Shown here: piece after piece, positions 1 to 64,000 of the stretch | Numbering within the stretch: the first letter of the stretch is position 1 | Layout of the letters: the number at the start of each line of letters is the position of its first letter | From: Oligoflexia bacterium | Lineage (GTDB): Bacteria > Bdellovibrionota > UBA1018 | Length of the DNA: 64,000 nt | Direction of reading: 5' to 3' | Assembly (NCBI GenBank): GCA_903898645.1 | Contig: CAIUGE010000037.1 | Span: 2,055 to 66,054, forward strand | Notes under the pieces: model-generated | Seen by the model: only the letters and a program-made list of their open reading frames with translations | Told to the model about the DNA's origin: nothing | Database searches by the model: none | Program-made: the position numbers and the translations under genes

Positions 1-799
1 ATTTGAGCCAGGTTCAACGATGAAGCCTCTTTTGGCCTTAGGTGCATTGCATGAAGGGTTTCATCTCAATGATCGTTTTTGGGGTGGCAATGGGGCGTTC
101 CGGATTGGACGCCATACAGTAAAAGAGGCAGATGGGCACGCTTTTGGGTGGATTACACTGGAGCGGATGCTTCAGGTTTCAAGCAATATTGTGGCTGCAA
201 AGCTTGCCTTGGCCCTTGGTCCAGACAAAGCGCGGGCCATTGCCTCGCGGTTTGGTTTAGGGCAAAAAACAGGCATCGATTTTCCAGGAGAGTTTGGAGG
301 CAAGATGCCTCGGCAACTTAAGGGGCTCGATCTAGCAAGTTTTGGGTTTGGGTACGGACTCCTTGTGACTCCTTTGCAGATGCTCCGAGCGTTTGCATCA
401 TTTGCCAATGGCGGGTACTTGGTTGAACCGCATTTCCAAAAGAAGGAGACAAAAAAAGAGCGCATCTGGGAGGAAGGTGCAGCCCAAGCGATGGGGAGAG
501 CGTTGAGCATCGGGCCTGATAGCACGGGTATTTTGGCAGCTGTTGATGGTCTCCAAATTGCTGGGAAAACAGGCACCGCACAGATGCTGAGTGATGGGCA
601 TTATTCTCATGATCGGCATATTGCCTCCTTTATAGGTTTTGCTCGAGACACGAGGCCCGTTGTGCTTTTTGTTGCACTAAGTGCGCCACAAGGCGCGTAC
701 TATGCGTCCAAAACGGCAGCACCCTTGTTCCATGAGATCTATGAGAAAATAGCGCTCTCGTTAGGATTGCATGTTGCCAAGCAAGATGCCCATAAATAA
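1..799 (+). CDS. ftsI: Penicillin-binding protein transpeptidase domain, C-terminal part (FtsI/PBP3-like); gene begins upstream of window
   Basis: Reading frame is open from nt 2. SSN (SxN) and KTGT(A) motifs typical of the PBP transpeptidase domain are present. It sits directly upstream of the mur genes. Confidence 0.75.
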   Translation, partial: FEPGSTMKPLLALGALHEGFHLNDRFWGGNGAFRIGRHTVKEADGHAFGWITLERMLQVSSNIVAAKLALALGPDKARAIASRFGLGQKTGIDFPGEFGGKMPRQLKGLDLASFGFGYGLLVTPLQMLRAFASFANGGYLVEPHFQKKETKKERIWEEGAAQAMGRALSIGPDSTGILAAVDGLQIAGKTGTAQMLSDGHYSHDRHIASFIGFARDTRPVVLFVALSAPQGAYYASKTAAPLFHEIYEKIALSLGLHVAKQDAHK

Positions 800-1259
800 A
801 GTTTCATGCTAGCGACCTGGAGAGGTAAGCCTTATGGCAAGGAGACGTTCATTGTGGCAAAGAGAATAAAAGATGAATATAATGATAACGTATGACAAAA
901 ACTAAAGTCCGCCGCATTCTTGAACTTGCTATGCTACGCCATGGTCTACGCATGTCCGATAAACCGCTCATGAGTTTTGACTATGCAATTAAATATCTGC
1001 TCTTAGACTAGGGTGATAAAATCCTTGTATAAAAAATGCAGGCAAATTTGGCAGAGTACCCAATTAAAAATGGAATCCGCTGATGCAAGGAAAGTTCAAA
1101 AACATACTGTAGCTTAGATGCGAAAAGTGGCCACTTCTAGGGTCCTTTCCTCAGTGTGTTTTGCCGCTCTGAGCGATGTTCACATTCTGAAATGCCTGCT
1201 GGCGAATTCGCAAACTCCATAGTAGTGTGACCATGGGTGCGAGAAAAGTTAAGCTTTGG

Positions 1260-1424
1260 TCATTTTCTCTTCGCTTTCTTGGGGGTGAGTGAAAGCTTGC
1301 CAAAGGCCTTCTGGATTTTCATTTTCTCTCGATGCACACGTTCTTGGCGGCGAATTTCTTGAGGAAAAAATTTCATTGCTTTTTCGATTTCTCGAAGCTT
1401 TGCTTTGTGTTCTGCGTCAGTCAT
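1260..1424 (-). CDS. Small basic/charged 54-aa protein (MTDAEHKAKLREIEKAMKFF...KKAKRK). Its start overlaps the stop of the upstream P-loop gene by 4 nt (ATGA)
   Basis: I translated this manually; it is below the ORF-track cutoff. The 4-nt overlap suggests translational coupling with the 1421..2044 ORF. No homology was recognised. Confidence 0.35.
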   Translation of the reverse strand: MTDAEHKAKLREIEKAMKFFPQEIRRQERVHREKMKIQKAFGKLSLTPKKAKRK

Positions 1425-2044
1425 GGAATTTCTGCCTTTAAAAAAGATGAAACAAATTCTTGCTGTTTGTGCGGGCTAAGATTTTCGAAATCGGCATTAT
1501 TTTGAATAGATTGAGGTTTTGTTCCAGAGTTATCAAAAATATACCAGTTCGTACAAAGAGGTCTATAAAGAGTCCAGAAATTATCAAAGCAACGAGGGTG
1601 ACGACGATGAACTGCTTCAGCTGGAATTGAATGCCCGCCTAGCTGCACTCGGTTCTTGATTCGTTGTAGATTTTTTTTAATGGAACTGAGGTACAGGAAA
1701 TAGATCGTCACTTGGTACCCTTGGTCGGTAGCGTTTTTGAGGATTTTCGTCCACGTTCTGCCGGATAACGTGGATTCAAAGGCAAAACTGTCTCCTCGGG
1801 CAATTATCGATTGCACTTTCTGAATGAGTATTCTTCCAGCATAAAATGATGCTTCTTCAGAGCTAAGAAGGCCTATGCCAGATGCAATAATGTTTGGGTT
1901 AAGGTAGGCGTTCTTACCAAGTTTTTTCATGAGGTACGTATTGGCGAAGGACGTTTTTCCGCTGCCGTTGGGGCCAGCTACAATTTCAATAACTTTACTG
2001 GTAACGAGAGAGGGAGGGCTTAGGGCTTCTAGTTTAATGTCCAA
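1421..2044 (-). CDS. P-loop NTPase/kinase-like protein of the zeta-toxin / AAA_33 type
   Basis: N-terminal Walker A motif AGPNGSGKTS is present. It is about 200 aa long with a hhhhD-like Walker B (DSFAFES). Family assignment is by eye only. Confidence 0.4.
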   Translation of the reverse strand: MDIKLEALSPPSLVTSKVIEIVAGPNGSGKTSFANTYLMKKLGKNAYLNPNIIASGIGLLSSEEASFYAGRILIQKVQSIIARGDSFAFESTLSGRTWTKILKNATDQGYQVTIYFLYLSSIKKNLQRIKNRVQLGGHSIPAEAVHRRHPRCFDNFWTLYRPLCTNWYIFDNSGTKPQSIQNNADFENLSPHKQQEFVSSFLKAEIP

Positions 2045-2809
2045 GATTTTAGGTTTATTTTTTTTGGAGCTTTGTTTGATAGGAACCTCAGGTCTGGAGG
2101 CTTATGTGGTGCGGGCAATTGATTGCGCCATGCCCGCAAACCCTGTCAGATGTGCCTACCGGAGCCCTCCTGTTTCCATCTGTCAGCCTGGTCTCCAATA
2201 TACCTGAACCGTTACAATGAATCCACTTTTTCTGTCCGCCGGTAGTCTAAGATTTGTTATCGCCATATAAGTACGGTATTACAGGGCGAAGGGTGGACAA
2301 TGTCTATGAAGCAACAAAATAAGTGATCTCAAGTTTGATCCCGTTCGCACTCAGCGAGTTCGGGCTGAGGCTGTAAAAGCGACCAAGGTAAAAATCACCA
2401 TTAACGTTGCCTGTGCCAGTCTTGATGCTGTCCATAACTTGGCAGCTGGTATGGGCGCTTCTTATACCAAAAGCTGCTGAACCATATTTTGCGAGATGGT
2501 CTTCAGAAGCGGCAGGATATCGATACAAGGATAGAAAAGATCGAGCGTGACATTGAGGTCTTGAAGAAGCGTTAAGCTATTTCTTTATTATTGCTTCAAG
2601 GACGATCTTTACTCCCTCAATGTCGACCATCCGTCCAGTGAAGGGGGCCTCCTCGAAGACCTCGACATTCTTTATGGGCTGCATCATGACCATCTTATAA
2701 TCGTCGCTGGCAGGGTCTCCTTTCGTCCAGCCAGGTTTGTTATTTAGAAAATAAGCCCTTTTGTGAGAACGTCGTTCACTTGCCAGGCGAGATACGCTAG
2801 GAGCTTTAT

Positions 2810-4231
2810 ATGGAACTTGTCGACCTTATTGCAGCTGTTCAGGATCATGTGCTGGCCTCTGCTATTCAACCTTGTGTGGTGACAGCTATTGGGCGTCATG
2901 CACAGAGCCTTGAGCAAGGTGCACTCTATGTTGCGTTGCATGGCACGCAAAATGATGGGCATAGGTACTGCGAGGAGGCATATGCCCATGGGGCATGCGC
3001 TGTGGTGATTGACGATCCTGAACTTTTTGAAAAACTGGTGGGACCGCGTATTCTGGTAGATGACACTGCTTTTGTCTATGGATGGCTTGCAAGTGCTTTT
3101 TTTGGCTACCCGAGTCGTTATATGCAGATGGTTGGTATTACAGGGACAAGCGGGAAGACAACAACAGCCCTGTTGGTGCAATCTATTATGCAGCCGAATG
3201 CGGGATGCATTGGTACGCTGGGTATCAGCTATGGGGACGAAATAATTGCTTCAAGTCATACGACACCAGATGCGTATGAGTTGCAGGGTGTGTTGGCGAG
3301 GATGCTGAGGGCTGGTTGCCGGGCTGTTGTGATGGAGGTATCGTCACATGCTTTGGTTCAAAGGCGACTTGACGGGACGTTTTTTGACGGCATGCTTTTT
3401 CTTAACCTTTCACCGGAGCATTTAGACTACCACACATCGATGGAGGAGTATTTTGAGGCCAAGGCTCTTTTGATGACGCGCTACCGTGAGCAGGCTGAGA
3501 AAGTGGGCAAGAAGCCATGTATTGTGCTTGAGTCAGGCTTTTATGGGCAAAAGCTTATGGCACGTACGCCAGGTGCAGTTTTTTTTGATGCCTCCTTTTT
3601 GCGGGGGGGTGAGGCAATTACGGGTGAGTATCTTGGTATTTCCATTCAAAGCTCTTTGGTGGGGCAGTTTCATGCCGCAAATATTGCAGCTGCGGTCAGG
3701 TTGATGCATGCATTGGGATACTCAAATGATGCGATTAGTCGAGGCATTGGAGCCTGTCAAGTGATCCCAGGTAGGCTGGATGAAGTTCATGAGGCGCGTC
3801 CCTATGGGGGGCGTGTTTTTATTGATTATGCACATAAGCCAGATGCACTTGAGAAAGTACTCATCGCTGTTAGGGCTTTGGAGCCTACGAAAAAACTTGG
3901 TGTTGTTTTTGGTTGTGGAGGCAATCGAGATACCAAAAAACGCCCTCTTATGGGCGCTATTGCAAGCAGGCTTGCAGATTGGGTCATAGTGACCTCAGAT
4001 AACCCACGCAATGAGTCGCCTGAGGCAATCATTGCAGCAATCATGGTAGGTGCATATAGCGCACGTGCTGTGAGTGACAGGCGAGAGGCGATCTGTGCCG
4101 CACTTGATCTGCTGCCGGGAGCGTGTATTGTGATCGCTGGCAAAGGACATGAAGAAGTTCAAATTTTCGGCAATCAGGAAGTGCCTTTTTCAGATAAGCA
4201 GGTCGTGCTTGAGTATTTGAAAAAATGTTGA
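2810..4231 (+). CDS. murE: UDP-N-acetylmuramoyl-L-alanyl-D-glutamate--2,6-diaminopimelate ligase
   Basis: Mur ligase P-loop [11 protein letters not shown] is present, with the C-terminal Mur ligase domain. It lies in the dcw gene order before mraY. Confidence 0.9.
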
Positions 4232-4235
4232 CAGC

Positions 4236-5333
4236 TTGCTTCCAGTCTCTGTAGCATTCAGTATGTTTTTGGCTCTTCTCTCACATTGGCACGGGTTTGT
4301 TGGCGCTTTTAACGTTTTTAAATACATCACATTTCGTACTTTTGGCGCGAGCATCACAAGTGTACTGATTGCTATGTGTGCGGGGCCTGCCTACATTAGG
4401 CTATTGAAGGTAAGGCAAATCGGTCAGCATATCAGGGATGATGGGCCGCAGAGCCATTTATCCAAAAAAGGCACACCGACCATGGGCGGGGGGCTTATCC
4501 TCGGTGCGGTTATGCTGTCGTCTTTGCTCTGGGCAGATCTAGGGAATCACAACATTCTTTTGACGCTTGCAGTTACTCTTGTCTTTGGCTGTATTGGCTA
4601 CCTGGATGATGCTAGGAAGGTGCAGGGGAAGCAGTCGCAGGGATTGACTAGTCGTCAAAAATTTCTCGCTCAATGTGCATGTGGTTTGCTGGCAGGCTTA
4701 GTGCTGTATCAGTATCACGATCCAAGTCTCCGGTTCCCGTTCTTTAAAGATTTATCCTGTCATTTGGGTGTTTGGTATGTCGTTATGGCGGCTTTTGTCA
4801 TTGTGGGCGCGTCTAATGGTGTCAATCTGACTGATGGGCTTGATGGGCTTGCGGTTGGACCATGTACGACAACGTTTGCAACATTTGCTATTCTCACCTA
4901 CTGTGCTGGGCATAGTAAGATAGCAGAGTATCTTCAGATACCGTATGTACCAGGTTGTGGGGAGCTAGCCGTTATATGTGGTGCATTTGCTGCAGCATGT
5001 CTTGGATTTTTGTGGTTTAATACGTACCCTGCACAGGTTTTTATGGGTGATGTAGGTTCTTTAGCTTTGGGTGCTGCTTTGGGATGTGTAGCAATTATCT
5101 CGAAAAATGAAATAGTCCTTGCGCTTTGTGGGGGCATTTTTGTAATGGAGACACTATCTGTGATCGCGCAAGTCGTATCATTTAAAATGACGGGGAAGCG
5201 AGTCTTTCGTATGGCTCCGATCCACCACCATTTTGAGCTCAAAGGGTGGGCGGAACCTAAGGTCATTGTACGCTTTTGGATTATTTCCATTTTGCTGGCG
5301 CTTGTCACCTTATCAACCCTTAAACTACGATAA
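4236..5333 (+). CDS. mraY: Phospho-N-acetylmuramoyl-pentapeptide transferase
   Basis: Multi-TM protein with the conserved [11 protein letters not shown]-terminus and HHHFELKGW motif. Confidence 0.9.
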
Positions 5334-5346
5334 AGGAGGAGGATGC

Positions 5347-6717
5347 ATGACGGTGATTCCAGAGAACAGAACAGAGCTCCATGTGACTATCCTCGGCTTT
5401 GGTGACAGTGGTCAGGCGCTTGCACGTTATTTTTGCCAGCAGAGGAAGAAAACCAGCATCACCATACGTGTGCTTGATACGAAGCCACGTGAGCAGTTTG
5501 AAGTCATTGACCCATTGATCCAGTTTGAGGGCGGTCCTTTTGAGGGTAAAACCTGTGTGCCAACGGATAGGCTTTTTGTGAGCCCGGGCATCCCGTTGTC
5601 TATTCCGCTGGTCGTTGAGGCGCGTGCTGCAGGAATTCCTATTTCAAGCGATTTTGACCTAGGTCTTGAAAAGACACGTGAACCTTATATTGCCATTACA
5701 GGTACCAACGGGAAAACAACGACGACAAGTCTGATCAAGTACTGTCTTGAGGCAAATGGGACAAAAGTTTGGGTAGGGGGGAATATTGGGACTCCTTTGG
5801 CGGAATTTCTTATAAAGCCACAGAAGGGTGCAACACTTATCCTGGAGGCCTCAAGTTTTCAGCTGGAGATCGTACCTGTGCGGCCACCTAAAGTGGCTGT
5901 TTTCTTGCCTATTGAAGAAGATCACCTTGATCGTTATGAGAATTTTGAGGCTTACCAGGCAGCAAAGAAAAACCTGATGCTTGCGTCAGATAAAAAAACG
6001 ATTGGTGTTTTTGCGCTTGATTGCCCGATTGTTTCTAGCTGGATTGCTCAGTTCCCTGGGCATGTTTTTGGTTTTACTCATGGTAGTGATGAGTATCCAG
6101 GCGTTGAATTTCTTGTGCAGATTATCGATAAAAGCCTCGTCCTTTGGGAAAAGGGAAAGAAGGTGATACTTGATTTGAGTCACTACCGACCATTTGGTGA
6201 GCATAATAAGGAGAACCTGGCGGCCGCTGTCTGTGCTGCGAGGGCCTGCGGGGCGAGTCTCTCTGCATGTGAGAAAGTTATTGCGGAGTTTCCTGGTCTG
6301 CCTCACCGCCTTGAGTTTGTGCGCAAGAAAGAGGGCGTCTATTTTATCAATGATTCCAAAGGGACGAACCCCGGGAGTACAATCCGTGCACTCCAGTCAT
6401 TTCCTCACAATCAGATCATACTGATTGCGGGAGGGAAGGACAAAGGAAGTGATTTTTCTCTGCTTGCAAGTCTTGTTTCGACGCGCTGCAAGGTGCTTGT
6501 TCTTTTGGGTGAAGCGAAAGAAAAAATGAACCGTGCTTTGGGCGATCTGGCAGAAACTTACGTGGTTGGGACTTTTAAGGAAGCTGTCCTCCTTGCCTAC
6601 CAGAAATCTCGGCGAGGAGATATCGTCCTGCTATCGCCTGGATGCGCAAGCTTTGATATGTTTCGTAACTATGAAGAGCGAGGCGAGTGTTTTAAAAAAT
6701 TGGTGGCAGAGCTCTAA
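5347..6717 (+). CDS. murD: UDP-N-acetylmuramoylalanine--D-glutamate ligase
   Basis: GTNGKTTTTSL P-loop and LEFV...INDSKGTN region are present. An in-frame ATG at 5347 is preceded by AGGAGG. The track ORF begins earlier at 5233 and overlaps mraY. Confidence 0.88.
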   Translation: MTVIPENRTELHVTILGFGDSGQALARYFCQQRKKTSITIRVLDTKPREQFEVIDPLIQFEGGPFEGKTCVPTDRLFVSPGIPLSIPLVVEARAAGIPISSDFDLGLEKTREPYIAITGTNGKTTTTSLIKYCLEANGTKVWVGGNIGTPLAEFLIKPQKGATLILEASSFQLEIVPVRPPKVAVFLPIEEDHLDRYENFEAYQAAKKNLMLASDKKTIGVFALDCPIVSSWIAQFPGHVFGFTHGSDEYPGVEFLVQIIDKSLVLWEKGKKVILDLSHYRPFGEHNKENLAAAVCAARACGASLSACEKVIAEFPGLPHRLEFVRKKEGVYFINDSKGTNPGSTIRALQSFPHNQIILIAGGKDKGSDFSLLASLVSTRCKVLVLLGEAKEKMNRALGDLAETYVVGTFKEAVLLAYQKSRRGDIVLLSPGCASFDMFRNYEERGECFKKLVAEL

Positions 6718-7792
6718 ACGATTTGACATCCTTTTTGTTATTCTTGTCATAGGGATGACGCTTTTTGGGCTCCTGATGGTCTATAGTGCCTCTTTTATCT
6801 GGGCTGATGAGAAGGCTCAAGATGGCTATTTCTATATCCGTCGGCAGGCATGGAATGCGATTTGTGGGCTCGCGGGCTTTTTTGCTCTGTCACGCGTGCC
6901 ATTTCGGTTCTTTCGCCTAGGCGCACTGCCTTTTTTTCTTTTCAGTACGGGTCTTCTTGCAGCTGTCTTTATCCCAGGTATTGGTGTTTCGGCAGGTGGG
7001 GCCAGGAGATGGATCCATCTGGGGGTACACTTTCAGCCATCGGAATGCGTGAAAGTTGCGAGTGTTCTTTATGCGGCCTATTTTTTAAGTGCACGCAAGT
7101 ATCTCTGGGTCTTGGGATTTTTGCCGGTCATAGGTCTTCTTATGGTGCAGCCTGACTTTGGATCTATCGTCCAACTAGGCGTTGTCCTTATGATCATGTT
7201 TTTTGTCTCTGGAGTACCTCTTCGTTACTTCCTCGCGTACGCCACTGTGGGGGGTATTTTAGGGGGTGTGCTTGCTGTTGCAAAGCAATATAGACGTGCG
7301 CGACTGATTGCCTTTCTTGATCCTTGGCGTGACCCAGGCGGCAAGGGTTTTCAAATTCTCCAGTCCTATCTTGGGCTTTATAATGGGGGCCTGTTTGGTT
7401 TGGGTCTTGGGAATTCTAAGCAAAAACTCTTCTTCTTGCCTGAAGCGCATAATGACTTTCTGGGTGCAATTATCGCTGAAGAGCTTGGTTTTGTCGGGCT
7501 TCTTGTTATTGATAGTGCCTATGTTCTTTTTGTGCTCTGTGGGTGCTTTTTTGGAGCGCGCCTCCTCCAGACACATCGAGAAAAGGATCGGCATTTTGGA
7601 TTTTTAGTGGCTATAGGTATCGCCTCTCTTATTGGATTTCGAGGGTTCTTTAATCTTGCTGTTATCGTTGGCCTCGTTCCAACCAAGGGATTGACTTTGC
7701 CCCTTTTGAGTTATGGTGGTTCTTCTTTGTGTCTCGATCTGCTAGCATTGGGGGTTTTGTGGAATATAGCTCGAATATCAAGAAAGTGTTGA
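6671..7792 (+). CDS. ftsW: SEDS-family peptidoglycan glycosyltransferase FtsW
   Basis: Polytopic membrane protein with FtsW/RodA motifs (e.g. PDFGS, LPEAHNDF). Start is uncertain; the track ORF from 6533 overlaps murD. Confidence 0.85.
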   Translation: MKSEASVLKNWWQSSKRFDILFVILVIGMTLFGLLMVYSASFIWADEKAQDGYFYIRRQAWNAICGLAGFFALSRVPFRFFRLGALPFFLFSTGLLAAVFIPGIGVSAGGARRWIHLGVHFQPSECVKVASVLYAAYFLSARKYLWVLGFLPVIGLLMVQPDFGSIVQLGVVLMIMFFVSGVPLRYFLAYATVGGILGGVLAVAKQYRRARLIAFLDPWRDPGGKGFQILQSYLGLYNGGLFGLGLGNSKQKLFFLPEAHNDFLGAIIAEELGFVGLLVIDSAYVLFVLCGCFFGARLLQTHREKDRHFGFLVAIGIASLIGFRGFFNLAVIVGLVPTKGLTLPLLSYGGSSLCLDLLALGVLWNIARISRKC

Positions 7793-8742
7793 TTGCAGGT
7801 GGTGGTACGGGGGGGCATCTTTTTGCAGCCCTTGCAATTGCTGATCATATGAAAGCCCAGGGCGTCGAGGTTGTGCTAGTAGGTGCATCGCGAGGTATAA
7901 AAAATGGATTCCAATCCTATAGTTTAGCCATAGGGCCGATGAACCGTGTTTCATTGAAGCAAAAGCTCAATACTCTTTTTGTGAAATTACCCTACGCGCT
8001 CATCCAAGCAGCTCGAATTTTTCTCCATGAGAGGCCTGATGCTGTACTTGGTGTCGGGGGCTATGCGTCCTTTCCTTGTCTTTTGATCGGCATTTTGCTG
8101 CGGAAAAAAAGTGCAGTCCTTGAGCAAAATAGGTGCATGGGGATGGCTAATAGGACCCTAGCACGCTTCGTTGACTGTGTGTTTGCCTCGTTTCCCGATG
8201 TGCCCGGGACTATCTGGACTGGTAATCCAGTGCGATCGACGATACATCCACTGCCGTCATCAACAGGGCGTACGCTCCTCATACTTGGAGGGAGTCAGGG
8301 CGCGAGGGGTCTGAATGCGATGATTCTGCGACTTCTGCCAAAACTGACTGGATGGCATATTATGCACCAGACAGGGCGTGATGCCGTCACAAGAGAAAAC
8401 TATGAGGCGTTACCTTTTTTTGATAACATGCAGGAGCGTTATGCTGCGGCAACGATTGTGATTTCACGCGCTGGTGCATCAACTATTTTTGAGCTTGCGC
8501 GTGTTGGGCGGGCAGCTATCTTAGTGCCTCTTCCAACTGCAGCTGATAATCATCAAGAAGCAAATGCTCTTTATTTAGTTGAAAAAGGAGCTGCAAAGCT
8601 TGTGCATCAAGACGATGATGAGGCTTTACTGCAGGCTTTAGACGCGCTTACTGACGATACATGTCGTCAGGTTATGGAGCAGCATATAAGGCAACTTGAT
8701 GGGCAGGCTGAGGCAGCTATTTTTAAAGGACTTTTTTTATGA
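7729..8742 (+). CDS. murG: UDP-GlcNAc:undecaprenyl-PP-MurNAc-pentapeptide GlcNAc transferase
   Basis: VLIAGGGTGGHLFAALA N-terminal motif is present. The true start may be the GTG near 7783. Confidence 0.88.
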   Translation: MSRSASIGGFVEYSSNIKKVLIAGGGTGGHLFAALAIADHMKAQGVEVVLVGASRGIKNGFQSYSLAIGPMNRVSLKQKLNTLFVKLPYALIQAARIFLHERPDAVLGVGGYASFPCLLIGILLRKKSAVLEQNRCMGMANRTLARFVDCVFASFPDVPGTIWTGNPVRSTIHPLPSSTGRTLLILGGSQGARGLNAMILRLLPKLTGWHIMHQTGRDAVTRENYEALPFFDNMQERYAAATIVISRAGASTIFELARVGRAAILVPLPTAADNHQEANALYLVEKGAAKLVHQDDDEALLQALDALTDDTCRQVMEQHIRQLDGQAEAAIFKGLFL

Positions 8743-10118
8743 ACATTGCTCCCCATAAAACCAGGCACAAAGTTTTGCATTTTGTCGGTGTTGGCGGCAT
8801 CGGTATGAGTGGTATTGCGGAACTTTTTTTTACCCAAGGGTTCCATGTCACAGGGTCAGATCTGCATCAAAGTGAGGTGACAGACCGTTTATGTCGGCTT
8901 GGTATTGAAGTGTCTATTGGTCATGCAGCCCATCTTGTGCATGGTGCAGATGTTGTTGTTGTATCTTCGGCTATTGTGCCCAACCATGTTGAGTTGGAAG
9001 AAGCGCGTCGATTACGTATTCCTCTTATTTCACGAGCTGAAATGCTTGCTGAGCTGATGCGAATGCGTGTAGGTATTGGTATTGCAGGCAGCCACGGCAA
9101 AACAACAACAACATCAATGCTAGCAACTATCCTGAACCATGCGGGCTGTGATCCCACGCTTGTTATTGGCGGTTGTGTCAATAGTCTGGGTGGGAAAAAT
9201 GCGCATTTAGGTGCAGGTGAGTACCTGGTCGCTGAAGCAGACGAGAGCGACGGGTCTTTTCTTGCATTGCCATGCACCTATGCGATTGTAACAAATATTG
9301 ATAATGACCACCTTGATCACTATGGCAGTATTTCGGCGCTTGATGCTGCTTTTGTCAATTTTGTAGGCAGGCTTCCTTTTTACGGTGTAGCTGCTGTCTG
9401 TGGTGATGATTTGGGTATTAAACGTTCCTTGGACCAGTTCCGCCGCAAAGTACGTACCTTTGGTTTGCATGCTGGTAATGATGTGACTGTTAGTCGTATG
9501 GAGCTGCAAGGACTAGGGTCTCGCTTCTGGCTCAAAGACGGAAGCGCTTTTCAGCTCCAAGTGCCAGGTGTCCATAATGTGCTCAATGCTTTGGGTGCCA
9601 TCACGCTTGCCTATGAGCTTGGTATTGGCCCCGATGTTATGTCCCAGGCTTTAGCTTCTTTTCAAGGAGTCACAAGGCGTTTTGAGATCAAGTGGGCATC
9701 TCAAACACAAGTCATTGTTGATGATTACGGGCATCACCCCACAGAAATAGCTGCAACGCTTAAAGCTGCGCGTACTTACTGGCAGGGACGTATTATTTGT
9801 ATTTTTCAACCCCACCGTTATTCTCGCACTGTGCATTGTCATGACGGGTTTCTCTATGCCTTTGCTGAGAGTGATATTGTGTATGTGACTGACATCTATG
9901 CTGCAGGAGAAAAAAGCATCCCTGGAGTCAGCGCTGAGTATCTCGTGCAGGAAATGCGACGAGTTGCGCGGCCCCACCAGCAGATTATTTACGGAGGCTC
10001 CCTTGAGGATGTGCATCACTATATCGATGTGCTCTTTGCACCAGGCGATATGATTCTCTGTCAAGGAGCTGGTTCTATTACGTCCTTAGCTACGCAGTTG
10101 GCAAAGCAATGCAGTTAG
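8739..10118 (+). CDS. murC: UDP-N-acetylmuramate--L-alanine ligase; no fused Ddl domain
   Basis: GIAGSHGKTTTTSM P-loop is present. The 459-aa length corresponds to MurC only. Confidence 0.9.
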   Translation: MNIAPHKTRHKVLHFVGVGGIGMSGIAELFFTQGFHVTGSDLHQSEVTDRLCRLGIEVSIGHAAHLVHGADVVVVSSAIVPNHVELEEARRLRIPLISRAEMLAELMRMRVGIGIAGSHGKTTTTSMLATILNHAGCDPTLVIGGCVNSLGGKNAHLGAGEYLVAEADESDGSFLALPCTYAIVTNIDNDHLDHYGSISALDAAFVNFVGRLPFYGVAAVCGDDLGIKRSLDQFRRKVRTFGLHAGNDVTVSRMELQGLGSRFWLKDGSAFQLQVPGVHNVLNALGAITLAYELGIGPDVMSQALASFQGVTRRFEIKWASQTQVIVDDYGHHPTEIAATLKAARTYWQGRIICIFQPHRYSRTVHCHDGFLYAFAESDIVYVTDIYAAGEKSIPGVSAEYLVQEMRRVARPHQQIIYGGSLEDVHHYIDVLFAPGDMILCQGAGSITSLATQLAKQCS

Positions 10119-10951
10119 CCCGTATTACCTACGTGAAAATAGGAGGGCCTGCAGATCATTTTTGTGCGCCCCGTTCCCTTGCTGAATTGCAGAATATTGA
10201 TCATCCTCATGTCTTTATTCTTGGTGCAGGCTCCAACCTTTTAGTCGCTGATAGTGGCTTTCGTGGATGCGTGATTAGTATGGAGCATTTTGTAAAAATC
10301 CATCTTGCAGGCCTGCTCTATGTAGGTGCAGGTATGCGCCTTTTCCCTCTTCTTCGTTACTGTCAGCAACAGGGGTTGTCTGGGCTCGAGTGCCTTGCGG
10401 GTATTCCTGGCTCTCTTGGTGGAGCGCTTGCTATGAATGCAGGCACAAGTCAGGGTTCTATATCAAGCTGTGTTGAGAGCATTGAGCTCTACTCTTTTTC
10501 TAGCAGAAAAGTCATCCGAATGCCGGTCTCTTCAGAGCATTTCAGTTACCGCGCGAATCATTTTCTGACGCCTGATACTGTGATTCTTGGTGCCTATTTT
10601 AAATACACGCCTGATGCGGTAGATGCCATTCAGTCAAAGATTATGCACGCACTTGAAAAAAGAAAAGCATCTCAGCCTGTATCTCAGCTCTCATTTGGGA
10701 GTGTCTTTAAGAATCCTCCTGGCGAATCTGCCTGGCAGGTCATCGAAAATATCGGTCTGCGTGGCTACAAAATAGGTGATGCGCAGTTTTCAGAAAAACA
10801 CGCAAATTTTATCATTAATCATGGGCATGCCCGCGCCCAGGATGTCAAAGCTCTGATTGAGCTTGCGCAGCAACGTGCCCTCGCTTTGGGGATTGCCCTG
10901 CAGACAGAAGTAGTGATGCTGGGGTTTGATTCAGGTAGACAAAGTCTGTAA
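10109..10951 (+). CDS. murB: UDP-N-acetylenolpyruvoylglucosamine reductase
   Basis: FAD-binding N-terminus (GGPADHF, GAGSNLLV) and the MurB C-terminal domain are present. Confidence 0.85.
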   Translation: MQLARITYVKIGGPADHFCAPRSLAELQNIDHPHVFILGAGSNLLVADSGFRGCVISMEHFVKIHLAGLLYVGAGMRLFPLLRYCQQQGLSGLECLAGIPGSLGGALAMNAGTSQGSISSCVESIELYSFSSRKVIRMPVSSEHFSYRANHFLTPDTVILGAYFKYTPDAVDAIQSKIMHALEKRKASQPVSQLSFGSVFKNPPGESAWQVIENIGLRGYKIGDAQFSEKHANFIINHGHARAQDVKALIELAQQRALALGIALQTEVVMLGFDSGRQSL

Positions 10952-11003
10952 AAAATGATACACAAGATTTATTTAATGTACCTGGTATCATGAGAGGAAT
11001 GAA

Positions 11004-11858
11004 ATGCGCATTTTATTGCTATGTATTGTTGCAGCGTTTGCAGTTGGACAAGCAGGGGCGGCTGGTAACGCTGATGCGGATCCGGGGGAAGTTCCGTCGC
11101 TAGGAGGGGAGCCGGACTTAGCTGAGATGCGTGCAGGACGAGTGGCTGTAGCGGAAACGTTGAGGCGTAGGTGGGTAGAGCTAGAAGGTCGTCTGTTTGC
11201 TGACATAGATGCCACACGTCAAGCGGAGCCTGTATCGCCAAGAGATGTAGAAGTAATACGGTATGTTGGTGATGTGCCATACTCTGCTTTTACGGGGGTT
11301 GCTCAACAGCCTGCTGCAGAAGTTATTCAAACCACTGTATCCGATGAGGATAAAGCTCTGGCGGCAGCAATTATGGACAGAGTGAGTGCACAGGATTTGT
11401 ATGAATCGGGGGCTGTGAGGCTTCCTGAGATGGTTGTTTATTTCAACAAGTTGCATATTTTCTCTTGTGGTAATGTTTCATTGGACGGCTATCATGCCAA
11501 GGGAGCTAAAGAAAAAGAGAAAGCAATAGCAAGAGCGTTGAGCTTATTGCCGGTTGAGTATGAGATAGAATGTTGCGTGAATGCAGAAAAGGTGTACGTC
11601 AATAGCCTACATGTATGCCAACAATGTGGAGCTTTTGTTAGTCCCGTGGTCGTGCAGGCCTGGAAGAATAAGTGTCCGTACTGTATGAAGGCGCCGTTGT
11701 TGCAGAATGCAAGGTCGACAGTTCTGGCAGAGGAAGATCGGATTATTATTTTGCCACCAGGCACTTTGGCTCGAAGGCGTCCAATGTATGAACCGACATT
11801 TCATCGAGAAGTAGTACGGGTTGTTAATGGTATGCAACAGATTTATCGCTATCCGTGA
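11004..11858 (+). CDS. Secreted protein, paralog A of a triplicated family with a C-terminal Cys-rich zinc-ribbon-like domain (CQQC...CPYC)
   Basis: Signal peptide MRILLLCIVAAFAVGQAGAA is present. The C-terminal approximately 100 aa are near-identical to ORF 12500..13390. Confidence 0.7.
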   Translation: MRILLLCIVAAFAVGQAGAAGNADADPGEVPSLGGEPDLAEMRAGRVAVAETLRRRWVELEGRLFADIDATRQAEPVSPRDVEVIRYVGDVPYSAFTGVAQQPAAEVIQTTVSDEDKALAAAIMDRVSAQDLYESGAVRLPEMVVYFNKLHIFSCGNVSLDGYHAKGAKEKEKAIARALSLLPVEYEIECCVNAEKVYVNSLHVCQQCGAFVSPVVVQAWKNKCPYCMKAPLLQNARSTVLAEEDRIIILPPGTLARRRPMYEPTFHREVVRVVNGMQQIYRYP

Positions 11859-11869
11859 TAGGGATATGT

Positions 11870-12290
11870 AATTTTATAAGTATTGCAACGCCAAAAGTAA
11901 TAGTACAGACTCCTGTCATGAGCATCAATCATAGTGATTACAACATTCGATTACGTGCAATAGAAGCAATTTCTGATGGCCTCAGGCATTTAGGTGCAAT
12001 AAATCAACAGTGCATCGATGGCTTCAGTCTTACAAAAAAATAAAGATACAGAAAGTCTTACGACAAAACTCAGAAGTGGACGACCAAGCGTGTGGTCTCA
12101 AGAAAATGACCAGCAACGTATAAGCGATGTCTTAAAGCCAGCCTCAGAGTTTGAAACTGATTTTTGGACATGTCACCGTCTTGTGCAGTACATCAAAAGA
12201 GATTTCAAGGAGAGATTTCGGGATCAACTATGTGGCGATACTTGCGCAAGGCTGGTTTGATGTATCAATAGCCAGAAAAACAATATAAGG
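11870..12290 (+). pseudogene. IS630/Tc1-mariner-family transposase remnant (N-terminal HTH region, broken into two short frames)
   Basis: ORFs 11855..12043 and 12018..12260 give RLRAIEAI.DG and KLRSGRPSVWSQEN...W.....I.....F patterns. These resemble IS630 transposase N-termini. No DDE domain is present. Confidence 0.45.
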
Positions 12291-12295
12291 AGGCA

Positions 12296-12432
12296 GACCC
12301 GGCAGCACAAGAGAAAATTTTATCATTAATCACGGGCAGGACGTCAAAGTGAGTATTGAGCTTGCGCAACAACGTGCCCTCGCTGGGATTACCTTGCAGA
12401 CAAAAGTAGTGATGCTGGGGTTTGATTCAGGT
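12296..12432. repeat. Duplicated fragment of the murB 3' end plus the murB-downstream intergenic/RBS region
   Basis: Directly visible nucleotide similarity to approximately 10800..11003, e.g. aaattttatcattaatca.gggca ... gtagtgatgctggggtttgattcaggtaga. Confidence 0.8.
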
Positions 12433-12499
12433 AGATGACGTCTGCAAAACATGCTATACACTATGCATTAAATGTACCTGGTGTCATGAGGGGAATAAA

Positions 12500-13390
12500 A
12501 TGCGCATTTTATTGTTATGTATTGCTACAGCGTTTGCAGTTGGACGAGCAGGGGCGGCTGGTGACGCTGATGCGGATCCGGGGGAAGTTCCAGCGCTAGG
12601 AGGGGAACCGGATTCAGCTGAGATGCGTACAAGACAAGTCATTGAGGATGCAAGGCGTATAGTTGCAGTGGCTACAGATGATGTCAGAGCAGCTAGTAGG
12701 GCTGCAGAGGCTTTCGGGTCTGCAGAGGTTGCAATGCGCTCATATATTGAAAGCCTGGGCGGCTTCTTCCGGGCAGGGGAGAGAGGAAGGTTTGTAGCGC
12801 GTGGATACGATGAGCTTCGGGAGCTGTATTACCAATTTGAGTCCGAATGTCATGCAGCGAGGCGTGAAATGCCGGCAGAGGATCTATGGCAGAGATGGAG
12901 TGTTGTTGTGGAGGATCAACAGCCTGCTGTAGAAAGTCAGCTTTCAGCAGAAGCTATTCAAGCCGCTGTAGAAAAAACAAAGCGTGAAGCTCCCGAGTTA
13001 TTAGAGCATAGACTAGCAGCTGCATCCGCTGAGGATAAAGCTCTGGTGGCAGCAATTATGGACAGAGTGAGTCCACAGGATTTCTATGAATCGGGGGCTG
13101 TGAGGCTTCCTGAGATGGTTGTTTATTTCAACAAGTTGCATATTTTCTCTTGTGGTAATGTTTCATTGGACGGCTATCATGCCAAGGGAGCTAAAGAAAA
13201 AGAGAAAGCAATAGTAAGAGCGTTGAGCTTGTTACCGGTTGAGTATGAGGTGGAATGTTGCGTGAGTGCAAAAAAGGTGTACGTCAATAGCCTGCATGTA
13301 TGCCAAGAATGTGAAGCTTTTGTTAGTCCTGTGGTCGTGCAGGCCTGGAAGAATAAGTGTCCGTACTGTATGAAGGAGCCGTTGTTGTAG
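12500..13390 (+). CDS. Secreted protein, paralog B of the Cys-rich C-terminal-domain family
   Basis: ATG at 12500 starts a signal peptide MRILLLCIATAFAVGRAGAA. The track ORF begins at 12422 by read-through. TAG at 13388 corresponds to CAG in paralog A, so B is about 52 aa shorter at the C-terminus. Confidence 0.7.
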   Translation: MRILLLCIATAFAVGRAGAAGDADADPGEVPALGGEPDSAEMRTRQVIEDARRIVAVATDDVRAASRAAEAFGSAEVAMRSYIESLGGFFRAGERGRFVARGYDELRELYYQFESECHAARREMPAEDLWQRWSVVVEDQQPAVESQLSAEAIQAAVEKTKREAPELLEHRLAAASAEDKALVAAIMDRVSPQDFYESGAVRLPEMVVYFNKLHIFSCGNVSLDGYHAKGAKEKEKAIVRALSLLPVEYEVECCVSAKKVYVNSLHVCQECEAFVSPVVVQAWKNKCPYCMKEPLL

Positions 13391-13639
13391 GATGCAAGAT
13401 AGCTTGGGGTAGGGATGAGGAATGTCTGAGTGTTGCAATAAACGCTGACAGAGCTCGAGGGGATATATCGCCAAGACATGAACAAGAAATATCGTATGTT
13501 GGTGATGTGCCATACTCTGCGCTATCAAGATAGGTAGGGGAGCGGCAAGGAATTTCTTTTTTTGAATGACTTCAGACGCATCTTTTGATGATCTAGACAT
13601 ATTGAAATGGGGGATTGTGCATTTTAGAAAGTAGTAAGA

Positions 13640-14110
13640 ATAGTGTTATGTATCTTTTCTCTGGCTCTCTTGGTGGAGCTTTTGCTATGAATACCAGGAT
13701 GTCTTTTGAAGACATCTGCTGCCTCGACGAATCAGTTTCTTGTGCCTGACCTGATGGTTCTTGGTGACTATTGAAAATCTGAGGTACTAAATCATAATTC
13801 CATTATGAATCATTGATGCGCTTGAAAAAAAGCATCTCAGCTCGGTATCTTCCTTCTCATTTTTTGAGTATCTTTAAAAGCTTCTTTGGCGGACCTGCTT
13901 AGCAGGTCACCCAATGCGGCGGTCTGTGTGGTTATGGAGTAGGTGATGCGCAGTTTTCAGAAAAAACTCAAATTTTATCATGAATCACGGGCATGTCTGC
14001 GCCCAGAACGTCAAAGCGCGTATTGAGCTTGCTCAATAACGTTCTCTCGCTATTAAAGTTGCTTTTCAGACGACAGTAGTGATGCTGGGGTTTGATCCAG
14101 TCAGATGTCA
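13640..14110. pseudogene. Degenerate copy of the murB 3' half (non-coding remnant)
   Basis: Nucleotide similarity to murB 10398..10950, e.g. ctctggctctcttggtggagc..gctatgaat and ggtgatgcgcagttttcagaaaaa. Frames are disrupted. Confidence 0.75.
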
Positions 14111-14228
14111 GTCTTGACTTTTGTAAAAACATATAGTGCATAGCAAACGTGCGGTATTCTCATGCATTATAAATAATAATCGGATATATTGTTGATGGCT
14201 TTTTCATTGTTACAACGAGAGGGATGAA

Positions 14229-14918
14229 GTGCACATTTTATTTTTATGTTTTGTCGCAGCGTTTGCAGTCGATCGGGAGGGGTCTGTGCATTCTGAGGTT
14301 CCGTTAGAAGCAGATGGATGGGGAGGGGTGGGGCTTGGTGGAGCTCTGAGCTGGGCTGACGTTGTGGGGCAAGACTCGATGCAGGATGAGGATGAAGCGT
14401 TTCAGGAAGCTGTCAGACAATCAATGGATACGTTGAGCCAGCAACAGCGTATGGAAAGTCAGCATCAAGCATGTAGAATTAAAGCTGCTGCAGAAGTAAT
14501 AAAGCATGCAGCTCCGAAATTATTAGAGCAAAGATTGAAGTCTGCATCAGATGAAGTAAAGTTTTTGGTAGCAGTCATTACTGATAAGGTCAGTCCTGAT
14601 GCTATGTATGGGTTATCGGTCGAGACTCTTTTCGAGATGGCTAGCTACTTGCGTGACGCATTGCATCTTTTTCCGTGTGGAGATGCGGCATTGAAAGAGT
14701 ATCATCACAAGGGAGATGAAAGGAAGATGCAAGCAATCGTGGAGGCGATTGGGTTATTGCCAGTTGAGTACCAGATAGAGTGCCCTATTGAAAGAGACAG
14801 CATATGGGTTGGGGCTGTGTGTTCATGCCAATTTTGCAAGAAGTTTTTTGGTCCAAACGTTGAGAAGTTCTCGAATACTAGGTGCCCATTCTGTAGAGGC
14901 GCTTTGCCTATTCGTTAA
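14229..14918 (+). CDS. Secreted protein, divergent paralog C of the Cys-rich C-terminal-domain family; apparent GTG start
   Basis: N-terminus VHILFLCFVAAFAV aligns to the MRILLLC signal peptides of A and B. The start codon is GTG, and the nearby ATG at 14224 is out of frame. C-terminus ...LLPVEYQIEC...CSCQFC...CPFC is conserved. Confidence 0.6.
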   Translation: MHILFLCFVAAFAVDREGSVHSEVPLEADGWGGVGLGGALSWADVVGQDSMQDEDEAFQEAVRQSMDTLSQQQRMESQHQACRIKAAAEVIKHAAPKLLEQRLKSASDEVKFLVAVITDKVSPDAMYGLSVETLFEMASYLRDALHLFPCGDAALKEYHHKGDERKMQAIVEAIGLLPVEYQIECPIERDSIWVGAVCSCQFCKKFFGPNVEKFSNTRCPFCRGALPIR

Positions 14919-16179
14919 TGCTCGCGGCATCAATATGGGTGCTGTTGTCCAGTTTTAGATGAGTGCCAAGGAGGGTAACTGAAATGTTTTCAGGACGAAA
15001 GAACGCTTTCAGGGCTGCGTTGACCTCGGGATAGGTGATGTTTTTAATCCTATCTTTCTCATGAGCAAAAAAACCTTCTTCTAGACCAAAAACAACTTCA
15101 TGGAGTTTGTTCTCTAGACGTTTGGATGGGGTGTTTGTTTGAAAATCAGCACTTTTGATGAGGCTTTCCTGGGCAAATAAAAATTCGTCCTGACTAATTC
15201 CTTTTTGAATCCAATTGCGAATAAGCTGCCAGGCAAGTTCGTATGCTTCCTGAGTGCGCTTGGTTGCAGGGTAGAGGAATGCCTGCCAGAGGTAGGGTTC
15301 GGTTGCAAACAGGAAGCGGCTTCGTGCGCCGTAGCTCAGTCCGCGATTGACGCGAATTTCTCGCATGAGTGTTGATGAGAACATGCCACCACCAAATGCA
15401 TGGTTGGCAATCATCAGGGGTGCGCTTTTTGTGATAGCAGGGCCTGGGTGCGTGAAGATAATCTGTGATTGGGTGCGCTCTTTTTTATCAATAACAGTCA
15501 TGCTTGGCTGGTATGTACTGGGTGCTGAGGTTTTTGCTTCAAGTGGCACAGATGATAGACCGAGGTTTTTGACCCAGGACTCAATCATATCTTTTTGAAA
15601 ATCGCCTGAAACAAGAATAATAGCATTCTGTGTATGAAGCGTGCGCGCTGAGTGTTGTCTGAGTTGGTCCTGGGTGATGGCTCGTAATGTACTTTTTCGT
15701 CCATAGGCACCATGTCCGTAAGGGTGTTTTTGGCCAAAGGCCGCATGGCTCGAATAACTGAGAGCAAGTGACATGTCGCTATTCTGCTCTTCGTCGAGCT
15801 GTGCAATCATTTCATCGCGAAGTATGGTGCATTCGTCTTCTTGAAACCTAGGCTGTTCAAGAACATCTTTGATGAGTCTGAGGGATGGTGCTGCGTTGCG
15901 CGAAAGCATGGTTGCATGAAGCGCCGTATAGTCAGCATGTGTTTCGCAAAAAATTGTTGTGCCTAGATCATCAAAAGCGGCACTGAGCTCCTGTCTCGAT
16001 TGTATAATGGTGCCTCGTAGGAGCATCTTGCAGAGAAATGCTGTTATCCCTTCTCGGCCTTGGGGATCACTTGCGTACCCGCCTCGGAATGCAATAGATG
16101 CATGGATGAGTGGGATGGTTGTGTCAAGTTCGGTATGAAGGATCGCTGCCTGCGCAAGCGTTAGAAGAAGTGCTATCAT
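14908..16179 (-). CDS. M16-family peptidase-like protein (non-catalytic partner type), secreted
   Basis: Signal peptide is present. M16 fold pattern with no HxxEH motif. The start overlaps the upstream M16 gene by 4 nt. Confidence 0.6.
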   Translation of the reverse strand: MIALLLTLAQAAILHTELDTTIPLIHASIAFRGGYASDPQGREGITAFLCKMLLRGTIIQSRQELSAAFDDLGTTIFCETHADYTALHATMLSRNAAPSLRLIKDVLEQPRFQEDECTILRDEMIAQLDEEQNSDMSLALSYSSHAAFGQKHPYGHGAYGRKSTLRAITQDQLRQHSARTLHTQNAIILVSGDFQKDMIESWVKNLGLSSVPLEAKTSAPSTYQPSMTVIDKKERTQSQIIFTHPGPAITKSAPLMIANHAFGGGMFSSTLMREIRVNRGLSYGARSRFLFATEPYLWQAFLYPATKRTQEAYELAWQLIRNWIQKGISQDEFLFAQESLIKSADFQTNTPSKRLENKLHEVVFGLEEGFFAHEKDRIKNITYPEVNAALKAFFRPENISVTLLGTHLKLDNSTHIDAASINE

Positions 16180-17519
16180 TTTTTGATCCGTCCTTGAATG
16201 CGGGTGCAGAGCTTTTTTTGGAAAAAGCTTTTGAGGCTCTGCTGTACATCGCTGACTGTGAGTGCTTGCTCCCGTTCGTGGAGGAGGAATGCTTCCTTAT
16301 ACGATTCAGCAAGAATTTCATATTTACCAAGGACGTGAGCAAAACTAGGTGGCGCTTCCATGGCGCCATACCAATCAGCATCAAGAAAATTTTTGGCGCG
16401 GGTAAGCGCGCGAGGTGTGATGCTTAGGTGTCCAAGGAAAGACTCGATAAGTTCGCTAGCTTCAAGCGCCGTGTGCCCCTTTTGGAGATCGACTCCTATG
16501 ATAAAGAGCCCTGGATCGTGGCTTTCGTAGCAGATAGCTTCAGCGCTGCTTGCTATGCCAGGCACAATGAGGAGTTCGCGAAGGAGTGCGCTTTGCCCAC
16601 TTCCGAGCATAACAGCGAGTGTATTGAGTGCTGCCATATGTGCACGGTCTTTTGATGCAGGGATTTTGTAGGCAAGCAGGAGTTTTTCCTGCGGTATAGT
16701 TAAAAACATTGTTTGATCACGAAATGCTGTTTGCACTGGTTCCTGGGTAGTGTGCACTGTGCGTTTTGCTTGAGCTGGAAGAGCGCCATAATATTTTTCA
16801 GCCTTGGCACAGATCTCATTAGGATCAACATTGCCTGTAATAATGATATGTGCATTTTGAGGCTGGTAGTACTTCTTGTAGAAGTTCTGTGCATCGCGCA
16901 CCGTCGTACGGTCGAGGTCCTCTTTGAGGCCTATGACGGGAGTGTGGTAGGGATGTTTTTTGAATGCTGTTTCAAAAAGACGGGCTTGCATGAGTCCATC
17001 AGGGCTATTTTCTGTACGTAAATGTCGTTCGCTATGGACAACGTCAATTTCAGTTGCGAGCGATTCAGTTGTTATGACGAGATGCTTCATTCGGTCTGCC
17101 TCTAATTCCATGATGCGGTCGAGCGCACCTTGAGGGAGCTCTTGAATGTAGGCTGTATAGTCATAGCTTGTGAATGCGTTCATACCCTGGAAGCCATCGC
17201 GCTCCAGGATGTGGTCGAAATGCGGATAGAGCTTGGTGCCCTTGAACATCATATGCTCAAAAAGATGCGCAAGTCCGGTATGGCGTTTTTCCTCCATCCT
17301 GGATCCCACATCAAACCATGTTTGAAAGGCAATAGTGGTGCTACTTTTGTTTGGCGCAACAACAAGCGTGAGCCCGTTTTTGAGTTGCATCCTTGTAATG
17401 GTATTCCAGGTTTCTGTTTTGCAGGCGAGAGCACTTTTGATCAAAAGAAAGAGTATCACCTGATTCATTTTGCATAATTTATTCCCTTTGTCCACAAAGA
17501 AGCGTCGGGGGGCGTCCAT
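16176..17519 (-). CDS. M16-family zinc metallopeptidase (pitrilysin-like), catalytic subunit type
   Basis: Inverted zinc motif HLFEHMMFKGT (HxxEH) is present. Signal peptide MNQVILFLLIKSALA follows an internal Met. Confidence 0.75.
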   Translation of the reverse strand: MDAPRRFFVDKGNKLCKMNQVILFLLIKSALACKTETWNTITRMQLKNGLTLVVAPNKSSTTIAFQTWFDVGSRMEEKRHTGLAHLFEHMMFKGTKLYPHFDHILERDGFQGMNAFTSYDYTAYIQELPQGALDRIMELEADRMKHLVITTESLATEIDVVHSERHLRTENSPDGLMQARLFETAFKKHPYHTPVIGLKEDLDRTTVRDAQNFYKKYYQPQNAHIIITGNVDPNEICAKAEKYYGALPAQAKRTVHTTQEPVQTAFRDQTMFLTIPQEKLLLAYKIPASKDRAHMAALNTLAVMLGSGQSALLRELLIVPGIASSAEAICYESHDPGLFIIGVDLQKGHTALEASELIESFLGHLSITPRALTRAKNFLDADWYGAMEAPPSFAHVLGKYEILAESYKEAFLLHEREQALTVSDVQQSLKSFFQKKLCTRIQGRIKK

Positions 17520-17871
17520 GGGATAGAGAAGGTATTGCGCAGCTTGCTAGAGCGGGAGCATGTTTATTGCATTGTTTTTAGTCAGAAACTTTTTCGCAGC
17601 GTGTAATGCATTCTTTTCTGTTCGTGCTTTCAGTTGCATAGCGCAAGCCTGATTTTACTTTCCATGAGTTGTGTGTAAGTCATTGAGTATCCGTGTAGCG
17701 AAAGCATTTTTGAGGAAGGAATTGTTAAAGTGGCTCCATTGTTTCATCAAAAAATCTCTATCGCTTAGAGGTCTTTCGGCAGTCCCTTTTGTATCAGGCA
17801 TGAGGGATGCCTGATATGCCATGTGCTGCATGTATGTCTGATTTCGCACATCACTTTTTCGTTAATCTGTT

Positions 17872-18846
17872 CTAAGAATGGTTTGTGTGGACGGAGGATG
17901 TCGAAGATGACGGCGTCTTATCATGTGGCAGACAATGAGTGCCCAGATATTTTAGGGCATTTGCAGCATGTATAAATAGCCCCAGTAGTGTAGAAGGTCT
18001 TTTGGCTTCAGGCTTCGGGCCGATTGATGGCGCAGCTGTGTTGACCTGAGGCGTGTTTGCGGCTGCAGGCTTCGGGCCGCTTGATGGCGCCCCTGCGTTG
18101 ACCTTAGGCGGGTTTGCGGCTGCAGGCTGCGCGATCGGTGACGGCCTTGTGCGGACCACCTTAGGCGTTTTTGCGGCTGCAGGCTGCGCGCCGATCAATG
18201 ACTCCCATTCGTCGATCCTGTTTTTCAGCTTTTGTGCATGAATAGCATTTTCATGTTGTTTGGCTAGATAATCAAAAATCACACGCTCAACTATCTGGTT
18301 AACAAGATTGAATTGACCTTTAAGTATTGATTCGTTTAATGACTCCTTAGTAATACCTTGCACACAATCTTTTAATCTTTTTAAAAACTCTTGTTCTGAA
18401 GATATTTTTGTTGCTGTCTGCGGTATGTGAGGTGTCTTGGTTGCCTCGTTTTCTGCTTGCCATAGGGCACGTGCCTCGATTACATCTTCTACTTGCTTGA
18501 GTAGGCTACGTAGCGTAGCTATATTTTCTGCTGTAGGGCCTATCTTTATTAAGGTACTGATTTCTTCTTCCTTCATTTTAAGTAGTCTTTCGGCATATGC
18601 CTTGCTGGGCTCGAAGGATATTGTTCGTGCAGCTACCTTTTCGGATACTTTCTTTTTGATTTCGTCAAAAGCAGGTTGCATCCTTCCTACGTTATCGGCA
18701 GCTTCCTGCGCAATGTCTTTGAGGTCTTGTCTTGTTGAGCCTGCGGCTACTTGTCTCTGCACCCATTCGTTTTGTGCGATGAATATAGCTTCAGACTTGT
18801 TTGTTGAAACGCGTTCTTGCTTGAAGCCGGCCGTAATTTTTTCCAT
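17872..18846 (-). CDS. Hypothetical protein with a K/E-rich (likely coiled-coil) N-terminal part and a C-terminal Pro/Ala-rich tandem-repeat region
   Basis: 324-aa ORF. Its C-terminus is encoded by 54-nt DNA tandem repeats at 18001..18205. Confidence 0.5.
   Translation of the reverse strand: MEKITAGFKQERVSTNKSEAIFIAQNEWVQRQVAAGSTRQDLKDIAQEAADNVGRMQPAFDEIKKKVSEKVAARTISFEPSKAYAERLLKMKEEEISTLIKIGPTAENIATLRSLLKQVEDVIEARALWQAENEATKTPHIPQTATKISSEQEFLKRLKDCVQGITKESLNESILKGQFNLVNQIVERVIFDYLAKQHENAIHAQKLKNRIDEWESLIGAQPAAAKTPKVVRTRPSPIAQPAAANPPKVNAGAPSSGPKPAAANTPQVNTAAPSIGPKPEAKRPSTLLGLFIHAANALKYLGTHCLPHDKTPSSSTSSVHTNHS
18001..18205. repeat. Approximately 3.6 copies of a 54-57-nt tandem repeat (tttgcggctgcaggc...ccttaggcg)
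   Basis: Directly visible in the sequence. It encodes ...AAANPPKVNAGAPSSGPKPAAANTPQVNTAAPSIGPKP... on the minus strand. Confidence 0.85.
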
Positions 18847-18971
18847 AGCATCTTTTTTTAGTATCGCAATTTCCTTTTTTTTATAGTCTTCTTCGTATTC
18901 AATCAGAAACTTCTCCAGTTCCTTGTTGATAGCGGCCTTCTGAGTGGGGTTGTTTGTCCGCCATTTGCTAG

Positions 18972-19265
18972 CTACATTACGCGCAGCCGTTTGGCTGCGT
19001 TTAGAGGCTGTCTTTTAGCTATGCAATCTGCATAAAATTTAGAATAAATTTCAGAATCATCGTATGGTGCGCTAAGCTCATGAAGCTCCTTATTTTCATA
19101 ATTCTGACGTTTTTCCGCTGCCATCTCTGCCGCAGCCTTGATTTCTTCGATGAGTGTCTGAGGTTTTTGTGGAGCTGGTTCATGGGGCCCGGAGGCTATT
19201 GGAGTATATGGAGGTACGGCAATTGCTGTGTGAAAACAAAAAATACAAAATAGTAAAACTTTCAT
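18972..19265 (-). CDS. Small secreted hypothetical protein
   Basis: Signal peptide MKVLLFCIFCFHTAIA is present. It lies 125 nt upstream of the repeat-protein gene. A +1 frame continuing into that gene is open. Confidence 0.4.
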   Translation of the reverse strand: MKVLLFCIFCFHTAIAVPPYTPIASGPHEPAPQKPQTLIEEIKAAAEMAAEKRQNYENKELHELSAPYDDSEIYSKFYADCIAKRQPLNAAKRLRVM

Positions 19266-19340
19266 ATAAGTACCCATAATAATATGCTTGCATGATGCGT
19301 GCCATTTTTTTGAGTAAGGTGTGTTTTTTTTGACGCTATA

Positions 19341-20042
19341 TTAGTTTTCGTAGGGCGATGTATGGTCGAGTGATGGCATGAGCCCTGAGAGGTCTATGCT
19401 CATGGTTTTGTCTCTGCACTGCCTTTTTAGGAGCGCATTTTTTCTGTGGGGCACTCGCTTTTTGCATGGAAGAAGACTGATTTTTTTGCATCTGTCCCAC
19501 TGCTCCTTTATTTGAGGCTCAAGGAATCGTATCTGTTCTGGCATTACTAAGGCAATGACTTTCCCTCCAAGTAGGGCACGTGCTGCTCGTATGGGGGGAT
19601 CATCTTGTTGCGTGAAGCCTGTTTCACAAGGGTCTTTTAGGAGGTTTTGAACACATAAAATAGCTGATTCTCGTAACGTTTTGAGAACTTCCATTTTTAA
19701 CTGTGCAATTCCATAAGCTGCATTGTATGAAGCTGGTTGGCTTTTTTCGATGGGCATTATGCTAACGCAATGTTCGTTTAGTATGCGAAGAGCGCTGTGA
19801 GTTGCATGACTTGCTACTGTTTTTGTAATGCATTTTATGATATTTTTAAGCACCTCTTTTTGAGGTGCCGGCGTTATCGTACACCCAATGCACGAGAGTG
19901 CGCCTTCTGTTTTTGCGAATGCGATCAGTGCTCGCTGGATGTGACTTTGGGGAGGTTCTTGCAAAAGCTCATCTAGGTTTATGGCTTCCTGAGGTGTGGC
20001 AAGGGCTATATGCATGCACAAAATGAGGAAGGGCGCTTTCAT
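19341..20042 (-). CDS. Secreted hypothetical protein with a basic C-terminal tail
   Basis: Signal peptide MKAPFLILCMHIALA is present. The C-terminus carries KKRVPHRKNALLKRQCRDK. Confidence 0.45.
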   Translation of the reverse strand: MKAPFLILCMHIALATPQEAINLDELLQEPPQSHIQRALIAFAKTEGALSCIGCTITPAPQKEVLKNIIKCITKTVASHATHSALRILNEHCVSIMPIEKSQPASYNAAYGIAQLKMEVLKTLRESAILCVQNLLKDPCETGFTQQDDPPIRAARALLGGKVIALVMPEQIRFLEPQIKEQWDRCKKISLLPCKKRVPHRKNALLKRQCRDKTMSIDLSGLMPSLDHTSPYEN

Positions 20043-20196
20043 TGACTCTCTGATGGTACCATTTATTCGTTAATTTGTATCATGCATGATCTGTGACATC
20101 GAAAAGTATCTGCTGTGAAGCGCAACGTGTCATGCTATTCTAAACATTTTTTTCCTCTGTCTGAGGAAGAGTCATATATACATACAAAGTGGGGGG

Positions 20197-20829
20197 ATGT
20201 TTATGCTTATTGCATTGCCGTTTGCGCATCGCGTCAGCGCTCTTGTCTGGCTTATATTCCTTGGTATGTGTGGGTTTGCATTGAATTCGCTCCGCATTGA
20301 GCGGATGCAGGGGTATGAGGTTGCTGCATTTTTTGGCAGGCCACTGTTTGTGCAGGACAGGGCCATTGTCGCTGAAATAAAAAAAAATAAGGCAATCAGA
20401 CAGGCGACCATTAGACGTATCTTGCCCAGTACCTTGGAAATTGACGCAATATATCGTATTCCTCTTGCTCGGGTTGGTGCTTATGCGCTTGACGAAGAAG
20501 GTGTCCTTTTTGAATCAGGGGCGGCCTTGCTTGAGCTTTCCTGTCCTGAGGAAAGCTATCCCAAATTAGGTGCCTTGTTGACAAGTATCCCGTGGAGGGG
20601 ATCGATTCATGCGATCGATTGTGCATCCCAGAGCATGACAGTGATGCTCCGGCGTGAAGTAACGGTGATCTTTGATAAGCCTCTTGCTCAGGTGACACAG
20701 CAGGAGCTCGTTCGCCTTGGTCAGATCAGACGTTTGCTGCTCAAAGCGCCTTTTCATGTGCAGTCAGTCTTTTTTCGTCCCTATGCAAAAACTATTGTCA
20801 AAAAGGCAATAGATCCCTACCCTCTTTGA
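20197..20829 (+). CDS. ftsQ: Cell division protein FtsQ-like (short)
   Basis: N-terminal TM segment then a POTRA-like region. It lies immediately upstream of ftsA. Confidence 0.5.
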   Translation: MFMLIALPFAHRVSALVWLIFLGMCGFALNSLRIERMQGYEVAAFFGRPLFVQDRAIVAEIKKNKAIRQATIRRILPSTLEIDAIYRIPLARVGAYALDEEGVLFESGAALLELSCPEESYPKLGALLTSIPWRGSIHAIDCASQSMTVMLRREVTVIFDKPLAQVTQQELVRLGQIRRLLLKAPFHVQSVFFRPYAKTIVKKAIDPYPL

Positions 20830-20844
20830 TAGGGGTGGTAGTTC

Positions 20845-22017
20845 ATGAAATGTTTTGCAGCGCTTGATATTGGATCGACAAAGATTGCATGCATGATCGG
20901 ATGTCATGAAGAGGGGTCTTTGCGTGTTCTTGGTAAAGGTGTTGCACCAGCATTGGGTATGCGTAAAGGGACTATTGTCCATATTGATGCAACCGTTCAA
21001 GGTATCCAGCAAGCAGTGCGCGAAGCTGAGAAAGCTGCTGGCGTGAGTGTTGATACTGTCATTGCAGGTATTTCCGGTTCTCATATACAGTCATTTAACT
21101 CAACTGGGATTGTTGCTATTCGTGATAAAGAAGTGGTGTATGATGACGTGCGGCGCGTTTTAGAGGCTGCACGTGCTGTTGCTATCCCTGTTGATCGTGA
21201 AACAATCCATATGCTCCCTCAGGAATACTTGATTAATGATCAAGGAGGTATTCGGGATCCGCTTGGCATGAGTGGCGTCAGGCTTGAGGCAAAGGTACAT
21301 ATTGTCACGGGATCGACAGCGGTTGCCCAAAATATTATAAAATGTGCGAATAAAGCTGGCCTGCATGTTGCCGAAGTGTGTTTGGCGTCACTTGCGTCTG
21401 CACAGAGTCTTTGTCATGACGAAAAAGAATTGGGCGTTGTTTTGATTGATATTGGGGGCAGTACAACAGACATTGTGATCTTCAAAGAAGGTGCAATCAT
21501 CCATACTGCCATTATCCCTATAGGCGGATCGCATATTACGAATGATATTGCTCTTGGTCTGAGGACGCCCATAGCTGAGGCTGAGAAAATGAAGTGCTTG
21601 CATGGTTGTGCATTGACTTCTTTGATAGGATTCGATGAGATGGTGGAAGTCCCAGGTGTGGGTGGGAGGCGAGCACAGGCCTTGTCGCGACGATCTTTGG
21701 CTGATATCATTGAGCCACGATTAGAAGAGTTGATATTGATGGTAGGGCGGGAGATAGACAAAACACATATGCGTCACGTGCTCTCAGCTGGTATTGTTAT
21801 GACAGGGGGGTCATCGCTTGTGTATGCTTTACCTGAGCTTGCTGAATTTACGCTTGAGATGCCCGTTAAGAGAGTGGATGCATCTCCAGAATTGTCAACA
21901 GTGTTGGGGCTCTTGCGCACGCGCTATGACCGTGAGCAAAAGAAGGTGCATCAAAAAAACACTGTATCTGACCGTCTGACAAGGTCTGTGAGTGCTTGGA
22001 TGCGAGATTTATTCTAA
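20845..22017 (+). CDS. ftsA: Cell division protein FtsA
   Basis: Actin-like ATPase motifs DIGS(T)K and GG..TD are present. Confidence 0.88.
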
Positions 22018-22039
22018 TTTTAAAAGGGGGAAGTTTATT

Positions 22040-23197
22040 ATGATGGATGAAATGATAAGCGGTGGGGCAAAAATTAAAGTAGTTGGCGTTGGTGGGAGTG
22101 GGTGCAACGCAGTAAATACTATGATTCGTGCCGGTTTGCATGGTGTGGAGTTTATTACAGCAAATACCGACAAGCAGGCACTTGATGCATCCCTTGCGAC
22201 AGTCAAGCTTGCCATTGGTCAGGAGCTTACGAAGGGTCTTGGGGCAGGCGCCAACCCGGAAGTGGGAAGGAAAGCCGCGCTGGAAGATTATGCAAAAGTG
22301 TCTGAAATTCTTGCAGGCGCAGATATGGTTTTTATCACAGCTGGTATGGGCGGGGGTACTGGAACCGGTGCTGCGCCTATTTTTGCAAAAGTTGCCAAGG
22401 AAATAGGCGCTTTGACAGTAGGCGTTGTGACAAAGCCATTTCTTTTTGAAGGGCGTAAACGTATGCGGCACGCAGATGCCGGTATGCTTGCTTTACGTGA
22501 AAGTGTTGATTCTTTGATTACTATACCAAACCAGAGGTTGCTTGCTATTTCTGGTGCAACGCTTTCGATGGTGGATGCATTTAAGAAAGCAGACGAAGTG
22601 CTTCTGAATGCTGTGCAGGGTATATCTGACCTGATCAATAATACAGGTCTTATTAATAGTGACTTTGCCGATGTACGTACAATCATGCAGAATAAGGGTC
22701 TTGCTCTTATGGGTATAGGTTATGGCGAAGGTGAGCATCGCGCTGTTGATGCGGCCACAAATGCCATCAGCTCCCCGTTGCTTGATGATATCTCGATTGA
22801 TGGAGCAACAGGTATTATTATTAATATCACCGGTGGGTCTAATCTTAAAATCCATGAAGTGAATGAAGCAACAACGCTGATTATGGAAGCGGCGCATGAA
22901 GATGCTGAGATCATTTTTGGGACTGTCATTGATGAATCGCTAAAAGATATGGTCAAAGTGACAGTGATTGCGACAGGTCTTGGTGTGCATAAAGAGATAG
23001 TGCCTACCTTTGAGCCTGCGCCAATGATCCATGCTGTTGAAGAGCCTCTTGTTGAAGCTGTGCTTGAGGCTGCACCTGAGTCTCAGGAGTTGGCGCGTGC
23101 CCGTGCAATAGCGCAGCGTCTTGGCATTACGAATCTTACCGATGATGAGTATGAGGTGCCAACCTATATGAGACGGCAGCAAGAAAGGGACCTTTGA
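22040..23197 (+). CDS. ftsZ: Cell division protein FtsZ
   Basis: GGGTGTG tubulin signature and NTD motif are present. ATG at 22040 follows a GGGGGA RBS. The track ORF starts at 21992. Confidence 0.92.
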
Positions 23198-23222
23198 TGG
23201 TTGGCTGCTGAAGACAGCGTCG

Positions 23223-23813
23223 TTACGTGCGTCCTTTGACTTCGTGGGCAAGCTCGGCAAGTACGAGTTGGGAGCATGCATTGAGAGTTTCCATCACGCC
23301 AATGCCTTTGTGTGCAATTGCTTCGAAATAAGGCCTATCCATGGGATTGAGTGTTGCATTGAGTTCAGCAATGCTTAACTTCTGTGGTATGTCGCGCTTA
23401 TTGTACTGAAAAACAAGGGGTATGCTGTGGATGTCGTAGCCTTGGTTCTCGAGCGTCTTTTCGAGTTGATTGAGTGTCTCGATATTTGCTTCCATACGTT
23501 CTTGGGAGCTGTCTGCGACAAAAATGAGTCCATCAAGACCACGGAGGATAAATTGACGTGATGTATCGTAGAAGCTTTGTCCAGGCAATGTATAGAGATG
23601 CAATCTTGTTTTGAGGCCATTGCGTTCTCCAATCCCTAAGGGCAGAAAGTCAAAAAAAAGCGTGCGTTCATTTTCAGCGCTGAGCGATACCAGTTGTGTG
23701 TTATTCGTTTTTTCATAAATATACTGCATATTGGTTGTTTTGCCACTCATGCCCGGTCCGATATAGATGACCTTGCAGTTTACCTCTTTTGCTGTCAGAT
23801 GGATGAAGCTCAT
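23223..23813 (-). CDS. mglA: MglA-type Ras-like small GTPase
   Basis: Approximately 60% identity by eye to Myxococcus MglA. P-loop GPGMSGKTT and switch II LYTLPGQ are present. Confidence 0.8.
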   Translation of the reverse strand: MSFIHLTAKEVNCKVIYIGPGMSGKTTNMQYIYEKTNNTQLVSLSAENERTLFFDFLPLGIGERNGLKTRLHLYTLPGQSFYDTSRQFILRGLDGLIFVADSSQERMEANIETLNQLEKTLENQGYDIHSIPLVFQYNKRDIPQKLSIAELNATLNPMDRPYFEAIAHKGIGVMETLNACSQLVLAELAHEVKGRT

Positions 23814-24420
23814 TGTCGTATCTCCGTCCGGTTTTGGAATGCGTGGTAGATTGTTCGCGTATCAGTAAATTCAATCATGCCGCCTGCGGCAAGGCCGCTT
23901 GCAAGCTGGGTGCATTTGATGCCAGGCAGCAAAGAGGAAATGAGATTGATGGTGGTTGCGCTTTCGATGCTCGGATTGAGGGCAAAAATAATCTCAAAAA
24001 CCGTATCTTTTTTCGTACGAGTAATCAGCTCTTGGATACGGCAGTCCTCTGCTCGTATACCGTCAAGGGGTGAAATAATTGCTCCTAAGATATGGTAATG
24101 GCCCCGAAAAACGCCACCCTCTTCGATGTAGTTGACATCAGAGGGTTTTTCGACAACGCATATCATGCTGTTTTGACGTTTTGCGCTGCGACATATAGAG
24201 CATAGAGGATCAGTCGTGAGTTGAAAGCAGTTCTTACATTCGCAGATTTTCTCTTTTGCATCTATCAATGCTTTTGTCAGGTAGTCAGCGTGCTGTTTGT
24301 GACTTGCTAGGAAAATGGCGAGACGTTTGCTTGCCTTAATGCCAATACCTGGGAGCTTGCTTAGCTCATAGGCAAGGCGATCAAGAGGTTGGTTTGAGTT
24401 CAATGGATCCAAGCTGACCT
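23810..24420 (-). CDS. recR: Recombination protein RecR
   Basis: KLPGIGIKASKRLA HhH motif, C4 zinc finger (CxxC...CxxC) and Toprim domain are present. The start is probably an internal TTG; the track ORF extends to 24472 and overlaps dnaX. Confidence 0.8.
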
Positions 24421-25892
24421 CCAAAAAGTGCGAGCGCCTCAACGAGGAGAGGGTGTTTTTGGGCCTCATCAATCATTTGGGCCTGTTTTTGCTGAATATG
24501 CTGATGTTTTTTTAGAGCACGAGATGGGTCTGTAGCATCAAAATGGATATCTAAACGTGTCTCGGGTCCAAAATGCGTCTTTGCTGCCAGCAAAAGCTCT
24601 TTCATCATACCTCGAGACTCGATATGTGTTTTGAGTGATTGCGTATTTGATGGGAACGCCATCGTCAAGAGTCCGCCTTGAAGCTCAATGCGAGCTGCCT
24701 GATTAATAACGGCAGCTAAGTGCGGATCCCTTGATTGGAGGTCCTGGATAAAAGGCTCAGTATCCTGAGGAGGTGGTGTATTGCCTACCATCAAAAGTGA
24801 TTCAGCTGCTGCACATTTGATAAGGAGCATTTCTAAAATAATGCCCTGTTGTGCTGACCGGGTCATCCACGTGAGGCCATGGGCCAAGACCTGGAACATG
24901 AGTTCCATTTCCTCAAGCGGCCGTTTATTAGCAATGCGTCCACACTCTTTTTGTTCGTGCTCAAGCAGTGATCTCTCAGTACCGCCAATTTTTGCCAAAA
25001 CAATGGCGTGTAAGAAGCTCATCAGTGATTCTGTAAAAAGCTTGATATCGACGCCTGATCGAATAATGGTACGTGCTGTATCAAGTGCTATACGTGGTTT
25101 TCGGTCAAAAATAGCTTCCAGGATCTGTAGGAGCATCGTGCTATCTAAAAGGCCGATGCTCTCCCTCAATGCATCAATGGAAACAAGGTCAGGACTAAGT
25201 GCTAGGACTTGATCGAGTAAGGATAGAGCATCCCGCATGCTTCCGGCTGCAGCACGTGCCAGTAATGGTATGGTAGCCTGCTCGTAGATCACTTCTTCCG
25301 CCTTCAGAATTTGCTCAAGACGCATACCAATAGCGTCCTCACCGACCTGTCGACACGCAAAGTGCTGGCATCGTGACAGAACCGTTGCTGGGAGTTTGTG
25401 GACTTCTGTTGTTGCAAAGATAAAAAGGACATGGGGAGGGGGTTCTTCCAGTATTTTTAAAAGAGCATTGAAAGCCGCTCCCGACAACATGTGGGCCTCG
25501 TCAATGATAAAAATTCGCTTTCCCGATGATGGAATGTACTGTGCTATATCTCGGAGCTCACGGATCGCGTCTACCCCATTGTGGGATGCTCCATCTATCT
25601 CCATAACATCAAAAGCACGCGACGCCGCGATATCTTGGCATGTAGAACAGATGTCACAACAGGTGCTATAGATCTCAAAGCCTTTGTTGTTACAGATGAT
25701 ACATTTGGCAAAGATTCGTGCTAAAGATGTTTTCCCAACGCCACGAGAGCCTGAGAAAACGTACGCATGATGAAGTCGTCCTCTCGTGATAGCATGACTG
25801 AGTGCTAAAATAACGGGGTTTTGACCGATGACTTCGCTAAATTGACGGGGTCGCCACTTTCTAGCTAGTGCAATGTAGGGCAGATCAGACAT
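24381..25892 (-). CDS. dnaX: DNA polymerase III subunit gamma/tau
   Basis: Clamp-loader AAA+ motifs GSRGVGKTS and the zinc module CxxC are present. Confidence 0.88.
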   Translation of the reverse strand: MSDLPYIALARKWRPRQFSEVIGQNPVILALSHAITRGRLHHAYVFSGSRGVGKTSLARIFAKCIICNNKGFEIYSTCCDICSTCQDIAASRAFDVMEIDGASHNGVDAIRELRDIAQYIPSSGKRIFIIDEAHMLSGAAFNALLKILEEPPPHVLFIFATTEVHKLPATVLSRCQHFACRQVGEDAIGMRLEQILKAEEVIYEQATIPLLARAAAGSMRDALSLLDQVLALSPDLVSIDALRESIGLLDSTMLLQILEAIFDRKPRIALDTARTIIRSGVDIKLFTESLMSFLHAIVLAKIGGTERSLLEHEQKECGRIANKRPLEEMELMFQVLAHGLTWMTRSAQQGIILEMLLIKCAAAESLLMVGNTPPPQDTEPFIQDLQSRDPHLAAVINQAARIELQGGLLTMAFPSNTQSLKTHIESRGMMKELLLAAKTHFGPETRLDIHFDATDPSRALKKHQHIQQKQAQMIDEAQKHPLLVEALALFGGQLGSIELKPTS

Positions 25893-26048
25893 GCATAGCG
25901 GATACTACTGCTTTACCTGCAAAAATGGAATGATAAAAAATAACACATTGAGTCAATACGAGAATCTTTGGTGCTTTTTTTCTTTGTCATCATATGTGGC
26001 CAGTGATCTTGGGGATTATCAGGTGAGAATAGCTGCAGCGCAATTTGC

Positions 26049-26077
26049 TTGAATTTTGTGTATCTTATTGATATAAG
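26049..26077 (+). promoter_or_regulatory. Sigma-70-like promoter TTGAAT-N17-TATAAG upstream of ORF 26208
   Basis: Hexamers and spacing read directly from the sequence. It lies about 130 nt upstream of the ATG. Confidence 0.4.
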
Positions 26078-26207
26078 AGCTGCCCGACTTCACGCGAGAC
26101 TCAGAAAGCACAAGGTATGAATGCTAGAGTTTTTTGCTACGACTGGGGTTATTTAGGTAGGCCGACTATATGTTGTGGCTACCACAATAGAATAGAGGAA
26201 GTTCATT

Positions 26208-27041
26208 ATGAGGACGTTGGGTATTTTTCTTTTTTCTTTTCAAGCGTATGGAGTTGATTTCTTAGTCCATTTTCCTTACTTGCAAGTGGGTTCTTTCTTA
26301 GAGCGGCACCAGTCCTACCTGATCACAAGTCCAGATGCGGTCCGGCGTGTTTACTATGTGCCGCCAGTGGGGAGGCGTCAGGCTCTCGTTGGTACGCGGG
26401 ATGTTGGTGAAAGGGAGATGTCTGTCTACCGCCTATCCGATGATATGACTCTTCTTAATCATGAGCCCGAAAAGGTGTCAGTTGCGTCCTTTCGGAAGAT
26501 GGCTGGGTATGATGAAGAGATAGTGATGCTCCATTTCGCGATGGAAGTGGATAACTTAGATCACCTCATGCAGCCAATGAGCCTTGCAGTGGGTGCGCCC
26601 CTTGTCGTAGTGTCGGATAGTAATTACGGTTTAGTCGTACCCATGGGCTCTTTTCAGACAGTTCGGTATAATTCTGTGAGAGATCTTCGTGCCCTCAAGG
26701 TAGTGAGTGTTTATCCTTCTCCGATCATTGCACTTTATGACAGTCAGTTTCAAACGGGATCAGTGGGGTATTTGGATGGGCTGACAAATCCAGCAGCCTT
26801 TCTTCAGGATATGCTTCTTGATATGCAGGCACATGGGGCTCAGGGACCAATTTCGATGGTTATTGCAGGAGGGCTTTCCTCAGCATGTCTTAAAAAACTT
26901 GAGCCTATGTACGAAAAATGCGCACAAGTGAGGCTTGTATATGCCGATCATATCTGGATGGACCTTGAGACCGGGGTGATTTCAAGATTTAAACCAGACG
27001 ACTCATTGTTTACGACAATATCAGCTACTCAAGTTCCTTGA
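26208..27041 (+). CDS. Hypothetical protein (277 aa) with a hydrophobic N-terminus
   Basis: Isolated ORF with long non-coding flanks (about 315 and 255 nt). No motif recognised. Confidence 0.45.
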   Translation: MRTLGIFLFSFQAYGVDFLVHFPYLQVGSFLERHQSYLITSPDAVRRVYYVPPVGRRQALVGTRDVGEREMSVYRLSDDMTLLNHEPEKVSVASFRKMAGYDEEIVMLHFAMEVDNLDHLMQPMSLAVGAPLVVVSDSNYGLVVPMGSFQTVRYNSVRDLRALKVVSVYPSPIIALYDSQFQTGSVGYLDGLTNPAAFLQDMLLDMQAHGAQGPISMVIAGGLSSACLKKLEPMYEKCAQVRLVYADHIWMDLETGVISRFKPDDSLFTTISATQVP

Positions 27042-27297
27042 GAATAGCGCGGATTCATGCAGGTCGATCTCGCGATCGCACTTGTTTAGTCGTGAGTGCT
27101 GAAGTGTGGAGTGGCGTCGACTGATGTGATCATTAATATATAGCGCGTTGGGTCATATCAGGGTCCTATGTATGTGATTTTGCTTTCGGCAGAACATCTC
27201 GTGACGCTCTGCAAGTTAGTGATTTGATGCGTAAAAGAATAATGAGCCTTTTCCGTAAATGCAATTGACATGTTTTTAGCTATTTTCTAGCATCCCG

Positions 27298-27810
27298 GTG
27301 GGGCGGTTGTTTTGGAAAGGATTGTATGTGAATCAGCTGCGGGTGCCAGTAGCGTTTGGTAGTGTGCGTCTTGTGTGGGATGAGCAGGGTTTATTGCAGC
27401 GCATCCTTTTAGAAAAAGAGGCGGCAGATGTGCCATCTTTTATGACAGATATGGCAAGACGGATCCAGCGGGCATGTGATTTTGGTGAGCCTATAGGGGA
27501 GGTTGACTGGAGCATTTGTGCAAAGATGTCATCATTTCAGGAAGAGATACGAGACGTGGTTGGACTTATTCCATATGGAGAAACACGGACCTATGGGTGG
27601 GTGGCTCGTCATTTGGGGCGCGTACAATTAGCGCGTGCTGTCGGGCGTGCGTTGAGTGCGAATCCATTCCCGCTGCTTGTGCCATGCCATCGGGTACAGA
27701 GTGAGCCTGCCCGGCGGTTTTTAGGGCAGGACTTTTTTGATATTAAGCAGATACTTTTGAAAAAAGAGGAGCTCTATAGGAGTCCTATGTTCTCTAATGC
27801 TTTTTATTGA
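27298..27810 (+). CDS. ogt: Methylated-DNA--protein-cysteine methyltransferase
   Basis: Active-site PCHRV motif and the preceding IPYGETRTYGWVA helix-turn-helix region are present. Confidence 0.7.
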   Translation: MGRLFWKGLYVNQLRVPVAFGSVRLVWDEQGLLQRILLEKEAADVPSFMTDMARRIQRACDFGEPIGEVDWSICAKMSSFQEEIRDVVGLIPYGETRTYGWVARHLGRVQLARAVGRALSANPFPLLVPCHRVQSEPARRFLGQDFFDIKQILLKKEELYRSPMFSNAFY

Positions 27811-28849
27811 GATCTCGCCAGCTTTTGCCTAGGCGGGCTTTGGGGTCAATTTGGAATGTTCGGACTGCCTGGGTATGGTCATTGTAGTTGGTAGAGAATT
27901 CATGCGTGCCGTCATTGTGGGAGACAAAGAAGAGGTACGTGCTTTGTGCTGGATGGATAGCAGCTTTAATGGCTTCTAGGCCTGGATTAGCGATGGGTCC
28001 TATGGGGAGGCCTGGGAGTGTGTAGGTATTGAAGCTGTTTTTTTCTAACAGGTCTTCATGGTGGATCTTGCCATGGTATCGATGCCACATGCCGTAAATC
28101 GTTGTTGGGTCACTTTGAAGGCGCATGTGACGAGAGAGCCTGTTGTGAAATACTGAACTGATAAGGGGTCTTTCGTGGGGAGCGCCGGTTTCCTTTTCGA
28201 TAATGGAGGCAAGCGTTATGATCTCATGCATGCTTAGGGGGGAAGCGTCCATTTTCTGCCAAACAGAGTCAAAACGGTGAAGCATTTGGTGGATCATGTC
28301 CTGAGGTTTCATGTCTTTTTGAAAAAAATAGGTATCGGGAAAGAGGTACCCTTCAAGAGAGGGAGGGGTTTCGTTGAAGATTTTTAGGGTTGTAATAAAT
28401 GACGGATCCTTGCAGAGGGAGATGAATTGCTCCTTGCTGGTGATTAGCTCTTTGCGAAGGAGGTCGTCTGCAATCTCGTACATGTTCTCACCTTCTCGAA
28501 CGGTGAGTGGATGAGGTAGTCTCGTTCCTGTGCTCATGAGGTCAAAAGTTTCAAGGGGGCTAAGTCTTTCCGATAGTTGGTACTCCCCGGCTTTGATTTT
28601 CTTCCATTTTCCAAAGATTTTTCCAGTCAGTGTAAAGAGGTTGTTATTGGAAATGATGGATGCGTCATGGAGGGCTGCTAAAATTTCTTTTTGTGACTCG
28701 CCGCGCCGTATTTCGATAATGTGATTCTCATGAGATGCGCCCAGGGGAGAGAAGGCATAAAGGAAGAAGAAGCCAATAAGAAGGGTCCCGGCCAATGAAA
28801 CAACTGCAATCAGAGTTCTCATGGGAACATAGTAATGCAAGATTCTCAT
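27794..28849 (-). CDS. mltG: Endolytic murein transglycosylase MltG (YceG-like)
   Basis: N-terminal TM segment and YceG-family length and pattern. Confidence 0.55.
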   Translation of the reverse strand: MRILHYYVPMRTLIAVVSLAGTLLIGFFFLYAFSPLGASHENHIIEIRRGESQKEILAALHDASIISNNNLFTLTGKIFGKWKKIKAGEYQLSERLSPLETFDLMSTGTRLPHPLTVREGENMYEIADDLLRKELITSKEQFISLCKDPSFITTLKIFNETPPSLEGYLFPDTYFFQKDMKPQDMIHQMLHRFDSVWQKMDASPLSMHEIITLASIIEKETGAPHERPLISSVFHNRLSRHMRLQSDPTTIYGMWHRYHGKIHHEDLLEKNSFNTYTLPGLPIGPIANPGLEAIKAAIHPAQSTYLFFVSHNDGTHEFSTNYNDHTQAVRTFQIDPKARLGKSWRDLNKKH

Positions 28850-29192
28850 TGCGTGGAAAAATTATCTTGCACGCACCTCTTTTGTGGCATAGAGTGTGTG
28901 GCTATAAGGGGCTGCTGTCGGGCTGGGCGCAATAGACGCATCTTGCTTTGAGTTAGGCGCCCTTCCAGTATTGTTCATCAATTTTACATCGAGAAATTAT
29001 GGGATGGATCGTGGTAATGCAAGTTTTAAGTCGGTCCTTATGAATCAAGGACAAGTAAGAAAAAGTGCGTCAAAAAAAGATCCTCGTGTGCCTTTTAAGA
29101 AAGAGTTTCATGGGGAGAGGCAGAAAACGGTAGTTCCTCACTTCGAGGATGAGCAGATCGCCGAAAGTACTGAGCAAAAAGGGGGCCATTGC

Positions 29193-30440
29193 ATGCATTT
29201 GCGTGAGTTAAAAGAAAAAAAGATTGGCAATTTAGTTGAAATGGGTAAGGAGCTTGGCATTGAGAATGCTGGGGGGATGCGTAAGCAGGACCTTATCTTT
29301 GCTGTTTTGCAGATGAAGGCAGAAAAAGACGAGCATATCTATGCAGATGGTGTGCTGGAGTGTTTGCCAGACGGATTTGGATTTTTGCGTGCTCCCGACT
29401 ATAATTATTTGCCAGGCCCTGATGATGTCTACGTTTCACCATCGCAGATTCGTCGGTTTGGGTTGCGCACTGGTGATACAGTGAGTGGCTCTGTTCGGGC
29501 ACCTAAGGAAGGTGAGAGGTATTTTGCTCTTTTGAAAGTTGAGCAGGTGAATTTTCAGACTCCTGAGATGAATGCTGAGAAAGTTCTTTTCGATAATCTG
29601 ACGCCACTTTATCCGAATCAGCGCATTGTCCTTGAGCATCAGCCGACAAATTATAGTACCCGTATTATTGATATGATGGTGCCATTGGGGAAGGGTCAGC
29701 GTTGCTTGATTGTTGCGCCTCCTCGTGCTGGGAAGACTGTACTTTTGCAGGATATTGCAAATGCTATCACCCAGAACAATCCTGAAATTAAGCTCATTGT
29801 GTTGCTGATTGATGAACGGCCGGAAGAAGTGACGGATATGCAACGGTCTGTTAAGGGCGAAGTTGTCAGCTCAACATTTGATGAGCAAGCGTCACGCCAT
29901 GTGCAGGTAGCTGAGATGGTCATTGAGAAGGCGAAGCGTCTTGTTGAGAATAAGTACGATGTTGTGATTCTTCTTGATTCTGTGACACGGTTAGCCCGCG
30001 CCTACAATTCTGTCGTGCCTCCGTCTGGGAAGATTTTGTCTGGTGGTGTGGATGCGAATGCTCTGCATAAGCCAAAGAAATTCTTTGGCGCAGCTCGTAA
30101 TATTGAAGAGGGTGGGTCTTTAACTATTATTGCAACGGCTTTGATTGATACTGGTTCACGCATGGACGAGGTCATTTTTGAAGAGTTCAAGAGCACTGGT
30201 AATTCTGAAATCCATCTGGATCGCAAGCTGATGGAGAAGAGACTCTTTCCATGCTTGGATATCAATAAGTCAGCAACCCGCAAAGAAGAGCTTTTGTTGC
30301 CAAAGGATATCTTGAATCGTTTGTGGATCCTTCGTAAGGTACTGCATCCTATGAATACGGTTGATGCAATGGAGTTCTTGCTGGAGAAAGTCGCTCATAC
30401 AAAGACAAACGATGAGTTTGTTAAAAATATGAGTGGCTAG
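29193..30440 (+). CDS. rho: Transcription termination factor Rho
   Basis: Canonical N-terminus [41 protein letters not shown] fold and RecA-like ATPase (GKT, etc.) are present. The frame is open for 74 codons further upstream, from 28971. Confidence 0.9.
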
Positions 30441-30492
30441 ACGGGCCCAGATCTGATAATAGTTCCCTTTTATTGTACGGAGTAATAAAATT

Positions 30493-30693
30493 ATGAAGCA
30501 GGGTGTTCATCCTCAGTATCATGAGACTACGGTGAAGTGTGCATGCGGTACCATCATTGAGACGCGCGCGACCAAAGAAAACATTAAAGTTGAAATTTGT
30601 TCAACTTGCCATCCTTTCTATACTGGTAAAGAAAAGCTTTTGGATACGGAAGGCCGTGTTGAGCGTTTCTTGAACAAGTATAAGAAAAAGTAA
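30493..30693 (+). CDS. rpmE: 50S ribosomal protein L31
   Basis: [19 protein letters not shown]...[11 protein letters not shown]. Confidence 0.9.
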
Positions 30694-30708
30694 GGCTTTT
30701 GTGCCTGC

Positions 30709-31776
30709 ATGTTTGATCAACTAGAAGCTGTTGTCGTTCGATTCCACGAAATTGAAGGCAGGCTTGCAGATCCTGCATGCGCCAAGAACGCAGAGGCATT
30801 TCGCAAGCTCTCGCAGGAGCATTCTTCTTTACAGGAGATTGTGCGGGAGTATGCAATGTACAAGGACTGTGTACGTGAATTGGAAGATAATCGTCTTTTA
30901 AGTCATGATACCGAGTTTTCGCAAATGGCATGGGATGAGATTCATCGTTTAGAGCCACTTGTTGATGCTTCTCGTCAGCGCCTACGTATTTTGCTTTTGC
31001 CAGAAGATCCACGCGATGCAAAAAATGTTGTTTTTGAGGTTCGTGCTGGGGCTGGAGGCGATGAGGCAGCTCTTTTTGTTGGAGAGATCTTCCGTTTATA
31101 CCAAAAATATGCTGAACGGCAGAACTGGAAAGTTACTGTGCTGTCGGCGCAGGTCACTGGATTAGGTGGATTTCGTGAAATCATTGCTGAGATTGAAGGG
31201 CAGAACGTCTTCAGTCGCCTCAAATGGGAGGCGGGTGTTCACCGAGTGCAACGTGTGCCTGAAACTGAATCTCAGGGTCGAGTCCATACATCAACAGTCA
31301 CTGTTGCAGTGATGCCTGAGGCAAGTGAGATGGATGTTGTTATTCAGCCAACTGACCTCCGTATTGATGTTTATCGATCGGGTGGTGCAGGAGGGCAGGG
31401 TGTGAATACGACAGATTCTGCAGTGCGTATTACCCATTTACCAACAAATCTAGTTGTTGTTTGTCAAGATGAGCGTTCTCAGATTAAGAATAAAGATAAA
31501 GCTATGAAGATTCTACGTTCGAGGCTTCTGGAAGCTGAGCGTGACCGATTTGAGAAGTCTCAATGTGCTGAAAGACGAAGTATGGTTGGGACTGGGGATC
31601 GGAGCGAGCGAATTCGTACATATAACTTTCCTCAGGGCAGACTCACAGACCATAGAATTAATGTAACGTTGTACCAACTATCTGCTGTGATGGAAGGTCA
31701 GATTGATGAAATTGTTAGCGGCCTTATTTCTCACTATCAGATGGAGGCATTGAGGCAGCAAGGTATTGTGGGATGA
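30709..31776 (+). CDS. prfA: Peptide chain release factor 1
   Basis: GGQ motif (SGGAGGQGVNTTDSAVRITHLPT) and the PxT region are present. Confidence 0.9.
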   Translation: MFDQLEAVVVRFHEIEGRLADPACAKNAEAFRKLSQEHSSLQEIVREYAMYKDCVRELEDNRLLSHDTEFSQMAWDEIHRLEPLVDASRQRLRILLLPEDPRDAKNVVFEVRAGAGGDEAALFVGEIFRLYQKYAERQNWKVTVLSAQVTGLGGFREIIAEIEGQNVFSRLKWEAGVHRVQRVPETESQGRVHTSTVTVAVMPEASEMDVVIQPTDLRIDVYRSGGAGGQGVNTTDSAVRITHLPTNLVVVCQDERSQIKNKDKAMKILRSRLLEAERDRFEKSQCAERRSMVGTGDRSERIRTYNFPQGRLTDHRINVTLYQLSAVMEGQIDEIVSGLISHYQMEALRQQGIVG

Positions 31777-32387
31777 ATCCCTATGTGACAGGTGAGGCGG
31801 CTTTTTACGGACGGATCTTTCATGTAACGCCCGATGTATTGATTCCTCGATTTGAAACGGAAGTTCTGGTGCAGGAATTACTGCGACGTACCCAAAAAGG
31901 TCGTGTGCTTGAAATAGGGACAGGCTCAGGGAATATTGCTATAACATTGGCCTGCGAATGCCCAGAGATGGAAATTGTGACGGTGGATTGCAGTGGTCCT
32001 GCTTTAGCTGTTGCGCGGTTGAATTGGGAGCGTCTTGGGGGTGGTTCTCGTGTGCAGTTCGTAGAAAGCGATGCGCTTTTTGATGCTGTCCAGGGTGAGT
32101 TTGATGTTTTTGTTTCTAATCCCCCGTATCTTTGCAATGTGCCTGAGGAAGTTGACAGTAATGTGTGTCTTTATGAGCCACATATTGCACTGTTCCCGCC
32201 TGATCCGCTGTATTTTTACCGTCTTTTTGCAAAGCAGGCGTCTGCCAGACTGATTGCCTTGGAGGTGCCGCATGAGCGAGCTTATAAGATCCAGGGTCTT
32301 TTTAGTGCTTGGCAAACGGAGTTGATCAATGATCTTACTGGGCGACCAAGAGTCTTAATGGGGGGTGTTTCGTATGGACTGCATTGA
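31773..32387 (+). CDS. prmC: Release-factor glutamine N5-methyltransferase (HemK/PrmC); short form
   Basis: NPPY motif and SAM-binding LEIGTGSG are present. It is translationally coupled to prfA. Confidence 0.75.
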   Translation: MNPYVTGEAAFYGRIFHVTPDVLIPRFETEVLVQELLRRTQKGRVLEIGTGSGNIAITLACECPEMEIVTVDCSGPALAVARLNWERLGGGSRVQFVESDALFDAVQGEFDVFVSNPPYLCNVPEEVDSNVCLYEPHIALFPPDPLYFYRLFAKQASARLIALEVPHERAYKIQGLFSAWQTELINDLTGRPRVLMGGVSYGLH

Positions 32388-33624
32388 TGTGTATGGTGGC
32401 AGGCCACTTGAAGGTGATGTGATACTGAGTGGCGCAAAGAACGCGGCTTTGCCTCTGCTCATTGCATCTTTGTTAACGGATGCAGTTATTGAGCTCAAGC
32501 ATGTTCCTGATCTGAAAGATATTCGAACAACTTTAGCGCTTTTGCAGCATCTTGGGGTGGAAATTGAGCATCGCGCTGGCGCCTACCGCTTGTCTGCTGC
32601 AAATGTTGCCTGCTTTGAGGCGCCTTATGAGCTCGTCAGTACAATGCGTGCATCGGTTCTTGTGCTGGGCCCACTTTTAGCGAGATTCGGTCAGGTGAAG
32701 GTGAGCTTGCCTGGGGGCTGCGCCATTGGCGCACGCCCGATTCAGTACCACCTGATGGGTCTTGAAAAGCTTGGAGCTGAGATCTGGCTTGAAAATGGCT
32801 ATGTTATCGCAAAAGCAAATCGCCTGAAGGGCACAACCATTCGATTTGATTTTCCAAGTGTTGGGGCAACGGAAAATATTCTTATGGCAGCGGTTTTAGC
32901 GGAAGGTGAAACTGTTTTAGAAAACTGTGCTTGTGAGCCCGAGATTGTAGATTTGGCCAATTTGCTCATCAAGATGGGGGCATATATTACAGGTGCCGGT
33001 ACCTCAACTATCCTTATCCGGGGCGTTACTAAATTACATGAGGCCACGCACGCTGTTATGGGTGACCGTATTGAGGCGGGTACTTTTGCGCTTGCTGTGT
33101 GTGGTACGGGTGGAGCTATTCGCGTGATGGGGATTGCGCCTGAAGCTTTGGGGACGCTTTTAGCTGTCTGTGAGCAGTGTGGTGCCCAGGTCGAGCGTTT
33201 TGAGGATGGTTTTGGCATGAAGGCTACAGAACGTATGCGGGCAGCAAGTATTACAACTGAGCCTTACCCTGGTTTTCCGACTGATATGCAGGCTCAATTT
33301 ATGGCCCTGATGAGTGTAGCTGGAGGTCGATCCTATATTACGGAGACTATTTTTGAGAATCGTTTTATGCACTGTTCCGAGCTCGCCCGATTGGGTGCAG
33401 ATATTAGTGTTGGAGGCGGTATTGCGACCGTACGGGGTGTGCCAGCTTTGTCAGGTGCTGAGGTGATGGCGACAGACCTCCGAGCAAGTGCGAGCTTGAT
33501 TCTTGGGGGGCTCTTTGCACATGGCTGCACGCGTGTGAACCGCATCTACCATCTGGATCGTGGCTATGAACGTATTGAGGAGAAGTTTCGTGCATTGGGA
33601 GCGCGTATTGAACGACGGATATAG
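32374..33624 (+). CDS. murA: UDP-N-acetylglucosamine 1-carboxyvinyltransferase
   Basis: MDCIDVYGG...SGAKNAALP N-terminus is present. The catalytic region is conserved. Confidence 0.9.
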   Translation: MDCIDVYGGRPLEGDVILSGAKNAALPLLIASLLTDAVIELKHVPDLKDIRTTLALLQHLGVEIEHRAGAYRLSAANVACFEAPYELVSTMRASVLVLGPLLARFGQVKVSLPGGCAIGARPIQYHLMGLEKLGAEIWLENGYVIAKANRLKGTTIRFDFPSVGATENILMAAVLAEGETVLENCACEPEIVDLANLLIKMGAYITGAGTSTILIRGVTKLHEATHAVMGDRIEAGTFALAVCGTGGAIRVMGIAPEALGTLLAVCEQCGAQVERFEDGFGMKATERMRAASITTEPYPGFPTDMQAQFMALMSVAGGRSYITETIFENRFMHCSELARLGADISVGGGIATVRGVPALSGAEVMATDLRASASLILGGLFAHGCTRVNRIYHLDRGYERIEEKFRALGARIERRI

Positions 33625-33756
33625 TGCGCAGCAAAACAAAGATACAAATTACATGAGGAAGAAAACGAAATAGAGTCAGTATGCCGCCATTATTATTACC
33701 TAGCGGCTGTAGGTATTATTTATCAACGTACGAGAGAATAGGCATGGCTCGCCATG

Positions 33757-34113
33757 TTATTTTGCTGCATCGTCTACAACGGATCCCTTGCGGAATAGAC
33801 TCGCTTTTTTACTCGCTGATTCAGCATCCTGGTACATGTGTGCGCCATGTTTTTTGCAAGCCTCAGCGCGTGTCTCTTCAAAACCTGCAACCAGATGGAT
33901 GAGAGGGTCGGCTTCTTGGCGCAATTCACCGTTAATAGGTGTCTGGGCAGAGATGATGGGGGTTATTCCTAGCTCATTTTGTTTAATATTCTCTTGTTGC
34001 TGCGTTTTTTTTTCCTTTTTTGGACGATGCTCCTCTACATTCGTTTTGTCGTTTGCAGTACTTGTCAGAGGCGTGATGAACTTCATGAGAGCTGAGCCAA
34101 TTTGAGAGATCAT
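33757..34113 (-). CDS. Hypothetical charged protein (118 aa)
   Basis: ORF lies in the otherwise empty 600-nt murA to AONS intergenic region. Confidence 0.25.
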   Translation of the reverse strand: MISQIGSALMKFITPLTSTANDKTNVEEHRPKKEKKTQQQENIKQNELGITPIISAQTPINGELRQEADPLIHLVAGFEETRAEACKKHGAHMYQDAESASKKASLFRKGSVVDDAAK

Positions 34114-34223
34114 GAATATCTATCGACGCATTGCGTTTATTTGATAAATGCCGTATCATATTTGACCCTGTGGCTTGATAAATGCTAGAGTCCACCAGGT
34201 ACTTCGGTAGAAAGGGGACCAGT

Positions 34224-35441
34224 ATGCTGTCTCGTAAGGATATTTTTACAAAATGTAGCGCTTTTGACGATGCAAAGAAAGTTATCGCAGTTGGTTTATA
34301 TCCTTTTTTCCGACCCATAGAATCAACGCTTGGTTCTAGTGTCGTGACAGCGGGTAGGCGCCGCGTGATGATTGGTTCGAATAATTACCTAGGGCTGACG
34401 CACCACCCCAGGGTCCAAGAAGCATCACGCAAAGCAATTGACAAGTTTGGAACTGGGTGCACAGGTTCTCGGTTTTTGAACGGAAATCTTGTTCTCCATG
34501 AGGAGCTTGAGGAGCGCTTAGCGCATTTTGTCGGCAAAGAGGCGTGCCTGGTTTTTAATTCTGGGTTTCTTGCAAATCAGGGCGCTATATCAACGCTTAT
34601 TGGGCGTCATGATGTGATCTACAGCGATCGGGAAAATCACGCATCTATTTTAGAGGGTACAAAGGTAGCATTAGGAGAGACTGTTAAGTTTCGTCATAAT
34701 GACATGCGTGACCTTGAACGGGTGTTGAAGCTGACACGTGAAAAATATGAAGGTGCGATGATTATCGCAGATGGCGTTTTTTCTATGTCCGGGGATATTT
34801 TTCCTATTCCTGAAGCCTTGGCCTTAGCGCGTCAGTATGGCGCAAGACTCTATATTGATGATGCACATGCTTTGGGCGTCTTGGGTGCACAGGGGCAAGG
34901 AACAGAGAATCATTTTGGTCTGTCAGATGTTGATGTTATTGTAGGCACATTCTCAAAATCGTTTGCGTCTTTGGGCGGGTTTATGGCGGCATCCAAGGAT
35001 GTTATTCATTATGTGAAGCATAAGTGTAGGCCATTTATTTTTAGTGCAGCAATGCCGCCTGCAGCTTTAGGTGCCGTGCTTGAGTGTTTGACAATTGTTC
35101 GTGAGGAGCCAGAGCATTTAGAACGTCTTTGGCAGAATGCGCGGTTTATGAGTCATGAGTTGAAGCTTTTAGGATACAACACGCTTGGAAGTACAACGCC
35201 GATTATCCCTCTTATTATTGGTGAAGATATGCAAGCATTCACCTTCACGCAGAAACTTTATGAGCATGGTATTTTTGCAACACCTGTCATTAGTCCTGCG
35301 GTGCCAGAGGGGCATGCATTGCTGAGGACAAGTTACATGGCGTCTCATACGATGGATGATCTCTGCTATGTTCTGGATGTTTTAAAAAAACTTGGCACGC
35401 TCTTTCGCATTACTGAGCAGGAAAATCGAGCCACGCTCTAA
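34224..35441 (+). CDS. PLP-dependent alpha-oxoamine synthase family enzyme (8-amino-7-oxononanoate synthase / serine palmitoyltransferase / 2-amino-3-ketobutyrate CoA ligase type)
   Basis: GTFSKSF with the PLP lysine is present. The class-II aminotransferase fold pattern is present. Confidence 0.8.
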   Translation: MLSRKDIFTKCSAFDDAKKVIAVGLYPFFRPIESTLGSSVVTAGRRRVMIGSNNYLGLTHHPRVQEASRKAIDKFGTGCTGSRFLNGNLVLHEELEERLAHFVGKEACLVFNSGFLANQGAISTLIGRHDVIYSDRENHASILEGTKVALGETVKFRHNDMRDLERVLKLTREKYEGAMIIADGVFSMSGDIFPIPEALALARQYGARLYIDDAHALGVLGAQGQGTENHFGLSDVDVIVGTFSKSFASLGGFMAASKDVIHYVKHKCRPFIFSAAMPPAALGAVLECLTIVREEPEHLERLWQNARFMSHELKLLGYNTLGSTTPIIPLIIGEDMQAFTFTQKLYEHGIFATPVISPAVPEGHALLRTSYMASHTMDDLCYVLDVLKKLGTLFRITEQENRATL

Positions 35442-35449
35442 GGAGTATT

Positions 35450-36601
35450 ATGATTGAAATACGGAAGGTGCAGGCGAAGTCTGACTGGAAGCATTTTTTT
35501 GCAGTTCCTTTGAAAATTTACAAAGACGATCTTTTCTATGTGCCACCACTCCAGATTGCACAGACTGCAATTTTTGATAAAAAGAATCCTTTTTTCGAGC
35601 ATGCGAGTCTTGAGGCTTTTGTTGCTTTTCGAGGGAAGCAGGCGGTCGGGCGTATTGTCTGTATTATCGATGAGGATTACTGCTCTCTTCTTGGAGAGAA
35701 GGCAGCTTTTTTTGGCTTTTTTGAAGCAATGGATGAAGTTTCGGCGCAAGCGCTTTTAGCTCATGCAATGACATGGACGAAGGAGCATGGGCTGGAAGTG
35801 CTTCGTGGGCCGATGAACCCAAGTATCAACCATGAGTGTGGTCTTTTGATTAAAGGGTTTCAGTACCGGCCATTTGTGATGATGCCTTATAATAAGCCGC
35901 AGTATGGTGACTATCTGGAGCAGGCAGGTTTTGTTAAAATTCAGGATCTCTTTGCCTACCACCTGTCAGCAGCAACGTCACAGATCTCCGAGCGTATGCT
36001 TCGGCATGCTGAGCGATTGCGGATGCGAGGGCGGTTTGTGTTTCGGCCACTCAATATGGCGGCGTTTGATAGTGAAGTTGATCTTTTGCTCGATATTTAT
36101 AATGATGCTTGGGAAAAAAATTGGGGTTTTGTCCCCATGCGTCCGGCAGAATTTCGCGCTATGGCAAAGGATATGAAACTTGTTGTAGATCCTGAGCTTT
36201 GCTTGATTGCTGAGGTCGAGGGCAAGGCTGTTGCATTTGCGCTGGCACTGCCTGACATCAATCAGGCGCTTGTGCATGTGAAAGAAGGGCGGCTCACGCC
36301 TTTGAATCTTTTGAAGCTTTTTTGGTATCTTAAGGGGCCAGCTGCAAAAAGAACAATAACGCAGTTTCGTGTCATTACTTTAGGCGTAAGAAAAACGTAC
36401 CAGGAAAGCGGCATTGGTCCTCTTATGTATACTGAGTTTTGGAGACGGGGCGTTGCCAAAGGTTTATGTGAAGCTGAAGCATCATGGATTTTAGAAAACA
36501 ATGTGCCTATGAATACAGCATTGGAGGCACTTGGGGCTGAAAAGACGAAAGTTTATCGCATTTATGAGCGAAAGGTAACGAGTGCGGATACTGGGCATTG
36601 A
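35450..36601 (+). CDS. GNAT-fold acyltransferase-like protein, two-lobed (383 aa)
   Basis: The start is 9 nt after the AONS stop. No precise family was recognised. Confidence 0.45.
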   Translation: MIEIRKVQAKSDWKHFFAVPLKIYKDDLFYVPPLQIAQTAIFDKKNPFFEHASLEAFVAFRGKQAVGRIVCIIDEDYCSLLGEKAAFFGFFEAMDEVSAQALLAHAMTWTKEHGLEVLRGPMNPSINHECGLLIKGFQYRPFVMMPYNKPQYGDYLEQAGFVKIQDLFAYHLSAATSQISERMLRHAERLRMRGRFVFRPLNMAAFDSEVDLLLDIYNDAWEKNWGFVPMRPAEFRAMAKDMKLVVDPELCLIAEVEGKAVAFALALPDINQALVHVKEGRLTPLNLLKLFWYLKGPAAKRTITQFRVITLGVRKTYQESGIGPLMYTEFWRRGVAKGLCEAEASWILENNVPMNTALEALGAEKTKVYRIYERKVTSADTGH

Positions 36602-37091
36602 TCCTGGATCGTGGAAGACGGGCTATGGGCTGATTGAGAGTAAGGATTTTTCGGTTATTGCATGCGGGACCATTTGTTTGCCACGTACATCTCATGCACA
36701 GTCTTTAGGTGTGCTCTGGCGTGAACTTGAAAACGTTTTCTCTCAAAATAGACCCGACTGTGTTATTGTTGAGCGGATTTTTTATGGCAGAAGTATTGCC
36801 TCAGCGCTTGTCCTGGGGCAAGCTCGGGGAGTCGCCTTAGCGGCAGCAGGCTTTTGGCATTGTGATTGTCATGAATATACAGCATGTGAAGTGAAAGGTG
36901 CTGTTGCAGGGCATGGGCATGCGTCAAAAGAGGCAGTTGCCGCTGCAGTGCGGATGTATGCAAAATTTCAGGGAGAATTTGATACACTGGACGCATCTGA
37001 TGCGCTTGCTTTGGCTCTATGTCATATGCTCAAGCCTGCAAAAAAGAAAAAACGGCTCTCATTGGCAGAAAGTTTGGAGCACGTTTTATGA
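36582..37091 (+). CDS. ruvC: Holliday junction resolvase RuvC
   Basis: ILGIDPGS...GYG N-terminus and RNase H-like fold are present. Confidence 0.85.
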   Translation: MRILGIDPGSWKTGYGLIESKDFSVIACGTICLPRTSHAQSLGVLWRELENVFSQNRPDCVIVERIFYGRSIASALVLGQARGVALAAAGFWHCDCHEYTACEVKGAVAGHGHASKEAVAAAVRMYAKFQGEFDTLDASDALALALCHMLKPAKKKKRLSLAESLEHVL

Positions 37092-37621
37092 TTGGGCAAT
37101 TGCGTGGACAAGTTGTGCATCTGGAATCGCCACAAAGTGCCACTATTCTTGTCGGATCTGTTGGCTATAATGTGCGTGTGCCATCGTGCAGTATGGCTCT
37201 TGGCGATGAGTGTATCTTTTGGATTCATACCCATGTGAGAGAAGATGCTTTTGAGCTCTATGGTTTTCTTGAACTTGAGGATCGTGTTTTTTTCAGGCAA
37301 CTTCTGACTGTTACTGGGGTAGGTCCCCGCTGTGCTTTGGGTATTCTAGGCGCAAGTCGTGTCACGCTTCAGCAGGCATTGGCCACAAGGGATCAAGAAT
37401 TGCTTCGCACATTGCCTGGTGTAGGTAAAAAACTTGCTGAGCGTTTGATTGTCGAATTAGCAGATAAGGTGCAGCACGATGAGGTTGCTTTTTTAGCAAG
37501 CGCTTTGTTGAAGGATCTTGGCTTAACGCACCAGGAGATAGCCAAGGTGCTTCAAAAGCGTATTGCTGGGCAATCGGCTGAAGATATTGTGCGCTTTGCA
37601 CTCAAAACGAGGCATAAGTGA
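37088..37621 (+). CDS. ruvA: Holliday junction DNA helicase RuvA
   Basis: MIGQLRGQV start and HhH motifs LPGVGKK are present. Confidence 0.85.
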   Translation: MIGQLRGQVVHLESPQSATILVGSVGYNVRVPSCSMALGDECIFWIHTHVREDAFELYGFLELEDRVFFRQLLTVTGVGPRCALGILGASRVTLQQALATRDQELLRTLPGVGKKLAERLIVELADKVQHDEVAFLASALLKDLGLTHQEIAKVLQKRIAGQSAEDIVRFALKTRHK

Positions 37622-38580
37622 ATCTTCGGCCTCAATCCTTGGCGGATTATATGGGGCAGCAGACAGTGAGTGAGCATCTCACTATTGCCCTTGATGCGGC
37701 GAAAAAGCGTGAAGAGCGGCTCGATCACGTGCTGCTCAGTGGTCCTCCGGGTTTGGGGAAGACGACACTTGCGCATATCATTGCTCTTGAGATGGGGAGT
37801 GCTGTCCATACGGTTGCAGGCCCACATATTGAAAAAAAAGCTGATCTTGCGGCACTTTTAGCAAATCTTGCGCCACGTGATGTGCTTTTTATTGATGAAA
37901 TTCACCGGATGCCGAGGGCGATTGAGGAGATTCTCTACAGTGCTATGGAAGATAGTGCGTTGTGCATTTTGGCTGGCCAAGGTATGCATGCGCGTACCTT
38001 GCGGATCGATCTAGCTCCTTTTACCTTAATTGGTGCTACAACACGTGTGGGACTTTTGTCGGCTCCTTTGCGAGATCGTTTTGGTATGCATTTCCGGCTT
38101 GAACTCTATGCAGATGATGATTTGGCGCAGATTGTGCAGCGCTCGGCCCATTTGCTGGCCTTACAACTTACTGACGCAGCTGCTCGTGCACTTGCTATGC
38201 GTGCAAGGGGCACGCCGCGGCTGGCTAATAGGCTTTTGCACCGCATTCGAGATTATATCACAGTGCGTAAATCCCATATTATATGTTTGGACCAGGTTGA
38301 TATTGAAGAGGCGCTTGATTTTCTACGTGTCGATGTATGTGGTCTCGATAGGATGGACCGTCAGCTGCTGCACACACTCATCCATGTTTTTCGGAAGCGG
38401 CCCGTCGGTCTTGAGACCCTAGCCGCAGCTTTAGGTGAAGATATAGCTACCGTGCAGGATGTTATGGAACCCTATCTCCTCCAGACCGGCATGATTGTTT
38501 GTACGCCTCGTGGGCGAGAAGCAACCGAGAAGGCTGAGGAGCATCTCTTGTTGCAAAAAAACAACAGGAGCGGTGCGTAG
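37618..38580 (+). CDS. ruvB: Holliday junction DNA helicase RuvB
   Basis: GPPGLGKTTLA Walker A and the DEIHR sensor are present. Confidence 0.9.
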   Translation: MNLRPQSLADYMGQQTVSEHLTIALDAAKKREERLDHVLLSGPPGLGKTTLAHIIALEMGSAVHTVAGPHIEKKADLAALLANLAPRDVLFIDEIHRMPRAIEEILYSAMEDSALCILAGQGMHARTLRIDLAPFTLIGATTRVGLLSAPLRDRFGMHFRLELYADDDLAQIVQRSAHLLALQLTDAAARALAMRARGTPRLANRLLHRIRDYITVRKSHIICLDQVDIEEALDFLRVDVCGLDRMDRQLLHTLIHVFRKRPVGLETLAAALGEDIATVQDVMEPYLLQTGMIVCTPRGREATEKAEEHLLLQKNNRSGA

Positions 38581-38714
38581 TTGTTGTAAAAGAGTCACAA
38601 CAGGTAGCTCATAAAATTCTCTTTGCACGGCATAGTAACTCCCATGGGGCTTCTTTTTATAAAAAAGAAGATCATTTTTGGCACACATTTTGCTAGAGTA
38701 ATTGTAGGGACACT

Positions 38715-39581
38715 ATGGAGCGATACCAAAAAACAATAGCTCAAAAAGTAACACTGTGCGGCAAAGGTCTTCATTCCGACCAAGTAACTCGTATTGATCT
38801 TTCACCTGCATTCCCAGATACAGGGCTTTGTTTTCGGCATCCTGGTGGGGATATATTTCGCGCATCAGGTGCATCTATTGCATCAACGGAGCTTGCGACA
38901 ACCATTGCGCATAATGCATCGCGTATAGCGACTGTGGAGCATTTCTTGGCTGCATGTGGAGGCTTGGGAATTACCAATCTTCTGATTGAAGTGCACGGCA
39001 ATGAGATGCCTATTTTAGATGGCTCTGCGAAGGATTTTTATGAGCTTTTAGCTCCCCATATTGTGTACCAAAGTTCCTATGCTGATGTGCTCTATGTGAC
39101 CAAGCGATTTGAATGGAAAGTGGGTTCCAAATGGGCTGTTGTTGAGCCTGCGGAGCGCCTTGAGATCACAGGTTCTATTGATTGGGATCATCCGGCAATT
39201 GGGTTTCAGGAGTTTAGCTACAAAGATGGTGTGACAGATTTTTCTGAGATTGCATCTGCTAGAACATTTGGGTTTTTACGTGACGTTGAAAGACTCAGAA
39301 AAGCGGGACTTGTTCAAGGCGGTTCTTTAGAAAATGCAGTTGTCCTTGATACTGCTCGTGTTATAAATCCCGAGGGCTTGCGTTACCCAGATGAATTTGC
39401 GCGGCACAAGGTATTGGATGCACTCGGCGATTTTCAATTAGCGGGTGCTTATATCTGTGGCAGATTTCGGCTTTACCGCGCAGGACATGATTTGCATGCT
39501 AGGATTGTGCGAGATCTTCTCACTGTTCCTGGGCTTACCCAGCATGTGCGGCCCCTCGATGCATTTGTTGCAGTTGGGTGA
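38715..39581 (+). CDS. lpxC: UDP-3-O-acyl-N-acetylglucosamine deacetylase
   Basis: LpxC N-terminus ...TLCGKGLHSD... and two-domain length are present. Confidence 0.85.
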   Translation: MERYQKTIAQKVTLCGKGLHSDQVTRIDLSPAFPDTGLCFRHPGGDIFRASGASIASTELATTIAHNASRIATVEHFLAACGGLGITNLLIEVHGNEMPILDGSAKDFYELLAPHIVYQSSYADVLYVTKRFEWKVGSKWAVVEPAERLEITGSIDWDHPAIGFQEFSYKDGVTDFSEIASARTFGFLRDVERLRKAGLVQGGSLENAVVLDTARVINPEGLRYPDEFARHKVLDALGDFQLAGAYICGRFRLYRAGHDLHARIVRDLLTVPGLTQHVRPLDAFVAVG

Positions 39582-39601
39582 GGAGCGGCGGACCGCTCCT
39601 C
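39580..39601. terminator. GC-rich 9-bp perfect hairpin (gaggagcgg-cgga-ccgctcctc) between convergent lpxC and an OMP gene
   Basis: Palindrome read directly from the sequence. There is no clear U-tract. Confidence 0.35.
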
Positions 39602-39608
39602 AAGATAC

Positions 39609-40160
39609 TTACCAAGTATAGGCAGCGCCTACATAAAGGGCGCAGGTGCTGAGGCCTCTTTCACCACCAGTAAAAATACGTGTCCAGCTGCCCTCTGCTA
39701 GCAAGTTGATGTTATCATTGAGTGCATGCTCGTAGCCTATAACAGGGCTCAGTCCGATGGCTGACGTTGAGCCTGTTAGAAGGGTAGTTGTCACTACATC
39801 CTCTGTTTTGGTTTGCTTCCAATTTTTTCCTAAGACGCCCAAACCGAGTCGTCCGCTGACGTACATTCCAGTCTGTGCGATTTTTTTGTACGTGAGTTCA
39901 GGACCAAAAAATATAACATTAAAATTTGTGCCGCTTACGGTACCCATAAATGTATTCAGGTAAGCGCCAATAGCTAGTAATCCATGCTGTGTTTGCATCA
40001 GGCCGGTGCCTGCTTTTAGCGATCCACCAAAACGCTTGGCTGATACAGGTGCTGCTAGGAAGTTAGCTCCGATCATGCCAGCGGCATAATGTGTTGTCTC
40101 CTCGGCAAATGCTGGAAGTAGGCTCGTACCAATAAAAAATGCAAGAGTAAAAAGTTTCAT
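39609..40160 (-). CDS. Small outer-membrane beta-barrel protein, paralog 1 (183 aa)
   Basis: Signal peptide is present. Alternating hydrophobic strands. C-terminal ...YVGAAYTW aromatic terminus is typical of OMPs. Confidence 0.55.
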   Translation of the reverse strand: MKLFTLAFFIGTSLLPAFAEETTHYAAGMIGANFLAAPVSAKRFGGSLKAGTGLMQTQHGLLAIGAYLNTFMGTVSGTNFNVIFFGPELTYKKIAQTGMYVSGRLGLGVLGKNWKQTKTEDVVTTTLLTGSTSAIGLSPVIGYEHALNDNINLLAEGSWTRIFTGGERGLSTCALYVGAAYTW

Positions 40161-40255
40161 GCGACGCCCCCTCCTTTAGGGGTAGATGTTAATCTATCCT
40201 TGTCAGTTTGGTAGGAGTAGGAGAGGGCGTCAAGACTTAATTCAGGACAAAACGA

Positions 40256-40693
40256 TTACCAGGTATAGGCAGCACCTGCATAGAACTCCAATGTGCTCAA
40301 GCCGCTTGAGCCAGCAGCAATATGTGTCCAATTGCCTTCGGCGATGAGTGTCACAGCATTGTTGATGGTATGTTCATGGCCTACAGCCGGACCAAATCCG
40401 ATGCCTGCGACTGAGGCGCTGCTTGGGTCCATAGAGATACTCGTTGACCCTACTGCTACTGATACCCCTGTCCATCGGTGGCTTATAATCCCTAGGCCGA
40501 GTCGTGCGCTGACGTACAAGCCAGTCTGTGCGATTTTTCGGTACATAAGTTCAGGACCAAAAAACAGGACATTAAAATTTACAGGGCCTACAGATCCCCC
40601 AAACAGGTTGAAGTATCCACCAATGGATAGAAGTCCATTTGGTGTTTGAGTAATTAAAGCAATTGCCAGTTCTACATAGCCACTTGGATGCAC
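40256..40693 (-). pseudogene. OMP paralog 2, N-terminally truncated (no signal peptide; GTG pseudo-start)
   Basis: It aligns to paralog 1 from about residue 45 onward. An in-frame TGA lies just upstream, and a short out-of-frame ATG ORF follows the RBS at 40712. Confidence 0.5.
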
Positions 40694-40766
40694 ATTTGAC
40701 GCGGGTGTTCATTTTCCTCCTAAGCTTATAGACAATGGACGGAGAGCATCAAGGTCAAATGATGGC

Positions 40767-41282
40767 CTACCAGAGGTATGCGAAACCAACTTGGAAAATA
40801 GGGTAGGCTTGGGCAGGAGCGATAGCTAATGGTTTTTCGTTATGTTTTAAAGTTGCAGACTCTATAGACAGAAGGCTCGCTTCTGTGAGTATTTTAAAAC
40901 TATCGTTGAGTGGGAATCCATAGCCTACGAACGGGCTCCAGGCAAAAGCTGTTCCAACGGCCTGGATGCCACGTAAGGAGGCGTGCGAGGCGGCAACAAT
41001 TCCAAGGCCAATGCGGGAGCCAAGGTATATTCCTGTATTTAAAATTCTGCGGTATGATAATTCGGTTCCAATAAGGCCAGATCCTTTGTAGATGCCAAGC
41101 GACAGAAGTCCTTTGGTCGTATTAAAAAGGGAGACTCCCATTCGGAGTGATAATTTATCAGTACTTGCGTACTGCGTTGTGTCGATACCCTTTATAAATG
41201 CAATCGAAGCATAGCCATCAGTACTTGCTGCTATTGGTCTTGCGTAGAGGCTGAGAAGAAAGATGGCAATGAAAAATTTCAT
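40767..41282 (-). CDS. Small outer-membrane beta-barrel protein, paralog 3 (171 aa)
   Basis: Signal peptide MKFFIAIFLLSLYA is present. The C-terminus is FAYLW. Confidence 0.55.
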   Translation of the reverse strand: MKFFIAIFLLSLYARPIAASTDGYASIAFIKGIDTTQYASTDKLSLRMGVSLFNTTKGLLSLGIYKGSGLIGTELSYRRILNTGIYLGSRIGLGIVAASHASLRGIQAVGTAFAWSPFVGYGFPLNDSFKILTEASLLSIESATLKHNEKPLAIAPAQAYPIFQVGFAYLW

Positions 41283-41339
41283 GAGCGCTATATTTTAGCG
41301 CATCGTATCAAAAAAAGCAACTTTAAAATGACCCCTTCC

Positions 41340-51081: not shown

Positions 51082-52135
51082 GATTTATCGTTATATTTTA
51101 AGTGAGATCAGCGGCGTTTTCTTTGGCGCGCTTATTTTTATTGTCTTCATTCTCCTGATGTTTCAAGTTCTGAGACTTTCGGAATTTTTTATTGTCAATG
51201 GCGCAAAAGCATCACTTTTAGCACAGGTAGCAATTCATCTCTGTTTGTCTTTTTTGCCAACAGCACTACCATTGGCATTTCTTATTGCTATTTTGACAGC
51301 TTTTGGACGTCTTTCTGGGGATTCTGAGCTTATTGCACTGCGTGCATGTGGCGTGAGTGGCCTCCAGCTTGCGTTACCTGGATTTGGTTTTTCCTTATTT
51401 GTGATGCTCGTGACTTTTTTTGTTAATCAGCACTTAGTTCCTTGGGGTGAGAAACAGGCAAAAATCGCGCAGGTAAAAATCTCAAATTCCCGTGCTGTTC
51501 AGGCAATTAAGCCGGGAACTTTTACGGAAGGTTTTTTTGATCTTTTGATTTTTGCGGATAAAGTTGATCACGAACGGTTATTTAGAGTTTTCATCTATGA
51601 TGGGCGGCAGGCAAAAAATCCCATGACCTATGTTGCCCGTGAGGCTGAGATTATTCCAGTTAAATCACATTCCGAGCTTGGGGCTGCTATTATGTTGCGT
51701 CTGCATGATGGCAGCTTGCATCACAATAATATGCATGAGTTTAGCTATGAAAAGGTGGATTTTACTACCTACCTGCTTCATTTGCAAATTCATGAAGGTA
51801 AGGAAGGCGCTATGCTTAAGCCGAGCATGCTGAGTGGTCATGAGGTACACATGCGACTACGTGAGCGCCCAATCCTTATTGAGTATTGGAGACGTATTGC
51901 CACTGCTATCACGCCAGTTCTTTTCGTCCCTATTGGTGTTGGCTTTGGCTCTTACCGTACGAGAACAGCCCGTTCTGGTGCGATCCTTATTGCACTCCTT
52001 GTCATGAGTGTCTATTGGACGCTTCAGACCTGGAGTATTGGTCTTGCACGCGATTCCTTCCCTCCGTTTCTCGCTATGAATATACCGAATGTGGCTATAT
52101 TATTGATCGGTCTTCTTGGTCTCTTGCGGACGTGA
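51071..52135 (+). CDS. LptF/LptG-family LPS export permease
   Basis: MPTRIYRYILSEI N-terminus is typical of YjgP/YjgQ. 6 TM segments plus a periplasmic domain. Confidence 0.6.
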   Translation: MPTRIYRYILSEISGVFFGALIFIVFILLMFQVLRLSEFFIVNGAKASLLAQVAIHLCLSFLPTALPLAFLIAILTAFGRLSGDSELIALRACGVSGLQLALPGFGFSLFVMLVTFFVNQHLVPWGEKQAKIAQVKISNSRAVQAIKPGTFTEGFFDLLIFADKVDHERLFRVFIYDGRQAKNPMTYVAREAEIIPVKSHSELGAAIMLRLHDGSLHHNNMHEFSYEKVDFTTYLLHLQIHEGKEGAMLKPSMLSGHEVHMRLRERPILIEYWRRIATAITPVLFVPIGVGFGSYRTRTARSGAILIALLVMSVYWTLQTWSIGLARDSFPPFLAMNIPNVAILLIGLLGLLRT

Positions 52136-52963
52136 TGGGAGTGGTCCAAAAGGCCGATCATCGCTGCATAGTGTGTCACCCAGAGTGAGTGTTGGAATGC
52201 CTGATGGTGTTGATGTTACTTGCATATGATCTGCCATCAGGACATAGCTGCCCCCACGGACACTGACGCTGAGAGCTTCTGCATCAGAAGACTGAAAGCA
52301 AATATGTTTTACAGCCTTGAGGACGAGTGCACGTCCAGCACGGACAATAAACTTGCGCGCTGGACGATCATCAATCTGGTAACGCACCCAAACATCTTCA
52401 TGCATCTTGAATGCAAGCTTATAGGTCACAACGTTTGGGTCAAGTCCTGCACCTGAATCAAGGGGGTCTGCGGGTACGGGTATGACCACAGGGATTGGGC
52501 TTGGCGATGGGCTTGGTAATGGTATATGGAGTTCTTGAAGTTTCTCGATATTGCTTTTCTTGTGTTTCTGAAGCGACGGGCGGAGTATGAGCATTGCTCC
52601 CCCGCCTAAGATCAAGAAACTGAAGATAGCGATGGAGAGAATAAAACGATGCTGTTCGCCTTCTTTGCGTTCAAATGCATAGCCACTGTGGCCTGCTTCT
52701 CGATTCGGGCGCTCTGCAGAGCGCAGCTCAATATAGGGATCGAAGCGTGCAAGGACTGCTCGGGTATCAAGTCCTAAGAATCGAGCATAGGATGTTACAA
52801 AGCCGCGGACAAAGGTCCTTGCTGGTAATTCGGCATAATGATCTGATTCGAGTGCATGCAGGAGGCGTACTCCAATTTTTGTTGCTGAAGCTACCTGCTC
52901 AATAGAAAGCTGTCTTTCTTCACGTTCATGGCGAAGAAAATCACCTAGGGATTCTTGATTCAT
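52100..52963 (-). CDS. rodZ: Cytoskeleton protein RodZ-like (HTH_XRE + TM + C-terminal domain)
   Basis: N-terminal HTH region ...LPARTFVRGFVTSYARFLGLD is present. Confidence 0.7.
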   Translation of the reverse strand: MNQESLGDFLRHEREERQLSIEQVASATKIGVRLLHALESDHYAELPARTFVRGFVTSYARFLGLDTRAVLARFDPYIELRSAERPNREAGHSGYAFERKEGEQHRFILSIAIFSFLILGGGAMLILRPSLQKHKKSNIEKLQELHIPLPSPSPSPIPVVIPVPADPLDSGAGLDPNVVTYKLAFKMHEDVWVRYQIDDRPARKFIVRAGRALVLKAVKHICFQSSDAEALSVSVRGGSYVLMADHMQVTSTPSGIPTLTLGDTLCSDDRPFGPLPSRPQETKKTDQ

Positions 52964-53733
52964 GGAAGCTCCTTGAGCTTTTCCATTGCTTGATCTGCAT
53001 GCTCCGGGTAGAGTTTTTGAATTTCTAAAAATGTTTTTCGTGCAAGTTCAAATTGTTTATTTTTGGTCAATGCAATGCCAAGTGCAACTTTTGCATCCCC
53101 GATCTTCGCGCATCCGCGTATGGACGCTTGCTGGTAATTGCGAATTGCATCCTTGAACGCCTCTGCCCGGAGGGCGATATGCCCAAGGTAGTAATGAGCC
53201 AAACACGCCTTGTTGGGTGAGGCCACAAGAGCCTCTTGGAGAAATTTTTTTGCCTCGGCATCATGCTCAAGACGGTAATTGATCACACCCAGGTTGATCC
53301 AAGCCTTAAAGCTATCACGATATAAATGGTCCTTAGTGACGCTCAGGAGATCAACTTGAGCATCCTGGTAGCGTCCAAGATCCATAAGGATTTTACCACG
53401 TGTGACTTTGGCTTCTGTATAGCTTGGTGCAAGTGAAAGCGCCTTATTCACGTGGAGGAGGGCGCTTTCATAATCTCTCTTGCCATGCAGAGCGATCGCT
53501 TCAGAATGGTAGATTTCAGGGAGTTCAGGATCAAGTGCTTTGGCCTCGCTGAGGGTCTGGAGTGCGCCAACGCCATCGCCTTCCATAAGGGAGCTATTTG
53601 CAATATCAACAAGGAGGCGCGCTTTTTGATGAGCACTGAGCTGTTTAGGTGGTGACACGCAAGCGACGAGCAGTAGAAGGTAGTACAAAAAGGCCTCCTG
53701 TTTCAACATGATGTGTTTGAGGAAAGAAATCAA
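52960..53733 (-). CDS. TPR-repeat lipoprotein (PilW/PilF-like)
   Basis: Lipobox-like LLVACVS is present. It has multiple TPR repeats and lies adjacent to rodZ. Confidence 0.5.
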   Translation of the reverse strand: MISFLKHIMLKQEAFLYYLLLLVACVSPPKQLSAHQKARLLVDIANSSLMEGDGVGALQTLSEAKALDPELPEIYHSEAIALHGKRDYESALLHVNKALSLAPSYTEAKVTRGKILMDLGRYQDAQVDLLSVTKDHLYRDSFKAWINLGVINYRLEHDAEAKKFLQEALVASPNKACLAHYYLGHIALRAEAFKDAIRNYQQASIRGCAKIGDAKVALGIALTKNKQFELARKTFLEIQKLYPEHADQAMEKLKELP

Positions 53734-54720
53734 TAATCAAGATGCTTGTGAGTGAGAATCCATGGGTAATAAGCATGGATGCATCCTTTGCAAAGGCAAT
53801 AGGGTCACATCCAATCAGTATAAAAGCTGAAATACTATCAAGATGCTTGAGAATGCAGGCAAGATCGCCACTGAGGCCAATGCGTGGGGGGTCGGCAATG
53901 ACAAGGCATGCATCATGTGGAGGGATCTTCCGTAAGGTCTTGCTGATGGGGCCTGCAATAAAGGTGCGATTTGCTTCCTGATCTTGTGGTACCGCCAGAT
54001 CGAGGCAGTAAGTATGCTTCACGAGACTTGTGATTTTATGCGTTAAATTTCCGCTCCCTCCATACAAGTCACAGCAAATTGTTTCGGGACTTATAAAGTC
54101 TGCGGCTTTGGTAGCTATCCACTGCTGGAGGACTTCATTTGCCTCTTGATTGATTTGGTGAAACGGCGGCGCCTGGCCAAGAATTTTCTCGCCCAGGTGG
54201 ACAGTGGGCTCTGTATGGAGACTTAAATTGCCAAGATGCACCTGGAGCGATTCATGCAGAACAGGGCATTCGTCTATAGCAATGACATCATGAGATCCTG
54301 CCGCATGAAAGCCATAGCGTCCATCGCTTCTGCGGTGGAGCTGTGCACGTGTACGGTATTTCCATGGTGCTAATGCAGGGTGGCATTCAACAGATGCAGG
54401 AGTCACCTTGCGGCGGGCCAAAGCATCTAGGACAGATCTTTTTTTCAGGGCAAACTGGTGCTCATAAGGAAGTGTCTGGAGTTGGCACCCACCACAGGAG
54501 CCAAAGTGAAGGCATCGCGGGGTTTGGCGAATTTCTGATGGTTGAATGATGTTCAGAAGCTCTGCCTCACAAAAACGTTTCTCAACGCGTGTGATGCGAG
54601 CGCGCACCTGATCGCCAGGAACAGTCAAGGGGATGAAGGTTACCATGCCATGTGTACGTGCGACGCCTTTACCCTCAAAGGAAAGATCAAGAATCGTGAA
54701 ATCTGCCTCTTCGCCCAGGT
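53645..54720 (-). CDS. rlmD: 23S rRNA (uracil-C5)-methyltransferase RlmD/RumA family (TRAM + Fe-S + MTase)
   Basis: TRAM domain ([17 protein letters not shown]) and cluster motif [13 protein letters not shown] are present. The start is uncertain; the track ORF runs to 55009, which would overlap lepA. Confidence 0.7.
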
Positions 54721-54763
54721 GTCTGGTGCAGGGTGGCTCAAGATCTGGTACGCTGGGTGCCAC

Positions 54764-56560
54764 ATGCCCAAAAATATTCGAAACTTTTGTATTATTGCTC
54801 ACATCGACCACGGTAAATCCACCCTTGCTGATCGCCTTCTTGAAGCAACCGGTACTGTAACGGCCCGGGAGATGGAGGCGCAGTTTTTGGACAGTATGGA
54901 TCTTGAGCGTGAACGGGGTATCACGATCAAGGCCCAAAGTGTACGCCTCTCCTACCAAGCACAAAATGGTTCCCAGTATATACTGAATCTGATCGACACT
55001 CCAGGCCATGTTGATTTTACTTATGAGGTTTCTCGGTCCCTTGCTGCTTGTGAGGGAGCAATTCTCGTTGTGGATGCATCCCAGGGAGTAGAAGCTCAGA
55101 CTCTGGCGAATGTTTTTCTGGCCCTTGATATTCAGCTGGAGGTTTTTCCTGCAATTAATAAAATTGATCTGCCATCAGCTGACCCTGATCGTGTTTTAGC
55201 TGAGATTGATTCTACAATTGGCTTGGTCGATACATCACATGCAGTTCTCTGTAGTGCAAAATCCGGTATTGGGATTAGCGAGATCTTAGAAGCGGTTGTG
55301 ACATACTTCCCTGCTCCCCGAGATACAGATTTCGAGCCTTTACGGGCTTTGATTTTTGATAGTTGGTTTGATCCTTACCAAGGGGTTGTTGCTTTATGCC
55401 GCGTTTTTGATGGTGTGATTACCAAAGGTGCAAAGATTCGTCTTTTCCATGTCGGATGCGTTTTTGAGGTGCAGCGCGTCGGGGTTTTCTCTCCAAAATT
55501 TACAGAAGTTTCGTCACTTGCAAGTGGTGAAGTGGGTGCTGTGATCTGTGGCATCAAAGACGTTCGTGATATGAAAGTTGGCGACACTATTATGGCGGCC
55601 GATGCCCAAGGCATTGAGCCTCTTGCGGGCTTTAAGGAAGTCAAGCCTATGGTCTTTTGCGGGGTTTATCCTATCAATGCAGAAGATTATAATCACCTGA
55701 AAGAGGCGCTCGAAAAGTTACAGCTTAATGATGCAGCTGTTAGTTGGGAGCCTGAAACATCCAATGCCTTAGGGTTTGGCTTTCGTTGTGGGTTCTTAGG
55801 TCTTTTGCACATGGACGTCGTCCAGGAAAGACTTGAGCGGGAGTACGGGCTGAATTTGATTACAACAGCTCCTTCAGTTGTGTACCGCGTTGTGACAACA
55901 GATGGAGCTGAACTCCACATTGATAATCCATCAAAATTGCCTGATCTTACTAAGATTGTTCGTATTGAGGAGCCGATGATCAGGCTGACACTCCATTTGC
56001 CTTCCGTGTATGTGGGGGCCGTTATGAGCCTTTGCAATGATAGACGGGGGACGCAGGAGAAGTTGGATTATCTGGGCACGGATCGCGTCACACTTGTCTA
56101 CGGTATGCCACTCAATGAGATGGTCTTTGATTTTTATGATCGCCTAAAAAGTGCAACAAAGGGCTATGCTTCCATGGACTATGAGCTCTCAAGCTATGAA
56201 GTATCAGATCTTGTGAAGCTTGATATTCTTATCAATACAGAGCCTGTTGATGCTCTTTCCCTCATCATTCATCGGGATAAGGCAGCACATCGTGGGCGAG
56301 AATTAGCAAAAAAAATGAAGGAGCTGATCGATCGCCAGATGTTTGATATTTCCATTCAAGCAGCTATTGGCACAAAGATCGTTGCACGTGAAAGTATTTC
56401 GGCATTGCGTAAGAATGTGACGGCCAAGTGCTATGGGGGGGATATTAGCCGTAAACGTAAACTTCTGGAGAAGCAAAAAGAGGGTAAGAAGCGCATGAAG
56501 CAAATTGGGTCTGTTGAAATCCCTCAAGAGGCTTTTTTGGCTGTCTTAAAAGTTGAATAA
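54764..56560 (+). CDS. lepA: Elongation factor 4
   Basis: [20 protein letters not shown] is present. The C-terminal LepA domain is present. Confidence 0.9.
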
Positions 56561-57142
56561 ATGCGGTTTTTTTATACAGTCCTGCCTCTCGTGCTAGCGT
56601 CGATGTGCGCTCTTATGGTTACCTGTTTTTTTGGGTCCGTCTATAAGCTCACAACAGACGCCTTTTTTCCAACTTTTTTACCTGGAGATGTTATCTGGGT
56701 GTCAAAACATATGGTGTTTGAACGTGGCCATGTGATCGTTTTTGAGCACCAGGGTGCGCCTCTCGTTCGGCGCATCCTTGCTTTACCAGGTGACAGGGTT
56801 ATGAGAGATGCATCGGGTCTGCGGGTCAATGGCAGGCTTCTTCATGGTGCAGGCAAAAAACTCGGACAATTAATGTGCTATCAGGAATTGGCCTACTGCG
56901 TCTGTGAGAAGGATGTGAGGCCGGAGCCGTCCTTTCGTGTCCCTTCGGGCCATTTCTATGTAGCACCAGATTTGCGCACTGCATCCAATTCGTTTTTGCT
57001 TCCCATGGAGAGTGCTCTTGGTGAAGCCAAGACAGTCCTTTTCTCACTCCAGATAGCCAGTGCATGGATCCAAGAGGAAGAGAAATTTTTACGACATCGC
57101 TTTTTCGTTCCACTTCCGTCCTTGACTTGTGCTGGTGGTTGA
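56561..57142 (+). CDS. Signal peptidase I homolog with substituted catalytic residues
   Basis: It aligns to SPase I box B (DSMYPTL) as DAFFPTF and to box D (VKRIIGLPGD) as VRRILALPGD. Ser is replaced by Ala and Lys by Arg. Confidence 0.55.
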   Translation: MRFFYTVLPLVLASMCALMVTCFFGSVYKLTTDAFFPTFLPGDVIWVSKHMVFERGHVIVFEHQGAPLVRRILALPGDRVMRDASGLRVNGRLLHGAGKKLGQLMCYQELAYCVCEKDVRPEPSFRVPSGHFYVAPDLRTASNSFLLPMESALGEAKTVLFSLQIASAWIQEEEKFLRHRFFVPLPSLTCAGG

Positions 57143-57156
57143 CTAGAGTTTCAGGC

Positions 57157-57798
57157 ATGTATCAAAAGTATCTTGAGCCCATCATTGAGGATTTTACGAC
57201 AGGCGAGTACTATCGCGAAGTTTATAACGCGAAGCAAGAATACTTTGAGAAAGCAGGGATTGTGTATGAAGATGACCCTGAGTTTGAGCAAAGAATGTGT
57301 ATTTTTATGGACTGGTACCTCTTTGATCGGGACCTGCCTGGGGTAGATCTACCTCCTATCAAGTATTTTTTCCGTAAAAATAAGGACCGTTTTTCAAGTG
57401 AAGAGCTTGAAATCTATCGTGACTTTTGCTCCACGATACACTCACTCTTCCGGCTTAAGCGCTTCAGTTTGCGTCGTCGGGGACTTGTGATCGTGGATCT
57501 TTTTTCGTCAAAAACCCATATGCTTCACGAAGCAGATATTCAAAAAGGATTTGCTCCTGGAGATATTTTTGAGGCCCGCATCATGCCATTCCAGGGTGCC
57601 TATGAATTTTCTCGTGGCTTCTGTTTTCATCCTTCAGAAGTTGAGTCATTCATTCTTAAAGAAATAAAAAAAGTCAGGTTTCAAGACAAGCACCGTCAAA
57701 CAAAGCTCATTTTGCAGCTTGCTGCTATGAAGCTTAAGCATGCACGGTTCCCTCATATTGATATTCGGCACATATATAAATTCGACTCCCGCATTTAG
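57157..57798 (+). CDS. Hypothetical protein (213 aa)
   Basis: ORF from the internal ATG just after the previous stop. No motif recognised. Confidence 0.5.
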   Translation: MYQKYLEPIIEDFTTGEYYREVYNAKQEYFEKAGIVYEDDPEFEQRMCIFMDWYLFDRDLPGVDLPPIKYFFRKNKDRFSSEELEIYRDFCSTIHSLFRLKRFSLRRRGLVIVDLFSSKTHMLHEADIQKGFAPGDIFEARIMPFQGAYEFSRGFCFHPSEVESFILKEIKKVRFQDKHRQTKLILQLAAMKLKHARFPHIDIRHIYKFDSRI

Positions 57799-57940
57799 AT
57801 GCAGCGCGCATGACACAGTTCAAGGTCCGTGTACGTTTTTGCTAAAAAAATCTTGCATATCTTCCGAATGTAATTCTAAATATAGTAATCTAGGTAATGT
57901 TATCTAGGTATCGATACATTCAATTGAATAAGGAGATTTT

Positions 57941-58192
57941 ATGACCAGACTTTTGTTCGCATTACTCGCAGCCACAATGATGGTATCCTCAAACGTTTCA
58001 TTTGCTGTGGAAGGCGAAGCAGCGCCAGCGCCAGCGCCAGCGCCAGCACCAGCAGTAGCTGAGTCAGCACCAGCACCGGTATCTGAGCCAGCACCAGCAG
58101 GAGAAACAACAGAGCACAAAAAACATCATGGCAAGAAGCATTCGAAGCATAAGAAGCCGCATCATTCAGAAGCAGCAGCAGCAACACCGTAG
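57941..58192 (+). CDS. Small secreted protein with (AP)n repeats and a His/Lys-rich C-terminus
   Basis: RBS AAGGAGA is present. Signal peptide is present. HKKHHGKKHSKHKKPHH is present. A terminator-like hairpin follows. Confidence 0.6.
   Translation: MTRLLFALLAATMMVSSNVSFAVEGEAAPAPAPAPAPAVAESAPAPVSEPAPAGETTEHKKHHGKKHSKHKKPHHSEAAAATP
58023..58056. repeat. (GCGCCA)5-like hexanucleotide microsatellite encoding APAPAPAP
   Basis: Directly visible in the sequence. Confidence 0.8.
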
Positions 58193-58217
58193 TCATTATT
58201 CCATGATACGTGGTAGA

Positions 58218-58246
58218 CCCTCAGGTGAAAGCCTGGGGGTTTTTTT
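58218..58246 (+). terminator. Rho-independent terminator-like hairpin (ccctcagg-tgaaag-cctggggg) followed by T7
   Basis: Read from the sequence. One mismatch in the stem. Confidence 0.45.
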
Positions 58247-59224
58247 ATGGCACGGATCACACTTATTAAATTACGGGCACTAGGTGACACAGTGCTTCTT
58301 ACAAGCTCGATCCAGAGACTCCTTGAGGCTACCGACCTTGAGATTGATGTACTGGTGCCAGCGCCTTTTCGTGAACTGCTTGAAAACTATGATCCGCGGG
58401 TGCAGGTACTGGATCTTCCCTATGGGTATAGAGACTTACTTCGCACTGGTAGGGCTCTTGCTCGGCGCAAGCCTGCATATGTGTGCGCGCTGCATGCACA
58501 GAGCCGTTCTGCCATTCTTGCGTGGCTGAGTGGCGCCAGGATGAGAAGTATCCATGTACACAGCGCGACAAAAAAACACTTTCTTGCTACCTGTCATATA
58601 CCTGAGCAGGGCATTGCTAAAAATATTTTATTGCGGGATGGAGCTGCCTTAGATGCATTGGGTCTGCCAGGGAAGCAGAAGATGCCACAGCTGCATGCGG
58701 AGAAAGCGCTTGTTCCAGAGCCATCTTTGATGCTGGGTTTGGGTGCAAGCCGCAGCACCAAGGCATGGGGTTTGTTGCATTTTGTACAGGCAGCGCGCCT
58801 TTGGCAGGCAAGGACCAAAGGGACAGTGTTTTTTATCACAGGTCCTGGAGAAGAAGACATGCGTGCTGCATTTCAAGCGCTCATGCCTGAAGCGCATGCT
58901 ATACATGGTTCATTGAGCTATTGTGCTTCTATGCTTCAGGCTGCCTCTGTTTTTTTAGGGAATGACTCAGGACCTCGGCATATGGCTGCTAGTCTCGGCG
59001 TGCCGACAGTGACCCTCTTTGGGCCTGAAAACCCTACTGAGTGGCATCCCTATGATAGGGCGAAGCACCCCGTATTTTTTCTGGCAGATCTTCCTTGCCG
59101 CATGGTACATAGCTCTGGCGATTTGCCTTGGTGTGGTATCCCTCTATGTGTACGTGAGCAACATCGCTGTATGCAGTTTGATCCCAAAGATGTTGCAGAA
59201 GTAGTTATAAAGGTGATGCGTTGA
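58247..59224 (+). CDS. GT9 glycosyltransferase (LPS heptosyltransferase family)
   Basis: MARITLIKLRALGDTVLLTS N-terminus is present. Confidence 0.7.
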   Translation: MARITLIKLRALGDTVLLTSSIQRLLEATDLEIDVLVPAPFRELLENYDPRVQVLDLPYGYRDLLRTGRALARRKPAYVCALHAQSRSAILAWLSGARMRSIHVHSATKKHFLATCHIPEQGIAKNILLRDGAALDALGLPGKQKMPQLHAEKALVPEPSLMLGLGASRSTKAWGLLHFVQAARLWQARTKGTVFFITGPGEEDMRAAFQALMPEAHAIHGSLSYCASMLQAASVFLGNDSGPRHMAASLGVPTVTLFGPENPTEWHPYDRAKHPVFFLADLPCRMVHSSGDLPWCGIPLCVREQHRCMQFDPKDVAEVVIKVMR

Positions 59225-60111
59225 GATTGTCAGGTTGTACGCTCGTGCGTCATGGTGAAAAATTTGAGTACCCTTATCTAGAATCGCTCGCATCCTTAGC
59301 CCCACTTGTGGATGAGCTTGTTGTGAATGTTGGCAGAGGATTTGATGCAACGCTTCAAAATGTGCAGGCACTGCCCTATCAGCATATGCGTATCATTGAG
59401 CGTGATTGGCAAATCGATGTGCCTGAGAAGAAAAAAGGCGGACTGATTTTATCCGAGCAGACCAATGAGGCTTTGCATGCTTGTACAGGTGATTGGATCC
59501 TTTACCTGCAGGCAGATGAGATCCTGCATGAAAGAAATTATACTACCATCAGACAGGCCATTGAGCAGGCGCCGGCAACGACAGAGGCGTTTGTCTTCTC
59601 GTATGTCCACTTTTATGGGGACTACTCCATTGTGCAGGAAAGTCGCAGTGTGTACCGCCGTGAGGTTCGGCTTATTCGTGCAGGCCTTGCACACAGTGTT
59701 GGGGATGCTCAGTCTTTTAGGAAGCGAGATGGATCTAAGTTGAGGGCGCAGCTGATTGATGCTTCTATTTACCATTATGGATGGGTGCGTCATCAGACTG
59801 CTATGAAAGAAAAAACCTATTTTATGGATCAGCTCTACCATGGTGCGCCTACAGTTGAGGCGGAAAAAACAGGACAGCCTTATACCCAAGATAATTATCG
59901 CTACAAGCATATTTGGGGATTACGTTCTTTTCAGGGGACTCACCCTCTATGTATGCATAAGCGGATCGCGTCCCATGATGAGCGTTGGGCTGGACTCAAA
60001 GAGCCAATAGTGGTGAGTTTGCGTGATGTTGTAAAAATACTCCTCGATTTTTTTGAAAAACTCACTGGTATCAGGCTGTTTGAATACCGCAGCTATAAAC
60101 TGGTGCGGTAG
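59221..60111 (+). CDS. Glycosyltransferase-like protein (GT2-like fold, LPS core cluster)
   Basis: Fits the cluster context. An acidic DxD-like region is present. Confidence 0.45.
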   Translation: MRLSGCTLVRHGEKFEYPYLESLASLAPLVDELVVNVGRGFDATLQNVQALPYQHMRIIERDWQIDVPEKKKGGLILSEQTNEALHACTGDWILYLQADEILHERNYTTIRQAIEQAPATTEAFVFSYVHFYGDYSIVQESRSVYRREVRLIRAGLAHSVGDAQSFRKRDGSKLRAQLIDASIYHYGWVRHQTAMKEKTYFMDQLYHGAPTVEAEKTGQPYTQDNYRYKHIWGLRSFQGTHPLCMHKRIASHDERWAGLKEPIVVSLRDVVKILLDFFEKLTGIRLFEYRSYKLVR

Positions 60112-60860
60112 ATGCCATCCGGTGCCCACGTATAGGTTTTATTCAGTAAGAGTTCCTGGTAACGTGCTACTGTCGCTGGATTAGGCGTTCTCCTCGTATG
60201 CCATTGATGGAACTGGATGCATTTGCCTTTGGCGTTGGTGGCTTTTTTGCCCATATTGCGGAGTCTGATATAGATGTCACCGTCTTCGCCCCAGTAGGAG
60301 TTCTGATTTTCAGAGAATCCATTGACTGCGAAGATGTCAGAGCGCCATGCGCTCCAGTTGGATCCTAAAATATCGATAGCTTTGGTGTAGCCAAGGAGCA
60401 TTCTGAGAGGTTCTGGGAGTCTGAGGGCACGTTTGAGACCATGGGTTTCACCAATGAGGGCGCTATGGATGAGATGTCTCCAGGCAAGAGGGTCTGGTCT
60501 TTGGGACACTCGTCTGCCAAGGTCAACTCTTCGTCCACAGACAAAATGGTCTTTTTGTGCAAGCTTCAGATGATCTTCAACAAAATGTTTTTCTAGCAAA
60601 GTATCAGCATCGATAAAGAGAATATATTGGCTCTGCGCCACTCGAAGGGCTTCGTTGAGAATCTGGGCTTTTCGGTAGCCTTGATCTGGCTGCGTGAGGA
60701 ACTGGATATTGTGCTGTTTGCAGAGCATCTGAGTGCCATCTGAGGAGCCATCGTCTGCGACAATGATTGTGCTCGGTTGCACACTTTGAGCACGGATTGT
60801 TCCCAAAAGTTTTTCAAGTTCTCTTGCCTGATTGTAGGATGTAATAATCATTGTGGGCAT
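60093..60860 (-). CDS. GT2 glycosyltransferase
   Basis: IITSYNQAREL...IIVADDGSSDGT...FIDADT. Confidence 0.75.
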   Translation of the reverse strand: MPTMIITSYNQARELEKLLGTIRAQSVQPSTIIVADDGSSDGTQMLCKQHNIQFLTQPDQGYRKAQILNEALRVAQSQYILFIDADTLLEKHFVEDHLKLAQKDHFVCGRRVDLGRRVSQRPDPLAWRHLIHSALIGETHGLKRALRLPEPLRMLLGYTKAIDILGSNWSAWRSDIFAVNGFSENQNSYWGEDGDIYIRLRNMGKKATNAKGKCIQFHQWHTRRTPNPATVARYQELLLNKTYTWAPDGIYRTSL

Positions 60861-60914
60861 AGCATAGATCTAGCGTAGGATCGTGTTTTTGTGCAAGCTA
60901 TGGTATGAGGCCCT

Positions 60915-61673
60915 ATGCAGCTCAGTGTTACTATTATCACGCTCAATGAGGAAAAAACGATTGCGCGCGCGATTGCGAGTGTCGCCTTCGCCGATGAAGT
61001 CATTGTTATTGATGCAGGTAGTTGTGATCAAACAAGGGAGATAGCAGTCCGGCTTGGTGCACGCGTCTATCAAGAGCCCTGGCAGGGCTATGGGCAGCAG
61101 AAGAATAAGGCGCAGAGGAGAGCTCAGGGTGTCTGGGTGCTTAACATTGATGCCGATGAAGTCGTTTCAGAAGTATTGGCACAGGAGATCCAAGCCGCTA
61201 TGCACTCTGATTGTGTGGGATTTTCTCTCCCTCGGCGCACCTATATGGGAAAAAAATGGATTGCACATGGGGGCTGGTACCCTAATTACCTTGTGCGACT
61301 TGCAAGGCGTGAACTGAGTCAATGGACAGAGCCGGCAGTCCATGAGTCACTTGAAGTGCAAGGACAGATTGGTCGTCTTCTGTCTCCTTTGGATCATTAT
61401 GGTTTTAGTGGTTTTGCATCTCAGGTTGAGACAAATCTCCGTTTTGCGCGTCTTGGTGCGCAGGATCTTGCGAGGAGGGGTGCTCGAGGTGGGATAACCC
61501 TCCTTCTTTTGAAGCCTTTGGGAAAATTTATCGAAACATATATCCTTAAACGCGGGTTCTTGGATGGATTGGCTGGATTTATTATTGCCGTCAACGCGTC
61601 GTACAGTATGTTTTTGAAATATGCATTTTTATTGGAAGAGAGGGCTCTTTGGTATGCAGATTCTGATTCTTGA
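60915..61673 (+). CDS. GT2 glycosyltransferase (WaaE/KdtX-like)
   Basis: VTIITLNEEKTI...VIVIDAGSCDQT...NIDADE. Confidence 0.75.
   Translation: MQLSVTIITLNEEKTIARAIASVAFADEVIVIDAGSCDQTREIAVRLGARVYQEPWQGYGQQKNKAQRRAQGVWVLNIDADEVVSEVLAQEIQAAMHSDCVGFSLPRRTYMGKKWIAHGGWYPNYLVRLARRELSQWTEPAVHESLEVQGQIGRLLSPLDHYGFSGFASQVETNLRFARLGAQDLARRGARGGITLLLLKPLGKFIETYILKRGFLDGLAGFIIAVNASYSMFLKYAFLLEERALWYADSDS

Positions 61674-64000: not shown

What the first reader, a model, noticed from the sequence alone, without database searches (positions are those of the whole stretch)
10952..20196. Roughly 9-kb mosaic accessory island inserted between murB and ftsQ, where ddl normally sits
The dcw order runs murE, mraY, murD, ftsW, murG, murC, murB and then, after 9 kb, ftsQ, ftsA, ftsZ. 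No ddl is present, and murF is also missing between murE and mraY. The intervening block is clearly non-core. It carries three paralogous secreted Cys-rich proteins, an IS630 transposase remnant, two murB 3' fragments and an M16 peptidase pair. It also carries a tandem-repeat protein and two small signal-peptide proteins. Insertion into one of the most conserved gene clusters in bacteria is unusual.
Basis: partly seen in the sequence, partly recalled or inferred. Interest (0 to 1): 0.8.

Follow-up and report, generated by a model that had tools for sequence, protein, structure and literature searches.

The report
Lineage-typical dcw gap padded with orphan genes
The 9-kb block between murB and ftsQ is not one inserted island: its core, a pair of M16 peptidase genes, and the lack of ddl and murF are the normal layout in Bdellovibrio-like bacteria, and this genome added about 6.6 kb of genes found nowhere else, partly by repeatedly duplicating one gene together with the end of murB.

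Summary

**Ancestral parts.** The nearest relatives are Bdellovibrionota MAGs (FtsZ up to 89% identical, MurB 40-46%).
- Five of them carry murC-murB, then M16b and M16a on the opposite strand, then ftsQ(-ftsA)-ftsZ.
- In five of them murE abuts mraY, with no murF.
- None has ddl within 10 kb of murB.
- So the missing ddl and murF and the M16 pair are ancestral for this phylum, not an insertion.

**Lineage-specific parts.**
- 10952-14907 (4.0 kb) is a tandem array of three paralogous genes for signal-peptide proteins. Unequal recombination of a unit made of the murB 3' end plus the gene built it. It left two murB pseudo-fragments, one gene fragment and a decayed IS630 N-terminus.
- 17520-20196 (2.7 kb) holds three further genes with no family-library match.

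**No island hallmarks.** Composition and codon usage match the core genes. There is no tRNA, integrase or flanking repeat. The paralogue family has only four members, all from this organism, among 1.84 billion representative proteins. Its fold is unresolved, and my RING-like idea was not supported.

Moderate interest: an unusually padded dcw cluster and an orphan family, but an ordinary mechanism.

The parts
10109..10951 (+). murB, intact. Its 3' end is the left edge of the duplicated unit.
   Evidence: Pfam FAD_binding_4 + MurB_C. Repeats D2, D4, D7, D8 and D10 start inside it.
11004..11858 (+). cysA, paralogue 1 of the orphan signal-peptide family. In this contig the stop codon is lost (TAG to CAG at 11703), which adds a 51-aa tail.
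   Evidence: Alignments. The allele with the stop codon is in L087.
11918..12316 (+). Decayed IS630-family transposase N-terminus (HTH part only, frameshifts, no DDE domain). It sits exactly at the junction of unit 1 and unit 2.
   Evidence: Weak Pfam HTH_32/HTH_33 matches. tblastn to annotated IS630 transposases, about 30% identity, E=9e-6. Coordinates.
12316..12435 (+). murB pseudo-fragment 2 (MurB aa 233-277, small deletions).
   Evidence: blastn 84% to 10804-11143. tblastn 80%.
12500..13390 (+). cysB, paralogue 2 (296 aa). Its 3' 379 nt are 95% identical to cysA; the 5' part is much more diverged.
   Evidence: The identical protein occurs in independent assemblies.
13405..13527 (+). Fragment of a further, mostly deleted family copy (matches cysA aa 57-97).
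   Evidence: blastn 89% to 11233-11287. tblastn 46%.
13661..14105 (+). murB pseudo-fragment 3 (MurB aa ~100-277, with in-frame stops, frameshifts and an internal deletion).
   Evidence: blastn 74-94% to 10407-10934. tblastn across three frames with stops.
14229..14918 (+). cysC, paralogue 3 (229 aa), the oldest copy (dS about 1.4 to the others).
   Evidence: The cysC-M16b junction is reproduced at 99.8% in two other assemblies, L002 and L003.
14908..16179 (-). M16b, the inactive (no HxxEH) subunit of an M16 peptidase pair. Ancestral at this position.
   Evidence: Pfam. Orthologues are in the same place and orientation in L004, L012, L015, L016 and L017.
16176..17519 (-). M16a, the active subunit (HLFEH at aa 85) with a lipobox-like SALAC motif. 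Ancestral at this position.
   Evidence: Pfam. HxxEH is conserved in all four orthologues compared (L004, L012, L016, L017). 41-45% identity to the relatives.
17872..18846 (-). Orphan protein with a helical N-part, a Pro/Ala-rich 19-aa repeat (57-nt unit, 17987-18215) and a hydrophobic C-terminal segment.
   Evidence: TRF and repeat finder. Only itself found in 5.8 billion proteins. No Pfam, NCBIfam, PHROG or PADLOC family.
18972..19277 (-). Small ORF (101 aa) with an N-terminal signal-like hydrophobic segment.
   Evidence: Sequence. No family match.
19341..20042 (-). ORF (233 aa) with an N-terminal signal-like segment and 8 Cys.
   Evidence: Sequence. No family match.
20197..20829 (+). ftsQ (short, divergent), the right border. 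It is divergently oriented to the minus-strand genes.
   Evidence: Weak POTRA_1 match. POTRA/FtsQ ORFs hold the same position after M16a in L004, L012, L016 and L017.

Best explanation
The block is the Bdellovibrionota version of the dcw cluster with lineage-specific genes added at its two internal operon boundaries.

**Ancestral layout.** In this phylum murF and ddl are not in the cluster. A periplasmic M16 peptidase pair, one active lipoprotein subunit and one inactive subunit, lies on the opposite strand between murB and ftsQ. The cluster is therefore already split into ...murB>, <M16 and ftsQAZ>.

**Left boundary (murB> <M16b, convergent).** An orphan gene for a Sec-signal protein came to lie after murB. 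This step is inferred. Unequal homologous recombination then duplicated a unit made of the murB 3' end plus that gene at least three times. This step is shown by the sequence.
- The older duplication carried about 545 nt of murB and gave cysC.
- The younger one carried about 150 nt of murB and gave the cysA/cysB pair.
- One further copy is almost fully deleted.
- An IS630 element landed at, or helped create, the unit 1/unit 2 junction and then decayed.
- The 3' halves of cysA and cysB were later homogenised.

**Right boundary (<M16a ftsQ>, divergent).** Three more genes with no detectable relatives, two of them with signal peptides, accumulated upstream of the M16 pair.

**Consequences (inferred).** None of these additions interrupts an operon, which is why they are tolerated. 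The products are probably exported envelope or extracellular proteins. The variable helical N-part and the conserved C-terminal Cys5 module of the cys family suggest a diversifying surface or interaction role. Biochemical function is not established.
For: **Ancestry.**
- murB-M16b(-)-M16a(-) occurs in L004 (Bdellovibrio sp.), L012 (Oligoflexia), L015 and L017 (Bacteriovoracaceae) and L016 (Bdellovibrionia), followed by ftsQ in all but L015, whose contig ends inside M16b. In L012 and L016 the genes overlap or lie within 62 nt of each other.
- murE lies 34-117 nt from mraY in five Bdellovibrionota loci, against about 1.4 kb (murF) elsewhere.
- No Ddl was found in any of 13 Bdellovibrionota-like loci.

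**In-place duplication.**
- Same-orientation repeats each start inside murB and run into a paralogue.
- The murB copies are pseudogenes.
- dS is graded: 0.06 and 0.68 for cysA-cysB, about 1.4 to cysC. dN/dS is 0.35-0.66.
- L087 shows a cysA/cysB crossover inside a 46-nt identical tract.

**Native composition.** GC, GC3 and codon log-likelihood lie inside the core-gene range. Tetranucleotide z is no lower than -2.0, matched by several core stretches.

**No mobility marks.** No tRNA, no Rfam match, no flanking repeat above chance, no phage or defence family.

**Orphan status.**
Against: - The nearest available relatives are distant (MurB at most 49%, MurC at most 60%). The time and manner of arrival of the first cys gene and of the three right-hand genes cannot be dated, and old, ameliorated horizontal transfer cannot be excluded.
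- An IS630 remnant is present, so some mobile-element activity did touch the locus.
- Only 5 of about 10 informative Bdellovibrionota-like loci have the M16 pair after murB. L001, L006, L008, L010, L040 and L047 do not. 'Ancestral' therefore holds for a sub-clade and may not hold for the whole phylum.
- The stretch 10-14 kb lies in the lower tail of the tetranucleotide signature (z about -1.9 to -2.0).
- Export is inferred from the sequence only.
Confidence: 0.8

Rival explanations
1. A single horizontally acquired roughly 9-kb genomic island was inserted between murB and ftsQ and displaced ddl.
For: - The gap is the longest of 57 genomes compared.
- An IS630 remnant lies inside it.
- Most of its genes have no relatives.
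Against: - The central 2.6 kb (the M16 pair) is syntenic in five same-phylum genomes.
- ddl and murF are absent from the cluster across those genomes.
- Composition is native.
- There is no integrase, tRNA or att repeat.
- The murB fragments prove that growth happened in place.
Confidence: 0.03
2. The progenitor cys gene and/or the three right-hand genes each arrived by old horizontal transfer, perhaps helped by IS630. They then took on the host's composition, and local duplication followed.
For: - The IS630 remnant sits at a unit junction.
- The murB|M16b junction holds different unrelated genes in L004 (an SDR) and L017 (an unknown 329-aa ORF), so it is a recurrent landing site.
- The tetranucleotide score of 10-14 kb is slightly low.
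Against: - No donor or homologue exists anywhere in 1.84 to 5.8 billion proteins.
- Codon usage cannot be told apart from that of core genes.
- A fourth paralogue sits in an ordinary chromosomal context between lspA and lgt.
Confidence: 0.14
3. The repeats are a metagenome assembly artefact, that is, chimeric joins or a collapsed or expanded repeat.
For: - Other assemblies of the same organism break at these repeats. Their contigs are 1-3 kb.
- L087 joins cysA to the sequence downstream of cysB.
Against: - The copies differ by 5-33% and carry their own indels, stops and frameshifts. Misassembly does not create these.
- The murB-cysA, cysB-fragment and cysC-M16b junctions and the exact cysB protein recur in independent assemblies.
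Confidence: 0.03

Closest known systems
Bdellovibrionota-type dcw cluster, as in MAG loci L012 (Oligoflexia), L016 (Bdellovibrionia), L004 (Bdellovibrio sp. ZAP7) and L017 (Bacteriovoracaceae)
   Same: - murE abuts mraY, with no murF (seen in L012, L016 and L017).
- No ddl is present.
- The order is murC-murB, then the M16b/M16a pair on the opposite strand, then ftsQ-(ftsA)-ftsZ.
- M16a keeps HxxEH and M16b lacks it.
   Different: - The window has 3,956 nt instead of 0-1 kb between murB and M16b.
- It has 2,677 nt instead of 62-154 nt between M16a and ftsQ.
- Both stretches are filled with genes that have no counterpart in those genomes.
- It also has about 1.5 kb extra between ftsI and murE.
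Canonical proteobacterial dcw cluster (E. coli type: ...murE-murF-mraY-murD-ftsW-murG-murC-ddl-ftsQ-ftsA-ftsZ; in Methylococcales, e.g. L025, murB precedes ddl)
   Same: The order of murE, mraY, murD, ftsW, murG, murC, murB, ftsQ, ftsA and ftsZ is the same.
   Different: murF and ddl are absent from the cluster. An opposite-strand M16 pair and orphan genes lie between murB and ftsQ.
Tandem segmental duplication arrays that evolve by birth and death (unequal crossing-over), as in many surface or effector paralogue arrays
   Same: - The repeat units are head to tail and include a piece of the neighbouring gene.
- Copy divergence is graded.
- Decayed copies are present.
- The 3' halves have been homogenised.
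- A candidate recombinant haplotype exists (L087).
   Different: The array sits inside the dcw cluster, and the family has no relatives outside this organism.
Genomic islands / integrative elements
   Same: It is a block of strain- or lineage-specific genes with a transposase remnant.
   Different: - There is no integrase.
- There is no tRNA or att site.
- Composition is native.
- The middle of the block is conserved core synteny.
Heterodimeric M16B peptidases (one active and one inactive subunit, as in mitochondrial processing peptidase alpha/beta and bacterial pairs such as YmfF/YmfH-like proteins)
   Same: - There are two adjacent genes, each with Peptidase_M16 and M16_C domains.
- HxxEH is present in one subunit only.
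- Weak NCBIfam similarity to YfmH/YfmF lies far below the cut-off.
   Different: The fixed position inside the dcw cluster is specific to this phylum. The substrate is unknown.
RING / U-box domains of bacterial E3-ligase effectors
   Same: There is only a motif-level resemblance in the C-terminus: C-x14-CQxC-x15-CPxC.
   Different: - No Pfam match (best zf-C3HC4_3 E=3.6).
- Only 5 invariant Cys instead of 8 ligands.
- No significant fold match.
- The proteins carry Sec-type signal peptides.

Membership tests
Horizontally acquired genomic island | Base composition or codon usage deviates from the host core | tested here: not met
   GC 0.42-0.49, GC3 and codon log-likelihood lie within the range of 14 core genes. 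Tetranucleotide z is no lower than -2.0, matched by core stretches at 31-34, 38-41 and 52-55 kb.
Horizontally acquired genomic island | Integrase or recombinase, or other intact mobility genes | tested here: not met
   Pfam, NCBIfam and PHROG scans of all large ORFs find only a frameshifted IS630 N-terminal remnant.
Horizontally acquired genomic island | Insertion at a tRNA or att site, with flanking direct repeats | tested here: not met
   There is no tRNA or tmRNA in 64 kb. The longest shared words at the borders are 11 nt, at chance level.
Horizontally acquired genomic island | Absent from the same position in related genomes | tested here: inconclusive
   The M16 pair is present in five relatives. 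The other 6.6 kb is absent from them, but the relatives are distant (MurB 40-46%).
Bdellovibrionota-type dcw cluster | murE directly followed by mraY; no murF or ddl in the cluster | tested here: met
   The window gap is 5 nt, against 34-117 nt in L008, L012, L016, L017 and L034. No Ddl or MurF was found by tblastn.
Bdellovibrionota-type dcw cluster | Opposite-strand M16b/M16a pair between murB and ftsQ | tested here: met
   The order and orientation are the same as in L004, L012, L015, L016 and L017, with 31-45% identity.
Tandem segmental duplication | Same-orientation repeat units that carry part of the adjacent gene, with degenerate copies | tested here: met
   Repeat families D1-D10, blastn map, and murB pseudo-fragments with stops and frameshifts.
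IS630 family insertion sequence | DDE transposase catalytic domain, terminal inverted repeats, TA target duplication | tested here: not met
   Only about 130 aa of the N-terminal HTH region remains, with frameshifts and a stop. Inverted repeats were not found. It is a remnant, not an element.
M16B heterodimeric metallopeptidase | Peptidase_M16 + M16_C domains in both proteins; HxxEH zinc motif in one subunit only | tested here: met
   Pfam E=2e-23 and 6.6e-23 (M16a), 3e-10 and 3.8e-19 (M16b). HLFEH occurs only in M16a.
RING / U-box E3 ligase domain (cys family C-terminus) | Significant match to RING or U-box profiles; eight cross-brace ligands or a U-box fold | tested here: not met
Sec-exported proteins (cysA-C, 18972-19277, 19341-20042) | Cleavable N-terminal signal peptide | not testable with these tools
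   A basic residue followed by a 12-15-residue hydrophobic core and an AxA-like site is visible in the sequences. No signal-peptide predictor was available.

The most novel reading that the evidence does not exclude
The dcw-embedded M16 peptidase pair of Bdellovibrionota may be a lineage-specific envelope or division protease. The orphan exported proteins that this organism has piled up on both sides of it, including the expanding Cys5-module family, may be its substrates or partners. That would make a new envelope or prey/host-interaction module co-located with, and possibly co-regulated with, cell-wall synthesis. The murB 3' fragments would then have been kept because they carry the promoter.
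Probability: 0.08. Interest if true: 0.55.

Novelty: new variant of a known kind. Interest (0 to 1): 0.3.

Why it matters
**A lesson for genome scans.** Absence of ddl and murF and 'foreign' genes inside the dcw cluster need not mean an insertion. In Bdellovibrionota the cluster is ancestrally split around an M16 peptidase pair. That layout is visible in public genomes, but none of the papers I could search describes it.

**A clean example of how new genes grow at operon boundaries.** Each duplication dragged along a dated piece of the essential neighbour murB. The order of events can therefore be read from the sequence.

**An unexplained family.** The four-member family of signal-peptide proteins has no relatives in 1.84 billion representative proteins, and its function is unknown. 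It would matter more if it proved to be a new metal-binding or interaction module of an uncultured predatory or host-associated bacterium.

Tried and rejected
2. **Remote homologues of the cys family.** A word-indexed search and an exhaustive HMMER search of 1.84 billion representatives found only the organism's own four paralogues.
3. **Homologues of the repeat protein.** Only itself.
4. **Phage or defence origin.** PHROGs and PADLOC gave nothing meaningful.
5. **Promoter and terminator scans.** Counts were at shuffle level. The one promoter-like site duplicated along with the murB fragment (10787-10815 and 13954-13981) is not above chance.
6. **Rfam.** No match.
7. **Att-like flanking repeats.** Chance level.
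8. **Sample or host identification.** Accession searches in the literature found nothing.
9. **Literature on the Bdellovibrio dcw layout.** Nothing describes the M16 pair.
10. **'Arf-like' GTPase as a sign of a eukaryotic host.** I did not follow this up. From my own knowledge, Ras-like MglA-type GTPases are common in this phylum.
11. **The window's own genome in the GTDB scan.** It was not among the 80 loci kept.

Full report
**1. What is in the window**

ORF listing and Pfam scans give this order:
- ftsI 3' end (to 799).
- A 2-kb gap.
- murE 2810-4231, mraY 4236-5333, murD, ftsW, murG, murC 8739-10118, murB 10109-10951.
- The 9.2-kb block.
- ftsQ 20197-20829 (short, weak POTRA match), ftsA 20845-22017, ftsZ 21992-23197.

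The rest of the window is ordinary chromosome: recR, dnaX, mltG/yceG, rho, prfA, prmC, murA, ruvCAB and lpxC.

The block holds these features:
- Three plus-strand paralogues: cysA 11004-11858, cysB 12500-13390, cysC 14229-14918.
- An IS630 remnant at 11918-12316.
- Two murB fragments.
- Two minus-strand M16 peptidase genes, 14908-16179 and 16176-17519.
- Three further minus-strand ORFs: 17872-18846 with a 57-nt repeat, 18972-19277 and 19341-20042.

Every descriptive item in the finding is therefore correct.

**2. ddl and murF**

I took Ddl and MurF ORFs from a Methylobacter locus (L025) and checked them with Pfam. I then searched the window with them by tblastn.
- There is no Ddl. The best E-value is 1.4.
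- MurF matches only the paralogous murC, murE and murD.
- No ddl is hidden in the block.

**3. Who the relatives are, and what they have at this position**

The window's MurB has no relative above 49% identity among 5.8 billion proteins, apart from its own sequence. A pattern scan of GTDB species representatives with a MurB alignment returned 80 loci. The best are Bdellovibrionota/Oligoflexia MAGs.

tblastn of all window proteins against these loci shows high identity only to that group. FtsZ reaches 84-89%, MraY 65-70% and MurC 55-60%. The organism is a deep-branching Bdellovibrionota.

In L004 (Bdellovibrio sp.), L012 (Oligoflexia), L015 and L017 (Bacteriovoracaceae) and L016 (Bdellovibrionia), murB is followed by orthologues of both M16 genes on the opposite strand. 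L015's contig ends inside M16b. In the other four a POTRA-domain FtsQ follows, and then ftsA and/or ftsZ.
- In L012 and L016 the genes overlap or lie no more than 62 nt apart.
- The active-site motif HxxEH is present in the M16a orthologue of L004, L012, L016 and L017, as in the window.
- None of their M16b orthologues has it.
- In five Bdellovibrionota loci murE lies 34-117 nt from mraY. Most other phyla have about 1.4 kb there, which is murF.
- None of the 13 Bdellovibrionota-like loci has Ddl within 10 kb of murB. 36 of the 80 loci overall do.

Across 56 loci the murB-to-ftsA distance falls into three classes:

| murB-to-ftsA distance | What lies between | Loci |
|---|---|---|
| 0.76-1.1 kb | ftsQ only | 23 |
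| 1.7-2.3 kb | ddl + ftsQ | 30 |
| 3.7-5.0 kb | M16 pair + ftsQ | 3 |
| 9.9 kb | this window | 1 |

The missing ddl and murF and the M16 pair are therefore inherited features of this lineage. They are not the result of an insertion. What is special here is about 6.6 kb of extra DNA at two boundaries: 3,956 nt between murB and M16b, and 2,677 nt between M16a and ftsQ.

**4. How the left part arose**

Repeat finding and a sensitive self-blastn show same-orientation repeats that each begin inside murB and run into a paralogue.

| Reference segment | Repeat segment | Identity |
|---|---|---|
| 10804-11143 | 12315-12639 | 84% |
| 10407-10438 and 10554-10934 | 13661-13692 and 13728-14100 | 94% and 74% |
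| 10992-11044 | 14217-14269 | 87% |
| 11335-11713 | 13020-13398 | 95% |

- The murB copies are dead. The fragment at 12316-12435 covers MurB aa 233-277 and has deletions. The fragment at 13727-14105 covers aa 149-277 across three frames and has in-frame stops.
- A further scrap of a family gene lies at 13405-13527.
- Synonymous divergence is about 1.4 between cysC and the other two.
- Between cysA and cysB it is 0.68 in the 5' part but only 0.06 in the last 125 codons.
- dN/dS is 0.35-0.66.

These data indicate at least three rounds of tandem duplication of a unit made of the murB 3' end plus the gene. One round is old and one is younger. Decay of one copy and recent homogenisation of the 3' halves followed.

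The IS630 remnant fills the novel junction between unit 1 and unit 2. It is about 30% identical to the N-terminal parts of annotated IS630 transposases, is frameshifted, and has no DDE domain.

**5. Is the array real?**

Independent assemblies of the same organism support it.
- They reproduce 14156-17199 at 99.8% (L002, L003).
- They reproduce the murB-cysA junction with the 284-aa cysA.
- They reproduce the exact cysB protein with its downstream ORF.
- Their contigs are short and end at the repeats, as expected.

One contig from another sample (L087) is identical to cysA up to 11691 and to cysB from 13331 on. The switch lies within a 46-nt identical tract. L087 is either a real haplotype that lost one 1,685-bp unit by unequal crossover or an assembler chimera. 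Either reading fits a tandem repeat.

**6. Island hallmarks**

- GC, GC3 and codon-choice likelihood of all block genes fall within the spread of 14 core genes.
- The tetranucleotide signature of 10-14 kb is in the lower tail (z about -1.9 to -2.0). Several core stretches are equally low, and the right-hand part is typical.
- There is no tRNA and no Rfam match.
- There is no integrase.
- No flanking repeat exceeds chance.
- There is no phage or defence family.

**7. What the lineage-specific proteins are**

The cys family has only four members. Three are in the window. The fourth (P0136) is on another contig of the same organism, between lspA and lgt. A full HMMER search of 1.84 billion representatives found nothing else.

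Each protein has these parts:
- A signal-like N-terminus (MRILLLCIVAAFAVG...).
- An acidic linker.
- A variable, predicted helical region.
- A conserved region of about 125 aa that ends in C-x14-CQxC-x15-CPxC.

The repeat protein is also an orphan. The two smaller ORFs have no family match.

**8. Mechanism and verdict**

The best-supported account is in-place accretion at pre-existing operon boundaries of an ancestrally split dcw cluster, with birth-and-death tandem duplication on the left side. What is shown: the ancestry of the M16 pair and of the ddl/murF absence, the duplication architecture, native composition and orphan status. What is inferred: export of the proteins, their role at the envelope or surface, and how the first copy arrived.

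The material is accessory and unusually long for this cluster. It is not one island, not demonstrably foreign, and it did not displace ddl.

Noticed in passing
window 800-2809: A 2-kb gap between ftsI and murE holds a zeta-toxin/AAA_33-like P-loop ORF (1421-2044, minus strand). Relatives have only about 0.4-0.6 kb there. This stretch has the lowest tetranucleotide correlation of the segments tested (r=0.749). It looks like a third lineage-specific addition inside the dcw cluster.
   Followed up: partly
window 23223-23813 (-) and 54812-55294 (+): A small Ras/Arf-like GTPase gene lies directly after ftsZ (Pfam Arf E=1e-6). It has a weak paralogue (29% identity) inside the 672-aa ORF 54542-56560. 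It may be MglA-like, as is common in this phylum.
   Followed up: no
L004 4349-7077, L012 10848-13534, L016 10881-13774, L017 10416-13252, L015 3210-3500: An M16 peptidase pair is fixed between murB and ftsQ in several Bdellovibrionota MAGs. It consists of an active, lipobox-bearing subunit and an inactive subunit. None of the papers I could search describes it. It could be an envelope or division protease specific to the phylum.
   Followed up: partly
L004 3564-4358; L017 9359-10348: The murB|M16b junction holds a different extra gene in other genomes: a short-chain dehydrogenase in L004 and an unknown 329-aa ORF in L017. This junction seems to be a recurrent spot for gene gain.
   Followed up: partly
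L087 1-1094 (window 10777-11691 joined to 13331-13555): A contig from another sample joins the cysA 5' part to the cysB 3' flank, with the switch inside a 46-nt identical tract. It is either a one-unit deletion haplotype or an assembly chimera.
   Followed up: partly
window 11703: The cysA stop codon is lost in this contig (TAG to CAG), which gives a 51-aa tail. The L087 allele keeps the stop and ends ...CMKEPLL, as cysB does.
   Followed up: yes
protein P0136, 10,586-bp contig of ERZ1426645: A fourth member of the cys family (320 aa, 63% identical to cysB) lies elsewhere in the genome, between lspA (signal peptidase II) and lgt. Both are lipoprotein-processing genes.
   Followed up: partly
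L016 13721-16113: In this Bdellovibrionia MAG, ftsQ appears to be followed directly by ftsZ. No ftsA is detectable by tblastn.
   Followed up: no
window 20197-20829: FtsQ is short (210 aa, against 264-299 aa in relatives). It is very divergent, with POTRA at only E=0.0015, and tblastn finds no match to it in the relatives.
   Followed up: no

Follow-up and report, generated by a model that had tools for sequence, protein, structure and literature searches.

How a stretch from within murB came to recur twice downstream of the gene, each time before a member of one protein family, is the question raised by this locus. Repeats were mapped using self-BLASTN of positions 10000-15000 against the window (the whole 64-kb stretch of DNA analyzed), together with a repeat search. 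The array was found to consist of three tandem direct copies of the series murB 3′ end, intergenic region with RBS, and paralog, in constant order and strand. It occupies 3.96 kb (3957 nt) between murB and a convergent M16 peptidase gene. The genes and repeats are as follows.

10109 to 10951, plus strand: murB (UDP-N-acetylenolpyruvoylglucosamine reductase), intact, 280 aa (Pfam MurB_C E 2.4e-29, FAD_binding_4 E 4.6e-13)
10804 to 11143, plus strand: 5′ module of unit 1, with the murB 3′ end, a 52-nt intergenic region with RBS, and the signal-peptide part of paralog A
11004 to 11858, plus strand: paralog A, 284 aa, with signal peptide, A-type middle, and conserved C-terminal Cys domain
11335 to 11713, plus strand: A copy of the A/B repeat, C-terminal domain, with a 130-nt identical tract at 11400-11529
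12315 to 12447, plus strand: murB remnant 1 (murB′), the last 40 codons with no start and with 12-nt and 3-nt deletions
12500 to 13390, plus strand: paralog B, 296 aa, with an A-like N-terminus and C-terminal domain and a different 380-nt middle
13020 to 13398, plus strand: B copy of the A/B repeat, 379 nt, found by self-BLASTN and the repeat search
13661 to 14115, plus strand: murB remnant 2 (murB″), a pseudogene corresponding to murB from about 10407 to its end
14217 to 14269, plus strand: RBS and start of paralog C, homologous to those of A (86.8%) and B (81%)
14229 to 14918, plus strand: paralog C, 229 aa, starting with GTG and more divergent than the other copies (ORF list and alignment)

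Significant similarity was obtained by self-BLASTN between the intervals singled out by an earlier sequence-only reading, with E values down to 5.5e-105 for 10804-11143 against 12315-12639 (84.1% over 340 columns). The matched stretch runs from the murB 3′ end across the intergenic region and its RBS to nucleotide 140 of the paralog. The recurrence from within murB through the RBS had been placed at 12296..12432; the repeat is real, but that interval starts about 19 nt too early and ends before the copy of the intergenic region and RBS, which follows murB′ at 12448-12499. The longer degenerate murB copy reported at 13640..14110 agrees with matches of 10407-10438 to 13661-13692 (93.8% identity) and of 10554-10934 to 13728-14100 (73.6%, E 4.9e-55). 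Weak similarity of murB″ may reach back to about 13640. In a three-way alignment, each murB piece stands before a paralog ORF with conserved RBS and start, as had been proposed for both copies. The C-terminal domains of A and B (11335-11713 and 13020-13398) match at 95% over 379 nt without gaps. The earlier list of repeats did not include this one.

The complete FAD_binding_4 and MurB_C architecture with an intact ORF is found at 10109-10951 only. This gene keeps the residues that are invariant across 13 homologues and is 48% identical to its best non-self homologue. The earlier view that only the first copy is a functional murB was borne out, with 10109-10951 intact and with truncation, frameshifts, or stops in 12315-12447 and 13661-14115. 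The 3′ part of the intact gene is the source of both remnants. Gaps excluded, murB′ is 88.7% identical to 10804-10951. An internal deletion of about 80 nt and 12 further indels, 10 of them frameshifting, separate murB″ from murB, and there are 7-9 stops per frame in all frames. Its differences are even over codon positions (25/19/26%), as expected under neutral decay. A relative-rate oddity was seen for the first remnant, with 11 murB-unique versus 4 murB′-unique changes, numbers too small to interpret. For annotators, the two murB-like stretches here are dead fragments.

The paralogs are real genes, since their ORFs are intact and dN/dS is about 0.3 at long range (0.31-0.33 for C versus A/B, with dS saturated). 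For the C-terminal repeat of A versus B, dS was 0.06-0.07 and dN/dS 0.72-0.74; the recent A/B divergence, with dN/dS of about 0.7, is nearly neutral or diversifying. All three proteins have a signal peptide and a conserved C-terminal CxxC-x15-CPxC domain, and C190, C205, C208, C224, C227, H151, and H164 are invariant in the family. Where B stops at TAG after ...PLL, paralog A reads CAG (11703) and continues into a 51-aa tail. Homology of this tail with the 33-aa tail of P0004, a paralog encoded elsewhere in the genome, was rejected, as 255 of 1000 shuffles scored equally. The 380-nt middle of paralog B resembles P0004, and paralog C ends within the convergent M16 peptidase gene (14908-16179, minus strand).

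A profile search among 5.8 billion proteins gave a family of four members (P0001-P0004). An exhaustive search of 1.84e9 representatives using an HMM of the C-terminal domain returned the family's own members only, the family profile had no match in GTDB genomes or JGI metagenomes, and a Pfam search of the paralogs gave no match above threshold. The paralogs thus form an orphan, taxonomically restricted family of predicted Sec-secreted, Cys-rich proteins. Their C-terminal domain is like zinc ribbons and RING-like Cys-rich domains in its invariant CxxC-x15-CPxC with one upstream Cys and two His, and the top matches, all non-significant, were RpoP/Rpo12 and aS34 ribbons and U-box/RING domains. 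The PDB sequence profile gave the RpoP/aS34 zinc-ribbon matches at a non-significant E of 0.04-0.1, Pfam zf-C3HC4_3 matched at E 4.1, and with an AF2 domain model of low confidence (pLDDT 61) all Foldseek matches to the PDB had E>1. Unlike those domains, the paralogs carry a Sec signal peptide, and the cysteines could equally form disulfides. By its cysteine pattern the domain seems zinc-ribbon-like, with putative metal binding. A RING/U-box E3 ligase domain was rejected, the eight cross-brace ligands being absent and no profile or fold match being significant.

The array might have been mis-joined or falsely expanded during assembly of the metagenome contig, and short-read contigs from other samples do end within it or next to it; in one of them (L005), A runs into sequence downstream of B, equivalent to a 1685-bp deletion with the switch in 11646-11691. 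However, copies that are 5-35% diverged are not one sequence counted several times. Separate assemblies also reproduce murB with A, B with a downstream 58-aa ORF at the same spacing, and C with M16, at 99.7-99.9%. On a contig of ERZ1426645, the same 284-aa A gene follows murB; the paralog B protein (P0001) is identical in other assemblies, where L001 is 99.9% identical over 12457-13443; and P0003, in four other assemblies, differs from paralog C by 1 aa. An assembly artefact is therefore extremely improbable. The adjacency across 11906-12138 is the only link without second-assembly support. For assemblers, this is a locus at which short-read assemblies break. A polymorphic site also lies before paralog C.

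14155 to 14156, strand not assigned: polymorphic breakpoint, with different sequence 5′ of 14156 in four other assemblies

Contigs L002, L003, and L004 match the window from 14156 onward only, with non-matching overhangs of 52, 76, and 27 nt. The array had been described as an amplification unit, a term that does not fit: with 5-35% divergence among them, and with matches of 99.7-99.9% identity in other metagenome assemblies, the copies are old, fixed paralogs.

The best murB loci by match were those of Bdellovibrionota/Oligoflexia. The order murG-murC-murB, convergent M16-M16, and ftsA-ftsZ is conserved in these relatives, and FtsZ is 85-90% identical to theirs in the best aligned segments. 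The locus is the murB-M16 slot of the division/cell-wall (dcw) cluster. Synteny and protein identities suggest that the host is an uncultured, deep-branching Bdellovibrionota-like bacterium. Eukaryote-like proteins (SET+MYND) are encoded in the same Bdellovibrionota lineage as well. In L008, L011, and L014, about 80-100 nt separate murB from M16, versus 3957 nt here, so the array is lineage-specific. Unrelated genes stand in the slot in L006 and L015, and the paralog family was not found in 80 murB loci of other genomes.

The joins between the copies bear on how the duplications were made, and two features were found in them.

11714 to 12314, plus strand: A/B join, 601 nt, holding a decayed N-terminal remnant of an IS630-family transposase (about 11918-12314)
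13407 to 13520, plus strand: stray copy of the middle of paralog A, matching 11173-11287, with a core at 13466-13520 that is 89% identical

The transposase remnant was matched by NCBIfam NF033545 (E 1.2e-5, model positions 39-129 of 299) at a sub-threshold 24.9 bits versus a cutoff of 100, using a hand-joined pseudo-protein as the query. Pfam HTH_33 (E 3.2e-5) and HTH_32 also matched in the join. The remnant is frameshifted several times and ends exactly where murB′ starts (12315). The NF033545 match is N-terminal only, and the DDE catalytic part was not found; nor were terminal inverted repeats or a target duplication in 11650-12400, and the putative end has no second copy. The IS630-like sequence at the A/B join is a remnant, not an element. 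A multi-copy IS as the cause of the contig breaks at 11906/12138 gained no support, with no second copy in the window or in 5.8e9 proteins. Homology of the A/B join with the region after B (13399-13660) was rejected (local score 19 versus 19.2 +/- 2.1 in shuffles). With its 601 nt and IS630 remnant, the A/B join differs from a plain unequal-crossover junction, and murB′ may be the shorter piece through an IS-associated join or a later deletion and not through a second breakpoint.

The A/B duplication could also have been made by the IS itself, as an unflanked, locus-joining IS whose right half was later lost. In non-canonical IS-associated amplification, consecutive amplicon copies are bridged by a single IS, which links the end of the first with the beginning of the second (Yelin & Kishony 2026, PMC13423834). 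The present locus is like that system in having one IS between two copies, with the remnant placed exactly between 11713 and 12315, and none flanking the array; it is unlike it in that what survives is a truncated and frameshifted relic of an IS, with no recognizable ends. Only transposase positions 39-129 of 299 are left, the right junction is an internal truncation, and neither terminal inverted repeats, a target duplication, nor an intact IS copy (in the window or in 5.8e9 proteins) was found. Insertion after the duplication with an adjacent deletion would give the same picture, and duplication by the IS is possible but doubtful.

At the B/C join, the stray piece begins 9 nt past the end of the B repeat (13398). 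Its local alignment score was 48 versus 9.8 +/- 1.4 (maximum 17) in 300 shuffles, and tblastn matched it to residues 57-97 of A (E 6.6e-5). A 55-nt piece of A had been reported to reappear at about 13455..13510. It does reappear (11233-11287 against 13466-13520, 89%, E 2.5e-14), about 10 nt away from that position and as part of a stretch whose full extent is 114 nt. The join is made up of this patch and about 140 nt of other sequence, and the patch has the look of a fragment of a complex junction or of a copy since lost. As no junction keeps a clean end-to-start join, the duplications may have come about by unequal crossover, illegitimate recombination, template switching, or an IS-mediated event.

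When a mobile element integrates at the 3′ end of a gene, a displaced 3′ fragment of that gene is left beyond the cargo, on its downstream side. If such elements had integrated at the murB 3′ end with a paralog as cargo, the murB pieces would be att-site duplications in the same order as seen here. Against this, no integrase or recombinase was found among the ORFs and Pfam matches between 10951 and 14918, the fragments are of unequal length (133 versus about 455 nt), and protein, GTDB, and JGI searches found no relatives of the cargo in other genomes. Nor does the homology stop at the end of murB: it spans the intergenic region and RBS and reaches into the paralog, so that the "cargo" is a copy of the resident neighbor. 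There is hardly any chance that the pieces arose by integration.

Divergence along the array is uneven. Between the A and B units, identity is 88.7% in the murB part, 78.8% in the intergenic region, 90.7% in the N-terminus, and 95% in the C-terminal domain (Fisher p=9e-4). Third-position differences are 54% for A/C versus 26% for murB/murB″ (p=1e-5), and the murB piece preceding C is much younger than the body of that gene. The protein segments conflict as well, A going with P0004 and B with C at the start of the domain, and A going with B later. Given this uneven divergence, the discordant ages, and the conflicting segments, gene conversion or mosaic recombination must be added. Serial duplication followed by decay, as first proposed, holds for the direct, collinear copies and for segmental duplication from inside murB, but does not account for the uneven divergence (p=9e-4 and p=1e-5). 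Since the parts of the units have inconsistent ages, C may have arisen by an event other than the origin of murB″; an alternative would be gene conversion of murB″ by murB. The murB pieces act as datable pseudogene "tree rings", and their disagreement with the ages of the accompanying genes exposes the later gene conversion.

With the repeat structure, the pseudogene state of the remnants, and the absence of the array in relatives as the observed basis, we consider it probable that this is a lineage-specific tandem family formed by segmental duplication from inside murB, followed by IS involvement and gene conversion or mosaic recombination; where the breakpoints lay and in which order the events followed is what we infer. 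An orphan secreted-protein gene would have been copied in direct orientation with left breakpoints inside murB, and each downstream copy would have come with a 5′-truncated murB 3′ end followed by intergenic region, RBS, and signal-peptide part. The startless murB pieces would have decayed neutrally, with the first murB staying intact. An IS630-family element may have mediated the A/B duplication, or may have inserted there and been partly deleted, possibly shortening murB′. Conversion or mosaic recombination including the fourth paralog would have homogenized the C-terminal domains of A and B, swapped the middles, and left the 5′ modules and the gene bodies with ages that no longer agree; the 114-nt piece after B would be residue from a complex junction or from a copy since lost. 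Duplication by the IS itself would be a variant of this history for the A/B step, not for the B/C junction. The array is like bacterial gene duplication-amplification in its direct repeats, in a left breakpoint in the upstream gene that leaves a 5′-truncated copy before each extra gene, and in having copies open to expansion, deletion, or conversion by homologous recombination. It is unlike such amplifications in that the copies are old, diverged (5-35%), and fixed, not unstable or under current selection, and in that the joins are unclean, with the IS remnant at one and the 114-nt patch at the other. The locus is an ordinary footprint of segmental duplication and recombination, with no new mechanism or kind of element.

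Within the copied murB 3′ end, one block is shared by all three copies.

10909 to 10930, plus strand: 22-nt block AGTAGTGATGCTGGGGTTTGAT, invariant in the three murB 3′ copies (also at 12405-12426 and 14075-14096)

At up to 3 mismatches the window contains no other site, and the exact 22-mer was absent from JGI metagenome contigs. Relative to the respective paralog start codon, the three blocks lie 74-95, 74-95, and 133-154 nt upstream. The murB 3′ pieces may have been kept as a promoter or operator of the downstream paralog, a reading that concerns their retention and not their origin and that is compatible with the duplication history given above. The block is invariant although murB″ is 23-26% diverged overall, with a run-length permutation P=0.0008; collapsing the indels leaves modest support (P=0.018). 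Both murB and murB″ contain a weak sigma-70-like TTTTCA-N17-TATCAT, but its -35 part is missing in murB′ and such sites are no commoner than in shuffles (10 versus 6.5 +/- 2.6). RNA structure was not detected upstream of the paralogs (z-scores +0.5, +0.3, and -0.7), and Rfam and tRNA searches gave no match. Retention for such a use seems unlikely. We give little credence to the further idea that the 5′ module (murB 3′ end with the block, RBS, and signal peptide) is a portable expression-and-secretion cassette to which recombination repeatedly re-attaches divergent orphan zinc-ribbon bodies; if this were true, the array would be an effector locus undergoing diversification and tied into the cell-division operon of a Bdellovibrionota lineage.

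Contingency and variable surface or effector families evolve by gene conversion and segment shuffling. The array is like known secreted-protein and effector arrays in its signal peptide, variable middle, conserved domain, and mosaic copies, in the near-neutral or diversifying recent divergence, and in the structural polymorphism among strains; it is unlike them in having only three to four members, and it is not known to undergo phase variation or switching. The locus is a natural example of a taxonomically restricted family growing inside a strongly conserved operon, with a slot of ~90 nt becoming 4 kb. Our best guess is that the paralogs are secreted or periplasmic proteins interacting with prey, host, or envelope, and the function of this secreted Cys-rich family is the sole part of the locus with real discovery potential.

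Repeats were sought by self-BLASTN, with 10000-15000 compared against all of the window, and by an independent repeat search. Every repeat claimed in the sequence-only reading was recovered, with coordinates slightly corrected, but that reading left out the strongest one, a gapless 379-nt match at 95% identity between 11335-11713 and 13020-13398, which are the C-terminal domains of paralogs A and B. The layout is as follows, with murB' and murB'' denoting the 3' remnants of murB that precede paralogs B and C.

Features of the array
10109-10951, murB, intact
11004-11858, paralog A, 284 aa
11714-12314, A/B join, 601 nt
12315-12447, murB', then a copy of the intergenic region and RBS
12500-13390, paralog B, 296 aa
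13407-13520, stray piece from the middle of A
13661-14115, murB''
14229-14918, paralog C, 229 aa, GTG start, 3' end overlapping the convergent M16 peptidase gene

The stretch 10804-11143 is repeated at 12315-12639 (84.1%, E 5.5e-105); it takes in the 148-nt 3' end of murB, the 52-nt intergenic region, which contains the RBS, and the opening 140 nt of paralog A. The second murB copy (13661-14100) is longer and more decayed, with 94% identity to 10407-10438 and 73.6% to 10554-10934 (E 4.9e-55). The stray piece of A was borne out; its core (11233-11287 versus 13466-13520) is 89% identical, and local alignment gave 114 nt (11173-11287 versus 13407-13520; score 48 versus 9.8 ± 1.4 shuffled). These are collinear direct repeats starting inside murB, as a segmental duplication that drags murB 3' ends along predicts, so the class of explanation proposed earlier was right, and the array is a known kind of event.

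The gene at 10109-10951 has both Pfam domains of MurB and retains the residues invariant among homologues. murB' lacks a start codon, spans just 40 codons, and has two in-frame deletions, and murB'' carries 12 indels (10 frameshifting) and seven to nine stop codons in each frame; the earlier claim of a single functional murB, the first, therefore holds. Differences between murB'' and murB are evenly spread over codon positions (25/19/26%), a signature that points to neutral decay. A three-way comparison (10804-10951, 12315-12447, and 13970-14115) assigned 11 lineage-specific changes to the functional murB and 4 to murB', the reverse of the naive expectation, in small numbers.

All three paralogs begin with a predicted, typical Sec signal peptide (MRILLLCIVAAFAVGQAGA↓AG), followed by a variable middle and a conserved domain of ~125 aa with the invariant pattern H..H..C..CxxC-x15-CPxC in the paralog alignment. 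The family has no Pfam match. A family-profile search of 5.8 billion proteins returned only four, namely B, a variant of A, C, and P0004, a fourth paralog (320 aa) whose gene lies near lspA/lgt at another locus of the same organism. When 1.84 billion representatives were searched exhaustively with a domain-profile HMM, B and C alone came back. The AlphaFold model of the domain was of low confidence (pLDDT 61), and Foldseek against the PDB gave no significant relative (all E>1; weak U-box/RING and zinc-ribbon matches). The PDB sequence profile search likewise gave none, the best matches being RpoP/aS34 zinc ribbons (E 0.04-0.1). The eight RING ligands are absent. The domain is described as putatively zinc-ribbon-like. 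On dN/dS (0.31-0.33 for C versus A/B, with dS saturated; 0.72-0.79 for A versus B, with dS 0.06-0.12), the paralogs are real genes. A 51-aa C-terminal tail (11703-11858) extends paralog A because the codon past ...PLL is CAG in A where B has the stop TAG. The DNA encoding this tail has no counterpart downstream of B, and its similarity to the tail of P0004 was not significant.

The copies were described earlier as an amplification; they are instead old, fixed, and mosaic. Identity along the A/B unit is 88.7% in the murB part (plus 15 gap columns), 78.8% in the intergenic region, 90.7% at the N-terminus, and 95% in the C-terminal domain (5' parts versus C-terminal domain, Fisher p=9e-4), with an identical tract of 130 nt at 11400-11529. 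The C-terminal similarity is attributed to recent gene conversion and not to selection, since dN/dS is ~0.7. Third codon positions differ by 54% between A and the body of C, and by 26% between murB and murB'' (p=1e-5). A coding region cannot exceed a co-eval neutral pseudogene in divergence. This leaves three readings: a 5' module before C that is younger than the C body, conversion of that module by murB, or replacement of the A/B bodies with sequence from another member of the family. Relationships among protein segments also conflict: A and P0004 have in common the string LAAAIMDRVSAQDL and a deletion of 18 aa, B and C the segment EKTKREAPELLEHRL / EVIKHAAPKLLEQRL, and B and P0004 a long middle, while A and B are nearly identical in the later part of the domain. 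This pattern agrees with the mosaic history indicated by DNA divergence.

The A/B join (601 nt) has no counterpart in the region after B and is not end-to-start. Its three reading-frame pieces, when joined, encode a pseudo-protein of 133 aa. This product resembles IS630-family transposases in their N-terminal HTH region, with hits to NCBIfam NF033545 (E 1.2e-5, positions 39-129 of the 299 in the model) and Pfam HTH_33 (E 3.2e-5). The match extends to 12314, flush with the start of murB'. The right half of the remnant is missing, no terminal repeats were detectable, and the databases searched held no intact relative. A single IS between copies A and B in an array without flanking ISs resembles the "unflanked / locus-joining IS" architecture of Yelin & Kishony (PMC13423834), in which an IS lies between amplicon copies and none flanks them, although the remnant here lacks the right half and detectable terminal repeats. 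Equally possible is an IS insertion after the A/B duplication followed by an adjacent deletion, which would also account for murB' being much shorter than murB''. With this IS630 fossil, the uneven A/B divergence, and a C body that looks older than murB'', serial duplication plus decay is an incomplete account.

Parts of the array recur in independent assemblies at 99.7-99.9% identity, so the array is no artefact of a single assembly. A 1937-nt contig (ERZ1426645) carries murB and A (284 aa), a 2099-nt contig carries B and the downstream 58-aa ORF with the spacing of the window, and further contigs carry B (L001), murB-A (L086 and L087), and C-M16 (L002-L004). Contig L005 joins window 10777-11691 to 13377-13555; it is identical to A through 11691 and to the B 3' end and downstream sequence thereafter, switches within a 46-nt stretch common to A and B (11646-11691), and encodes the A variant P0002, ending EPLL*. 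Being a perfect mosaic of two diverged copies, it must be recent. It represents either an assembly chimera or a genuine deletion of 1685 bp produced by A x B recombination. In L002, L003, and L004, a different sequence precedes 14156, with overhangs of 52 (1-52), 76 (1-76), and 27 nt (1-27), and opens, on the minus strand, an ORF MLSFIVAPTSIFMRPKRP...; a contig of ERZ1426645 appears to share this variant, judged by matching gene coordinates alone. Record names point to MEGAHIT k141 (76-nt overhang) and a Logan contig (27-nt overhang). Contigs that run into a multi-copy repeat are expected to leave overhangs below a plausible assembler word size, so other strains may have a repeat or IS inserted at 14155/14156, ahead of paralog C. 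Separately, L087 (1-33 versus window 9930-9962) has a GC-rich, in-frame, different murC 3' sequence upstream of 9963, and two other contigs begin exactly at 9970, nearby; the cause may be chimerism or a breakpoint within murC that differs between strains.

The closest non-self MurB is only 48% identical, so the lineage is isolated. In a MurB-alignment scan of GTDB genomes, Bdellovibrionota/Oligoflexia MAGs ranked first, and five of them have murG-murC-murB, two convergent M16 peptidases, and ftsA-ftsZ in the order of the window, with FtsZ 85-90% identical in the best aligned segments. The murB-M16 gap is only ~80-100 nt in three relatives (L008, L011, and L014), unrelated genes fill it in two (L006 and L015), and relatives of the paralogs were found in 0 of the 80 murB loci examined, so the 3957-nt array is a lineage-specific filling of a variable slot within the dcw cluster.

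The cluster (window 1-23200) is atypical in other respects. A zeta-toxin-like gene (1421-2044, minus strand) lies between ftsI and murE, murF is absent between murE (2810-4231) and mraY (4236-5333), and ddl is absent from 1-23200. The ~9 kb separating murB from the ftsQ-like gene, ftsA, and ftsZ holds the array, two unknown genes, and two M16 peptidase genes, a pair that Bdellovibrionota relatives have also conserved. Elsewhere, a 196-aa ORF adjoining recR (23223-23813, minus strand) matches the Arf small-GTPase family (E 1e-6) and may be an MglA-like Ras-superfamily GTPase. In a 403-aa ORF (47040-48251, minus strand), a MYND zinc finger (Pfam E 4e-7) occurs together with a SET domain (E 7e-6), a eukaryote-like combination, unusual in bacteria, that may hint at interaction with a eukaryotic host. 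GC skew is G>C in all 1-kb windows over the 64 kb irrespective of gene orientation, and no tRNA or Rfam family was found within the 64-kb window.

All three murB 3' copies share, without any change, the block AGTAGTGATGCTGGGGTTTGAT, which was not found elsewhere in the window. A run of such length among invariant columns has a permutation P of 0.0008, or 0.018 with each indel counted once. Sigma-70-like sites were not enriched, and there was no signal of RNA structure. The block could be part of a candidate promoter/operator of the paralog that follows it; duplicates without the murB end would then have been lost, and those with it kept. The array is worth noting for its orphan secreted Cys-rich family and for tidily demonstrating an age mismatch between hitch-hiking pseudogene fragments and their genes.

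Follow-up and report, generated by a model that had tools for sequence, protein, structure and literature searches.

A candidate spt-bcerS gene pair for the first two steps of ceramide synthesis in a Bdellovibrionota-like bacterium

Organization of the locus

Two adjacent genes on the forward strand are the subject of this analysis; the 64-kb stretch of DNA in which they lie is referred to as the window. The first, spt (34224..35441, +), encodes a 405-amino-acid alpha-oxoamine synthase (AONS) whose best NCBIfam and structure matches are of the serine palmitoyltransferase (SPT) type. The second, bcerS (35450..36601, +), encodes a 383-amino-acid protein that BLASTP assigns to the YghO/CC_1154 family and that AlphaFold2 modelling and Foldseek show as a tandem GNAT. 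Both open reading frames had been described in an initial annotation and are real. The same annotation put them 9 nt apart; the close pairing stands, but 9 is the difference between the start and stop coordinates, and the number of intervening nucleotides is 8.

The junction, as read from the sequence (35439..35452, +), is compact. The TAA stop codon of spt (35439-35441) overlaps an AAGGAG Shine-Dalgarno motif (35440-45), which is separated by a 4-nt spacer, TATT, from the ATG of bcerS at 35450. This spacing makes translational coupling of bcerS to spt plausible. Downstream, the GTG start of ruvC (36582..37091, +) overlaps the final 20 nt of bcerS, and ruvA, ruvB and lpxC follow. Because of the overlap, bcerS and ruvC are probably co-transcribed. 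The 110-nt gap upstream of spt contains a sigma-70-like promoter match (34162..34191, +), TTGACC-18-TAGAGT with a TG, that agrees with 9 of 12 consensus positions; it is a consensus match only, of a kind no commoner here than in shuffled sequence. The pair probably has its own promoter, from which transcription would continue into ruvCAB. Rfam gave no meaningful match, either to the whole window (at gathering thresholds) or to the spt leader (at E <= 1), so there is no sign of a riboswitch.

The public gene call, P0121, starts spt at 34182 and gives a protein of 419 residues. Twelve close homologues all start within three residues of the equivalent of 34224, none of them carrying the 14-residue N-terminal extension, and 34224 is preceded, at a distance of 5 nt, by a purine-rich sequence that resembles a Shine-Dalgarno motif, AAAGGGGA. 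The position of the promoter match would put the ATG at 34182 outside the transcript, in agreement with the later start. Judged by these comparisons, 34224 is the better start for spt.

Assignment of the alpha-oxoamine synthase

Spt has the class I/II aminotransferase fold of the AONS family (Pfam PF00155, E = 2.8e-51). Among NCBIfam models it scores highest with NF047600 (SerpalmtaseCFB): 484 bits, against an equivalog cutoff of 640 that was set for a model named for the CFB group, so that Bdellovibrionota sequences may fall outside its calibration. Spt lies under the cutoff of every NCBIfam SPT model, yet an SPT model tops all models of the AONS family. The bioF model TIGR00858 (382 bits, cutoff 426) and the Kbl models NF005394 (365 bits, cutoff 460) and TIGR01822 (295 bits, cutoff 493) also fell short of their cutoffs. 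The best-matching solved structures are those of the Sphingobacterium multivorum SPT (8guh/3a2b, E = 7e-114), with 384 bits, compared with 323 bits for the Thermus BioF/Kbl, 250 for E. coli Kbl and 214 for E. coli BioF. Amino acid identity declines from about 45% to the S. multivorum SPT to 42% to the promiscuous Thermus BioF/Kbl and 34% to E. coli BioF. The catalytic set is intact: the PLP-binding Lys245 together with His139, Asp212 and His215 align with K244, H138, D210 and H213 of the S. multivorum enzyme, and Arg368 aligns with the Arg of its LIRFS motif.

A neighbor-joining tree of SPT, BioF and Kbl sequences supported the same placement. The window AONS and proteins from Bdellovibrionota metagenome-assembled genomes (MAGs) form one clade (100/100 bootstraps), nested in a larger clade of GNAT-linked synthases that also holds the S. 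multivorum SPT. The split that leaves the BioF, Kbl and Thermus sequences outside this larger clade has moderate bootstrap support (59-70 of 100). Taken together, model scores, residues and tree make a Bacteroidota/delta-proteobacterial-type SPT the best-scoring assignment for 34224..35441.

One alternative gives the AONS a housekeeping role in biotin synthesis (BioF) or threonine catabolism (Kbl) and makes the GNAT downstream a functionally unrelated acetyltransferase. Public pipelines label the closest AONS homologues "8-amino-7-oxononanoate synthase", the TIGR00858 score is little under its cutoff, and the identity to the Thermus enzyme is appreciable. However, the cutoffs for both families were missed while the SPT model scored best, and, as the initial annotation had observed of the neighborhood, biotin genes are missing: bioA, bioB, bioC, bioD and tdh were not found among the open reading frames of at least 150 aa scanned in the window. 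The identity of the partner, a ceramide synthase homologue, also counts against this alternative, which we regard as extremely unlikely.

Assignment of the tandem GNAT protein

The partner gene had been described as encoding a two-lobed GNAT-like acyltransferase that was uncharacterised. The fold was correctly recognized, but the protein belongs to a family with studied members. It aligns over 381 of its 383 residues with YghO of E. coli BL21 (37% identity, E = 4e-80, BLASTP), the reported orthologue of the Caulobacter ceramide synthase, bCerS; YghO (ECD_02850) and CC_1154 share 44% identity at 98% coverage (E = 1e-107; PMC9386255, Supplementary Table 2). The window protein is thus linked to Caulobacter bCerS in two steps, our own YghO alignment and the published YghO/CC_1154 table. 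CC_1154/CCNA_01212 is genetically required for ceramide formation (PMC9386255, PMC11324152, PMC9393093, PMC11087976). For the Bdellovibrionota homologues, enzymatic data were not found in the literature searched.

General databases say little about this protein. No NCBIfam model matches it, a sequence search against the PDB gave no match at E <= 1, and Pfam Acetyltransf_1 is a weak pass (22.5 bits, cutoff 20.7) over residues 213-353. The AlphaFold2 model is of good overall quality (mean pLDDT 87.6, pTM 0.86), and its top Foldseek matches are all tandem GNATs (2wpw, 5kf1, 7q3a and MshD, 1ozp), with E values from 1e-9 to 4e-13. The C-terminal lobe carries a loop resembling the acyl-CoA motif A (Q-E-S-G-I-G, residues 318-323). 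At least 4540 homologues were found, and an alignment of 12 sequences from diverse phyla together with that of E. coli has 40 invariant columns; the family signatures include W221-x2-NWGFxP229, LPDxN271 and E343-x-SWxLExN351. By homology and fold, 35450..36601 is a predicted bCerS of the YghO/CC_1154 family.

By a crude test, bCerS has no obvious signal peptide or transmembrane helix (maximum 19-residue Kyte-Doolittle mean, 1.55). Spt likewise lacks a hydrophobic segment, which for both enzymes fits the soluble or peripheral location that has been reported.

Conserved linkage and gene order

The association of the two genes is conserved across many phyla. In 67 of the 81 loci compared, the GNAT gene has a same-strand AONS gene no more than 600 nt away, and both gene orders occur, a pattern not expected of chance neighbours. 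A CerR-like NAD-dependent epimerase is found near the GNAT in 53 of the 81 loci and a PAP2_3 head-group protein in 29; the linked epimerase is homologous to that of the BL21 cluster (E = 2e-24). With conserved linkage added to the model scores, the tree placement and the missing bio and tdh genes, a BioF or Kbl identity was rejected, and the initial suggestion of a sphingolipid-type pathway in place of bioF is upheld.

The window shares its wider gene order, prfA-prmC-murA-[spt-bcerS]-ruvCAB-lpxC, with Bdellovibrionota-like relatives. The nearest relatives of both Spt and bCerS come from MAGs of Bdellovibrionales, Oligoflexia and Bacteriovoracia in which the synteny is identical, and the order bcerS-ruvC-ruvA-ruvB-lpxC recurs in 10 Bdellovibrionota-like loci. 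This string invites a further proposal, in which the pair has become part of a core string of envelope and housekeeping genes (murA...spt-bcerS-ruvCAB-lpxC), sphingolipid synthesis is constitutive and co-regulated with that of lipid A and peptidoglycan, and the keto-reduction is left to a non-orthologous enzyme or omitted, giving a product derived from 3-keto-ceramide. We consider this proposal possible, though unlikely.

The initial annotation held that such a pathway is uncommon in a diderm with LPS. That view is outdated: 9 phyla are on record with the spt/bcerS/cerR set, and as many as 40 with Spt-like genes (PMC11334938); we ourselves detected the pair in many phyla; and Bacteriovorax stolpii has a biochemically characterised SPT of the Bdellovibrio group (PMC6148460).

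A cluster of GNAT, AONS and epimerase genes is present in Cyclobacteriaceae and Cytophagia as well. These are groups that make sulfonolipids, and their presence among the cluster's hosts bears on the identity of the amino acid substrate. The same two-enzyme logic could operate on cysteate, leading to capnine and sulfonolipids, or on alanine or glycine, leading to 1-deoxy-type bases, with the GNAT N-acylating the base in either case; the lipid formed would then be a sulfonolipid or other amino-lipid in place of a ceramide built on serine. Cysteate-C-fatty acyltransferases do match the window AONS (28eh, E = 2e-68; Alistipes SulA, 7u7h, E = 5e-71). However, they score about 234-243 bits, well under the SPT structures; the best NCBIfam model for the AONS is an SPT; and no cysteate synthase was found in the window. 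In addition, the characterised enzyme of B. stolpii is an SPT, and the sphingophosphonolipids of that organism are derived from serine (PMC6148460). A substrate other than serine therefore appears quite improbable, and we retain the assignment of the AONS as an SPT.

Reductase and head-group genes

The genes for later steps lie elsewhere or are missing. A tblastn search of the 64-kb window with the cluster epimerase found no CerR-type reductase (best E = 2.7), and Pfam scans of the window's open reading frames of 150 aa or more gave no epimerase/SDR match. Neither PAP2_3 nor any other head-group gene was found in the window, and none of AcpR, AasR, CerR, LptF2/G2 or head-group genes adjoins the pair. 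The lack of a linked reductase is shared by relatives: none of 11 Bdellovibrionota-like loci has an epimerase or SDR gene within 7-10 kb of the pair. In most other phyla, and also in Halobacteriovorax, an epimerase adjoins it. With neither a reductase nor a head-group gene in 64 kb, the window documents only part of the pathway for this genome.

These absences might mean that the pathway stops at, or is diverted from, 3-keto-ceramide, either because a CerR orthologue is absent or because the reductase is non-homologous, with an end product or route unlike that of Caulobacter. Unlinked cerR genes, however, have precedent: spt, bcerS and cerR are scattered in Bacteroidota, and Cloacimonadota MAGs have neither bCerS nor CerR near spt (PMC11334938). 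The absence from 64 kb, moreover, says nothing about the remaining genome. We view such a diversion as very unlikely, and favor a reductase encoded outside the window.

Proposed pathway

We estimate a probability of about 85% that, in this divergent Bdellovibrionota-like organism, Spt and bCerS catalyse the first two reactions of bacterial ceramide synthesis, both of them cytoplasmic. What was observed directly is the homology, the fold, the catalytic residues and the conserved linkage; from these we infer the substrates and the order of the steps. Spt, a PLP-dependent enzyme, would form 3-ketodihydrosphingosine by condensing L-serine with the thioester of a long acyl chain. That thioester is most probably acyl-CoA, since no dedicated ACP or acyl-ACP synthetase gene adjoins the pair. 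bCerS, as a predicted soluble or peripheral tandem-GNAT N-acyltransferase, would then acylate the amine with a second chain taken from acyl-CoA, yielding 3-keto-(dihydro)ceramide. The 3-keto group would be reduced by a CerR-type NAD(P)H reductase encoded outside the window, after which a head-group enzyme would complete the sphingolipid, which in Bacteriovorax stolpii is a phosphonolipid.

The pair belongs to an already known ceramide pathway and opens no new mechanism. The gain is one of annotation. Public AONS homologues named "8-amino-7-oxononanoate synthase" can be identified as spt, and homologues of the partner named "GNAT family N-acetyltransferase", "RimI-like" or "hypothetical" as bcerS. 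The organism is a probable sphingolipid producer, as are a large number of Bdellovibrionota-like MAGs, which fits a growing picture of widespread bacterial sphingolipids.

Comparison with known systems

The closest functional parallel is Caulobacter crescentus, in which Spt is CCNA_01220/CC_1162, bCerS is CCNA_01212/CC_1154 and CerR is CCNA_01222/CC_1164. The first two steps there are carried out by the same enzyme families as those of the window pair; neither of the two enzymes, which are cytoplasmic and soluble or peripheral, has a transmembrane segment, and the N-acyltransferase is of the GNAT type, non-homologous to eukaryotic CerS. The systems differ in that the window Spt is of the Bacteroidota/delta-proteobacterial rather than the rhodobacterial type; the Spt of E. 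coli BL21, an enzyme of the Caulobacter type, is 34% identical to it. The arrangement differs as well: spt and bcerS are 8 genes apart in Caulobacter, whereas the window genes directly abut.

The E. coli BL21(DE3) cluster (ECD_02850-02854) has the order yghO - fatty acyl-AMP ligase - NAD epimerase - ACP - spt. Among named proteins, its YghO is the nearest homologue of the window GNAT, and the cluster likewise holds a gene annotated spt. In contrast to the window, transcription of yghO is divergent, and aasR, epi, acpR and lptFG paralogues belong to the cluster; none of these lies beside the window pair. E. coli K-12 has no intact copy of the BL21 cluster.

For the first enzyme, the S. multivorum SPT (3a2b, 8guh) has its catalytic Lys, His, Asp, His and Arg in common with the window AONS. 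The B. stolpii SPT (A7BFV8) falls in the same CFB/delta SPT subgroup as the S. multivorum enzyme (PMC9386255).

For the second, the tandem GNATs of known structure, mycothiol synthase MshD (1ozp), a clavulanate-pathway protein (2wpw), a glucosamine N-acetyltransferase (5kf1) and MAB_4324 (7q3a), share the two-lobed fold with bCerS (Foldseek probability 1.0, TM-score about 0.55-0.59), but identity is just 10-12%. The substrates of those tandem-GNAT enzymes are acetyl-CoA and small polar acceptors; the predicted substrates of bCerS are long-chain acyl-CoA and a lipid amine. The eukaryotic ceramide synthases (Lag1/CerS, TLC domain) perform the same type of reaction, N-acylation of a sphingoid base, with an unrelated fold, that of a polytopic membrane protein, and they act on sphinganine, after the reduction step. 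According to the literature, the eukaryotic and bacterial ceramide synthases are a case of convergent evolution.

A probable serine palmitoyltransferase and its acyltransferase partner

Both ORFs of the pair were confirmed on the forward strand by reading the sequence directly: spt, which encodes an alpha-oxoamine synthase (AONS), lies at 34224-35441 with a TAA stop at 35439-35441, and bcerS, which encodes a GNAT protein, lies at 35450-36601 with an ATG start at 35450. The junction reads AAGGAG-TATT, with the Shine-Dalgarno sequence overlapping the spt stop codon, and translation of the two genes may be coupled. A public gene call (P0121) places the AONS start at 34182 (419 aa), 14 codons earlier than 34224. 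We prefer 34224, which would yield 405 aa, because the N-termini of 12 of 12 close homologues fall within three residues of the equivalent position, all lacking the 14-residue extension, and a Shine-Dalgarno-like purine-rich stretch lies upstream; the P0121 start thus appears to be 14 codons too early. A promoter-like site is present at 34162-34191. No convincing terminator was found between bcerS and ruvC, which begins with GTG in a 20-nt overlap with bcerS, and transcription may read through into ruvCAB. Rfam scans of 1-64000 at gathering thresholds detected no family, tRNA included, and no riboswitch was found in these scans or in the spt leader at E <= 1. At 45.4% and 45.7% GC, the pair differs little from the window as a whole (46.7%), and nothing suggests that the pair was recently acquired.

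Pfam assigns the AONS to the class I/II aminotransferase fold (PF00155, E 2.8e-51). Its top NCBIfam model was NF047600, "serine palmitoyltransferase, CFB type" (484 bits), followed by a BioF/Kbl-related subfamily (406), BioF (382), Kbl (365) and beta-proteobacterial serine palmitoyltransferase (SPT; 359), with none of these models, NF047600 included, reaching its curated cutoff. Among solved structures the top match was Sphingobacterium multivorum SPT (8guh/3a2b; 384 bits, E about 1e-113), followed by the promiscuous Thermus BioF/Kbl (323 bits), Sphingomonas SPT (259 bits), E. coli Kbl (250 bits), cysteate acyltransferases (234-243 bits) and E. coli BioF (214 bits). Conservation extends to the PLP lysine and its partners: K245, H139, D212, H215 and R368 align with S. 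multivorum K244, H138, D210, H213 and the equivalent arginine. A neighbour-joining tree combined 69 AONS genes from loci that contain the GNAT, nearly all of them lying next to it, with five references (E. coli BL21 Spt, BioF and Kbl, S. multivorum SPT and Thermus BioF/Kbl). In this tree the AONS of the window fell inside a Bdellovibrionota-MAG clade (100/100 bootstraps), which was nested in a large GNAT-linked clade that included S. multivorum SPT; BioF, Kbl and the Thermus enzyme fell outside, with moderate support (59-70/100).

For the GNAT protein, Pfam gave only a weak Acetyltransf_1 match (22.5 bits) in the C-terminal half, and searches of NCBIfam models and PDB sequences gave no match. 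An AlphaFold2 model based on 40 homologues was confident (pLDDT 87.6, pTM 0.86), and all of its best PDB fold matches were tandem GNATs, including the clavulanate-pathway tandem GNAT, glucosamine N-acetyltransferase, MAB_4324 and MshD. The protein belongs to a very large family (at least 4540 homologues) that is well conserved across phyla (40-55% identity). Twelve sequences, namely the window protein, E. coli BL21 YghO and ten from genomes spanning diverse phyla, gave a colinear alignment with 40 invariant columns, among them W-x2-NWGF-x-P, LPD/N-x-N and E-x-SW-x-LE-x-N. The C-terminal lobe contains a motif-A-like Q-x-x-G-x-G loop (QESGIG, 318-323) and is therefore likely to be the one that binds acyl-CoA. 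The window protein aligns end to end with YghO (37% identity, E 4e-80). The decisive identification comes from the literature, in which yghO (ECD_02850) is the "aca" orthologue of Caulobacter CC_1154 (44% identity, E 1e-107, 98% coverage; PMC9386255 and its Supplementary Table 2), and CC_1154 (CCNA_01212) is the N-acyltransferase CerS/bCerS, the bacterial ceramide synthase needed for (dihydro)ceramide formation (PMC11324152; PMC9393093; PMC11087976). The initial annotation was therefore correct in describing a two-lobed GNAT, as the fold matches demonstrate, but wrong in calling the partner uncharacterised, since it is a homologue of an orthologue of bCerS.

Conserved linkage in other genomes

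Scanning a single genome for each GTDB species yielded 80 loci, which span Bdellovibrionota, Myxococcota, Acidobacteriota, Bacteroidota, Gemmatimonadota, Zixibacteria, Calditrichota, Ignavibacteria, Cloacimonadota, Verrucomicrobia and others. One MAG locus was added, making 81. A same-strand AONS lies within 600 nt of the GNAT gene in 67 (38 upstream, 29 downstream), on the opposite strand in one and farther away in three; the remaining ten have no AONS, three of them at contig ends. When the neighbouring ORFs were clustered, 53 loci proved to have an NAD-dependent epimerase/dehydratase near the GNAT gene, 29 a PAP2_3 protein and 17 DUF3047. The PAP2_3 family includes head-group transferases of the sphingomyelin and IPC synthase-like kind. 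The epimerase shows homology (E 2e-24) to the one encoded in the BL21 cluster, a gene that the literature equates with the ceramide-pathway reductase CerR/CC_1164, and the grouping is the published spt-bcerS-cerR module. According to PMC11334938, the three genes frequently occur together, and in Cloacimonadota neither bCerS nor CerR is found near spt; the two Cloacimonadota GNAT loci, with no AONS nearby, are consistent with that report. Together, the SPT-like AONS, the bCerS-family partner and this linkage bear out the proposal that the pair belongs to a sphingolipid-type pathway and is not bioF, while the statement that such pairs are uncommon in diderms is outdated, given their spread across many phyla.

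Two variants of the arrangement were observed. Acidobacteriota loci (L012, L018, L019, L021, L022, L028-L030, L033, L035 and others, one labelled Verrucomicrobiia) share a five-gene cluster, DUF3047 - NAD epimerase - PAP2_3 - GNAT (bCerS) - AONS (Spt), and because of this conservation DUF3047 may be a further component of the sphingolipid pathway. In myxobacterial loci (L048, L052, L061, L062 and L069, from Myxococcus and Corallococcus), as in two delta-proteobacterial MAGs (L044, L076), a gap of about 420-460 nt separates the AONS match from the GNAT gene, with an upstream PAP2_3 gene in the opposite orientation; either a small gene or a C-terminal extension of the myxobacterial AONS may occupy this gap.

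Genomic neighbourhood

The pair is surrounded by housekeeping genes. They comprise a dcw cluster, ftsA-ftsZ, recR, dnaX, yceG, rho, prfA, prmC and murA before spt-bcerS, then ruvC, ruvA, ruvB and lpxC, and further on a MATE pump, a class II (Asp/Lys/Asn-type) aminoacyl-tRNA synthetase, an LptF/G permease, lepA and glycosyltransferases. The order prfA-prmC-murA-...-spt-bcerS-ruvCAB-lpxC is shared with Bdellovibrionota-like loci L001-L010 and L039, which also carry the closest homologues (AONS 66-71% identity, GNAT 49-54%); for these reasons the source is a divergent Bdellovibrionota-like bacterium. Neither the epimerase nor PAP2_3 was found in the 64-kb window or in these loci. Halobacteriovorax (L071) has spt-bcerS-epimerase.

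The interval 28971-34223 is more compact than in L001 and other Bdellovibrionota-like loci. Unlike these relatives, the window has neither rpmE nor a DUF1385 gene in the rho-prfA interval and no HIT-family gene in the murA-spt interval, and its Rho is longer (489 aa vs 415 aa) by an N-terminal extension. PrmC (31773-32387, forward strand), whose start overlaps the prfA stop, has only 204 aa, matching positions 48-252 of the 253-position TIGR03534 model, and lacks the N-terminal PrmC_N domain present in related-MAG orthologues (289-308 aa). A low-complexity 118-aa ORF with no Pfam match (33757-34113, reverse strand) is divergent from spt. It weakly resembles the ORF that occupies this position in a Bdellovibrio sp. 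MAG (L001:7962-8447; 24% identity, E 4e-8) and probably encodes a genuine small protein specific to the lineage. Elsewhere in the window, a 207-aa ORF directly upstream of the dcw/mur cluster (1421-2044, reverse strand) has a weak Zeta-toxin match (PF06414, E 1e-7), and a 403-aa protein (47040-48251, reverse strand) begins with a zf-MYND domain (PF01753, E 4e-7); zinc fingers of this type are mostly eukaryotic and unusual in bacteria.

Proposed pathway and comparison with known systems

By homology, Spt would convert serine and a long-chain acyl thioester to 3-ketodihydrosphingosine, which bCerS would N-acylate with acyl-CoA in the cytoplasm; the 3-keto group would then be reduced by a reductase encoded elsewhere. 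N-acylation before reduction follows the Caulobacter model (PMC11087976), and another proposal has reduction come first, as in eukaryotes (PMC11324152).

The sphingolipid-like cluster of E. coli BL21(DE3) mirrors the Caulobacter locus. RefSeq annotates this region (2989282-2997066; L082/L083) as "protein YghO", a fatty acyl-AMP ligase, an NAD-dependent epimerase, an ACP and spt, after which lptG and lptF paralogues follow. bCerS was itself defined in 2021-2022. Since it was already defined, and since the SPT and sphingophosphonolipids of Bacteriovorax stolpii have long been known (PMC6148460), the pair is not novel in kind: it is the known bacterial ceramide module, in a two-gene form that is typical of one Bdellovibrionota lineage and embedded in a string of housekeeping genes.

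Follow-up and report, generated by a model that had tools for sequence, protein, structure and literature searches.

Could a gene that occupies the lepB position, directly downstream of lepA, still encode a working signal peptidase I when neither residue of the catalytic dyad is left in it? This question is raised by a gene of the peptidase S26 family near the end of a 64,000-nt stretch of DNA, the whole of which is called the window below. The gene and the features that surround it are as follows.

54764–56560, plus strand: lepA (elongation factor 4), 598 aa, with the full Pfam architecture and its true start at MPKNIRNF
56561–57142, plus strand: S26 (LepB-like) gene without either catalytic dyad residue, 193 aa
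57157–57798, plus strand: DUF7986-type gene, 213 aa, starting 14 nt past the S26 stop and placed in the same transcription unit
58215–58242, plus strand: first strong terminator-like hairpin downstream, a 12-pair stem followed by a T run

The stop codon of lepA (TAA, 56558–56560) abuts the ATG of the S26 gene in the same frame, that is, the spacer is 0 nt. A terminator scan from lepA to the DUF7986 gene gave no terminator-like site of note on either side of the S26 gene. The DUF7986 gene is probably co-transcribed with lepA, and the hairpin at 58215–58242 is likely the end of a unit that comprises lepA, the S26 gene, the DUF7986 gene and a small ORF. The LepA of the window is 83–84% identical to LepA from many Bdellovibrionota assemblies, and the DUF7986 protein is 79–84% identical to the product of the relatives' PF25948 gene; the local Pfam copy gave 0 matches for the 213-aa protein itself. 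The DUF7986 protein is cytoplasmic and tightly conserved, and its gene follows the lepA block in every relative, even in those without the S26 gene.

Several smaller observations concern the same region. The mechanically called lepA ORF starts at 54542, 74 codons 5' of the conserved start at 54764, and the extension (54542–54763) is overlapped by a mechanically called TRAM/tRNA-methyltransferase ORF on the minus strand (53645–55009). The methyltransferase genes of relatives encode about 372–386 aa, which indicates a shorter gene and a divergent promoter region between the methyltransferase gene and lepA. The small ORF (57941–58192, plus strand, 83 aa) begins like a signal peptide, contains a (Pro-Ala)n run and ends in a tail rich in His and Lys, and relatives carry ORFs of 71–96 aa without Pfam match at this site. 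A promoter-like site at 57122–57149 was rejected, being not above chance and too near the next ATG to be meaningful. Besides lepA, the DUF7986 gene and the small ORF, the neighbours of the S26 gene are glycosyltransferase genes; neither pilin nor sortase genes were found near it, and an active paralogue is not adjacent either.

That the protein belongs to the signal peptidase I fold can be seen from both profiles and structure prediction. Pfam PF10502 (Peptidase_S26) matches residues 7–143 with an E-value of 1.3e-14 and 55 bits (cut-off 22.9), and TIGR02227 gives 51.1 bits, above its equivalog cut-off of 47. An AlphaFold2 model built with 87 homologues (pLDDT 85.2, pTM 0.79) consists of a single helix at the N-terminus and, after it, a domain rich in beta structure, and a Foldseek search of the PDB with this model returned E. 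coli signal peptidase I structures as the best matches, with Streptococcus pyogenes SipA (4n31, rank 14) and Staphylococcus aureus SpsB among the further ones. The helix corresponds to the following feature.

56564–56632, plus strand: N-terminal membrane anchor, residues 2–24, from the AlphaFold2 helix (2–24) and the Kyte-Doolittle profile

The 19-residue Kyte-Doolittle maximum is 2.23 at residues 7–25 and no other 19-residue stretch exceeds 1.6, so that this is the sole hydrophobic segment. On the evidence of the profiles and the predicted fold, the ORF is a genuine, intact relative of signal peptidase I. An earlier note, made from the sequence alone, had described a 193-aa LepB homologue in the lepB position after lepA, and the two profiles, the fold and the TAA-ATG junction agree with it.

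The correspondence of residues was established by three independent alignments, namely a phmmer alignment of the S26 ORF with the signal peptidases of PDB entries 4me8 and 4nv4, an alignment of a family profile (described below) with E. coli LepB (E=5.5e-43), from which the E. coli numbering used here is taken, and a BLASTP alignment with the canonical LepB of the metagenome-assembled genome (MAG) FG-1. In all three, Ala34 (GCC, 56660–56662) lies under the nucleophilic Ser (E. coli S90) and Arg70 (CGG, 56768–56770) under the general-base Lys (E. coli K145). The replacement of both dyad residues, as first read from the sequence, is thus confirmed, and both profile cut-offs are passed with no Ser/Lys pair at the catalytic positions in any of the alignments. 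The motifs of the protein are listed here.

56642–56689, plus strand: box B equivalent YKLTTDAFFPTFLPGD, with Ala34 for Ser, from the alignments and column statistics
56756–56794, plus strand: box D equivalent APLVRRILALPGD, with Arg70 for Lys and with Arg71 at the invariant R146
56873–56914, plus strand: family-specific hairpin Cys-x2-Glu ... Tyr-x-Val-Cys (MCYQELAYCVCEKD)
56951–56995, plus strand: degenerate box E HFYVAPDLRTASNSF, in place of GDNRxxSxDSR
57062–57106, plus strand: C-terminal motif AWIQEEEKFLRHRFF, with F176, R180 and F181 retained

Around Ala34, box B reads TTDAFFPTF, compared with the canonical IPSGSMxPTL; Thr32 stands at the position of E. coli S88, and Phe35 takes the place of a family-invariant Met. 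Box D reads LVRRILALPGD, compared with the canonical YIKRxxGLPGD. Box E reads PDLRTASNSF, in which the equivalents of D273 and R275 are kept, and possibly that of S278, those of D280 and R282 are lost, G272 is replaced by Pro and N274 by Leu. The Cys hairpin stands where E. coli LepB has the large domain II and is absent from the canonical outgroup; its Cys pair, C106 and C115, probably forms a periplasmic disulfide. The C-terminal motif matches both the family pattern W..(R/K)(I/F)R(F/W)xR(M/F)F and the C-terminal LRLSR of E. coli LepB.

In E. coli LepB, replacement of S90 by Ala, or substitution of K145, abolishes activity, and the S26 protein of the window is, by its sequence, not expected to be active. 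Could it be a peptidase that uses other residues, with Thr32 (the S88 position) or Ser142 as the nucleophile and Arg70 as the base? The protein does score above the TIGR02227 equivalog cut-off, and Thr32, Arg70, Arg71, Asp137, Arg139 and Ser142 are at, or close to, positions of the active site. However, the family conserves no other candidate nucleophile: two residues ahead of the nucleophile its members have S, T or N, and the nucleophile column itself holds A, S, T or V. Moreover, Pro stands at the G272 position, at which a side chain of any kind would collide with the catalytic lysine (PMC4049620), and the dyad-less homologues SipA and SpsA show no peptidase activity (PMC4049620, PMC12414704). 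A peptidase with such a rebuilt active site is therefore highly improbable, and a role of this gene as the housekeeping peptidase is very unlikely.

An error of assembly or sequencing that hides a normal lepB would be another way out, given that the window comes from a metagenome-derived contig and the protein is the single member of its cluster. This is barely credible. The independent contig L005, seen in 4 samples and belonging to the same population, is 100% identical to the window over 51328–56680, which includes S26 codons 1–40 and with them Ala34. The protein departs from canonical LepB along its entire length, not just at two codons, and the Ser is missing from orthologues in many assemblies too.

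Then, where is the working signal peptidase? Signal peptidase I is generally essential, and it is an antibiotic target. Motif scans and six-frame profile scans over the 64-kb window and all fetched flanks gave no second S26 homologue. A related genome, MAG FG-1, whose LepA is 82% identical to that of the window, belongs to class UBA1018, proposed as Bdellonasia (PMC13200544), and its supplementary KEGG table lists two K03100 genes, 01039 and 00671 (PMC13200544). Gene 01039, located between pyrB and lepA, is by synteny and NCBI name P0280, a protein of the lepA-linked type with IPTPAMRPTL in box B, that is, with Ala at the nucleophile position, and with GDLRTQS in box E. Gene 00671 adjoins lptF/G, def, fmt and rpe and is fully canonical, with IPSGSMIPTL, YIKRVIGVPGD (YYIKRVIGVPGD) and GDNRDFSNDSR (GDNRDFSNDSRFWG). 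The canonical protein P0380, which is 40% identical, comes from another contig, where its gene likewise has rpe-fmt-lptFG as neighbours. The 64-kb window contains none of the rpe, fmt and lptFG genes that adjoin the canonical copy.

The earlier note had placed a functional lepB elsewhere in the genome. For FG-1 this is now demonstrated by gene 00671; for the window's own genome we infer a canonical lepB from the essentiality of the enzyme together with the canonical copy of FG-1. Canonical Ser/Lys S26 genes were also seen at two further loci. The one at L010 6001–6840 lies between rpe-fmt-lptFG and bioF-bioD-bioA and matches the canonical LepB locus of FG-1; the one at L011 6001–6831 lies between murJ and rnc-era-recO. 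Both carry the C-terminal motif that is common to the lepA-linked family.

Is the loss of the nucleophile a peculiarity of the window, or does it belong to the family? A lepA-linked S26 gene was found in more than 110 Bdellovibrionota genomes and contigs. The exhaustive search of the representative proteins with the S26 ORF gave distant matches only (best E=1.9e-11, 36% identity), many of which likewise have no Ser at the nucleophile column and share further motifs. A family profile built from this Ser-less, motif-sharing subset matched more than 115 proteins with E<1e-50, and every one of them is annotated as 'signal peptidase I'; where organism names are given, they are Bdellovibrionota. Among 114 lepA-linked members, the nucleophile column holds Ala in 85 (75%), Ser in 14 (12%), Thr in 7 and Val in 6, and the Lys column holds Lys in 101 and Arg in 13. 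A neighbour-joining tree with canonical enzymes as its root requires 20 or more changes of state in the nucleophile column, which is a rough neighbour-joining/Fitch estimate. These columns indicate a family of lepA-linked copies in which the nucleophile has been lost repeatedly and the loss of Ser is the norm.

What the family keeps is the groove. The equivalents of F84, I86, P87, M91, L95, D142, I144, R146, D273 and R275, whose pocket roles we take from the E. coli structure literature, are 80–100% conserved in the 114 members. C106 and C115 are both present in 113 of 121 family sequences, E109 is present in 116 of 121, and the hairpin in about 93%. A conserved groove without a conserved nucleophile is typical of a protein that binds, not of one that catalyses. 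All members still score 120–132 bits on the TIGR02227 equivalog, which is why they are named 'signal peptidase I'. A literature search for an inactive LepB in Bdellovibrio or Bdellovibrionota, or for a description of a distinct family of this kind, found none.

In the wider alignment, Ser is absent at the nucleophile column in 46 of 151 S26 sequences (149 non-self representative matches, the query and the S26 protein of L002). The Ser-less representative matches include P0124, P0164, P0213, P0217 and P0223, and several of them have an otherwise canonical box E and fall outside the lepA-linked family. Ser-less S26 homologues thus appear common in metagenomes, in a sample that is biased by the query's own Ala.

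The gene order around lepA in the relatives can be summarized as follows.

L002 and L008: lepA, S26, pyrB, pyrC, carA, DUF7986, small ORF, heptosyltransferase (GT9)
L006: lepA, S26, pyrB, pyrC, after which the contig ends early
L012: as L002 and L008, with an acetyltransferase gene inserted after lepA
L007: as L002 and L008, with carA as the only pyr gene
Window: lepA, S26, DUF7986, small ORF, heptosyltransferase, without pyr genes
L003 and L004: lepA, DUF7986 and onwards, without the S26 gene

The S26 gene of the window therefore lies where the family gene is found, after lepA and ahead of the (pyr)/DUF7986 block. In its nearest relatives, the nucleophile column holds Thr in L002 and L006 and Ala in L007 and L008. 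The pyrB-pyrC-carA genes lie between the S26 and DUF7986 genes at L002 8463–11861, L008 7484–10886 and L012 9682–13142, and partial blocks are found at L006 7441–9671 (pyrB-pyrC) and L007 7478–8725 (carA alone), with none in the window or in L003 and L004. In one lineage a GNAT acetyltransferase gene is located between lepA and the S26 gene (L012 7865–8401, L013 4182–4718). In L003 and L004, whose LepA is 83% identical to that of the window, a mere 110-nt spacer separates lepA from the DUF7986 gene (7798–7906 in both), and a search for a deletion scar between these two genes revealed no S26 remnant. The stretch of the operon between the S26 and DUF7986 genes is a hotspot of gene loss or relocation, and the absence of the S26 gene at lepA in L003 and L004 means that it is dispensable at least in their lineage.

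Although homologous and syntenic, the copy of the window lies far outside the envelope of its family. At a LepA identity of 82–84%, other genome pairs have an S26 identity of 49% (range 40–59, n=30), compared with a mean of 32% (range 26–37) for the pairs of the window at a LepA identity of 80–84%. A family HMM built without the window protein gives it 63.3 bits, compared with 200–355 for the members and 158–177 for the canonical outgroup. It keeps 57% of the family columns with a conservation of 85% or more, whereas the family mean is 94%, the family minimum 67% and the outgroups range over 64–73%. Its terminal branch is the longest in the neighbour-joining tree of the family (0.451 against a median of 0.172). 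The near-invariant residues M35F, G136P, W160L, P31T and K70R (family residue first) are lost, six deletions and five insertions separate it from the family, all of them in frame, and it is shorter than all typical members. A word-indexed search with the protein found itself alone, as a single cluster member; the closest representative matches in the exhaustive search are 36–42% identical, and a scan of the genome collection for closer homologues of the ORF gave a single distant Chloroflexota-type locus. Judged by these comparisons, it is the most divergent member of the family known.

Such divergence could mean that the gene is decaying, that is, that a dispensable lepA-linked paralogue is drifting to loss and its open frame is a functionless leftover. 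The long terminal branch, the low orthologue identity at the same LepA distance, the loss of near-invariant residues, the short protein and the deletion already seen in L003 and L004 all speak for this reading, as does the fact that a conserved-column retention of 57% is about that expected from unbiased substitution. However, the frame contains no stop or frameshift, and when the genes of three relatives were evolved by neutral drift to the required extra divergence, only 1.5–2.2% of the simulated sequences stayed stop-free. All 11 of the 11 indels are in frame. In every 48-codon segment, the codon log-odds are highest for the annotated frame (overall 0.135, compared with 0.244 ± 0.099 for other genes), and the five other frames are negative, so that an in-frame coding signal extends over the whole length. 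The tight translational coupling to lepA is kept, and the AlphaFold2 model is confident. In addition, C106, E109, C115, D137-L138-R139, S162 and the C-terminal motif residues F176, R180 and F181 are present, and among these the family-specific Cys and Glu residues are retained. The open frame and the in-frame indels argue against plain decay, which we regard as rather unlikely, if by no means negligible.

The groove bears on the other side of the question. The R146-D273 pair and R275 are retained in the window copy, whereas the groove-residue equivalents P87, M91, L95, D142 and G272 have been replaced (P87T, M91F, L95F, D142P, G272P). These changes make an ordinary binding of signal peptides by this copy less supported, and it may no longer share the function of its family. 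The earlier note had offered either a signal-peptide binder or a degenerating gene; the second is weakened by the frame and the indels, when understood as plain decay, and the first by the groove. Its reading as a pseudo-peptidase was broadly right but incomplete, for it missed both that the loss of the nucleophile is the norm of the family and that the window copy is an outlier within it.

We therefore favour, over terminal decay and with a probability of roughly 60%, the reading that the gene is still expressed and encodes a membrane protein, LepB-like but non-catalytic, on which the constraint has been relaxed or has shifted. The ORF would give a membrane-anchored protein whose signal peptidase I fold faces the periplasm and which would not cleave, with the Ser nucleophile replaced by Ala and the Lys base by Arg. 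It would be the local orthologue of a lepA-linked paralogue family of LepB-like proteins in class UBA1018 and neighbouring groups, in which the nucleophile appears to have been lost repeatedly and the peptide-binding groove and the structural salt bridge to have been kept. Since the family keeps the groove but loses the nucleophile, it most likely acts by binding and not by cutting; it may be a natural 'substrate trap' of the S90A type, which would hold or escort exported proteins or signal peptides at the inner membrane, and the cleavage of signal peptides would be left to a separate canonical LepB encoded beside lptF/G-def-fmt-rpe. The copy of the window would be translated from the lepA operon with its frame open, after losing the Lys and after a remodelling of the S1/S3 pocket positions. 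A bolder version, which we put forward tentatively and hold to be doubtful, is that the family forms a conserved natural class of substrate traps, that is, non-cleaving inner-membrane receptors co-expressed with LepA that, for example, delay or route secretion; the remodelled pocket of the window copy would then reflect a new ligand and not decay.

How does this compare with known systems? With LepB (MEROPS S26A; E. coli, PDB 1B12/1T7D) the window protein shares the fold, the N-terminal anchor, recognisable boxes B, D and E, the R146-D273 pair with R275, the C-terminal motif and the location of the gene directly downstream of lepA. It differs in Ser90 to Ala, Lys145 to Arg, G272P, N274L, M91F and L95F, in the missing D280/R282 equivalents and in the short Cys-bridged hairpin in place of the large domain II. 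With the lepA-linked family (for example P0280), it has in common the gene neighbourhood, the Cys-x2-Glu...Cys hairpin, a box E of the (G/P)DLR form, the C-terminal motif and the Ala. It is set apart by 63 bits compared with at least 200, by the loss of the Lys (R in 13 of 114), of the invariant Met and of the groove Pro and Gly, and by its six in-frame deletions.

Two inactive homologues are documented in other bacteria. S. aureus SpsA has neither catalytic residue, shows no activity in assays and is encoded adjacent to spsB (PMC12414704); whether it is a pseudogene product or functional is debated, with a possible role in phagosomal escape (PMC12414704). Like the window protein it is an S26 homologue without the dyad, and it coexists with the active SpsB as the Ala-type copy does with the canonical one in FG-1. 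However, SpsA is Gram-positive and next to the active spsB, whereas here the copy is located at lepA in an organism that the heptosyltransferase and LptF/G genes nearby indicate to be a diderm, and the active copy of FG-1 is distant; moreover, the SpsA family and the window protein are not closely related in sequence. S. pyogenes SipA (PDB 4N31) has the signal peptidase fold with a dyad of Asp/Gly and a retained peptide cleft (PMC4049620), and it is non-catalytic yet essential for pilus polymerisation, for which a chaperone-like binding role has been proposed (PMC4049620). What it has in common with the window protein is the signal peptidase I fold with the dyad replaced. SipA belongs to Gram-positive pilus/sortase islands, unlike the window gene with its neighbourhood free of pilin and sortase genes, and the profile match between them is weak (E=1.5e-8 over about 40 residues). 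The case of the window would work like SpsA and SipA, with a dyad-less fold in addition to a real enzyme; the protein is a member of neither family.

As to annotation, the window protein and more than 100 relatives pass TIGR02227, are named 'signal peptidase I' and are assigned to K03100, and most of them have no nucleophile, so that pathway reconstructions take a presumably inactive copy for the enzyme. A probably non-catalytic paralogue holds the ancestral lepA-lepB position, and the active gene would lie elsewhere, as it does in FG-1. The repeated flips of the nucleophile on a conserved groove provide a natural series of what becomes of a peptidase fold after cutting stops. The documented inactive homologues, SpsA and SipA, are both Gram-positive, and a conserved diderm family would widen this picture. 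The interest therefore lies more in the family, as a possible natural substrate trap that is systematically mis-annotated as the enzyme, than in the copy of the window, which is best viewed as a derived and possibly fading member of it.
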